The position numbers were made by a program, and so were the translations under genes. A stretch of 32,000 nucleotides of DNA from contig NZ_JAQFIQ010000012.1 in NCBI RefSeq assembly GCF_029504745.1, positions 1-32,000 on the forward strand, read 5' to 3'. The notes beneath the pieces are model-generated. The model worked only from the letters and a program-made list of their open reading frames with translations. It ran no database searches and was not told the origin of the DNA. Position 1 is the first letter of the stretch, and each line of letters opens with the position of its first letter. The stretch is from Breznakia sp. PF5-3. GTDB lineage: Bacteria > Bacillota_I > Bacilli_A > Erysipelotrichales > Erysipelotrichaceae. Below are positions 1 through 32,000 of this stretch, piece after piece.

Positions 1-186
1 TGTTTCATTTTTAATACCTGCCTTTATTCCTGTATTGTATCAATCATTCTTACATTATTTTTGTACCATTAGGTATTCTTTGGTTGAATTAAGCGTAACA
101 ATTTAAAAAATAAAATATATTCAGTTTGGAACTCACAATATAATATCTATTGCCATTCGAAAGACGGTAATGCGTTATTAGGTAGA

Positions 187-348
187 GTGTGTGCGAGAAT
201 AGAAGATCTACATACTACTACTCTCAAATCTACTGAAGAATATTCTTTGTTAGCTAAAAAAGGTGTGTTACATCAATTAGCGGATGAAAAAAAACTTGGT
301 TGGATAGAGGATTATCTTTTAAAGCTATCCGAGTATATGGAGATATAG
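187..348 (+). CDS. Small ORF abutting the next gene (53 codons from GTG 187; frame open from 88). Possible first component, or the 3' remnant of a lost effector gene.
   Basis: Hand translation of frame 1, open 88-348: ...GRVCARIEDLHTTTLKSTEEYSLLAKKGVLHQLADEKKLGWIEDYLLKLSEYMEI*. It has no ATG. The stop TAG 346-348 lies 2 nt before ATG 351. All three + frames have stops within 1-106. Confidence 0.25.
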   Translation: MCARIEDLHTTTLKSTEEYSLLAKKGVLHQLADEKKLGWIEDYLLKLSEYMEI

Positions 349-350
349 TC

Positions 351-812
351 ATGAAAGAAATTGTTAGAAAGGTAAGTTATCAAGAGTTTATATTAATAAT
401 GCTTAGATTGATTAGCTTCTTAAATTGTCTAGGTATGGGACACAAAAAAAATACTACTAGAGATAGAATGGCATTGTATGATTTTTATTTGAAATTTCCG
501 GAGTTGATAAATCAAGAAGATTATAGACCAGATTTTGATACAGAGTTTTCTTATTTTTATTGGGTACCTAATTATACTCTTTACTCTTCTGTACTAATAA
601 ATTTAGAAGCTAGAGGCTTAATTCATAAGGATGAAAATGGAAATTACTCAATAACTGAACTAGGTACTAACTTTATTGGAGATATAGAGAATCCTTATTT
701 AGATAGAACTAATAAAAACAGTAAGTTTTTGATTTCAAATATATGCAAACTTAGTAATAAAGATATAATAAGTGATATTAACAATTTAATTTATAAGGAG
801 AGGGGATTATAG
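351..812 (+). CDS. Winged-helix 'middle component'-like protein (Lamassu LmuC / ABC-3C MC-like)
   Basis: ORF track 300..812. I prefer ATG 351 (GGAGA 339-343, 7-nt spacer), giving about 153 aa. There is a MarR-like wing, LEARGLIHKDENGNYSITELG. Stop TAG 810-812 is 2 nt from ATG 815 of the ATPase. The family call rests on context and memory, not a search. Confidence 0.5.
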   Translation: MKEIVRKVSYQEFILIMLRLISFLNCLGMGHKKNTTRDRMALYDFYLKFPELINQEDYRPDFDTEFSYFYWVPNYTLYSSVLINLEARGLIHKDENGNYSITELGTNFIGDIENPYLDRTNKNSKFLISNICKLSNKDIISDINNLIYKERGL

Positions 813-814
813 TT

Positions 815-2695
815 ATGAAAATGTTTATGAAAGCTTTTCGATTAACTGGAGATAGTAAAAATTATGAAGTAAATTTTAAAAGAGGTTTGAATTTTATATC
901 AGGTCCAACTTCTACAGGAAAATCGACAATACTTGAACTGATTAATTATGCATTAGGAGCAGATTCACACAAAAATTACATTGAAGTTCGTGAGAAATGT
1001 AAAGATGTTGAAATTGAAATTTTATTAAATGATACACTTTTTAGAATTCGAAGAAAATTATTTAGTCCAGATCTTCCAATTTTAGTAGAAATCTATGATA
1101 TAGATAGTAAGTCATTTGTTAAAAATGGTGTTTATTATGAAAATCCTGTGGATGGACAAGAAACATTATCTGATTTTTTATTATCAAAAATTGGGTTAGA
1201 TGGACTTACTATTGCAAACCAAAGATTCAGTTTTCGTGATTTATTTAAATATTCGTACTTAAAGCAAACAGAGATAGACAATGAGGACATATTTAATGCA
1301 GAAAAGAATTATATTTTAGATATTAAGCGAAAAGCGACATTTGAAATTGTATTTAGTATCTATAATAATCTAATTGGAGAACTTAAGGTAAGATTAAAAG
1401 AAAAGAAAGAAGAACTAAATAATGATAGAATTAAATACAATGGGATATCTGAATTTTTAAAAACGGCAGATATAAATGATTTTAACGAGATTGAAATTAA
1501 TAAAAACAAAATTATAGAAGAAATTAAAAACTTAAAAACTCAATTACTTAAAATCAAATCTAAATCTTATGAAGAGTCTGAGAATAAATATGTTAAGGAG
1601 TTAAATGAAATAGTTAGAACTAATAAATTAGAATTAATAAAATTAGACAAGCAATTAGATAATCAAAAACAATATATAAAAAAATTGTGTCAACTTTCAA
1701 ATCAATATGATAGAGATGTAGAAAAAATTGATGCAGCAAGGGTAGGAATTAATGAGATAAATAAATATGATTTTATATATTGTCCTAATTGCTTAAAACC
1801 TATAGCAAAACATGAGGGTATGGATTGTCAATTATGCGGTAATGAAATGAACGAAGTAATGGAAAATATATTATTACTTAAGTCAGAACGAAGTAGTGTA
1901 ATTAGAAAAAGGAATGAATTAGACAAACATATAAAAGAGCAAAGTGTAAAAAAGGAGTTTATCGAAAAAGAAAAGAAACAATTATTAGAAAAAATTGAGA
2001 TTAATAATCGCACAATTAATGAATTAACTGAGCAATTTATTAATCCCTATCTAGAAGAAATAAGCTTAATAAATTTAAAGATTGGAGAGAAGTATAAGGA
2101 ATTAGATGAATTAGAAAATAGTTTAAGATTTATTAAAGAATTAAATAGATTGACTATACTTTTAGAGCAAAAGAAAAAAGAAGTTGACGATCTAAATGAG
2201 CAAATTAAATCAAAATCAGCAGCTGTTGATAAAAAAGACATACTTCATAATTTGTCAAATAAGTTTAGTGATATTTTACAATCATTTAGGTTTCCAAAAT
2301 TAAGTGATTCATATATAAACACTACTAATTATTTACCCTATGTTAGAGGGAATAAGTATAATGATATCGGTAGTTTAGGAGCAGTTACTTTAATAACTAT
2401 GGCATATTATTTATCAATATTTATTGAATCAAAATCACCTGATTTTAATCATTTAAATTTATTAATGATAGATACTCCACGTAAAAACTTAGGGTCTTCA
2501 TCAACAGAAAAAGACTTTCAAGATGATGAAATATATTATGCAGTTATTCGTTATCTTATACAAATATGTAAAGATAATGAGAATGATATTCAATTGATTA
2601 TTGTTAATAATGGCTATCCTGAATTTTTACCTAAAGAAGATTTAATAATAGAGTTTTCATCAAGTGGAAAAAATGGATTAATAGATGATATTTAA
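815..2695 (+). CDS. SMC/Rad50-like ABC ATPase with a long coiled coil and a CxxC...CxxC hook (Lamassu LmuB / ABC-3C ATPase-like)
   Basis: - Walker A GPTSTGKST at nt 902-928.
- A K/E/L/N-rich heptad-like region of about 300 aa.
- CPNC-N13-CQLC at nt 1781-1837, mid coiled coil.
- C-terminal head with LNLLMIDTPRKNLG (Walker-B-like, nt ~2455-2490).
- 626 aa in total. Confidence 0.65.
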   Translation: MKMFMKAFRLTGDSKNYEVNFKRGLNFISGPTSTGKSTILELINYALGADSHKNYIEVREKCKDVEIEILLNDTLFRIRRKLFSPDLPILVEIYDIDSKSFVKNGVYYENPVDGQETLSDFLLSKIGLDGLTIANQRFSFRDLFKYSYLKQTEIDNEDIFNAEKNYILDIKRKATFEIVFSIYNNLIGELKVRLKEKKEELNNDRIKYNGISEFLKTADINDFNEIEINKNKIIEEIKNLKTQLLKIKSKSYEESENKYVKELNEIVRTNKLELIKLDKQLDNQKQYIKKLCQLSNQYDRDVEKIDAARVGINEINKYDFIYCPNCLKPIAKHEGMDCQLCGNEMNEVMENILLLKSERSSVIRKRNELDKHIKEQSVKKEFIEKEKKQLLEKIEINNRTINELTEQFINPYLEEISLINLKIGEKYKELDELENSLRFIKELNRLTILLEQKKKEVDDLNEQIKSKSAAVDKKDILHNLSNKFSDILQSFRFPKLSDSYINTTNYLPYVRGNKYNDIGSLGAVTLITMAYYLSIFIESKSPDFNHLNLLMIDTPRKNLGSSSTEKDFQDDEIYYAVIRYLIQICKDNENDIQLIIVNNGYPEFLPKEDLIIEFSSSGKNGLIDDI

Positions 2696-2722
2696 ACAAG
2701 CTTATTTCAAGAATAACCTTAG

Positions 2723-2860
2723 AAAATGATACTAAATTGATACTATTTTCTTGTCAAAAAACATATAGGTAGTATAATAACTATAGGAAATAGTAATAAA
2801 AGCAACCAAAACTAAACAAATATGTTTAACATTCATTCGGTATTATCGAGTGGGAATAGA
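2723..2860 (+). repeat. Direct repeat copy 1 (promoter plus conserved transcribed element), upstream of ktrB
   Basis: Hand alignment to 5277-5415 gives 13 differences, including one 1-nt indel, over about 138 nt. Contains hairpins taaaca-aata-tgttta (2813-2828) and cattcg-gtattat-cgagtg (2834-2852). Confidence 0.85.
2727..2778 (+). promoter_or_regulatory. Sigma-A-type promoter with an upstream hexamer direct repeat (copy 1)
   Basis: TGATACT at 2727-2733 and 2738-2744 (11-bp period). -35 TTGTCA 2751-2756, 16-nt spacer, -10 TATAAT 2773-2778. Confidence 0.6.
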
Positions 2861-3023
2861 AAAGACCGAAAAGATCTTTTATTTAATAAATATATTATTT
2901 TCTTTTTAATCCTTTGGTCATTTAATCGTTAAAAGCCTTCATTTTCATAGTCATTTTTTTTACCATTACTACTTAGTTGTTCATACTCTTGTAATATAAA
3001 GAAAAAGATGTAAAATATTAGAT

Positions 3024-4406
3024 ATGACTTCTACGCTAAAAAAAATAATAAAATTAGATGGGTTTTCCCCATCACAGAAGATAGCGATAAGCTTTGTAGT
3101 AGTAATTGTACTAGGAGCATTTGCTTTAATGCTACCAATTTCGAATGTTGATGGGAAGTATTTTTCATTTATTGATGCACTCTTTATGTCTACTAGCGCA
3201 ACATGTGTTACAGGACTCGCTGTTGTGCCTCCCGCTATACAGTTTACTACTTTTGGACAAGTGGTTCTTCTATTGCTAATTCAAATTGGTGGTTTGGGTT
3301 TGATGAGTATGGTTGCGAGCATTGCTCTTAGTATTAGAAAAAAACTCTCTATTCAAAACAAGTTAGCTATGAGAGAGATGTTAAATCAAACAAATATGTT
3401 GGATTTTAGAAAATTTCTTTTCGGAATCATTCGTTTTACTTTTGTTTTTGAAATTATTGGTACAATTATATTATCATTTGCATTTGTTCCTGAATATGGT
3501 TTGAAGGGGATTTATATCTCAATATTTACTTCAATTTCTGCATTCTGTAACGCAGGATTTGATATTATTGGTAGTAATAGTTTAGTGGAGTATGTAAATA
3601 ATCCAATTGTGAATTTTACAGTAATGATTTTAATTATTGCAGGTGGATTAGGGTTTATAGTATATTTTGATTTGAGAGATAAGTTCAAAGATTTTTTCAG
3701 AGGTAAGCTTTCATTTATAAGGTTAAAACAGCGACTGATGTTACAGACAAAAATTGTAATTGTTATTTCTGCGATTTTAATTTTTATTCCAGCATTACTA
3801 ATTTTTATTATAGAATTTAATAATCCTGCAACATTAGGTAATCTGGGAGTTGATGGTAAAATTTATGCTTCATTATTTAGTTCAGTAACTCTGAGAACCG
3901 CAGGGTTTGCAACGCTTGATTTTGCAGGTTTCTATCCAGTATCTCAATTTATTATGATAATTTGTATGTTTATTGGTGGCTCACCTGGAGGGACAGCAGG
4001 AGGTATCAAAACAACCACTCTTGCAATTATACTGATCAATGTTATTTGTAATATTCGAGGTCAAGAAAAGACATCAATTTTTCATCGTCATATATCACGC
4101 GATCTCATTGTACGATCCACGACGATATTGGTAATAAATCTTGGTGTATTATTCCTTGGGATTTTTGGGTTGCTAATAGTTTGTGATTTTGATTTTATAA
4201 CAATTATATTTGAAGCAGTATCAGCATTAGCAACTGTTGGATTAACTTTAGGGATTACAACACTATTACCAACAATTGCAAAGATAATCGTTGTTGTTTT
4301 AATGTATGTAGGTAGAATTGGTATTTTGACATTTTTAGTTTCAATTATAAGACAGGAAACTAAAAAATCTGTTGATTATGCTGAAGGAAATATTATGATT
4401 GGATAG
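3024..4406 (+). CDS. ktrB: KtrB/TrkH-family potassium uptake membrane subunit
   Basis: 460 aa, polytopic. Repeated pore-loop-like glycine motifs (IQIGGLG, FCNAGFD, TAGF, GGSPGGTAGGIKT) are typical of the Trk/Ktr family. Immediately followed by ktrA. Confidence 0.9.
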   Translation: MTSTLKKIIKLDGFSPSQKIAISFVVVIVLGAFALMLPISNVDGKYFSFIDALFMSTSATCVTGLAVVPPAIQFTTFGQVVLLLLIQIGGLGLMSMVASIALSIRKKLSIQNKLAMREMLNQTNMLDFRKFLFGIIRFTFVFEIIGTIILSFAFVPEYGLKGIYISIFTSISAFCNAGFDIIGSNSLVEYVNNPIVNFTVMILIIAGGLGFIVYFDLRDKFKDFFRGKLSFIRLKQRLMLQTKIVIVISAILIFIPALLIFIIEFNNPATLGNLGVDGKIYASLFSSVTLRTAGFATLDFAGFYPVSQFIMIICMFIGGSPGGTAGGIKTTTLAIILINVICNIRGQEKTSIFHRHISRDLIVRSTTILVINLGVLFLGIFGLLIVCDFDFITIIFEAVSALATVGLTLGITTLLPTIAKIIVVVLMYVGRIGILTFLVSIIRQETKKSVDYAEGNIMIG

Positions 4407-4416
4407 GAGAATAAAT

Positions 4417-5085
4417 ATGGTAAAGCAAAATAAACAATATGCAATATTGGGTTTAGGAATTTTTGGTTCTACAATAGCAAAAACTTTGAGCAATGCGAAT
4501 TGTGAAGTAATTGCTATTGATAAAGATATAGAGAGTGTACAACGCCTTGCAGATTGTGTCACAAGTGCAGTAAAAGGGGATATAACAGATATAGAAGTTT
4601 TAAGAAATGCTGGAGTGGGAGAATGTGATATTGCAGTTGTAGCAGTCGGTTCACATCTTGAAGAAAGCATTATGGCTGTTTTTAATGTACGGGAACTTGG
4701 CGTTCCTTTTGTTGTAGCGAAGGCAAAGAATAAACGCTATATGGAAGTTCTTAAAAAGGTAGGGGCACATAAAGTGGTACGTCCTGAAAAAGAAATGGGT
4801 GTAGTAACAGCAAAATCTCTGTTAAATGATAATATAATTGAGCGCATTGCATTTGATAATGATTACTCTGTAATAGAAATTAATACTCCCAAAATATGGG
4901 TCAATAAAACGCTGATTAATTTGAATTTGCGCGATCAATACGGGATCAATATTTTAGGAATTCGACGTCCAGATGAAAAAATGAATGTCACACCTTCTCC
5001 AGATTACATATTACATGCAGATGATCATATAGTATTAATTGCAGAATCCGAAAATTTAGAAAAACTAAATATACTTTTTAAGTAA
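4417..5085 (+). CDS. ktrA: KtrA/TrkA-family RCK (NAD-binding) regulatory subunit
   Basis: ORF track 4399..5085. I prefer ATG 4417 (AGGAGA 4405-4410). Rossmann motif ILGLGIFGSTIAKTL, with a C-terminal RCK_C-like region. Confidence 0.9.
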   Translation: MVKQNKQYAILGLGIFGSTIAKTLSNANCEVIAIDKDIESVQRLADCVTSAVKGDITDIEVLRNAGVGECDIAVVAVGSHLEESIMAVFNVRELGVPFVVAKAKNKRYMEVLKKVGAHKVVRPEKEMGVVTAKSLLNDNIIERIAFDNDYSVIEINTPKIWVNKTLINLNLRDQYGINILGIRRPDEKMNVTPSPDYILHADDHIVLIAESENLEKLNILFK

Positions 5086-5276
5086 AAATTTAATTATGCT
5101 TTTTTAAAATACAGAATTTATACATAAAATTAATGAATATAACATGGAACTAAAATAATAAATATAGTTGACAGTTTGAAAAGTTATTTTGTCATAAAAC
5201 TTCCAACTAATTATAAAAATGCACTAGTCTATAACACTCATTTATGTCATTGATCAAATCTAAACAATGCAGAATA

Positions 5277-5415
5277 AAAATGATACTAATTTGATACTGT
5301 TTTCTTGTCAAAAATCGTATAGGTAGTATAATAACTATAGAAAGTAGTAATAAAAGCACCCAAAAGTTAAACAAATATGTTTAATAATCATTCGGTATAA
5401 TCGAGTGGGAGTAGA
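5277..5415 (+). repeat. Direct repeat copy 2 (promoter plus conserved transcribed element)
   Basis: See copy 1. The same two hairpins are present (stem 1 is 7 bp here; loop 2 is gtataat). Confidence 0.85.
5281..5332 (+). promoter_or_regulatory. Sigma-A-type promoter with an upstream hexamer direct repeat (copy 2)
   Basis: TGATACT at 5281-5287 and 5292-5298 (11-bp period). -35 TTGTCA 5305-5310, 16-nt spacer, -10 TATAAT 5327-5332. Confidence 0.6.
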
Positions 5416-5455
5416 ATAGAAACTAAGAAAACGTCGATATTATCGGCGTTTTTTG
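5339..5455 (+). ncRNA. Candidate stand-alone small RNA, about 115 nt (promoter to intrinsic terminator), of unknown family
   Basis: The predicted start lies about 7 nt after the -10. There are two conserved hairpins, then a terminator at 5427-5455. The only ATG-initiated frame is 7 codons with no SD. Confidence 0.4.
5427..5455 (+). terminator. Rho-independent terminator
   Basis: aaaaCGTCGAT-att-ATCGGCGtttttt: a 7-bp GC-rich stem (one G-U pair) extended by A/U pairs, followed by a U-run. Confidence 0.75.
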
Positions 5456-5504
5456 TTGGTTTATAGGAGGTGTGACAATATTTTTGACAATACATTCAAA
5501 AAGT

Positions 5505-5714
5505 TCATCTTTTCTTTTTGGTGTTAATGGCTACTTCTTTTGGATAACTATCTTTCCATCATTGATATTCTTCTTGTGTTATTTTTCCCTGCTGGAGTTT
5601 CACATAAGCTACAAACCAATTGGAAATATCATCATAAATAGCATTAGGGAAAGGGGGAACTAGATAAACTTTTCCATTTATTTTAGCTGGTTTTAATTCA
5701 ATTATATTTTCAAG
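5505..5714 (-). pseudogene. 3' continuation of the XRE regulator, cut off by nonsense codons
   Basis: Hand translation in the same frame: ...HSLF*LENIIELKPAKINGKVYLVPPFPNAIYDDISNWFVAYVKLQQGKITQEEYQ*WKDSYPKEVAINTKKKR*. Stops fall at 5715-5717 (TAA), 5559-5561 (TGA) and 5505-5507 (TGA). Confidence 0.6.
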
Positions 5715-5948
5715 TTAAAACAAAGAGTGAATGATTGAGTAGTTATTATCATAACTAGGATCACTTAATGCAAAAACAGAGATATTCAGTGCATCTGCAA
5801 TTTTTTCTAATATGTCGCGAGATGGAATACGATTACCTAATTCATAATTACGAATAGAAGGTTCGCTAATTCCTACTTTTAAAGCAAGATCTTTCTGTGA
5901 TAACTTATTCTTCATTCTTTGATTTCGTATTTTTGTTCCTATTGTCAT
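5715..5948 (-). CDS. XRE-family HTH regulator, ended by a premature in-frame TAA (HTH domain retained)
   Basis: 77 aa. The HTH is LSQKDLALKVGISEPSIRNYELGNRIPS. The reading frame continues with homologous-looking sequence beyond the stop (see next feature). Confidence 0.75.
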   Translation of the reverse strand: MTIGTKIRNQRMKNKLSQKDLALKVGISEPSIRNYELGNRIPSRDILEKIADALNISVFALSDPSYDNNYSIIHSLF

Positions 5949-5954
5949 TATGAA

Positions 5955-6440
5955 TTATCCTCTCTCTTGTAGAGCGTACGACATGAGATATTCCTCATCA
6001 TTTTCACCTACAATTTTAAAGCCAACTCTTTTGTATAAGGAAAGAGCACGATTTTCTTTTTGAACTGCTAAAGCTACTTTTTTGTAGTGTTTCGATTGTA
6101 AAAGGGAAAGCATTTGTTCGAGTAGTTTTTGACCAATTTGCTTTCCTCTATACTTATCATAGACGGATATTGCTAATTCAGGTGTTTGAGAGTCTAAACT
6201 GCCATAGCCATTGATAATGCGTGCCCATACAACGCCAACAACCTTACCACTAATATCTGCACATAAACAATAATCATCGGGAAGCTTACCAAATTTATCA
6301 ATATATATTTGCAGTTCAGGTTTCTCTAAAATTGATCGAGGAAGCAAATTATCCTTATCTTTTTGAAAAATAGCTTCATAAAGAAAATCCTTTAATAGAA
6401 AATATTCATTTGGTTTTAATTCTCTGATTGAATAGTCCAT
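5955..6440 (-). CDS. GNAT-family N-acetyltransferase
   Basis: ORF track 5955..6476. I prefer ATG 6440 (AGAGAGG SD). The acetyl-CoA motif is RGKQIGQKLLEQMLSLL. Confidence 0.85.
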   Translation of the reverse strand: MDYSIRELKPNEYFLLKDFLYEAIFQKDKDNLLPRSILEKPELQIYIDKFGKLPDDYCLCADISGKVVGVVWARIINGYGSLDSQTPELAISVYDKYRGKQIGQKLLEQMLSLLQSKHYKKVALAVQKENRALSLYKRVGFKIVGENDEEYLMSYALQERG

Positions 6441-6648
6441 AAGGTAGCACCTCTCTTTCAAAAGTAAGTATAGCAAAGTAAAAGTAGGAATAAAAGTAAA
6501 AAAGTTTCAAAAATGAACTGTATAAATAATATGAATAAGGGAATTGAATAAAAAGTCTTGACAGTCATAAGTGAACTGATAACACACTGGTACAGTTCGA
6601 TATTGAACGGATAATATACATAACAGAAAAGAGGTGAAGAAACCATAA

Positions 6649-6855
6649 ATGACAAAGCATGTGTTTATGAATGATGACAAAGTTTCTCAATATCTAAACA
6701 TATCAAAACCGTTCGCATATAAAATAATCAAACAACTCAATAAAGAACTAGAGGCAAGAGGATATATAGTCATTGCAGGAAAAATAAACAAGAAGTTTTT
6801 TGAAGAAAGGATGTATGGAACGAATGAAACTGGTGAAGTAAAGGAGACAAGTTAA
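6649..6855 (+). CDS. Excisionase-type / MerR-like small DNA-binding protein of an integrative element
   Basis: 68 aa. VSQYLNISKPFAYKIIKQLNKELEARGYIVIAGKINKKFFEERMYG resembles the small HTH proteins that precede integrases in Firmicutes ICEs (from memory). Confidence 0.6.
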   Translation: MTKHVFMNDDKVSQYLNISKPFAYKIIKQLNKELEARGYIVIAGKINKKFFEERMYGTNETGEVKETS

Positions 6856-6858
6856 AGA

Positions 6859-6924
6859 ATAGCAGTATTAGAAAATAAGAAAACAAAGAAGTGGGAAGTA
6901 TGTTGTTATTATAAAGATATTTAA
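6859..6924 (+). pseudogene. Stub of a tyrosine-integrase N-terminus (Arm DNA-binding region)
   Basis: Hand translation gives (I)AVLENKKTKKWEVCCYYKDI*. The pattern K-x-W-x-V-x-x-YYKD is typical of integrase N-termini. There is no ATG and nothing follows. Confidence 0.4.
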
Positions 6925-6947
6925 GAGAACATAAATATCCGCAGTTC

Positions 6948-7163
6948 ATGTCAATGAAACTTAGTAATTCACTATATATACACCTTCATAGAATTGATAT
7001 TGAAGGAAATGAATTATATGTTCAACTAGTAGATGATTACAAAAAACAAAGAAATATCACAGAAGAGTTGAAAGTTAATAAACCATTTGAATGGGTTAGA
7101 GAAATGAATAATATAAATAATTGTATTGAAGAATTAATTATAAAAGAAATAATTAATATTTAG
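6948..7163 (+). pseudogene. 3' fragment of a TnpV-like (Tn4451-type accessory) gene
   Basis: 71 aa. ...ELKVNKPFEWVREMNNINNCIEELIIKEIINI matches the C-terminal signature of TnpV-like proteins as I recall them. The N-terminal half is missing. Confidence 0.45.
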
Positions 7164-7211
7164 TTTCTAGTAAGAGGAAGATATCAGGGTTCATACAAAC
7201 TTGTGAATTTC

Positions 7212-7245
7212 AAAACACGCAAATTTTGTATTTGTGTGTTTTTTG
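7212..7245 (+). terminator. Rho-independent terminator
   Basis: AACACGCAAA (7214-7223) pairs with TTTGTGTGTT (7231-7240), with one G-U pair, then a T-run to 7244. Confidence 0.7.
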
Positions 7246-7311
7246 TATTAATAATACCCCCAGATAATCTGGGGGTTCCAATAAGCTTAAGCGAAGAGAT
7301 AATGAAAAAAA

Positions 7312-7368
7312 CCTCCTGTATAATTGAGGTGCGGCATAGCAACTGCATTTAACAAAAATACAAGGAGG
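7312..7368 (+). promoter_or_regulatory. Stem-loop in the tnpA leader that sequesters the SD
   Basis: CCTCCTGTAT (7312-7321) is complementary to TACAAGGAGG (7359-7368, one bulged A), which contains the SD for ATG 7376. IS200 is known to repress translation this way. Confidence 0.6.
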
Positions 7369-7375
7369 AAAGTCA

Positions 7376-7831
7376 ATGAATAACAATGACGTACATAGTT
7401 TATCACACAGTAAATGGTGCTGTAAATACCATATAGTATGGGCACCGAAATACAGGAGGAAAGTATTTTACGATAGTAAAAGACTAGAAATAGGAAAGAT
7501 AATAAGAGAACTTTGTGAATGGAAAGGGGTAAACATACTAGAAGTAGAAGTATGTATAGATCATATACATATATTAGTTGAAATCCAACCAAAATATAGT
7601 ATTTCAGGATTTATGGGATATTTGAAAGGAAAAAGTAGCCAAATAATATATGAAAAATGGGGGAATATGAAATTCAAGTATCGAGGTCGCTCTTTCTGGT
7701 GTAGAGGATACTATGTAGATACAGTAGGGAAAAATACAAAGAAGATAACGGAGTATATACAAAATCAGTTGAAAGAGGACCGGGAGGCAGAACAACTAAC
7801 AATGGATTTGAAGGACCCATTTGGAAAATAA
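7376..7831 (+). CDS. tnpA: IS200/IS605-family Y1 (HUH) transposase TnpA
   Basis: 151 aa. KYHIVWAPKYRRKVF, HUH motif DHIHILV, and a C-terminal tyrosine region ITEYIQNQ. Confidence 0.95.
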   Translation: MNNNDVHSLSHSKWCCKYHIVWAPKYRRKVFYDSKRLEIGKIIRELCEWKGVNILEVEVCIDHIHILVEIQPKYSISGFMGYLKGKSSQIIYEKWGNMKFKYRGRSFWCRGYYVDTVGKNTKKITEYIQNQLKEDREAEQLTMDLKDPFGK

Positions 7832-7913
7832 AATGCAACACGTAAAGGTGTAACCAAATGAAATGAGGCCCCATTTAGGGGCAGCTGTTGGAGGAGGGCT
7901 ATGCCCGCATAGT

Positions 7914-7937
7914 AAAAAATCACCGGCTTAGCCGGTG
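7914..7937 (-). terminator. Rho-independent terminator of the 292-aa gene
   Basis: On the minus strand, CACCGGC-taa-GCCGGTG is followed by ATTTTTT. It lies 10 nt after the stop at 7947. Confidence 0.7.
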
Positions 7938-7946
7938 GATATTTAT

Positions 7947-8825
7947 TTATATCTCTACAAAATAAGGACGAAGTTGTTCAATTTGTTTCCTATCTAAGGT
8001 AATAATAAAATGTGATTCATCAAATCTAGGTAGGTTAGATAAATCCAATACTTCTTTTAATGTATTGAATAGTATATGCCCTTCTAAATGGGGTTCACCA
8101 GCAAAAGATACAATTCCAATGTACCAATCATTTATGTCTAAATCATCTGACATAATAGGAAGTGCAGGTTCGTCTGGGAAAATAGAATCAACACCTTCTG
8201 ACAAAGTGAAAAATCCAACTAACTTATCATTGTCTATTTTATAAACTTTAGCTTTCGCATAGTATAAATCCTGATTTTGCTTCTCATGTAAATATTCCTC
8301 AAAAGCAATTACTTTGTTTTCTTCATCTAAATCTATGATGCTTTGTATAAAGTTTTCTTCCACATGAAGTGGATAAAGCGCACCAAAGGTATAACCAAAT
8401 TTTTTATCTTTCACAAAAGAATCCAATACATTACCAACCCAGTTCATTGTGTAGTTTACTTTTTCAGGAATATCTTCAAGCGTTAGGGTTTCTCCATCAT
8501 GATCGAATTTTTGAATACCCATCATTTTACATAATCGTTTTGTACATTCATAAAAATCTTCAATATCATGATAAGTACAAGGTACATTCAAATTCAGATT
8601 GATTGTTCTTTCACTACTTATATACTGTAAGCTAAATCCTCTACCTATTTTTTTAGGATCATAGAAAATAATATATGTATCTTCAAATTCACCTTCAAAA
8701 TCACTTAGAATAAATCCTACATCACTAATGCCATATGCATAACCATGAAGTGCATTCGTGATATCCGCAAAGGTGAATTTCTTTTTTATTAATTTTGTTT
8801 GTTTTAAATGTATATCTAGTGACAT
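7947..8825 (-). CDS. Hypothetical cytoplasmic protein (possibly DUF4299-like; unverified)
   Basis: 292 aa, with no TM segment or signal peptide. Overall resemblance to DUF4299 proteins is from memory only. SD GGAGGG lies upstream. Confidence 0.6.
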   Translation of the reverse strand: MSLDIHLKQTKLIKKKFTFADITNALHGYAYGISDVGFILSDFEGEFEDTYIIFYDPKKIGRGFSLQYISSERTINLNLNVPCTYHDIEDFYECTKRLCKMMGIQKFDHDGETLTLEDIPEKVNYTMNWVGNVLDSFVKDKKFGYTFGALYPLHVEENFIQSIIDLDEENKVIAFEEYLHEKQNQDLYYAKAKVYKIDNDKLVGFFTLSEGVDSIFPDEPALPIMSDDLDINDWYIGIVSFAGEPHLEGHILFNTLKEVLDLSNLPRFDESHFIITLDRKQIEQLRPYFVEI

Positions 8826-8887
8826 AAAACCCTCCTGTTAATGTTCGCTTTGTTGATTTAACTATATCATAATTTTTATCCACATAA

Positions 8888-8914
8888 AGAAAAAAGTCCA
8901 AATTGCATTGGACT
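8888..8914 (-). terminator. Rho-independent terminator after the ABC permease gene
   Basis: The stem pairs 8895-8901 (+ strand AGTCCAA) with 8908-8914 (+ strand TTGGACT). On the minus strand it is followed by TTTTTC. Confidence 0.65.
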
Positions 8915-8923
8915 ATAATACGT

Positions 8924-10495
8924 TTATTCAGCAGCATATGCGTTTCCATTCATCATTGGTGAACAGATGTAGAATATAAGTAAACTTAGTGCTAAATTAA
9001 ATACTATAAGGGTGGGAATTAATACGGTAATAGTTTGACTAAAATCACCTGTCATTTTAAATGCCAAGTAAGCAATACCACCACTAGGTAAGCAGATAAC
9101 TACCATTACAAGCATATGTAGCATGGATTCAATAAGTTTATTTCCTCTACTTTTTAGTAATCGAGTTGACAATACAACTCCTGCATAGAAGACAGGAATA
9201 AATGATAAAGTGATTAGAATACCAATGAGCGTTTCCGTTAGTTTCAAATCAACGAAGATAAAACCAATTAGTATCATTGTAACTGCAAAGAGTGTTGATT
9301 TTAATGCAGGAATCAATAATGAGTAAAGCATTTTTTTGATTGGTTTATCAGGAATAAAATAAATATAATTATTTTTAAGATCATCACTTAGAGTAGAATT
9401 TCCTACGGAGTTCATCAAATAAAATATTAATAACCCAAAGAATACATAAACATTTGGATTAATCATTAACGTAAATACTGCTAAGGCGATAAAACTATAT
9501 AAGTCTTGTCTACCAATAAAAGAACGAGTTTTTTTCATAATTAGAAAGTTCTTAGAAAGAATTGCACCACTTAATTGCTTATAGTTAATTGTTACATCAT
9601 GTATTTTTTCTTCTTTTGATTCAATTCCAGCCATCGCTTTTTTATAGTAATCACTAAAGTCTATAGCATCAATCATCGCTTGCTCATAGAAGTAACCTTT
9701 AACGTGTGTTAGTAAAGCTGCTAATATAATATCAATTACAATAAATGCAGCTACTACAATCAAAACAATAAGGGTATCATTTTGATAAAAACCAAACATT
9801 GCAGTTTTAATCCAACCTAAGATGGGAATAAAATCGAAATCATTTGTATACGTGAAATTCACAAAAATATCAGTGAAATTAAAACTACTTTGAAAATAAC
9901 TATATATTGCATAAGCTACTAAAATAATGAAAATACATAATCCAATCCAACGCTGTGTGTTTCCTTTTTTTTCTTTAATCATATCTTTAATATAGAAGTA
10001 TTGTAGTAATACTAAAATGATATAGTTATAAAGAGCTGTAATCAGAAAAGCAAAAAGAATGTAGGTAATTGGCATAATAGCCATCATTGATATAATCATC
10101 ATTGGAGATACTATACTTATTAAACTTAATATAAAGGAATCAAACATTGTTTCAACTGATAAGTATGATAGTATTTGACGATTTGAGAAAGGACCTACAA
10201 ATAAATAGTAAGAATCTTCCTCAAAAAACAATGCTTTCTTTTTTTGAAATAAGGTAATTAGATTTAAGAAAGTGGAAAATCCAATTACAAATAAAGTAAA
10301 TAGTGAATAAGTCAAAAGATCCATTACAGGTTTATCTCTTGTATCAAATACTGGGAAAAACATGCTTGCAAACACCAGCAATGAAAGCAGTGTTGCTATT
10401 GCTGAAGATGGTTTCGCAAAGATACTTCTTACTTTTGCTTTTTTCTTAGTGAAAAATAGTTTAAATAAGTTCTTCATGTTCTTTGTCCTCACCAT
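8924..10495 (-). CDS. Large polytopic permease of the 'putative ABC exporter' type
   Basis: 523 aa with more than 10 predicted hydrophobic helices. It overlaps the 3' end of the ATPase gene. An alternative start is ATG 10477. Confidence 0.7.
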   Translation of the reverse strand: MVRTKNMKNLFKLFFTKKKAKVRSIFAKPSSAIATLLSLLVFASMFFPVFDTRDKPVMDLLTYSLFTLFVIGFSTFLNLITLFQKKKALFFEEDSYYLFVGPFSNRQILSYLSVETMFDSFILSLISIVSPMMIISMMAIMPITYILFAFLITALYNYIILVLLQYFYIKDMIKEKKGNTQRWIGLCIFIILVAYAIYSYFQSSFNFTDIFVNFTYTNDFDFIPILGWIKTAMFGFYQNDTLIVLIVVAAFIVIDIILAALLTHVKGYFYEQAMIDAIDFSDYYKKAMAGIESKEEKIHDVTINYKQLSGAILSKNFLIMKKTRSFIGRQDLYSFIALAVFTLMINPNVYVFFGLLIFYLMNSVGNSTLSDDLKNNYIYFIPDKPIKKMLYSLLIPALKSTLFAVTMILIGFIFVDLKLTETLIGILITLSFIPVFYAGVVLSTRLLKSRGNKLIESMLHMLVMVVICLPSGGIAYLAFKMTGDFSQTITVLIPTLIVFNLALSLLIFYICSPMMNGNAYAAE

Positions 10496-11174
10496 TTAAT
10501 TCAAAAAACAGTTCTTTGAGTGATTTATCTTTTAACTCATTACGTTCAATATCGGCTAATACATGCCCCTGTTTCATAATGATTGCATGATCCCAAACAT
10601 CATCCACCATATCAATGATATGGGTACTCATCAGAATACTAACACCGTTATCTTTTAGTGTCTTTAATATTTGTAAAGTATCCTGAATACTGTTAGGATC
10701 CAAACCCATCATAGGTTCATCTACCAGCAATGCTTGAGGATTTGTCATAAGAGCTAAAATCATTGATAACTTTTGACGCATTCCTTTTGATAATTCTTTT
10801 GCGATGGTCTTTTTCTTTTCCATCAGTTTGAATAATGTAAGATATTTATCAGCAATTTGTTGGTAGTTATCAATCTGATAAGCATTACCAATAAAATCTA
10901 TATGTTCTTGGATTGTAAGTAAGTCATATAATACTGGTGTCTCTGGAATATATCCAAAACGTTTTTTCGCTTCTACACTCATATTATCGAAACTGCATAT
11001 TTTAATACTTCCTTTGAATTTTAATAACCCAATGATACTTTTTATTGTTGTACTTTTACCTGCACCATTTGATCCTAATAAAATAGTTATTTCTCCTGGT
11101 TTTGCAACTAATGATACATCATTTGCTCCAATTACTTTTCCATAGTCTTTTGTAAGATTTTTAACCTCTATCAT
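10461..11174 (-). CDS. ABC transporter ATP-binding protein
   Basis: Walker A GSNGAGKST, signature LSKGMRQKL, Walker B LLVDEP, H-loop STH. SD GAGGAG. Confidence 0.95.
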   Translation of the reverse strand: MIEVKNLTKDYGKVIGANDVSLVAKPGEITILLGSNGAGKSTTIKSIIGLLKFKGSIKICSFDNMSVEAKKRFGYIPETPVLYDLLTIQEHIDFIGNAYQIDNYQQIADKYLTLFKLMEKKKTIAKELSKGMRQKLSMILALMTNPQALLVDEPMMGLDPNSIQDTLQILKTLKDNGVSILMSTHIIDMVDDVWDHAIIMKQGHVLADIERNELKDKSLKELFFELNGEDKEHEELI

Positions 11175-11215
11175 AATTTTTTCTCCTCAATATACATCTA
11201 GTCTATCAATTCTAT

Positions 11216-11258
11216 ATAAAAAGAATACAAATCTGTCCTAAATGGTAGATTTGTATTC
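11216..11258 (-). terminator. Rho-independent terminator after the response-regulator gene
   Basis: A 12-bp perfect stem, GAATACAAATCT (11223-11234) with AGATTTGTATTC (11247-11258). On the minus strand it is followed by TTTTTAT. Confidence 0.8.
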
Positions 11259-11269
11259 CTAAATTACTT

Positions 11270-12010
11270 CTATAATGATAATTCTTTGAGGAGTTTCTTT
11301 CCTTTTCTGGATAATAGACAGAAGGTATTATTTTTCAATTCTACCTTATTATCTGCAAGATAAATGGTTTGTATATTATCTGTGTTAACTAGAAACGAGC
11401 GATGAATTCGTAAGAATTGAGTGCCGCCAATCGTCTCTTCAATTTCTGATAGTTTTCCAAAGAACTCCAATGTTTCCTGTTCTGCATGCATGATAATTTT
11501 ATGTTTGGAAGCAGATGTTTCAAAGAACATAATTTCCTTAATTGGAATATGATAGACACGATCTAATATTTTAATTTGATAATAAGGGTTGTAACTATCG
11601 TTTTCATTTGACAAGCGCTCCTGAATGCTTTCTAGACACACAGCGATACGTTCTTTGATTGTATCAAGATTACCCTTTACAATGTAATCCATCGCTTCAA
11701 TACGATGCCGAAAGGTCTCAAATGACAACTCTTCATGAGAAGTTATGAAGATAATAAAACCTCTTGGATCAAGTTCACGAATTTTCTTAGCTAAGGTAAA
11801 ACCAGTATAAGTATCATCATTTAAATCAACATCCAAGAAGTATATATTTGATACGTGATTACCAGCAATTTCATCCACAATTTTGGTTGGCTTATTTGTT
11901 GCAAGACCAATCTGCATATCCAGATTATTAATCGTTATATAGTTATCAATTGTTGTTTCAATAAAAGAGCACATTTTTGCCTCATCTTCACATATATATA
12001 CAGATATCAT
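11270..12010 (-). CDS. LytTR/AgrA-family response regulator (REC + LytTR DNA-binding domain)
   Basis: ORF track ..12013. The second ATG (12010) sits 6 nt after AGGAGG. REC acidic residues (CEDE, FLDVDL). C-terminal LytTR signature FLRIHRSFLVN. Confidence 0.9.
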   Translation of the reverse strand: MISVYICEDEAKMCSFIETTIDNYITINNLDMQIGLATNKPTKIVDEIAGNHVSNIYFLDVDLNDDTYTGFTLAKKIRELDPRGFIIFITSHEELSFETFRHRIEAMDYIVKGNLDTIKERIAVCLESIQERLSNENDSYNPYYQIKILDRVYHIPIKEIMFFETSASKHKIIMHAEQETLEFFGKLSEIEETIGGTQFLRIHRSFLVNTDNIQTIYLADNKVELKNNTFCLLSRKGKKLLKELSL

Positions 12011-12020
12011 CATATACCTC

Positions 12021-13856
12021 CTATTTCTGAATGGTTAGTTCTTGTATAAATAAATTATCACGAATCTTGGTACGAGTTATCACATTGCTATAAGCACCAA
12101 TAATTTTCTTATAATTGAATAATCCAATTCCACGATCTTTGCCTTTACTGGAATATCCATATTCATAAATGTTTTTTAAATTTGTATCAACATTGCATAA
12201 TACATTATTGATATTAATATAAATAGAATCACCTTCATCTAAAAAGATAATCGAAATTTTAGCGTTATCACTATTTATAGATTCTTCAATTGCATTATCT
12301 AATAGGATACCCAGAGAGCGAATCAAATCAATATTCGCTATAATTGCAGAGTGAATTGGATAAATTACCTCTAGTTTAAATGGAATCTTCATTTGAATCA
12401 TCTGTGAACATTTCATTAAAAGTAAATTCTTAACCTCTGGTATTTTAATATTGTGAAGTGCTTTCAAACTTGAGTGATAATTTGAATTATTAGGCAAGCT
12501 AGTAATTGGTTTGCCAATAAATGCTTCAATTTTCTTAATTGTTGTATTATTTACTTCATTAGATAGATAGTTCAATAATGTTTGATAGTATTCGTGCATG
12601 GCAACAATTGAGTGTTTAGCAGTTGATGTCATTTCGAAATAGTATTGTTGAGAAAGCAATAAATCTTGTTGCAATTGTTCATTTTGTAAGTTGATAATGA
12701 TGGTTGAAATCCCACAGATAAAAACAGGAATTAACAACAATAAAATAATGATAACAAAAATAACAAATTGAAATAGATTTTTTTCAATATTATGATACAA
12801 CATCTGAGCTGTTACCATACCTAAAATACTACAGAAGAAAATAATAAAGAATCGATGGTATTGAAAGAAATTATGAAACGCTTTTTTTAGGTTTTCCTTT
12901 GTTAAGAAAGAACGAATAGGGTAAAGATTTACATTCAATTGTTTTGAATTATCATCCAAGTTAAAGGATTGCGATTTAGATAAAGCTTTTTCTACTATAT
13001 CATGTAATTGTTCAGTATTTGTGTTTTTATATTCTAATAGAAAAGAAGTAATCAAGTTTTTAATATCATGTTTCAAGGAATATAATTCTATTTGCATTTC
13101 ACTAAGCTCATTGATATGAAAGTTTTGTTGATCAACAATTGCTTTCTGTAATTCTAGTTTCCTTCGATTATTTTGCATGATAATCACAATGATGAAGATA
13201 ATTGTAATTAATAGTAAGAATACAAATCCAATAATAAGATTTGCTTCAGCAGAAAGGGGAAGGATTGGATAAAAAACAAATATCATTTCATGCATATTCC
13301 ACCCCCCTACACAAATAATCGTTGTGATAAGTTTCCTTTGTTTTGTTTTGAATAATAATTCTGTATGAGTTGAAAGCGAATATTTAGTAAAAATATGTGC
13401 TAATGCTAGTCCAAATAATGATGAGATAGAATGTATGATTATATTATAGTAGGATGCTGCAATTCCTTCTATTGGTATAGAAAAATGATTTATGATTAAA
13501 AGGCTTGAATAGGAAACCATAGTATGAAATGTATTCATACAATACAAAGTAAACCCAAGAGCAGAAAGAATTTTCCATGCATTGTGATAATAACGATATA
13601 AGATAATTGCTATAAAGATGAATTGGATCGAATAAGTGGCTAAGGCAAAGGTGAAAGGATATTTTACATAAAGAATGTCATATAAATCTGTCAAAAGAAA
13701 AATGTAGTTGAAAGCAATCTGTATAATTACAAACACAATCGTACTTAAAAACCATCCTTTTTTATGAAAGATAGGTGATAAAAGCTTCATTGTGCTATAT
13801 ATCCATGATGCGCCAAAGATTGCAGATATAAAGAATCCTTCTAGCCAAATATTCAT
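12021..13856 (-). CDS. AgrC/HPK10-like GHKL sensor histidine kinase with an extra internal 2-TM module
   Basis: - 611 aa.
- Polytopic N-terminus (aa 1-227).
- H-box-like LKHDIKNL (H263, nt 13068-13070).
- Two further TM helices (aa ~333-388).
- A second H-box-like AMHEYYQTL (H421, nt 12594-12596).
- N-box LLDNAIEE (aa 518-525) and G-box SKGKDRGIGL. Confidence 0.85.
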   Translation of the reverse strand: MNIWLEGFFISAIFGASWIYSTMKLLSPIFHKKGWFLSTIVFVIIQIAFNYIFLLTDLYDILYVKYPFTFALATYSIQFIFIAIILYRYYHNAWKILSALGFTLYCMNTFHTMVSYSSLLIINHFSIPIEGIAASYYNIIIHSISSLFGLALAHIFTKYSLSTHTELLFKTKQRKLITTIICVGGWNMHEMIFVFYPILPLSAEANLIIGFVFLLLITIIFIIVIIMQNNRRKLELQKAIVDQQNFHINELSEMQIELYSLKHDIKNLITSFLLEYKNTNTEQLHDIVEKALSKSQSFNLDDNSKQLNVNLYPIRSFLTKENLKKAFHNFFQYHRFFIIFFCSILGMVTAQMLYHNIEKNLFQFVIFVIIILLLLIPVFICGISTIIINLQNEQLQQDLLLSQQYYFEMTSTAKHSIVAMHEYYQTLLNYLSNEVNNTTIKKIEAFIGKPITSLPNNSNYHSSLKALHNIKIPEVKNLLLMKCSQMIQMKIPFKLEVIYPIHSAIIANIDLIRSLGILLDNAIEESINSDNAKISIIFLDEGDSIYININNVLCNVDTNLKNIYEYGYSSKGKDRGIGLFNYKKIIGAYSNVITRTKIRDNLFIQELTIQK

Positions 13857-13872
13857 TCTATTCCTCCTAAAC

Positions 13873-13946
13873 TATGAATTAATTCTATCATAAATGTTTT
13901 TTGATTCCCATGTATGAATTAATTTGGTTCATCTAAATCATGGTTC
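13873..13946 (-). promoter_or_regulatory. Putative promoter/operator region of the kinase-regulator operon
   Basis: - Minus strand has an extended -10, TGATAGAAT (the -10 hexamer is + strand 13882-13887).
- A perfect 12-nt direct repeat (+ strand TATGAATTAATT) at 13873-13884 and 13913-13924.
- GAACCA (+ strand TGGTTC) at 13925-13930 and 13941-13946. Confidence 0.3.
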
Positions 13947-14259
13947 TGAAGAAGAAATAATAGAAAATAAAATATTTAATATAAACTTAAATATAAAATA
14001 GTAAAAATTAGAAGTTAATGTAATCATTTAATAACGTTCATGCAAAATCATTTTTAAGAGGTTTAATAATCTAGCTATACTTATATGCTGTTTACGTAAC
14101 CTCTTTTAGTTTGTGTTGTAGTATTAATGAACCTAATAGATACGAATATCAACTTATAAAAGAAGGCAAGGATATATTGTCTTGAATTAAACTTTGCACT
14201 TGTTATATTTATACAAATACATGAATATGAAAATCAGATGAAATGATAAGGAGAAAACA

Positions 14260-14670
14260 ATGGAATATGAAATAACATTAGAAAAATTAAATGGAGATTT
14301 AATTACATTAAAAGATGAAAAAGAATTAGAAGATGCGATTAACAACTTAATGAATGAAGTAGTTGGAACTTGTATCACGATTGAGATTGAATCACCTTTT
14401 GATAAAATTATTATGCTTATGGTAGATTGTGTAGAAGTAAGAGAAAAGGGTATGTTTAAAAAGAATAAGGTAATAGATGCATACTATAGAATACATGCAG
14501 TAGCAGATATTGATGAAGATAGCGATTTGATTAACTATTATTACAAAACTAAATCTTGTTTAGAAGTTCAAAACATGTTTCTTGATTTTATGAATGGCAA
14601 AGGAATACCAACGGTATATAGCTGGGCAAAAGATGAAGATACAGATGTTAAACAAGTTTTTGAAATGTAG
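14260..14670 (+). CDS. Hypothetical small acidic protein
   Basis: 136 aa. SD AAGGAGA 7 nt upstream. No recognisable motif. Confidence 0.6.
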   Translation: MEYEITLEKLNGDLITLKDEKELEDAINNLMNEVVGTCITIEIESPFDKIIMLMVDCVEVREKGMFKKNKVIDAYYRIHAVADIDEDSDLINYYYKTKSCLEVQNMFLDFMNGKGIPTVYSWAKDEDTDVKQVFEM

Positions 14671-14684
14671 AAGGGTAAACAAAT

Positions 14685-15257
14685 ATGGATCAACGAAAAG
14701 AAATGCTTCAAAATGAAAGAATATGGGAAGTGATGAATGAACATGATGAAGCGTTGGTGAAAAAATTATATGCAGTAGAAAATACGAATGGGTTAAATGC
14801 AATAAGAAAAGTATTAACTTTTATTGGTGCAATTATTGTACTCATTCAATTTCAAAGAGGAATTCATGCGAATACAGGTATTACAAAAGGCATTATCGCA
14901 TTAATTATATTAGTATTAGCAAATGTTGCTTTTAGGACGTATACAAAATTAAAGATAAAACATTTTGTAAAAGGTGAATTATTCGCTGCTAGAGGACTGT
15001 GTTTTAAAAAAGAAATGGAAGTTGAAAAAGAAGTTTATTACGAAGATGGAAAAAGTTGTATAAGAGAAATCATCCATTATAATGCTTTTTTTAAAATGAG
15101 TGATGGAAGCGAATATACACTTGATTTAAGTGACCCCTATTATAAAAGACTTTCAATAAATGATACTTTTGTATTTGTGAAACAGCACTCTAGAAAATCT
15201 AGTTTTGATTATTATTCACAAAAAGAAATGGATCAGTTGAATACAATAAAGAAGTAG
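14685..15257 (+). CDS. Hypothetical 2-TM membrane protein with a C-terminal soluble domain
   Basis: 190 aa. TM segments VLTFIGAIIVLIQF and GIIALIILVLANVAF. Starts 14 nt after the preceding gene. Confidence 0.6.
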   Translation: MDQRKEMLQNERIWEVMNEHDEALVKKLYAVENTNGLNAIRKVLTFIGAIIVLIQFQRGIHANTGITKGIIALIILVLANVAFRTYTKLKIKHFVKGELFAARGLCFKKEMEVEKEVYYEDGKSCIREIIHYNAFFKMSDGSEYTLDLSDPYYKRLSINDTFVFVKQHSRKSSFDYYSQKEMDQLNTIKK

Positions 15258-15309
15258 TTATTGAGAAAAATAAAAACAATCTATAAATTGAAACCTTGTG
15301 ATATCACTG

Positions 15310-15344
15310 TGACAAGTAAACGTTATGATTACTTGTCATTTTTT
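15310..15344 (+). terminator. Rho-independent terminator
   Basis: TGACAAGTA (15310-15318) pairs with TACTTGTCA (15330-15338), followed by TTTTTT. Confidence 0.8.
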
Positions 15345-15451
15345 AATATTTATTGTGATATTAAGAATGTTATAATATAATTCAGTGATGATTGAATAGC
15401 ACTTTAAATGATTTATTGGTAGATATTACAAATGAAAAAGGAGACTAAGTT

Positions 15452-15793
15452 GTGCTGACGAAGGATGAATTGAAAAAAATTGATAACCTAGAAAAAGAAT
15501 CAAAACAATTACTTGTACATATTAAGGTTTTAATAGCTATGCGAATAATAGCATCAGTTTTCTTAATGCTTTTTTTAGTTTCTGCGTATTTATCAAATAT
15601 AGATAAAATACCAAGTTATATCATGTTTATCTTTTTGAGTTTTGGAGTGATTGTGGCTATATTAAGTGGTATAAGATCAAAATATGGTGAATATGATGGA
15701 GAAAGCTTATTGGTCTTAAGAAGACGAATAAAATCAATAAAAAACGAAATTGATTTGATAAATAAATTTGCATCACAACATGATGATAATTAA
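15452..15793 (+). CDS. Hypothetical small 2-TM protein with flanking helical regions
   Basis: 113 aa, GTG start 7 nt after AAGGAGA. An extended -10, TGTTATAAT, lies at 15368-15376. Confidence 0.55.
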   Translation: MLTKDELKKIDNLEKESKQLLVHIKVLIAMRIIASVFLMLFLVSAYLSNIDKIPSYIMFIFLSFGVIVAILSGIRSKYGEYDGESLLVLRRRIKSIKNEIDLINKFASQHDDN

Positions 15794-15831
15794 ATAAATG
15801 TGAATTTGTTGGATTAAAAAAGGAGAAAGTT

Positions 15832-16409
15832 ATGGAAAAAATAAAGACTATTTTAAATTAGGAATTCATGCATCAAAGAAACATGCATATCTTCACTATA
15901 CGCCAGGAACGTGGAAGGATTCATTAGACTTACTTGATCAAAAGCCTTTAGATGATACATCTATCCGACATTTATCAATGTTTTTAGAATTTGATTCAGA
16001 AGCTACAGAATTAGCAGATTTTAATTATTTTGAACAAGATAACCCTGTTATATCAAAAGCATTAACAGCTGTTTTAAAAAGTTTTAATTTAAAAGATGTA
16101 CAATTCATTCCAGTAAGTATTCAAGATACAAAGGGTAAGGAACATGAAGGATTCAATATTATTAATGTATATAATAAATTCCCATATAATTATCATGAAA
16201 TTATTAAAAAGATTCCTTTGGAAGAGCGTTTGGTATTTATTGAACAAGGAAATACACCAAGTATCCTATATCATCGAAGTGTAGTAGAAAAAATGTTAGA
16301 GCTAAATCCAACAGGTTTGCGAGTAATAGAGGTGTATGAATCATGGAATCCTGAGTTAGAATCAAAAGAGGAATACTTTGATAGATTATTTGCTGATGAT
16401 GACGATTAG
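15832..16409 (+). pseudogene. Imm11/DUF1629-like immunity-type protein gene, frameshifted at an A6 tract
   Basis: - ATG 15832 lies 7 nt after AGGAGA and terminates after 9 codons.
- The long frame (ORF track 15978..16409) is open back to 15804, with 58 sense codons and no start codon.
- A -1 shift in AAAAAA 15836-15841 fuses them: MEK|NKDYFKLGIHASKKH...
- The family call is from memory. Confidence 0.5.
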
Positions 16410-16697
16410 TAAGTATAAGATATGATTACTGTAGTTCAAAATAACTATCATATATAATACAAAAACACTACCTTTATAAGGGATGTGAAATACCTCATAC
16501 CTTTGGAATGTTGTAGGGCCAGTTTCTATTAATACTGAAACTGTGTTATGATGTAACTACATAGAATAATGGAAATATGAATTTTAGACTATCGATATAG
16601 AAATATCAAAGAGACTGTAATTAAAGTGTTTTTGGGTACATAGAGTAACTTCATACACTTTAAAAAGTGAGATGATAGATCAATTAGGAGGTCTAAA

Positions 16698-17687
16698 ATG
16701 AAAAAATATTTAAGTATAGTATTGATGATAACAATACTAGCATTAGTGGGGTGTTCCTCGGAGGAAGCGGCTAAAGTTATTACCGTAACAGATAATCAAT
16801 TTGATTCGCAAAGTTACCATAATGCACTCGCAAAAATTGTTGTAGAAAATGGGTTTGATGGCTATGAGCTTGAAGTGTCCACTGGTTCATCTACTATGAA
16901 TTGGCAGTCAATTATTTCAGGAGATATTGATTTAGACATTGAAAGTTGGACTGGTAATGTTGCTACATATGAAAAAGATAAAGAAAACGGAGACATTGTT
17001 GATATAGGTGTATTAGTACCTGATAGTCAGCAAGGTTTTTATGTTCCAAGATATGTAGTTGAAGGGGATAGTGAAAGAGGGATTAAAGCAGTAGCTCCCG
17101 AGTTAAAAACAGTAAAAGATTTAGAAAAATATCCTGATTTATTTGTAAATGATGAGAATCCTGATAAAGGAAGAATTTATGGTGGGATAGCAGGTTGGAT
17201 GATTGATGAAACTTTGTATGCTAAATTTCTATATCATGGATTAGATGCACAATATGAGTACTTTCGTTTAGGTAGTGAGTCAACTTTATTTGCATCATTG
17301 GTAGCAGCATACAACAAAGGGGAACCATGGGTTGGTTATTGTTATGAACCAACATGGGTAGCTGGAAAATTGGATTTGATTCGTCTTACAGATGCTCCAT
17401 ATGACCCTGAAACATATCACAAAGGAGGCTCTGATTTCCCTTTACAAGAATTAAAGATTGTAAGTAACAAATCTTTTAAAGATGATTATCCTGAGTTGGT
17501 AGATTTCTTTAGTAATTATCAGACTGGTAGTGATATTGTAAATGAAGCACTGGCATACATGGATGACAAACAAGCAACTTATGAAGAGGCAGCTATATGG
17601 ACGTTAAAAGAACATCCAGAACTATTGGATGCATGGTTAAATAAAGAACAAGCAGACAAAGTAAAAGAATATATAGGTAAAAAATAA
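16698..17687 (+). CDS. opuAC: Glycine betaine/proline-betaine ABC transporter substrate-binding lipoprotein
   Basis: 329 aa. Lipobox LALVGC. OpuAC-like periplasmic-binding fold inferred from sequence and operon context. Confidence 0.85.
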   Translation: MKKYLSIVLMITILALVGCSSEEAAKVITVTDNQFDSQSYHNALAKIVVENGFDGYELEVSTGSSTMNWQSIISGDIDLDIESWTGNVATYEKDKENGDIVDIGVLVPDSQQGFYVPRYVVEGDSERGIKAVAPELKTVKDLEKYPDLFVNDENPDKGRIYGGIAGWMIDETLYAKFLYHGLDAQYEYFRLGSESTLFASLVAAYNKGEPWVGYCYEPTWVAGKLDLIRLTDAPYDPETYHKGGSDFPLQELKIVSNKSFKDDYPELVDFFSNYQTGSDIVNEALAYMDDKQATYEEAAIWTLKEHPELLDAWLNKEQADKVKEYIGKK

Positions 17688-18562
17688 TGTCTCTCTTGGA
17701 AATCGCATCTTCATTTCCAGAAGAATGGAAGGTTAATATAGGAGATGCTGTGGATAATTTTATTAAATCTATCAGTATAAAATATCAGGCATTCTTTGAT
17801 GCAATCAAAGCAGCAGGTATTTGGATTGTCAATTCTATCAATAGTATACTTATGATGATACCATGGTGGTTATTTATTATTTTAATTGTTGCATTAACAT
17901 ATTATGTAACTAAAAAAGTAAGAACATCATTATTATATGGGGGATTGATTACACTTATAGGTTTTTTTGGATTATGGTCACATATGATGGAAACGTTGAG
18001 CATTGTAATTACTTCAGTAGCAATATCATTATTATTAGGATTTCCATTAGGTGTCCTAATTGCATTAAGTAAGAAAGCAGAAAAAATTATAAGACCTATT
18101 TTAGATATGATGCAAACAATGCCAACCTTTGTCTATTTGGTTCCTGCAGTTATTTTATTTGGAGTAGGAAAGGTACCAGCAATTATGGCAACAACAATTT
18201 ATTCTATTGTTCCTATGATTCGAATGACAAATCATGGAATATCACATGTGGATAAAGAAGTGATTGAAGCAGCAAGAGCTTTTGGTTCAACAACAATGCA
18301 AACCTTATTAAAGGTGCAGATACCACAATCATTATCGACTATCATGACAGGGATGAACCAGACATTGATGATGGCGATGTCTATGGTCGTTACATGTTCG
18401 CTAATTGGTGCAAATGGATTGGGAATGGAAATTCTTGTTGCCACAAATCGAACGGAAATGGGAAAAGCTTTATTGCCAGGACTTGCAATCGTTTTTCTTG
18501 CGATTATATTAGATCGGCTAACCCAAGGAATAGTGAAAAAGAGTGAGAAGATATATGAATAA
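17687..18562 (+). CDS. opuAB: Glycine betaine ABC transporter permease
   Basis: 291 aa, polytopic. TAATG overlap with opuAC. ProW/OpuAB-like EAA-loop region (EAARAFGST). Confidence 0.9.
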   Translation: MSLLEIASSFPEEWKVNIGDAVDNFIKSISIKYQAFFDAIKAAGIWIVNSINSILMMIPWWLFIILIVALTYYVTKKVRTSLLYGGLITLIGFFGLWSHMMETLSIVITSVAISLLLGFPLGVLIALSKKAEKIIRPILDMMQTMPTFVYLVPAVILFGVGKVPAIMATTIYSIVPMIRMTNHGISHVDKEVIEAARAFGSTTMQTLLKVQIPQSLSTIMTGMNQTLMMAMSMVVTCSLIGANGLGMEILVATNRTEMGKALLPGLAIVFLAIILDRLTQGIVKKSEKIYE

Positions 18563-19727
18563 TCATGATATTATACGCGTAGAATCAATAAGTAAAGTTT
18601 TTAAAATGAATAAAACTGCACAAAAGTTAATTGATAAAAAAGAAAGCAAAGATATAATTTATGAAAAATCAGGAGCGATTGTCGCTTTACAGGATGTTAG
18701 TTTTAATGTAAAGCGAGGCGAGACCTTTTGTATAATTGGACTATCTGGTTCAGGGAAATCAACGCTTATACGTTGTCTTATTGAACTTGTAAAACCAACA
18801 AGTGGAAAAATTTATATGAATGATATTGATGTTTTATCTTTATCAAAAAAAGAATTGCTTGAATTTAGACGATAACAGGTATCGATGATATTTCAAAGTT
18901 TTGGTTTGATGTCCCATCGTGATGTTATTGGAAATGTAGCATATGGTCTTGAGGTAAAAGGTGTACCCAAAGAAGAACGTTTAGAAAAAGCGAAAGAAAT
19001 GATTTCTATGGTTGGTTTAGATGGATTTGAGCATGAAAGAATTGCAAATTTATCAGGTGGAATGAAACAGCGAGTTGGAATTGCACGAGCACTTGCCAAT
19101 AAGACAGAAATTCTTCTTATGGATGAGCCATTTTCAGCGTTAGATCCATTAGTAAGAAAAGAAATGCAATTTGAACTTTTAAAGATTCAAAAGAAACTAA
19201 ATAAAACAATTGTTTTTATTACGCATGATATGGATGAAGCATTCAAATTAGGAGATCGTATAGCGATTATGCAAGATGGGAAGATTATTCAAATTGCAAC
19301 GCCTGAAGAAATGTGTGAAAACCCAGCAAATGAATATGTAAGAAGTTTTATTGATAATACGGATAAAACAAAAATATTCAGTGCTAAAAATGTAATGATC
19401 AATCCAAACTGTGTGGCAAAATATAATGATTTTCCAATTATTGCTTTAAGAGAAATGAAGAATGCTCAAGTATCAAGTGCTTATGTGGTAGATGAACAAA
19501 TGCATTTAAAGGGAATTATTACATTAGAAGATACGATAAGAGCAAAAAATGAGAATTTACAAATTGAAGATGTATTGATTGAAATATTTTCTGTATCATT
19601 AGATACATATATTACAGATTTGATTGATACAATGACAATATCTAAATATCCACTAGCAGTTATTGATGAAGAAAAGCAATTACAAGGAATTCTAACAAAA
19701 GTAAATGTTTTATCTTTATTAAAGTAG
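18555..19727 (+). pseudogene. opuAA: Glycine betaine ABC transporter ATPase with tandem CBS domains, interrupted by one in-frame TAA
   Basis: The two ORFs (18543..18875 and 18885..19727) are in the same frame. The sequence reads ...ELLEFRR*QVSMIFQSFGLM, with TAA at 18873-18875 where ProV/OpuAA proteins have K. Walker A GLSGSGKST lies before the stop; LSGGMKQR and LLMDEP lie after it. Confidence 0.8.
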
Positions 19728-19886
19728 CTACTATTGTAAGAATAAAAAATTTATTATTAATAGATAAAGAGTATCAAATAAATAATGGTATCGATAAAGT
19801 AATTAACGTGTTATGATGAGTCTAGATAAGTAGTACTATTTGTAGTATATTAGGCAGATACTTCTTAATCTAGTTAGGAGGTATCT

Positions 19887-20081
19887 ATGGAAACAGGTAA
19901 AGTACGATTTTTTAATGAAAAAAAAGGTTATGGATTTATTACTGCTAAAGAAAATGAAGAATTATTTTTTCATATCAGTGGTGTAAAAGACGGACTTATT
20001 TTGAATGAAAACGATGAAATTCAGTTTAATAGAGAGAGTGATACAAAAGGAGATCGCGCAGTAGATATAGAAAAAATATAG
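19887..20081 (+). CDS. csp: Cold-shock domain protein (CspA family)
   Basis: 64 aa. RNP1-like KGYGFI and RNP2-like LFFHIS. SD AGGAGG. Confidence 0.9.
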   Translation: METGKVRFFNEKKGYGFITAKENEELFFHISGVKDGLILNENDEIQFNRESDTKGDRAVDIEKI

Positions 20082-20202
20082 ATTCATAAAATGCTTTATG
20101 CAAAGTAATTTTGTTTAGGAATAAAAGTTAGGTTATAAATACCTAATGAGTAATAAACCTAACCCAACATAAAGACACGATTCTATATATGTCTGTAAGA
20201 TG

Positions 20203-20247
20203 AAAAAGATACTTATACTATAATTTTAATAGTATGAGTATCTTTTT
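20203..20247. terminator. Bidirectional rho-independent terminator between convergent genes
   Basis: A 17-bp stem, AAAAGATACTTATACTA (20204-20220) with TAGTATGAGTATCTTTT (20230-20246), one G-U pair. A/T runs lie on both sides. Confidence 0.75.
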
Positions 20248-20302
20248 ATGTTTCTTAAGTGATTATATGCACTAATTCACATTAGTTTTAAAAGCATTAA
20301 GG

Positions 20303-20986
20303 TTAATCAATAAATCGAAATTGATCATCTTTTGATGGAATTGAATTGTATATTGTTGTCCATTTGTTATCTTGAAATATTTCATATTTTTCAAATAAAC
20401 AAGGAATTCCTTTCGCTACCTTAATATTTGCACTATCCATTAATTGAAAATGTAGATGAGGACCTGTTGAGTTCCCAGAATGACCAACATTTCCAATAAT
20501 ATCCCCTTTTTTTACTTCATCATTTATGGACACATTAGTAGAATTTGTTTGAAGATGTGCGAATGCCATATATACTCCATTATCACATTTCATCATAATA
20601 TAGTTACCAGCTATTTTACTATAATCATGAACATTTTCATTAAAGGAAGTTGAATGTTTAAGTGCAAGAATAGAATCAATGAGCCAGTGTACAATTTTCC
20701 GCTCAGGGATACCATCTTTAATATATACAATTTTTCCATCAGCAGGAGCATGTATCGGTTGTCCCCAACAGATACATTTTTTTAATGGAACACCAAATAG
20801 CAAATATCTTAGAAAACTAGCATGGTAAAATTTTCTGTGGTTTTGCCAGTCTACTTGCAAAAAATCAAAAGCATAACGCAATCCCATTCGATTAGTCCCA
20901 TGGCTTGGAATTTTACTAGCAGGAGTGGTAGGGGAATACCATTCGCCTCTTAGAGGAAATTGAATTATTATTGGATTATACATCAT
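20303..20986 (-). CDS. M23-family metallopeptidase with no signal peptide (cytoplasmic type)
   Basis: ORF track ..21049. I prefer ATGATG at 20986, which overlaps the TetR stop. The motif GHSGNSTGPHLHFQL is present, with an upstream H...D region (SHGTNRMGLRYAFDF). Confidence 0.8.
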   Translation of the reverse strand: MMYNPIIIQFPLRGEWYSPTTPASKIPSHGTNRMGLRYAFDFLQVDWQNHRKFYHASFLRYLLFGVPLKKCICWGQPIHAPADGKIVYIKDGIPERKIVHWLIDSILALKHSTSFNENVHDYSKIAGNYIMMKCDNGVYMAFAHLQTNSTNVSINDEVKKGDIIGNVGHSGNSTGPHLHFQLMDSANIKVAKGIPCLFEKYEIFQDNKWTTIYNSIPSKDDQFRFID

Positions 20987-21614
20987 AAGTATCACCAGTA
21001 TTGCAGAAGATGGTACGCAAATCTTTAAAGTATAAAATAATCGAATCAATTAATTCATTAAAATCCAAATTAGCATATTCTGTGACTCTAAGAATTTCTA
21101 AGATTTGATTGGAAAAACCAAGTACATTAGATAATATAAGTTGTTTACATCTATCAACACTTAAATCTTTACGAAAATTAGTTTCACTTGTGTTTTCAAA
21201 TATTTTTTGAAAACACAGTGGGTCATTGTTGCTTAATTGCTTTTGAATTACTGAATTTATATGCTTTGATTTTGTATTTACAGATAACTTATTGAAGTCA
21301 AAAATCCAAGGATGCTCTTTCATTAAATCAATTTGTAAGAGAAATGACTGTTGTAGTCTTTTGAAAATATCGGGTTCGTCAAACGTCATTTTTTCAAGGT
21401 ATTCTGTGTTGATTTTATCTTTGCAATAGTCAATCAAATAAAGAAACAATGTTTCTTTATTTTGAATATAATGAAACATGAGTGCTTTTGATATGCCAGC
21501 ATTTTTAGCAATTTCATTGGTTGAAGCATGATCGTATCCTTGGGTTGCAAATTCTTTTAATGCAGAATTTAAAATGAGTTGTTGTCGCTCTGTATCTAAG
21601 TTAGAGATATTCAA
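20976..21614 (-). CDS. TetR/AcrR-family transcriptional regulator
   Basis: HTH STNEIAKNAGISKALMFHYIQNKE. ORF track start 21659. I prefer TTG 21614 (AGGAGTG 21620-21626, 5-nt spacer), because ATG 21659 lies inside the predicted promoter spacer. Confidence 0.8.
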   Translation of the reverse strand: MNISNLDTERQQLILNSALKEFATQGYDHASTNEIAKNAGISKALMFHYIQNKETLFLYLIDYCKDKINTEYLEKMTFDEPDIFKRLQQSFLLQIDLMKEHPWIFDFNKLSVNTKSKHINSVIQKQLSNNDPLCFQKIFENTSETNFRKDLSVDRCKQLILSNVLGFSNQILEILRVTEYANLDFNELIDSIILYFKDLRTIFCNTGDTYDV

Positions 21615-21626
21615 AATATCACTCCT

Positions 21627-21676
21627 TTGACCTATTAGGTTAATATCATCATAATACATTTTACCTAATAGGTCAA
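21627..21676 (-). promoter_or_regulatory. Autoregulated promoter with two inverted 14-bp operator copies
   Basis: TTGACCTATTAGGT (21627-21640) and its exact reverse complement ACCTAATAGGTCAA (21663-21676). On the minus strand: -35 TTGACC (21671-21676), 17-nt spacer, -10 TATGAT (21648-21653). Confidence 0.6.
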
Positions 21677-21803
21677 TTCTTTGAAGTTGTTTTTTTATAA
21701 ATTGAATAACATATAGATTTTATGTGTGTGGATTAAGCTTACACTTCTTTTCGGGTAATCATTTTCCCATTTAGATAATAGTATTTCCCTTTATGATGGC
21801 GAT

Positions 21804-21832
21804 TTGAAAACGCCTTTTATTATTGATATAAT
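21804..21832 (+). promoter_or_regulatory. Sigma-A-type promoter
   Basis: -35 TTGAAA 21804-21809, 17-nt spacer, -10 TATAAT 21827-21832. Confidence 0.55.
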
Positions 21833-21859
21833 TTAAGTAGTTCTTTGGAGGGGGAAAGT

Positions 21860-22108
21860 ATGAAAGTAGTATCAAACTTAGAATTAGTATCAAGTCAAGT
21901 AACCACATTACAAAATAAAAAAGATATTGCTTGTGGTGCTAATAATAAACCAACATATAGTAATCAAATAAATATAACTTCTAAAAATCAATCAATATCA
22001 TTAGATAATGATGTTTTTTCATTTCTAAATAGAATTGAAACATATCTTCAAAAAGACATAGAAAAATCCAGCAAGAAAGACAAACAAATTCATGCCAAGT
22101 TTGTTTGA
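21860..22108 (+). CDS. Hypothetical small protein
   Basis: ORF track 21845... I prefer ATG 21860 (GGAGGGGGA SD). 82 aa, polar, no signal peptide. Confidence 0.5.
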   Translation: MKVVSNLELVSSQVTTLQNKKDIACGANNKPTYSNQINITSKNQSISLDNDVFSFLNRIETYLQKDIEKSSKKDKQIHAKFV

Positions 22109-22142
22109 AATAATTGAGTATGAATAGGAAAAAGGAAATATT

Positions 22143-22640
22143 ATGAAAAAAATAATATCAATTATTCTAATATCCTTACTACTCTATGGTTGTGGCGGAT
22201 ATGTTATGAAATATGATGAGGAGCAAGTTAAGGAACAGTCATTAAAATATTTAGAAGGAAAATATGGGGGATCTTATGAATTTAGCAATAGTAGTAGCCC
22301 AGCTGGATCAAATTTTGTTCAAATTTCTTTTAAAGATTTAGATAGATCAGATGATGAAGGAACAATGTTCATAATTGTTATATGGTATGAAGATAGTGGT
22401 GTAATGAGTGATTATGAGGATTATATGCCCAAAACCATGGATTACGATGAGGATAAAGTAAAAAAAGAAGCATTGGAATACTTAGAGAATAAATATGATG
22501 AAGAATTTGAGTTTAGATGGTGTATGGCTCATCCTGACTATGTAGATGTAGTGTTTGATGTTGTTGATAAGACAAAGCAAAATACTGTGACAGTAAAATG
22601 GAGAGAAGATGGTGTAATGACTGATAATTTTAAGGAATAA
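22143..22640 (+). CDS. Lipoprotein with an internal two-fold repeat (paralogue 1)
   Basis: Lipobox LLLYGC. Two modules begin YDEEQVKEQSLKYLEGKYGGSYEF and YDEDKVKKEALEYLENKYDEEFEF. Confidence 0.75.
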   Translation: MKKIISIILISLLLYGCGGYVMKYDEEQVKEQSLKYLEGKYGGSYEFSNSSSPAGSNFVQISFKDLDRSDDEGTMFIIVIWYEDSGVMSDYEDYMPKTMDYDEDKVKKEALEYLENKYDEEFEFRWCMAHPDYVDVVFDVVDKTKQNTVTVKWREDGVMTDNFKE

Positions 22641-22676
22641 TGGAGTTGTTTGCTTTAATAAATGAGAGGAAAGCTT

Positions 22677-23177
22677 ATGAGAAAAATATTATTAATGTTA
22701 ATTGTTTCTACACTGCTGCTTGGCTGTGATGGTGGAGGTAGAATGGAGTATGATGAAGAACAAATGAAAAAAGAAACATTACAATATTTAGAAGAAAAAT
22801 ATGGTGGTAATTATGAATTTGAAAGTAGTGATAATCCAGGGGGTTCAATTTCTGTAGAAGCGACGTTCAAGGATTTAGATAATTCTAATGATAAAGAAAC
22901 AGTACTTATAATTGTTACATGGGATAAGGAGAAGGGAGCAATAAGTGATTCTACGAGGCATATTGAAATAGGAATGGAATATGATGAAGAATTATTAAAG
23001 AAAGAAGCATTGGAATACTTAGAAAATAAATATGATGAAGAATTTGAATATGTGGGGTGTAAAAGTCATTCTGATTATGTGAATGTAGTGTTTGATGTTA
23101 CTAGCAAAAAATACCAAAAAACGGTATTTGTTTCATGGCATGTAGATGGTAGCATGAATGATGATTTTGAAGAGTAG
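22677..23177 (+). CDS. Lipoprotein with an internal two-fold repeat (paralogue 2)
   Basis: ORF track 22662... I prefer ATG 22677 (GAGAGGA SD). Lipobox LLLGC. Modules YDEEQMKKETLQYLEEKYGGNYEF and YDEELLKKEALEYLENKYDEEFEY. Confidence 0.75.
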   Translation: MRKILLMLIVSTLLLGCDGGGRMEYDEEQMKKETLQYLEEKYGGNYEFESSDNPGGSISVEATFKDLDNSNDKETVLIIVTWDKEKGAISDSTRHIEIGMEYDEELLKKEALEYLENKYDEEFEYVGCKSHSDYVNVVFDVTSKKYQKTVFVSWHVDGSMNDDFEE

Positions 23178-23285
23178 TGGGACCTTAAGTGAAAAACCAT
23201 TATGTGCAGATGTAAGAAAACAGGTGGCTATAATTGTCTTTATGCAACTATGACTACCTGCTTTTATTGTTGTAATTAATGGTTG

Positions 23286-25169
23286 TTAATTCGTTAATTT
23301 CTTTACAAAATCATTTAGTGAATTTGAAGAAATTAAATCATTTGTTCGATTTGGATCACATAGTGTTTTAATAATACCATTATAAATTTTTACGAACTCT
23401 TTGCGATCTTTTTGCTGGACGGTAATCATTAATACCAAATGAATATTATTATCATCCCAGTGTACGGTTTGTTTGTTAACCATTACAGCAAACATTGTCT
23501 TTTTGGCATCTAATTCAATGGCATGAGGAATTGCAAAAGTGTTAAAGAAACAAGTAGAAGACAATGCTTCACGTTGTTTAACCGATTCAATAAAACCAGG
23601 GTTTGTTAAACCTATGGAAATGGCTTTTTGACCTAAAAATTCAATTGCTTTATTTTTATCAATTTCTTCATCAATGACAAAGAATAAGTCTTCGCTAAAG
23701 AAGGAACTTAATAAAGCTCTTTGTTTATTACGATCTTTATTTCTAATTAATGTATGAACCATTTCATTGATGTTTAAATGATCTTCTAATGTATAAAAAG
23801 GAGAAACCACTACGGTGTTAGAACGATTGCTAGAAAATTGTTTGGTTGTAAGTATTAAGTCATAGTTTTCTGATATATCAAGTGCTCCAACATTGTTAAT
23901 TACTTTTTTAATATGGATTAAATCATTAAAGTTATCATTTATTTTTTTTATTAAATTGGTTTTTATTTTCATATATTCACTACTTATGATAATCGTTTGT
24001 AGTTTATTGTTTTGTTCTGTTTGATTTTCAATTAGAAAACCAATATGAATACTAATATATCCTATTTCTTCATCATTGATTTCAATATGAAAAGTAGTAG
24101 CTATTTGTTGGGCGATGGATACCGCAAAATCGTAGATAAATGGAGTATTTCGTTTTATGGTCTCCAAGATATCATTATTGACACTTTGCTTTGCATTTGC
24201 TCTTTTGATAAGAGCATCCACGTGTAAAGCGAAAGGATGTAAGAATTCTTTATAGTTGATCTCTAACAAGTAGTAGTTAAAAGTTGAGAAGAGAATATCG
24301 TCGATTTTTTGTAAGAATGTTTCATCTACATATATTGATTCCGTTGTTTCACTACCTGATAGTTGTGGCTTTATTTGTCCTGCGAGCAACATAGCAATAT
24401 AGGAAATATCTTCTTCGGTTGGGTTGATATTCCAATGTGTCGCATAAGTAGAACAAATATCAGCAGCAATTTTATATTCTACAGTTGATTCTTCAACTGT
24501 TGTAATTATATTTTCTTCTATGTAGTCATCACTACGCATACGATATAAAGCGATTACGATATTGACTAAAAGGTTTTGCACACAATTGCTTTCGATATAA
24601 TAATTATGTCGTAATACGGATTCGGTAATAATTATCTTAATTCTACCAGTGTTGATACCTTTGAAATAATCATCTAAGTTTTGAAGTTCTTCAAATGAAA
24701 AATCAGTTTCTTCTTTAATTAACATATTAATAAGTTTACGTTTTGCCATCTCACTTCCTTCAATCCATACATGATTACGACTACGCTTAAGCTTCAAGTC
24801 ATATTTTTGAAGAAGTGGTTTTATTTGTCGTAGACGTTTTTCTAAGGTGGATGTACTTATATAAAAGAAATCCGCTAAATCATCAAGTGATAAACGATCA
24901 TTAAAGATTAGTTTTCGTAATAAAGAGTGAGAATCATTTAAGGTTCTTTCTTTAAATGGCTTTAATATGTTTCGCATATCATCGTGTAGTAAATATCCAC
25001 GATTTGTCGATTCAATCAAAGGTAAAATTCTATTGATATTTACAATTTCACTTTGTACCGTTCGCAAAGAAAAATCCAAAGTAGAAGCAATGCTTTTACC
25101 TGGAATGTATTGTTTTTGTTGAGAAATCAAATTGATAATTGCTCGTTGCCGATCACTGAATCTATTCAT
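23286..25169 (-). CDS. licR: LicR/MtlR-type PRD-containing transcriptional activator (HTH, PRD x2, EIIB-like, EIIA-like)
   Basis: 627 aa. N-terminal HTH, central PRD-like regions, and a C-terminal PTS EIIA-2-like region (FNTFAIPHAIELD). Divergent from the PTS operon. Confidence 0.8.
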   Translation of the reverse strand: MNRFSDRQRAIINLISQQKQYIPGKSIASTLDFSLRTVQSEIVNINRILPLIESTNRGYLLHDDMRNILKPFKERTLNDSHSLLRKLIFNDRLSLDDLADFFYISTSTLEKRLRQIKPLLQKYDLKLKRSRNHVWIEGSEMAKRKLINMLIKEETDFSFEELQNLDDYFKGINTGRIKIIITESVLRHNYYIESNCVQNLLVNIVIALYRMRSDDYIEENIITTVEESTVEYKIAADICSTYATHWNINPTEEDISYIAMLLAGQIKPQLSGSETTESIYVDETFLQKIDDILFSTFNYYLLEINYKEFLHPFALHVDALIKRANAKQSVNNDILETIKRNTPFIYDFAVSIAQQIATTFHIEINDEEIGYISIHIGFLIENQTEQNNKLQTIIISSEYMKIKTNLIKKINDNFNDLIHIKKVINNVGALDISENYDLILTTKQFSSNRSNTVVVSPFYTLEDHLNINEMVHTLIRNKDRNKQRALLSSFFSEDLFFVIDEEIDKNKAIEFLGQKAISIGLTNPGFIESVKQREALSSTCFFNTFAIPHAIELDAKKTMFAVMVNKQTVHWDDNNIHLVLMITVQQKDRKEFVKIYNGIIKTLCDPNRTNDLISSNSLNDFVKKLTN

Positions 25170-25219
25170 ATGTTACCTCACTTACATTATAGCAAAAGTA
25201 ATCACACAAGTAAGTTAAC

Positions 25220-25241
25220 TTTTGCGGTGTACACCGCAAAA
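25220..25241. promoter_or_regulatory. 22-bp perfect palindrome, candidate LicR-type operator
   Basis: TTTTGCGGTGT|ACACCGCAAAA. It ends 6 nt upstream of the -35 of the PTS promoter. Confidence 0.5.
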
Positions 25242-25247
25242 ATAAAA

Positions 25248-25276
25248 TTGATTGGATATAAAAGCTCAACTATGAT
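25248..25276 (+). promoter_or_regulatory. Sigma-A-type promoter of the PTS operon
   Basis: -35 TTGATT 25248-25253, 17-nt spacer, -10 TATGAT 25271-25276. Confidence 0.55.
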
Positions 25277-25299
25277 GAAGGTGTAAAGGTGGTGATCAG

Positions 25300-25620
25300 A
25301 TGGACAAAGCGAACATGCAGACGATGGCATTTCAACTTATAGGACATGCAGGAGATGCTTTTGATGCCTTCTATCGAGCAATTGATAGTGCTAGGGGAGG
25401 TAATATTGAGGAAGCAAATAAAATCATGAAGGAAGGACAAGCGAGCCTTTCATTGGCACATCAAAGTCAAACAAATCTTCTTACAAGTGAAGCTAAGGGA
25501 GAGAATATTGAGTTTAGTGTAATTATGATACATGCACAAGATCATTTAATGACAACCATAATGTTTGAACGTGTTGCTAGAGAGTTTATTACGCTTTATG
25601 CAGAAAGAGAGGATACGTAA
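25300..25620 (+). CDS. PTS lactose/cellobiose-family EIIA component
   Basis: 106 aa. Helical bundle type, AFQLIGHAGDA ... IHAQDHLMT. Confidence 0.9.
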   Translation: MDKANMQTMAFQLIGHAGDAFDAFYRAIDSARGGNIEEANKIMKEGQASLSLAHQSQTNLLTSEAKGENIEFSVIMIHAQDHLMTTIMFERVAREFITLYAEREDT

Positions 25621-27005
25621 TGAGTAAGTTTTTATGGGGAAGTGCTACGGCAGCATATCAATGCGAAGGAGCATGGAATGAAGATGGAAAGGGTTTGTCA
25701 AATTGGGATGACTTTGTTCATAGTGAACGAAATAATGTAAATCCTGTTACTGGAGATGTAGCAAGTGATTTTTATCACCGTTATGAAGAAGATATCAAGA
25801 TGATGGCTGATGGAGGCCAAAATGCTTTTCGTTTTTCAATTTCTTGGGTTCGTATCTTTCCAAATGGAACAGGTGAGGTAAATCAAAAAGGAATTGATTT
25901 TTATAATCGTGTAATTGATTGTTGTTTAAAATACGAGATTGAGCCACTTGTTACTTTATATCATTATGATTTACCACTAGGTATATACAATGATGGAGGA
26001 TGGTTAAATAGAAATGTCGTTGATGCCTTTGTAGCATATGCCAAAGTATGTTTTGATGCTTTTGGTGATCGAGTAAAATATTGGATGACAATTAACGAAC
26101 CTAGTTATGAAACTTTATGTTGTTATGGGTTTGGAAACTATCCGCCAAATGATAAAAATTTAAGTCATCGTTTTCAAGCAATCTACCATCAATTACTAGC
26201 AAGTGCGAAAGCTGTAATTGAATATAAAAAGACACAGGATGGCATGATTGGACTTGTTAATGATGCATATCCAATTGAATCTTTAGATTCTTCACCAGCT
26301 TATGATGAAGCAATTCAAAATGCGGATTGGTTCTATAATACAAGTGTTAATGATTTAGCAATTAAAGGAGAGTTTCCAAAAGGGTTTGTAGAAAAACTTA
26401 AAACTAGTGGCTTTGAAACAGACTATATCAAGGAGCAAGATTTACCAATTTTCAAAGCAGGTGTCATCGATTATCTAGGTCTAAATGCTTATTTTAGATA
26501 CTTGGTAAAACCATATGAAACAGGTGGCACAAGATTAAATACAAATAATAAAGGGGATGGGAAAAAAGAAGTCATGCAAGTTGAAGGATGGTTCACAATT
26601 GATGAAGATCCAACAACTGAAAAGAATCCATGGGGAATGGAAGTATATCCAAAAACCATGTATGATTTGCTATTAGATTTGAAAAGGCAATATCCAAATA
26701 CACCAATTATCATTACTGAAAATGGAGTGGGATATTATGATGATTTTAAAGATAACACAGTAAAAGATGATTATCGTATCGATTATCTTAAAGGTTTTAT
26801 TGAATGGATGAATAAAGCACAAGCGGAGGGGTGTGATGTTAGAGGGTATTTAGTATGGTCAACAATGGATTTATATAGTTGGATTAATGGGTATAAGAAA
26901 CGTTATGGTTTAGTTTATGTAGACTATGAAGATAATAATAAACGTTATCCAAAAGAAAGTTATTATTGGTATCGAGATTTTATTAAAAATAGGGGGAATA
27001 ATTAA
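25620..27005 (+). CDS. GH1 6-phospho-beta-glucosidase
   Basis: 461 aa. The catalytic motifs TINEP and ITENG are present. The C-terminal SWINGYKKRYG (K/Y) is consistent with phospho-sugar-specific GH1 enzymes. PTS operon context. Confidence 0.9.
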   Translation: MSKFLWGSATAAYQCEGAWNEDGKGLSNWDDFVHSERNNVNPVTGDVASDFYHRYEEDIKMMADGGQNAFRFSISWVRIFPNGTGEVNQKGIDFYNRVIDCCLKYEIEPLVTLYHYDLPLGIYNDGGWLNRNVVDAFVAYAKVCFDAFGDRVKYWMTINEPSYETLCCYGFGNYPPNDKNLSHRFQAIYHQLLASAKAVIEYKKTQDGMIGLVNDAYPIESLDSSPAYDEAIQNADWFYNTSVNDLAIKGEFPKGFVEKLKTSGFETDYIKEQDLPIFKAGVIDYLGLNAYFRYLVKPYETGGTRLNTNNKGDGKKEVMQVEGWFTIDEDPTTEKNPWGMEVYPKTMYDLLLDLKRQYPNTPIIITENGVGYYDDFKDNTVKDDYRIDYLKGFIEWMNKAQAEGCDVRGYLVWSTMDLYSWINGYKKRYGLVYVDYEDNNKRYPKESYYWYRDFIKNRGNN

Positions 27006-27007
27006 CT

Positions 27008-28321
27008 ATGGAAAAACTAACTAATTTTATTGAAAAACATATTGCACCAGTAGCAAATAAACTTGCTCGTAATAAATATGTTCAAGCTATTCAAAGTGCA
27101 TTTTTAACTTTAATCCCATTTATGACAATTGGATCTTTTGCACTTATCATTATTTCACCTCCTGTAGATTTCACAACCATGGATGCTGGAATCTTAAGAA
27201 GTTTTATGGAGGGATGGCAAAATGTTGCTAATTTCTGTGATCCTGCATTAAGTGCAGTATTTATGGGAACAATAGGAAGTATTTCATTATTTACAGCATT
27301 GGGATTAGCTTATAATTTGTCAAAACAATATAAAATGGATAGTTTCTTACCAACGATTTTAGCTGGAGGAACCTTCATTATTGTAAATGCAATCGATCGT
27401 GATTGGGCATTCAATGCTACTTATTTTGAAGGTGTTGGTTTATTTGGTGCAATTGTAATTTCTGCACTAACGGTAGAAATGTATCGGTTCTTAACGAATA
27501 AGAAAATAGGAGCAATTGAACTTACTGGAAATGGCGTTCCACCAGCATTGACAGAATCATTTAAATCGTTAGTACCAGCTGCTATTATTACAGTCTTTAT
27601 GGGAACGTTAAGCGCGCTTGTAATTCATTTTACAGGAGATATGTTTCCAGCATTAATTGGAAAAATGATGGGACCGATTGTAGGTTTGGTAGACAATGTT
27701 TGGGGTGTGATGATTTTAGCTCTAATTGTAATGGTATTTTGGTGGTTTGGTATTCACGATACGGTTATTACAGGACCATTATCACCATTACTTTATTCAA
27801 ACCTAACAGCCAATATGACAGCTTATGCAGCAGGAACAGCAGCGGTTGCATTACCTTTTGTTTTAACCGAGCCATTCTGGTTTACCTTTATGGCAATTGG
27901 AGGAAGTGGAGCAACCTTTGGATTAGCAATCCTATGTTTTCGTTCTAAATCAAAACAGATTAGAACGGTTGGAAAGCTTGCTATTGTACCAGCTTTCTTC
28001 AATATTAATGAACCACTCATTTTTGGATTGCCATTAATGTTTAATCCAACGATGTTTGTACCCTTTGCACTTGTTATGCCATTAAATGGAGTGATTACTT
28101 ATATTTTAATGAACTTAGGTATTGTTGGTAGTACTTTTGCGAATCCAAGTTGGAATATGTTTAGTCCGATTGGAGCATTGATTTCAACGTTAGATATCAA
28201 AGCTGTAATTTTGGTACTTGCATTAATTGTAATTGATATGCTAATATATTTACCATTCTTTAAGGTGTATGAGAAACAAAAAATAGCGGAAGAGAAATTA
28301 AACTCAGGAAAGGAGGCATAA
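27008..28321 (+). CDS. PTS cellobiose/lactose-family EIIC permease
   Basis: 437 aa, polytopic. Typical N-terminus, FIEKHIAPVANKLARNKYVQAIQSAF. Confidence 0.9.
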   Translation: MEKLTNFIEKHIAPVANKLARNKYVQAIQSAFLTLIPFMTIGSFALIIISPPVDFTTMDAGILRSFMEGWQNVANFCDPALSAVFMGTIGSISLFTALGLAYNLSKQYKMDSFLPTILAGGTFIIVNAIDRDWAFNATYFEGVGLFGAIVISALTVEMYRFLTNKKIGAIELTGNGVPPALTESFKSLVPAAIITVFMGTLSALVIHFTGDMFPALIGKMMGPIVGLVDNVWGVMILALIVMVFWWFGIHDTVITGPLSPLLYSNLTANMTAYAAGTAAVALPFVLTEPFWFTFMAIGGSGATFGLAILCFRSKSKQIRTVGKLAIVPAFFNINEPLIFGLPLMFNPTMFVPFALVMPLNGVITYILMNLGIVGSTFANPSWNMFSPIGALISTLDIKAVILVLALIVIDMLIYLPFFKVYEKQKIAEEKLNSGKEA

Positions 28322-28623
28322 TGAAAATTTTACTAATTTGCAATGCGGGTATGAGTACAGGTATTTTGCAAATGAAATTAGAAGAGGAAGCACAAAAGCT
28401 TCATCTAGATGCAGAAGTATTAGCGATTCCCATGAGTGAAATCGATGATCATATAAAAGACAGTGATGCAGTATTGTTAGGACCACAGATTCGTTTTGCA
28501 TATAATGATGTAAGAAAGATGGTCAGTGAAGATAAGCCAGTCATGGTGATTGCAGCGCAAGACTTTGGAATTATGAATGCCGAAAAGATTATGAATGATT
28601 TAGTGGAAGAACTAAATAAATAA
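28321..28623 (+). CDS. PTS cellobiose/lactose-family EIIB component
   Basis: 100 aa. Active-site Cys context KILLICNAGMSTG. TAATG overlap with EIIC. Confidence 0.9.
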   Translation: MKILLICNAGMSTGILQMKLEEEAQKLHLDAEVLAIPMSEIDDHIKDSDAVLLGPQIRFAYNDVRKMVSEDKPVMVIAAQDFGIMNAEKIMNDLVEELNK

Positions 28624-28636
28624 AGAGATGATGACA

Positions 28637-28664
28637 AAAAAGAGACTTATGATAGTCTCTTTTT
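28637..28664. terminator. Bidirectional rho-independent terminator
   Basis: AAAAAGAGACT (28637-28647) pairs with AGTCTCTTTTT (28654-28664), with loop tatgat. Confidence 0.8.
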
Positions 28665-28697
28665 GAGTATAAGTTAATTCTAAATTAATAGATAATC

Positions 28698-29540
28698 CTA
28701 CATATTATTTTTTAATCCCTTTTCAAAATCTTCATAGGTTATCTTTCCAAAAGCTAATTCCATACTTTTTATAAACATCTTTTCTGTATTCGTATACTCT
28801 TTTTTATGAATGCTAGCAATTAATTCTGGTTCCTTTTTTAGTGGTTCAAAAACATGTTCTTTTTTGGAAAAAGCTTCATAGTAACGCAACCCAAATTTTC
28901 TTTGTGAAATAGCATCGATATGGATACCATCAGGATTACAAGTTAATTCTTTTGCTATTATAAAATAACAATGTTTTTGCGTAGTAGCAAAGCTTTCTAA
29001 TTCTTGGTTAATATAATTATATTCTTCAGCGGATTTTCCAAATCCTGCTTTTCCTAAATAATCACCTAATCCACCAATGAGAACAGGTATTGTAGGAACA
29101 TCCAATTCCTTTCTAAGTGTTTCAATGATTTTTAGAAGTTTTGGATAGTATCCTTTGTAGTTGCCATGATAACTATCACTTTCTCCTTGATGCCATAGAA
29201 TACCTGTTAATTCACTATGTTCCATAGCGAATTTAGCTTCACTTATCGCATGTTTGAAAAGGGGACCATCAACATCCCATTCATCAATGGAACTACCGCC
29301 TTCTGCACAAGGAATCAAGTCAATAGTATCATCTGGATGGTCATTTATCCAAGCTACCGCAAAAGATGCAGCCAGTCCAACACCAGCAACAGGACGATCG
29401 TAATTGATGGGTTCAACCATCATTTGCCATCTACCATTGCGTAACATTTTTATATTTTCATAATAAATTTGCTCTACCTCATGGATAAAACCTCTACCAG
29501 CCATATTTGACTGTCCTAACATTAGAAATGATTTCATCAT
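28698..29540 (-). CDS. SASA/DUF303-type carbohydrate esterase (sialate O-acetylesterase-like)
   Basis: 280 aa. N-terminal GQSNMAGRG motif and WHQGESD. No signal peptide. Confidence 0.75.
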   Translation of the reverse strand: MMKSFLMLGQSNMAGRGFIHEVEQIYYENIKMLRNGRWQMMVEPINYDRPVAGVGLAASFAVAWINDHPDDTIDLIPCAEGGSSIDEWDVDGPLFKHAISEAKFAMEHSELTGILWHQGESDSYHGNYKGYYPKLLKIIETLRKELDVPTIPVLIGGLGDYLGKAGFGKSAEEYNYINQELESFATTQKHCYFIIAKELTCNPDGIHIDAISQRKFGLRYYEAFSKKEHVFEPLKKEPELIASIHKKEYTNTEKMFIKSMELAFGKITYEDFEKGLKNNM

Positions 29541-29580
29541 TTCACATCCTCTCTATTCATTTTTTGTTTCATCAATATAA

Positions 29581-30303
29581 TTAAAACAATTTTTTGCCAT
29601 CTAAAATATTTATGTTTAATGTTTTTGCTAACGTAGTTTGTTTAAAGGGGTTTATTTTCTCAACAACCCCATCACGTTTGAAAAAGGTTCCTGTACTTTT
29701 AAACCAAAAAGTAACGTTTGCTTTTACACATTGTTCACGAATACTAAGAATCCAATCATAATTGCATTCTCTTGCTTCTTTGCCGCTTTCTCCACTTACT
29801 GTAACATGATCAACACCATCAAGATAAGGAGTTAGATCAATTGCTTCTAACATTGGCGAACAAGATATGAATTTTCTTTTCATAGGATAAGAAAGAAAGA
29901 GTGGTAATCGGTAATCGGCGATAGCCTGCGTTTCAACTGTACAACCTATATTCACGTTGTCATATCCATCTTCCCAATCATCAGGAAGTGATTCCATAAA
30001 GCGATCAATTCGTTTCGTTAGAATCAAAAAATCAATATCTTGTCGTTGCTTTATCATTGCCCATACTTCTTTACGCCATTCATCAGCTTCCGGAAGAAAA
30101 AAATCAGTGGCAAAGCAGGTTGCTAAGATTTTATCACCTTTAATATTGTATTCACCATTGGCTTTTTTTCTTATTGGCCAATCAAACTTATCGGTTTTTG
30201 TGATCGTATTTTGTCCATATCGTTTGGCATGAGGTCCATAAAAATAACAATGCGAACAACCATCACTTATCATATAACATCCACTCCATGGTTCCCAGTT
30301 CAT
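29581..30303 (-). CDS. DUF5131 (phage Gp37/Gp68-like) family protein
   Basis: 240 aa. The N-terminal WEPWSGCYMISDGCSHCY matches the Cys-rich start of the family as I recall it. Confidence 0.6.
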   Translation of the reverse strand: MNWEPWSGCYMISDGCSHCYFYGPHAKRYGQNTITKTDKFDWPIRKKANGEYNIKGDKILATCFATDFFLPEADEWRKEVWAMIKQRQDIDFLILTKRIDRFMESLPDDWEDGYDNVNIGCTVETQAIADYRLPLFLSYPMKRKFISCSPMLEAIDLTPYLDGVDHVTVSGESGKEARECNYDWILSIREQCVKANVTFWFKSTGTFFKRDGVVEKINPFKQTTLAKTLNINILDGKKLF

Positions 30304-30404
30304 CGTTTATCTCCTTTTATAATTTTTAGTGATTTCATTATACCAAAAATGTATATATGGATAAACAAGGAATCAAAAGTTTGCCTCTTTTATAAAAATC
30401 TATT

Positions 30405-31799
30405 TTATAGAAATGAATTTGCTGTTTCTACTAATAACTTTATTGTATTTTGTATATCGTATGTTGTTGTTTGAGGGTTTATTGTACAAACTCGTAATAC
30501 GGTTTTACCATCTAGTTGAGTAGTTAAAATTCCTTCACCAAGCTCTACTAATTTCTTTGATATAGCTTTATTAAGCACATCAAGTTGTTGGTTTGAAATA
30601 CCTTGTGGTGCAAAGCGAAAATTTACAATTGCCAATTTTGCTGTTGATATAATTTCCCAATAATCATATTTGCTTATTTCTTGTTCCATGTATTCTGCTA
30701 ATTGAATGTTATGTTCAATGCCTTCTTCGATTTTTTTGATACCAAGAACTTGTAAAGTAATCCATAATTTTAAACTTCTTGCAGGTCTGGTTAATTCAGG
30801 TCCAAAATCCCAATAGTTAATTTGTTCATCATTCACTTTCGCATCCTTTAAATATTCTGGATGAGTTGCGAACGTATCTAGTAAATAATCTTTATTCTTA
30901 ACTAGTAGGGCACTGCAACTGTAGGTCTGCATAAGCCACTTATGGGCATCCCAACTAATACTATCACAACGTGATATACCATCTAATATATGACGATATT
31001 TTGAAGAAACTAAAGCCGTAGCTCCATAAGCACCATCGACATGCATCCATAGACTATATTTATCACATATATCAGCAATTGCATGTAAAGGATCAACACT
31101 CCCTGTATTGGTTGTACCAGAGGTAGCGATGATGGCAAAAGGAATGAATCCTTTTTTTATATCTGCATGAATTGCTTCTTCTAATGAAGAAGTTATTAAT
31201 TCATATTTTTCATTTGTAGGAATTTTACGTATTTGATCTTCTCTAAACCCAATGATTTTTAATCCTTTGGCAACTGATGAATGTGTTTGATCAGAGACAT
31301 AGGCAATACCCTTGGGGTACTCATCTTCACGAAGTTTCACATTTCTTGCTGCTACTAACGCGGTTAGATTTGCCATTGAACCGCCAGAGACAAATAAGCC
31401 TCCTGCACTATCTGGATAGCCTGCGAGTGAACACATCCATTTGATTAACTTTCTTTCAATACAACTAGCACTAGAGCTTTGTAACCAACTCCCAGCATGT
31501 GGGTTAAAGGCACTCGTCATAATATCACCAGTCCAAGATAACAGGGAAGTAGGACTAGGGATAAAGGCAAAGCATTTAGGATGTTGCATGTATGCTTGGT
31601 TTGCATATACTAGTGTTTGCATTTCCTTTAGCACTTCATCAACATTTCTACCTTCATCAGCAAAAGGAATCTTTTCAAGTTGTGATAATTTTTCATTATC
31701 GATGGGTGGGAAGACTTTTTGTGAATTTATATTTTCATGAAACGTCTGATAGTCATTAATAAATTCTAGAATATTTTGAAAAATAATTTCATTGTTCAT
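30405..31799 (-). CDS. Group II PLP-dependent amino-acid decarboxylase (aromatic/tyrosine/glutamate decarboxylase-like)
   Basis: ORF track ..31835. I prefer ATG 31799 (AAGGAGA SD). The PLP-lysine motif SWDAHKWL is present, with HVDGAYG upstream. Confidence 0.85.
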   Translation of the reverse strand: MNNEIIFQNILEFINDYQTFHENINSQKVFPPIDNEKLSQLEKIPFADEGRNVDEVLKEMQTLVYANQAYMQHPKCFAFIPSPTSLLSWTGDIMTSAFNPHAGSWLQSSSASCIERKLIKWMCSLAGYPDSAGGLFVSGGSMANLTALVAARNVKLREDEYPKGIAYVSDQTHSSVAKGLKIIGFREDQIRKIPTNEKYELITSSLEEAIHADIKKGFIPFAIIATSGTTNTGSVDPLHAIADICDKYSLWMHVDGAYGATALVSSKYRHILDGISRCDSISWDAHKWLMQTYSCSALLVKNKDYLLDTFATHPEYLKDAKVNDEQINYWDFGPELTRPARSLKLWITLQVLGIKKIEEGIEHNIQLAEYMEQEISKYDYWEIISTAKLAIVNFRFAPQGISNQQLDVLNKAISKKLVELGEGILTTQLDGKTVLRVCTINPQTTTYDIQNTIKLLVETANSFL

Positions 31800-31920
31800 A
31801 AATATATCTCCTTTTTCTAATTGAAGTAACTTCATGAATAGTTTATCATTAGATTATAAATTAGTTAAATTTATAGAATTTATGATATTGATTAAAAATT
31901 ATAATGAAAGAGGTGTATGA

Positions 31921-32000
31921 TGGAAATAAGAAATATGAAAGCCTTTTTAAATGTGGCAGAACTACAGAGCTTCACAAAAGCTGCTGAACTATCAGGATAC
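31921..32000 (+). CDS. LysR-family transcriptional regulator, 5' fragment (runs off the window)
   Basis: The hand translation MEIRNMKAFLNVAELQSFTKAAELSGY is the canonical LysR N-terminal HTH. Divergent from the decarboxylase gene. Confidence 0.75.

Follow-up and report, generated by a model that had tools for sequence, protein, structure and literature searches.

The nearest characterised short-type Lamassu systems are Vibrio cholerae DdmABC / Vc-Cap4 and Salmonella enterica LmuACB, together with those named Lamassu-Mrr and Lamassu-Cap4 in DefenseFinder. According to published Lamassu structures, an LmuB dimer and LmuC would, in an intact system, keep a single LmuA monomer bound by way of its C-terminal domain; LmuA would be set free once DNA ends are sensed, and its C-terminal domain would then drive tetramerisation and so activate the PD-(D/E)xK nuclease, aborting the infection. 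The C-terminal domain is described as having a role in both sequestration and tetramerisation, being needed in the published structures for docking to LmuB2C and for assembly of the tetramer (PMC12663957; bioRxiv 10.1101/2025.03.14.643221). Insertion sequences (IS) of the IS1595 family, for which A/T-rich 8-bp direct repeats are typical, frequently insert within genes and break draft assemblies (PMC12561309).

The stretch of DNA analysed here (the window; 32,000 nt of Breznakia sp. PF5-3, its base 1 being base 1 of contig JAQFIO010000012.1) opens with an operon that the original prediction had described as a Lamassu / ABC-3C core without a recognisable effector. The first part of this description held: the operon is a short-type Lamassu with the order lmuA-lmuC-lmuB, a known kind of system. 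The second part did not, as the 86-codon frame ahead of lmuC is the C-terminal end of LmuA, and the missing 236 lmuA codons lie behind an IS, on a different contig from the same assembly. The effector only seems to be missing because the assembly broke at the IS that cuts lmuA. Very probably, an IS1595-family element split a standard short-type Lamassu operon within lmuA, on an integrase/relaxase island adjacent to guaA.

Gene layout and assignment of lmuC and lmuB

Table 1. Features at the start of the window. L009 is the locus on the lmuA' side.
Feature	Position	Strand	Remarks
Right end of IS1595-family insertion sequence	1..95	-	27-nt terminal inverted repeat at 69-95
Probable transposase start codon in the IS end	8-6	-	ATGAAACA..., reads off the contig
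8-bp target-site duplication TAACAATT	96..103	.	Same octamer at L009 10702-10709
lmuA 3' remnant	96..348	+	Codons ~236-317 and stop; own start codon absent
lmuC, middle component, ABC-3C MC2 family	351..812	+	Intact, 153 aa
lmuB, short-type SMC/Rad50-like ATPase	815..2695	+	Intact, 626 aa
LmuB Walker A	902-925		
LmuB double CxxC zinc hook	1781-1837		
LmuB Walker B-like LLMIDTP	2459-2479		
att-like direct repeat	2724..2752	.	26/29 positions match L009 4899-4927

Rechecking of the coordinates reproduced the layout first reported, with three chained frames separated by 2-nt gaps (TAG 346-348 before ATG 351; TAG 810-812 before ATG 815) and the sizes of the two complete reading frames listed in Table 1. 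The frame that ends at 348 is indeed open from 88 and contains no ATG, with a GTG at 187, and all three plus-strand frames carry stops within 1-106. The A/T-richness remarked upon for this region was borne out to a modest degree, with a GC content of 25.3% in 96-2695 and 30.6% in the remaining window.

The middle protein belongs to the LmuC family, as shown by its matches to Pfam MC2 (28.8 bits, gathering score 26.9) and to the PADLOC LmuC profile PDLC03869 (E 7e-22). It shares 59% identity with the LmuC of C. innocuum over all 153 residues without a gap, and its gene lies between lmuA and lmuB, as in short-type Lamassu. The ATPase is a full-length LmuB, matching the PADLOC profile PDLC03862 over positions 6-641 of 643 (E 3e-163) and 626-aa homologues with 68-69% identity across 100% of its length. 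Like the match of the lmuA remnant given below, these profile hits lie far beyond chance level. The match to the solved Lamassu LmuB 9hqu_A is weak at the sequence level (E 0.002); together with the full-length profile alignment, it points to a coiled coil in this protein.

LmuB carries the Walker A consensus of short Lamassu, Gx4GK[S/T], as GPTSTGKS at aa 30, and the Walker B consensus hhhhD[Q/S/T/E] as LLMIDT (aa 549-554) within the C-terminal LLMIDTP (aa 549-555). The IDT that had been proposed as a variant Walker B fits this published consensus (PMC12663957). Two CxxC motifs, of which short Lamassu allows zero, one or two, were correctly recognised in the middle of the protein (aa 323 and 338), with a spacer of 11 residues rather than the 13 first counted (CPNC-LKPIAKHEGMD-CQLC). 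A housekeeping identity, named at the outset as a finding that would refute the prediction, was rejected: against RecN, SbcC, Rad50 and SMC, the best scores were 15-30 bits in the P-loop region only, with none near the curated NCBIfam cut-offs of 300-1000. The 'RecN' names carried by LmuB homologues in public records are mis-annotations.

The two parts of lmuA and the insertion sequence

The lmuA remnant encodes slightly more than the last three helices of the LmuA C-terminal domain. It matches positions 253-335 of 343 in the PADLOC LmuA profile PDLC03851 (E 3e-19) and aligns with residues ~236-318 of intact LmuA homologues with 62-71% identity; homologues of the whole protein match PADLOC LmuA at E ~1e-65. 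In the same Breznakia assembly, the first 236 lmuA codons are found at the end of contig JAQFIO010000041.1, in the gene of a 247-aa protein (LmuA', P0125) that shares 70% identity with C. innocuum LmuA over residues 1-235 of the latter. Splicing the remnant to L009 10001-10709, with the IS and one copy of the duplication removed, gave an uninterrupted in-frame ORF of 954 nt and 317 codons, with GCTTATAACAATTTAAAAAAT as its IS-free junction. The reconstructed LmuA shows 58-70% identity to intact homologues, the value for [Clostridium] innocuum LmuA being 70%. Upstream of lmuC, the window itself thus holds codons ~236-317 only, whereas the reconstructed gene places an intact 317-aa LmuA in this position.

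LmuA of this type combines an Mrr-like nuclease of the PD-(D/E)xK class with a C-terminal domain made of helices. When its homologue P0123 was modelled with AF2 (pLDDT 81), the best matches were the solved LmuA chains 9nxx_D, 9uxh_C and 9ny5_A, and PD-(D/E)xK nucleases. Sequence searches with LmuA and LmuC against the PDB yielded noise only, so the solved LmuA was reached by fold search alone. In the P0123 model, residue 238 falls inside helix 227-252 of the C-terminal domain.

Both junctions bear the marks of transposition. The octamer of the target-site duplication is identical at 8/8 positions in the two loci, the L009 copy standing directly before the other inverted repeat; the junction reads ...TAACAATT|CGCTTAATTCAAC... 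on the lmuA' side and ...GTTGAATTAAGCG|TAACAATT... on the window side. The reverse complement of the inverted repeat at 69-95 agrees with L009 10710-10736 at 25/27 positions. The IS would have transposed into lmuA at codons 236-238, duplicating the octamer. At its other end (L009 10710-~11085), the minus strand codes for the C-terminal part of a DDE_Tnp_IS1595 transposase, of which the 77 C-terminal residues score 36.9 bits against Pfam DDE_Tnp_IS1595 (gathering score 27). Against NCBIfam transpos_IS1595, the score (51.5 bits, E 1e-13) stays under the cut-off of 75, because a fragment of the transposase alone is available. In the last catalytic position there appears to be N (HLNTLNS) instead of E, as in the DDNK signature of the IS1595 subgroup.

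The IS is represented by 95 nt on the window side and ~470 nt on the lmuA' side. A scan of the genome collection with the repeat as the sole pattern returned two contig ends of one Erysipelotrichaceae MAG, where the same 27-mer is terminal and resemblance to the window ceases precisely at 95, and no complete IS. The inverted repeat was not found in a metagenome scan, nor was an empty-site allele with uninterrupted lmuA in the metagenome collection. BLAST of window 1-110 gave no match in plasmid or phage collections, and tblastn of the transposase piece none in the plasmid collection.

The contig end at which the window starts reflects a break of the assembly in the IS repeat; in two independent Logan assemblies, the break comes 68 nt further in. 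This break in the short-read assembly would have put 236 codons, coding for the nuclease domain and one half of the C-terminal domain, on another contig, with the window beginning 95 nt inside the IS. No contig spans the IS, and we infer the adjacency of the two contigs.

These results also bear on the three options first offered for the effector. Deletion or decay came nearest, in that lmuA is disrupted, by an IS. An effector lying upstream of the window was partly right, its end being at 348 and not at 104-106; the partial gene ending there, a call in frame 2, lies within the IS end and was discarded. A new minimal partner protein was rejected, for reasons given below.

Alternative histories and predicted consequence

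After the insertion, recombination between IS copies (inversion or translocation) might have moved the two halves of lmuA far apart in the chromosome. The halves lie on separate contigs in all assemblies, and the repeat is evidently multi-copy because it breaks assemblies. The interior of the IS is irregular as well: the transposase frame is lost at L009 ~11085, ~375 nt from the left IS end, and yet another repeat seems to make up the final 95 nt of the lmuA'-side contig, so the insert may exceed a simple IS in size or may be nested or rearranged. Such a displacement is nevertheless unlikely, given that the matching target duplication is the trace of a simple insertion and that the island forms one unit over both contigs, running attL-HTH-integrase-NikA-relaxase-TnpV-lmuA' on one and 'lmuA-lmuC-lmuB-att repeat on the other. 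In L009, the att-like repeat (4899-4927) lies 56 nt past the guaA stop, just ahead of the HTH / integrase / NikA / relaxase / TnpV / lmuA' block, and the repeat recurs a third time at window 5278-5306. The copy at 2724-2752 is the probable right boundary of an integrative mobilizable island carrying the Lamassu operon. The consequence for lmuA is identical under simple insertion and rearrangement.

A functional minimal Lamassu, in which LmuB and LmuC work with a 53-aa fragment started at GTG 187 or with an effector in trans, is barely plausible. Both lmuC and lmuB are full length and intact, the GTG could in principle begin such a product, and a short-Lamassu clade without the LmuA effector domain has been reported (PMC12663957). 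Against this, the fragment starts exactly at the IS inverted repeat and target duplication, in mid-helix of the C-terminal domain, has neither an ATG nor convincing ribosome-binding spacing, and has the rest of lmuA elsewhere in the same genome, while all close relatives possess a full LmuA. Used alone as a protein query, the 86-aa remnant gave no match and no free-standing homologue, a null result explained by the few words shared.

That lmuA is intact in most cells, the junctions stemming from a subpopulation or from chimeric graph paths, can practically be dismissed: draft assemblies do break at repeats for many reasons, but four NCBI assemblies and several SRA-derived assemblies contain both junction contigs (LmuB and the LmuA' fragment each have four NCBI protein accessions from unclassified Breznakia assemblies), the protein search found no intact Breznakia LmuA, and paired inverted repeats together with an exact 8-bp duplication mark a real transposition event and not a chimera.

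Under the favoured reading of an IS insertion into lmuA, the 247-aa LmuA' can probably neither dock to LmuB2C nor oligomerise, because the IS cuts the C-terminal domain mid-way. With this domain split, the Lamassu system is most likely inactivated, lmuC and lmuB being so far without decay, and protection against phages and plasmids is predicted to be lost; this loss of function is deduced from structures of distant homologues (~10% identity). The insertion would also part lmuC and lmuB from the operon promoter. A promoter scan gave no signal above background, with 15 hits against 24 expected from shuffled sequence.

It is conceivable, if very unlikely, that the IS acts as a reversible off-switch for a potentially self-toxic abortive-infection nuclease, precise excision restoring lmuA, or that it leaves a working LmuB-LmuC sensor of DNA ends. 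In that event, the sensor, maybe with the 53-aa fragment, would act with another effector and represent an intermediate toward the Lamassu clade devoid of effector domains.

The disruption of the Breznakia locus is in itself unremarkable, adding one further example of a mobile element inactivating a costly abortive-infection system, and it raises no new mechanistic question. Its main value is as a caution: where a defence operon borders a contig end and its effector appears to be lacking, an IS may simply have cut it, the other half ending another contig. The locus also documents a divergent Lamassu lineage with an Mrr-like D...QxK nuclease and a double-CxxC LmuB, which in Erysipelotrichaceae, Listeria and Enterococcus is borne by mobilizable islands linked to guaA.

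Comparison with described systems

The element in lmuA resembles IS1595-family members such as ISApl4 and IS1016 in its ISXO2/IS1595-type DDE transposase, terminal inverted repeats and A/T-rich 8-bp target duplications. It differs from ISApl4 in the sequence of its inverted repeats, which is unrelated, and from the named IS1595 elements in that the present copy is incomplete and possibly defective.

With the 'clade O' short Lamassu (Haudiquet et al. 2025, PMC12663957), the locus shares an intact LmuB and LmuC beside an LmuA without effector domain. In contrast to clade O, this state is due to a recent IS split and not to an evolved architecture, the effector half survives elsewhere in the genome, and the remnant lacks both a start codon and half of the C-terminal domain. 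Membership of clade O was rejected on the absence of an ATG, on homology that begins mid-domain at the IS junction, and on the presence of the effector half in the same genome.

The likeness to short-type LmuACB extends from the gene order lmuA-lmuC-lmuB, with genes abutting or overlapping, to all three products: an LmuB of ~600 aa that carries a CxxC zinc hook besides Walker A Gx4GK[ST] and Walker B hhhhD[T], an LmuC of the MC2 family, and an LmuA in which an N-terminal PD-(D/E)xK nuclease (GDGGID...QCK) is joined to a helical C-terminal domain and whose fold matches the solved chains 9nxx, 9uxh and 9ny5. Compared with structurally characterised Lamassu, the sequences are very distant (~10% identity for LmuA). 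Two CxxC motifs are present in the Breznakia LmuB and none in the V. cholerae protein, and the catalytic triad of the Breznakia-type LmuA is D...QxK (Mrr-like), not ExK; the chief difference from characterised Lamassu is the interruption of lmuA by an IS.

The effector slot had been singled out for comparison with related genomes, and three related loci hold an intact lmuA there: [Clostridium] innocuum JAKTLI010000001.1, Listeria booriae JAARRV010000001.1 and the Logan contig SRR27904279_263 of an uncultured relative. They encode LmuA of 317-319 aa, LmuC of 153-163 aa and LmuB of 626-627 aa in the same tight arrangement, with 55-70% identity to the Breznakia proteins, and the C. innocuum copy likewise lies beside guaA and a relaxase gene. 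Unlike in Breznakia, lmuA is unbroken and free of the IS in all three.

A Lamassu operon with a divided effector gene

The gene junctions at the start of the window (TAG 346-348 then ATG 351; TAG 810-812 then ATG 815) and the reading frames of lmuC and lmuB were recovered as originally predicted. In PADLOC, the 626-aa product matched the LmuB model PDLC03862 over its whole length (E 3e-163) and the 153-aa product matched LmuC (PDLC03869, E 7e-22), the latter also being assigned to ABC-3C Middle Component 2 in Pfam, just over the gathering score, which upholds the proposed Lamassu/ABC-3C core. LmuB carries GPTSTGKS at residue 30, LLMIDTP at 549-555 and CxxC motifs at 323 and 338, separated by 11 residues and not by the 13 first reported. 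A housekeeping identity for this ATPase was rejected, since RecN, Rad50, SMC and related NCBIfam models scored 15-30 bits against cut-offs of 300-1000. Public records give many of its close homologues from Listeria, Enterococcus and Lactococcus the name 'DNA recombination protein RecN' or 'SbcCD ATPase subunit'; by HMM these proteins are LmuB, which makes the labels mis-annotations.

The frame ending at 348 opens no earlier than 88 and lacks an ATG. It matched the last 83 positions of the LmuA model PDLC03851 (253-335 of 343; E 3e-19, PADLOC), with sub-threshold Pfam matches to the ABC-3C effector C-terminal domains CTD6, CTD7 and CTD8. The effector position, described earlier as holding no recognisable effector, is therefore occupied by the 3' end of an effector gene, and a new small partner is ruled out. 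The nearest LmuB homologues (55-69% identity, full length) are those of [Clostridium] innocuum, a Logan contig and Listeria booriae; upstream of each are encoded an LmuC of 153-163 aa and a protein of 317-319 aa that matches PDLC03851 at E ~1e-65 (PADLOC). These LmuA proteins show weak Mrr_cat matches and matches to the Avs2 N-terminal nuclease, with an ABC-3C CTD at their C-termini; the window frame aligns with their residues ~236-318 at 62-71% identity, homology starting at nt 97.

Residues 1-235 of C. innocuum LmuA, used as query, retrieved LmuA' (P0125), a 247-aa protein of Breznakia sp. PF5-3 with 70% identity over the whole query. Its gene lies at the end of JAQFIO010000041.1 (contig 41; L009), in assembly GCA_029504715.1, and likewise borders a contig end in GCA_029504775.1. 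LmuA' tracks LmuA as far as ...EGLKAYNN and diverges after that, comprising 236 native and 11 IS-encoded residues. Once L009 10001-10709 was joined to window 104-348, 317 codons could be read in frame over 954 nt, uninterrupted by a stop; the encoded protein shares 70%, 67% and 58% identity with the three intact LmuA proteins.

Insertion of an IS1595-family element

On contig 41, ...GCTTA and the octamer TAACAATT are followed by CGCTTAATTCAACTAAGGAATACCTAA..., while in the window ...TTAGGTATTCTTTGGTTGAATTAAGCG ends at base 95 and is followed by TAACAATT and TAAAAAAT.... The sequences inside the two boundaries are inverted repeats (25 of 27 positions identical) and the octamer flanks both sides, which is the signature of an element that transposed into lmuA and duplicated 8 bp of its target site. 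The piece next to the contig 41 boundary, encoding ...LVYTDGAFCYDQL...HLNTLNSVHSLIK... up to a stop, matched Pfam DDE_Tnp_IS1595 (36.9 bits; gathering score 27) and NCBIfam transpos_IS1595 (E 1e-13). IS1595-family elements have 8-bp A/T-rich direct repeats and frequently break draft assemblies (PMC12561309). On the minus strand of the window, positions 8-6 read ATG just after a purine-rich stretch, in keeping with the transposase start. In an uncultured Erysipelotrichaceae MAG, two contigs end in the 27-nt inverted repeat, and similarity to the window goes exactly as far as base 95, so that the IS boundary is fixed at that base. The element is seen in part: counted from its left end, the transposase frame is lost after ~375 nt, and contig 41 closes with 95 non-coding nt that resemble the margin of a second repeat. 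The copy in lmuA may contain a nested insertion or an internal rearrangement.

Later IS-IS recombination could have moved the lmuA halves apart, with no difference to the outcome for lmuA. The anatomy of the junctions and the survival of the 5' half of lmuA make a functional effector-less Lamassu unlikely. Insertion into lmuA was probably recent: neither half of the gene contains an internal stop, the two copies of the target duplication agree perfectly, and lmuC and lmuB keep their full length. LmuB and the LmuA' fragment each occur under four NCBI accessions, from unclassified Breznakia assemblies.

An identical LmuB is encoded at the same coordinates on JAQFIO010000012.1 (GCA_029504715.1), so the window start is a contig end; the two sequences differ by 1 base in 12,695, at 7587 within the Y1 transposase gene. 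Two independent Logan assemblies begin 68 nt further in. Because the assemblies all break there, a repeat is indicated at this point. JGI isolate assemblies are made with SPAdes at a largest k of 95, which would explain a start exactly 95 nt inside the IS. An assembly artefact behind the split is unlikely in view of its recurrence across assemblies and the target duplication.

The AlphaFold2 model of the LmuA homologue P0123 (mean pLDDT 81) begins with an alpha/beta domain (residues 1-~150), followed by a disordered linker (175-189) and a helical C-terminal domain (192-316). In the PDB, the closest folds are those of solved LmuA chains (9nxx_D, E 2e-4; 9uxh_C; 9ny5_A; 9uxi_A), followed by the PD-(D/E)xK nucleases EcoT38I, Avs4 N-terminal domain and Cap4. 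Invariance of G45-D46-G48-D50 and Q64-x-K66 among 47 homologues defines a D...QxK active site. In cryo-EM structures, two LmuB coiled coils and LmuC hold the LmuA C-terminal domain, which also drives nuclease-activating tetramerisation; mutating this interface abolishes defence or causes hyper-toxicity (PMC12663957; bioRxiv 10.1101/2025.03.14.643221). The IS falls at residue ~238, within modelled helix 227-252 of that domain. LmuA' would be unable to dock or oligomerise, lmuC and lmuB would be cut off from the operon promoter, and the Lamassu system would be off.

Genomic setting at guaA

Contig 41 carries, in order, guaA, two HTH genes, a tyrosine integrase, two NikA-like genes, a relaxase and TnpV, then lmuA'. 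A ~29-nt core, AAATGATACTAnTTTGATACTnTTTTnTT, follows guaA, lmuB and ktrA; the two window copies extend to ~62 nt, hold a TTGTCA-16-TATAAT promoter-like site and bracket the potassium-uptake genes. The three repeats look like att sites, left by tandem or serial island integrations at guaA. This gene order, with the repeat after guaA and after lmuB, indicates that the operon is carried as cargo by an integrative mobilizable island at guaA. In C. innocuum, too, the operon sits between guaA/relaxase genes and unrelated cargo. The A/T-richness originally claimed was borne out (GC 25.3% in 96-2695, 30.6% in the remaining window) and fits island cargo.

Elsewhere, the window TnpV gene, adjoining the Y1 (IS200/IS605-type) transposase gene, is 76% identical in DNA to that just upstream of lmuA'. 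A DUF5131 gene is present in the window; the C. innocuum locus (L004) has one as well, downstream of its Lamassu island by a few kb, probably by coincidence. A block of DUF4299, ABC_export permease, ABC ATPase, LytTR response regulator and HATPase_c_5 histidine kinase genes resembles a module for quorum sensing and export of the Agr or bacteriocin type. In a glycine-betaine transporter operon, an OpuAA-like ABC ATPase gene is split by an in-frame TAA, being either a pseudogene or a sequencing error.

Coordinates of features in the window and in other loci
Feature	Sequence	Coordinates	Remark
lmuA 3' frame	window	88-348	86 codons
lmuC	window	351-812	153 aa
lmuB	window	815-2695	626 aa
Repeat after lmuB	window	2724-2752	29 nt past lmuB stop; extended 2724-2785
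ktrB/ktrA	window	3024-5085	
Repeat after ktrA	window	5278-5306	extended 5278-5339
TnpV	window	6948-7163	
Y1 transposase	window	7376-7831	
DUF4299 to histidine kinase	window	7947-13856	minus strand
OpuAC	window	16698-17687	
Permease	window	17687-18562	
OpuAA-like ATPase	window	18543-19727	TAA 18873-18875
Walker A half	window	18543-18872	
Remaining ABC domain, CBS domains	window	18885-19727	
DUF5131	window	29581-30303	minus strand
DUF5131	L004	10571-11293	
Repeat after guaA	L009	4899-4927	56 nt after guaA
TnpV	L009	9316-9663	
Transposase piece	L009	10710-~11085	minus strand
Contig 41 end	L009	11085-11179	

Relation to known Lamassu systems

Five of six sequence-level features of short Lamassu are present, and the sixth, an intact LmuA, is missing solely owing to the IS; on sequence grounds, the Breznakia locus is a member of the short Lamassu family disrupted by an IS. 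Lamassu systems without an effector domain have been described previously (PMC12663957), and this locus is not one of them. Its architecture is ordinary, with many relatives in Bacillota. The lineage is divergent, sharing ~10% identity with structurally solved LmuA and featuring a double CxxC in LmuB and a QxK nuclease in LmuA.

Follow-up and report, generated by a model that had tools for sequence, protein, structure and literature searches.

In the 32,000-nucleotide stretch of Breznakia sp. PF5-3 DNA analysed here (the window), the K+ transporter genes ktrB (TrkH family, 460 aa; 3024..4406, + strand) and ktrA (TrkA_N + TrkA_C, 222 aa; 4417..5085, + strand, own SD present) stand between two copies of a repeat with a promoter and hairpins, which raises the question of whether this repeat serves the transporter or the mobile DNA around it. 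The initial annotation had described two direct repeats with 13 differences, each with a near-consensus promoter and two hairpins of identical stem. This description was confirmed with a small correction, as the alignment of 2723-2865 with 5277-5420 (144 columns) contains 14 differences, namely 13 substitutions plus one single-nucleotide indel at 5366. Beyond this core the copies resemble each other weakly as far as 2710-2882 and 5271-5443 (both + strand), the first copy lying 27 nt past the stop of an ABC-3C ATPase gene. Two copies were found in the window against 0 expected by chance, and a weak match at 6481-6554 was rejected as a third.

Each copy contains the promoter-like sequence TTGTCA-16-TATAAT (11/12; 2751-2778 and 5305-5332, + strand), with a predicted TSS near 2785 and 5339, respectively. 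Further downstream on the same strand are the 16-mer palindrome TAAACAAATATGTTTA (hp1; 2813-2828 and 5368-5383), a second hairpin (hp2; 2833-2853 and 5388-5408) that reads TCATTCGGT-att-ATCGAGTGG in copy 1 and has 9 pairs, 3 of them G.U, and a junction box that reads CGAGTGGGAATAG in copy 1 (2847..2859) and CGAGTGGGAGTAG in copy 2 (5402..5414). Both stems are identical in the two copies except for the extra closing pair on hp1 of copy 2 that had been noted before (C2812 vs T5367), and differences in the hp1/hp2 region are confined to loops and linkers. By a hypergeometric estimate, 14 differences would miss all 30 stem positions with p ~0.03, which is modest evidence for conservation of the stems. 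Three features had been overlooked: an 8-bp direct-repeat pair with an 11-bp period just upstream of the -35 (TGATACTA-aat-TGATACTA at 2727..2745; TGATACTA-att-TGATACTG at 5281..5299, both + strand), a second pair after the terminator of copy 2 (TGACAATA-tttt-TGACAATA, 5473..5492, + strand), and a promoter proximal to ktrB. The pair at 2727..2745 can be read as a candidate protein-binding site, either arm-type or operator.

The strong intrinsic terminator reported after copy 2 was found at 5426-5454, with a 13-pair stem that is bidirectional in sequence. Together with the promoter at 5305-5332 it delimits a short non-coding unit, whose transcript it is predicted to close. The predicted RNA is ~120 nt long and has a folding z-score of -4.3, mostly from the terminator; no credible ORF was found in the unit, as its two peptides, of 7 aa and 36 aa, show no conservation and lack an SD. 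Between the ktrA stop and copy 2 no terminator was found, and the one at 5426-5454 is probably where ktrBA transcription stops, and probably serves the convergent GNAT-HTH operon too. Copy 1 is followed by a weak hairpin and U tract (2860-2885, + strand) that was not called as a terminator but by appearance is a degenerate counterpart of the one in copy 2, making read-through toward ktrB likely.

The segment between the repeats (2866-5276) contains ktrB and ktrA only and no integrase or transfer genes. The ABC-3C cargo lies to the left of copy 1. To the right of copy 2 are an XRE-type HTH gene (5715-5948) and a GNAT acetyltransferase gene (5955-6440), both on the - strand and reading toward the module, with the HTH gene placed after the GNAT gene, so that the two form a right-hand partner at 5715..6440; a 68-aa ORF, TnpV and IS200 follow, and no integrase was found among these genes. 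One more repeat pair accompanies a promoter-like site that precedes the 68-aa ORF/tnpV. In [Clostridium] innocuum, a relaxase was seen near homologous ABC-3C loci.

The module turned out to be conserved outside this genome, in mobile-element contexts. A relaxed pattern scan of metagenomes yielded 56 loci, a sample that is biased because the scan pattern fixed hp1 and the GARTAG motif. In 46 of the 56 the internal gap is 26 nt, not the uniform spread expected by chance, and the flanks can be aligned. Both window copies were recovered by an nhmmer profile of this family (E=2.5e-16 and 1.4e-15), and the 16-mer TAAACAAATATGTTTA is the same in copy 1, copy 2 and L017, a locus found independently of the palindrome; copy A of L063 has an hp1 variant with two substitutions. 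The order of parts is an 8-bp direct-repeat pair with an 11-bp period, a sigma-70 promoter, the palindrome, a variable hairpin and a box with the consensus CGAGTKKGARTAG, after which come a terminator ending near +45 and a second repeat pair near +60. The sequence of the repeat pairs varies by locus while the two repeats within a pair stay matched. Two same-strand copies per contig were present in L063, L069 and two further contigs. No known Rfam family matched: at the gathering threshold the whole window gave 0 hits, 2600-5600 gave only noise (E>=2, centred on the terminator), and the unit in 13 family loci gave 0 hits. Searches for the element in phages, plasmids and IMG/VR likewise returned no matches. 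We read the ~145-bp module as a previously undescribed component of mobile islands of gut Firmicutes.

Comparison of the loci placed a sharp boundary at the box. Left flanks fall into 25 classes and right flanks into 26, whereas the unit itself has only 9; five of the left classes each occur with two or more right classes, and four of the right classes with two or more left ones. The sequences of L033 and L043 agree in full up to and including the last base of GAATAG and are unrelated beyond, and family-wide the homology between loci stops exactly after the junction box. Unit variants travel with the left flank while the right flank reassorts, and the unit is sharply bounded on the right but only vaguely on the left. 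By its form (6-6-6) the hp1 palindrome would suit a core-type site, with inverted repeats around a 6-8 bp overlap, but it lies 31 nt before the observed break and is therefore not the crossover for the L033/L043 event.

The neighbours differ in kind on the two sides. Upstream, co-oriented with the module, is defence or toxin-antitoxin (TA) cargo that varies between loci (ThsB-TIR, CHAT, FRG, DUF2971, AAA_13 and ParE; ABC-3C in the window). Downstream there is often a tyrosine integrase (Arm-DNA-bind_4, SAM_3 and Phage_integrase domains, the first of these identified in the integrase of L035) together with an XRE HTH protein and a MobA/MobL relaxase. This set corresponds to an integrative mobilizable element (IME), and the genes or their remnants converge on the module. 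Many right-hand partners have no integrase, for example the PHP gene of the commonest class and the HTH/GNAT genes of the window, a homologous pair of which also adjoins the module in L073. Among distinct tails, 18 of 34 contain a TG-initiated 8-mer repeat pair with an 11-bp period, compared with 0.8 +/- 0.9 in shuffles, mostly at +59 to +61; the window pair at 5473-5492 is at +59 from the copy-2 box, and the pair within the unit precedes the junction by ~145 nt. L059, where the repeat TGATACCA occurs on both sides of the unit next to an integrase, is the sole locus with the same repeat on both sides; in most loci the unit pair differs in sequence from the tail pair.

These findings are best explained, with a probability of roughly 0.55, if the module is an att-region-like junction of integrative (mobilizable) islands and ktrBA is captured cargo between two copies of it, similar to a cis-mobilizable element (CIME). 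Module and tail would together constitute a lambda-type att region, with the repeat pairs as putative arm-type or recombination-directionality-factor (RDF) binding sites and the conserved box as core and crossover point. Islands would integrate side by side at this site, leading to tandem accretion, and recombination between the copies could remove or relocate the ktrBA segment, in which no integrase is encoded. The earlier suggestion that the repeats could allow loss of ktrBA fits this picture. The ~120-nt RNA that copy 2 may produce would, if it has a role, concern the island and not K+.

CIMEs and the tandem accretion of ICEs and IMEs at att sites form an established framework, as in ICESt1/ICESt3 of Streptococcus thermophilus and streptococcal IMEs (PMC5704250). 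The ktrBA locus resembles a CIME in that a segment without integration or transfer genes lies between att-resembling direct repeats, with island modules as neighbours (defence cargo to the left and an IME remnant to the right), in that related loci show a tyrosine integrase, XRE and relaxase beside the same repeat, and in that one left segment can be joined to different right segments at a single exact point. It differs in that the repeat, instead of coinciding with the 3' end of a tRNA or housekeeping gene, is a 145-bp island-borne unit with promoter and hairpins, and in that both copies are full length; their att function is putative. In addition, copy 1 is not followed by the canonical tail of terminator and repeats, and weak similarity between the copies extends ~20 nt beyond the box, so that the ktrBA insertion may instead stem from homologous or illegitimate recombination.

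The likeness to a lambda-type attP (P-arm, core, P'-arm) lies in the paired direct repeats with a ~10-11 bp pitch, ~145 bp and 60 bp on either side of the junction, and in adjacent integrase genes that read toward the site and encode an arm-DNA-binding domain. However, the repeats differ between sides in most loci, a GC-rich terminator hairpin separates the junction from the downstream repeats, and the region contains a promoter. No inverted core-type site spanning the junction was identified, and the first 10-15 nt of the tails have neither a consensus nor an inverted repeat. Neither a recombination event nor an empty site or excised circle was seen. The difference between unit and tail pairs fits hybrid junctions of different islands, but equally operators for different regulators. 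The many right-hand partners without an integrase also argue against the att-like reading, and the conserved promoter position, the terminators in the tails and a + strand-biased helix in type B members suggest a function at the RNA level, since a pure DNA site could do without them.

These last features lead to the rival that survives best, a possible though doubtful one, in which the module is primarily an sRNA gene of a new island-borne family. The repeat pairs would then serve an island regulator as operators or activator sites, the RNA would have its targets in trans or among island genes such as int, and the 3' end of the gene would be the integration target; copy 2 would be intact and copy 1 a partial duplicate arising from the ktrBA insertion. 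An alternative offered in the initial annotation, an sRNA gene whose promoter and 5' part were duplicated when ktrBA was acquired, thus comes close to the data. In favour of an RNA, the promoters of both window copies are near consensus, type A and B members keep the position of a -35/-10 pair although their left flanks differ, and 25 of the 34 distinct tails have a terminator-like hairpin, with sequences that are unrelated. Pairing of hp2 is possible on the + strand only, because of its three G.U pairs. In type B members, the L031 type and L059, hp1 forms the tip of a longer helix with an outer part of differing but still complementary sequence. Such subfamily-specific enclosing helices reach p<=0.024 in 9 representatives and are stronger on the + strand. 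The repeat pair upstream of the 68-aa ORF/tnpV, at its promoter-like site, would likewise suit an operator.

Other observations weigh against an sRNA gene. Family-wide, the consensus structure does not go beyond hp1, which shows no variation in the scan set and thus yields no covariation evidence; an invariant 16-bp near-palindrome resembles a protein-binding DNA site more than an RNA stem. The position of hp2 is not conserved across the family, and of the changes in its 5' arm in type A about half are wobble-compatible by hand count, as neutrality predicts. No enclosing helix was found in the window copies. Relative to the repeats, types A and B have the promoter upstream and the window type has it downstream, which implies that the 5' part of the RNA is not conserved. 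Islands use the 3' ends of tRNA and tmRNA genes as integration targets, and the module resembles tRNA or tmRNA/ssrA islands in being a promoter-to-terminator, RNA-gene-like unit at a boundary, the 3' part of which is replaced by island DNA with a new terminator. Here, though, the 'gene' is absent from Rfam and sits beside variable cargo, not core genes, and is apparently carried by the island.

An unlikely extension of the att-like reading is cassette-like gene capture in Firmicutes, in which tyrosine integrases from neighbouring genes would swap cargo-plus-module units (ABC-3C, ktrBA, TIR, TA) at the CGAGTKKGARTAG boundary, with the short structured transcript of the module, or its folded + strand, taking part in site recognition or licensing. 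If true, the module would be a functional analogue of integron cassettes and attC with a different site and type of integrase, and would assemble defence and fitness genes in gut bacteria. Integron attC itself was rejected as a match: the junction has no GTTRRRY (it reads GARTAG), and the integrases possess an arm-binding domain and are oriented convergently rather than divergently.

It is more doubtful still that the module is a small non-autonomous mobile element, MITE-like or PATE-like (IS200/IS605-derived), mobilised in trans and inserted independently around ktrBA and elsewhere. The unit is discrete with both flanks varying over ~25 contexts, its hairpins are strand-specific, an IS200-type Y1 transposase gene (7376-7831) lies 2 kb from the module, and several contigs have multiple same-strand copies, all of which are consistent with such an element. 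Independent insertion is at odds with unit variants that move with the left flank while the right flank reassorts, with a boundary that is fuzzy on the left and exact on the right, and with the constant orientation of the module to co-directional upstream genes, with a terminator and repeat pair at fixed distances downstream. Terminal inverted repeats and target duplications are absent, and the associated recombinases are tyrosine integrases, not Y1 transposases.

As to the transporter itself, the long leader reported between copy 1 and ktrB was confirmed (~239 nt to the ktrB ATG, no SD). Within it lies the proximal promoter TTGTAA-16-TAAAAT (2989..3016, + strand), whose -10 ends 7 nt before the ATG, and the arrangement TTGTAA/TTGAAA, 16-17 nt, TAAAAT/TAGAAT, 7 nt, ATG is shared by four loci (the window, L005, L006 and L008). 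We infer from this spacing that the ktrB mRNA is leaderless, which would account for the missing SD. Expression of ktrB would come mainly from this promoter, to which read-through from the copy-1 promoter may add. In relatives with KtrB 61-87% identical, ktrBA follows rubrerythrin at a housekeeping locus with upstream spacers of 40-100 nt, and the module is absent from these ktrBA loci. The proposal in the initial annotation of a new cis-regulatory leader or riboswitch-like element for ktrBA, responding to K+, osmolarity or c-di-AMP, with the second copy an orphan, is therefore very improbable and largely refuted by the distribution of the module: copy 1 is indeed upstream of ktrB and co-oriented with it, with plausible read-through at 2860-2885 and stems kept in both copies, but a conserved ktrB promoter abuts the ATG, the relatives' loci lack the element, ~25 other contexts have unrelated cargo with no K+ transporter among the identified upstream neighbours, and folding of the entire copy-1 leader does not exceed that of shuffles (z = +0.3). 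A TTCGGT/ACCGAA 6-nt complement was seen in the leader by eye, and neither a stronger antiterminator pairing nor a convincing alternative pairing of the conserved RNA with a terminator was found. With the c-di-AMP riboswitch of Bacillus (ydaO/kimA; RF00379, ydaO-yuaA) the module shares only a position upstream of a ktr operon; it lacks any match in sequence or structure, in agreement with the earlier view and the Rfam result, is not specific to K+ genes, and has the ktrB promoter downstream of it. No strain lacking ktrBA at this site was found among the five contigs with the locus. Nucleotide homology to L005 (81%) begins at 2987, at the -35 of the proximal promoter. Homology to the ordinary chromosomal rubrerythrin-ktrBA locus covers only this promoter and the two genes, so that ktrBA appears to have been captured from such a locus.

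The two copies of the module bracket ktrBA as direct repeats. A repeat search of the window paired 2723-2816 with 5277-5370 (90% identity) and 2808-2865 with 5363-5420 (88%), and global alignment of 2723-2865 with 5277-5420 gave 144 columns with 13 substitutions and one 1-nt indel; weak similarity extends to 2710-2882 and 5271-5443. Within the window, long sub-patterns of the repeat have exactly two occurrences, against none in shuffled sequence, which bears out the direct repeats around ktrBA (ktrB 3024-4406, ktrA 4417-5085) described in the initial annotation. Its account of a promoter with two hairpins was likewise found in both copies: the promoter TTGTCA-16-TATAAT matches 11 of 12 consensus positions, and a 16-bp palindrome (hp1, 2813-2828 and 5368-5383) is followed by a second hairpin (hp2, 2833-2853 and 5388-5408), with stems identical between copies and differences confined to loops and linkers. 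Copy 2 does run into a strong terminator (13-pair stem, 5426-5454), and a weak hairpin with a U tract lies after copy 1 (2860-2885). A third copy at 6481-6554 was rejected on its unconvincing alignment. A small peptide encoded in the unit was also rejected (36 aa in copy 1 vs 7 aa in copy 2, no SD). Each module also holds a minus-strand promoter-like site, TTGACA-17-TAGTAT (10/12; 2757-2729 and 5311-5283), that has its -35 region in common with the plus-strand promoter and takes its -10 from the repeat; the site in copy 2 would yield RNA antisense to the 3' end of ktrA.

The exact hp2 sequence was absent from ~185,000 GTDB species genomes, save for one chance match in a Kaistia CDS, and from JGI metagenomes. 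The conserved parts were shown by a weak collinear relative (locus L017), in which the palindrome TAAACAAATATGTTTA is followed exactly 25 nt later by GAATAG. Metagenomes were scanned with the pattern TAAACAAATATGTTTA-N{23,27}-GARTAG, in which hp1 is fixed, and 56 loci were recovered. The gap was 26 nt in 46 of them (25 nt in nine, 27 nt in one) and therefore does not show the uniform spread that chance would give. With the exception of L072, a probable chance match, the flanks of these loci align to a common plan: two 8-bp direct repeats with an 11-bp period, a promoter, an A-rich stretch, hp1, a variable hp2 region and the 3' junction box CGAGTKKGARTAG. The repeat sequence varies by subfamily and is matched within each pair (TGGCAACA, TGATAGCA, TGATACCA; TGATACTA in the window), and two copies each of TGCTACTAA, TGATACTA and TGACAATA form candidate protein-binding pairs. 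Two other readings of the TGGCAACA repeats were rejected: a 'MATxWQ' peptide motif, which is not conserved in other subfamilies, and a sigma-54 promoter in TGGCAACA-N3-TGGCAACA, for which the spacing is wrong by one and GG/GC is missing from the other repeat types. Both window copies were recovered by a family-derived profile (E ~1e-15 to 1e-16).

A gathering-threshold Rfam search of 13 diverse family loci gave no match on the unit. The only match in these loci was an unrelated Clostridiales-1 RNA (RF01699, 115 bits; L019, 5210-5380, + strand), which in this commonest human-gut class lies ~1 kb away from the module. BLAST of both window copies and a type A member against phages and plasmids found no match, the signature sequences were absent from IMG/VR and PLSDB, viral scans with the promoter core and a relaxed pattern returned nothing, and in the searchable literature the signatures matched only unrelated primers. 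With no Rfam family and no literature, plasmid or phage match, this conserved ~145-bp module is previously undescribed.

Genes upstream of the unit, taken on the + strand, are co-oriented with it, stop 80-280 nt before hp1 and are highly varied (ThsB-TIR, CHAT, FRG, DUF2971, AAA_13, ParE/antitoxin and others). On the downstream side, many loci have a convergent tyrosine integrase (Arm-DNA-bind_4, SAM_3 and catalytic domains), then an XRE regulator and a MobA/MobL relaxase; together these are the genes of an integrative mobilizable element (IME). Clustering sorted the flanks into 25 left and 26 right classes, against only 9 classes of unit; five left classes each occur with two or more right classes and four right classes with two or more left classes, and unit variants travel with the left flank. 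Two metagenome loci, L033 and L043, share every base up to and including the end of GAATAG and are unrelated beyond it, so that the 3' edge of the unit is an exact joining point. Since this identity runs 32 nt past hp1, hp1 was rejected as the crossover site for at least this event. The commonest right flank was not seen to reappear downstream of alternative right flanks in the sequence examined, as simple insertion would produce. In at least 25 contexts, drawn from human-gut and other metagenomes, the module marks an exact boundary between integrase modules and cargo for defence or fitness.

Pairs of modules on the same strand of a single contig were also found outside the window: 4.4 kb apart in L063, as one full and one partial copy in L069, and on contigs OLOZ01000533 (L034, L058) and UESG01000237 (L037, L039). 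Three loci (L031, L034 and L066) carry a second, truncated module of another subtype ~60-110 nt after the first and directly after its terminator, showing that modules can stack almost back to back; the truncated module is cut by an IS91-like fragment and reads TATAAT-N10-TGATACCA-ata-TGATACCA-TTTCGG..TATAGG. Locus L027 has a tandem array of ~6 GCGATAAA-type units ~90-160 nt upstream of hp1, just upstream of a TGATAGC-type module, and L025, L027 and L042 share a AGGAGGTG box with a mini-ORF (ATG CGC TGA) overlapping the first repeat.

The tails that follow the box differ in sequence between loci and share a layout. A terminator-like hairpin ending near +45 is present in 25 of 34 distinct tails (control 13.7 +/- 3.1), and a TG-initiated 8-mer repeat pair with an 11-bp period in 18 of the 34 (control 0.8 +/- 0.9); in almost all cases this pair is placed at +59 to +61. 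The tail of copy 2 in the window fits this plan, with its terminator at +12 to +40 and two copies of TGACAATA from +59 (5473-5492). Repeat pairs therefore stand ~145 nt before and ~60 nt after the exact junction and, together with convergent integrases that carry an arm-binding domain, give the module the geometry of a lambda-type att region, lambda attP architecture being well established. L059 carries an identical TGATACCA repeat to either side of its unit, beside the integrase of that locus. An integron attC was rejected, its features being absent. A further TG-N6-type pair with an 11-bp period, TGATAACAcacTGGTACAG, follows a TTGACA box at 6558-6597 in the window, upstream of a 68-aa ORF (6649-6855) and tnpV (6948-7163); it is nearly identical to the pair in L045, and its placement suggests that the repeats may also act as operators.

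Cis-mobilizable elements (CIMEs) are decayed elements that have lost integration and transfer genes and kept attL and attR, and incoming IMEs integrate into CIME att sites to build tandem accretion arrays (PMC5704250). The arrangement in the window resembles this, and the array would read, in order, ABC-3C cargo, module 1, ktrBA, module 2, tail and a remnant with HTH, GNAT, 68-aa ORF, TnpV and IS200 genes. We favour the reading of the module as an att-region or junction module of integrative islands with CIME-like cargo capture, at a probability of roughly 0.55. The duplication in the window could equally have arisen by homologous recombination between diverged modules, because the array part of the window contains no integrase, module 1 is not followed by the canonical tail, no core-type inverted repeat was identified at the junction, and a search of the five contigs carrying the locus yielded no empty site. 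The strains without ktrBA proposed as a check in the initial annotation were accordingly not recovered in that set; its remarks that an RNA-gene-like unit was duplicated when ktrBA was acquired, and that the repeats could allow recombinational loss of ktrBA, came close to the mark. If the module is an att region, its sequence could be used to delimit a family of islands that carry defence genes, along with cis-mobilizable segments, across Erysipelotrichia and Clostridia.

Transcription of the module is probable, judging from its promoters and terminators, and it may also be a functional RNA. Near-consensus promoters are present in the window copies, types A and B have a -35/-10 pair or an extended -10 that is conserved in position and immediately precedes the repeats, most tails contain terminators, and G.U pairs in hp2 confine its pairing to the + strand. 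A longer helix capped by hp1 is predicted in type B, the L031 type and L059; its outer part differs in sequence and remains complementary (AAGAUAU/AUAUCUU, UUAUCGU/ACGGUAA, GCUUAACU/AGUUAAGC). This enclosing helix differs significantly from shuffles (p <= 0.024), and the minus strand forms a weaker one. However, the window copies have no enclosing helix, RNAalifold found no family-wide structure beyond hp1, which the search pattern itself fixed, and the position of hp2 is not conserved. About half of the changes in the hp2 5' arm of type A, counted on the family alignment, are wobble-compatible, as neutrality predicts, and the promoter precedes the repeats in types A and B and follows them in the window type. 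RNA-level pairing of the repeats with the 3' box was inconsistent across subfamilies and was rejected. A DNA-level role at the junction thus has broader support than an RNA function; a functional transcript would represent a new island-borne sRNA family, and the module is directly testable under either reading.

The proposal that the module is a riboswitch or ktr leader is not supported: ktrB has its own conserved promoter, the ktrBA loci of relatives lack the repeat, the 246-nt stretch leading from copy 1 into ktrB shows no excess of structure over shuffles (z = +0.3), and Rfam 15 gave no match at the gathering threshold in the whole window, so that the Rfam check advised in the initial annotation assigned the element to no known family. 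A permissive search of 2600-5600 returned only noise (E >= 2, centred on the terminator). By these searches no c-di-AMP riboswitch is present, in agreement with the earlier remark that none of its conserved segments could be seen. The proximal promoter, TTGTAA-16-TAAAAT (2989-3016), recurs upstream of ktrB in the closest homologues aligned (L005, L006 and L008; KtrB 87%, 66% and 61% identical to that of the window), and in each the -10 stops exactly 7 nt short of the ATG. From this geometry the ktrB mRNA appears to be leaderless, which would account for the lack of an SD in all four Erysipelotrichia-like loci (window 2989-3026; L005 160-199; L006; L008). In L005-L007 ktrBA belongs to a housekeeping neighbourhood (dnaB, dnaI, pfk, pyk, AI-2E, rubrerythrin, ktrB, ktrA) and in L008 and L009 it follows a DAGK-family gene; the spacer upstream is 40-100 nt in L005-L009, and the repeat is absent from all of them. 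Nucleotide homology between the window and L005 (81%) runs from 2987, the -35 of the proximal promoter, to 5088, and the common block is therefore ktrBA with its own promoter, consistent with capture as a block from the canonical locus. A new K+ riboswitch, a tempting false lead, is thereby removed for the window, and the picture proposed is one of ktrBA as horizontally captured cargo with a putative leaderless promoter in an island accretion array.

The surrounding DNA is accessory, with an ABC-3C defence-type system (MC2 and ATPase) upstream and XRE HTH, GNAT, 68-aa ORF, TnpV and IS200 transposase genes downstream. The ABC-3C-type locus (1-2695) is cut by the contig start and comprises MC2 (351-812) and a 626-aa SMC-like ATPase (815-2695), whose closest homologues (68-69% identical) occur in [Clostridium] innocuum beside relaxase and RhuM genes. 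In the empty-site search by flanking proteins, these nearest ATPase homologues lacked the full unit and the HTH protein had no homologue on record. In L017 and L075 a TGATACT/TGATATT repeat pair follows the ATPase stop, at the same position as in the window. The GNAT and HTH pair (5715-6440, - strand), read toward the unit, recurs beside the unit in L073 (GNAT 50% identical, E = 1e-58; HTH 38%) and could be a GNAT-type toxin/antitoxin-like or regulatory pair. A 63-aa hydrophobic ORF (GTG 5472 or TTG 5484 to 5663, after AGGAGG; region 5465-5663) is probably spurious, as it has no Pfam match, is missing from public annotation and overlaps the TGACAATA pair at its start. The IS200-type Y1 transposase gene (7376-7831) lies next to TnpV, and a DUF4299 gene, an ABC exporter, a LytTR response regulator and a GHKL histidine kinase occupy 7947-13856 on the - strand. 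An OpuA-like glycine-betaine ABC transporter (16698-19727; OpuAC substrate-binding domain, permease and ATPase with CBS domains) provides a second osmoprotection system ~12 kb from ktrBA.
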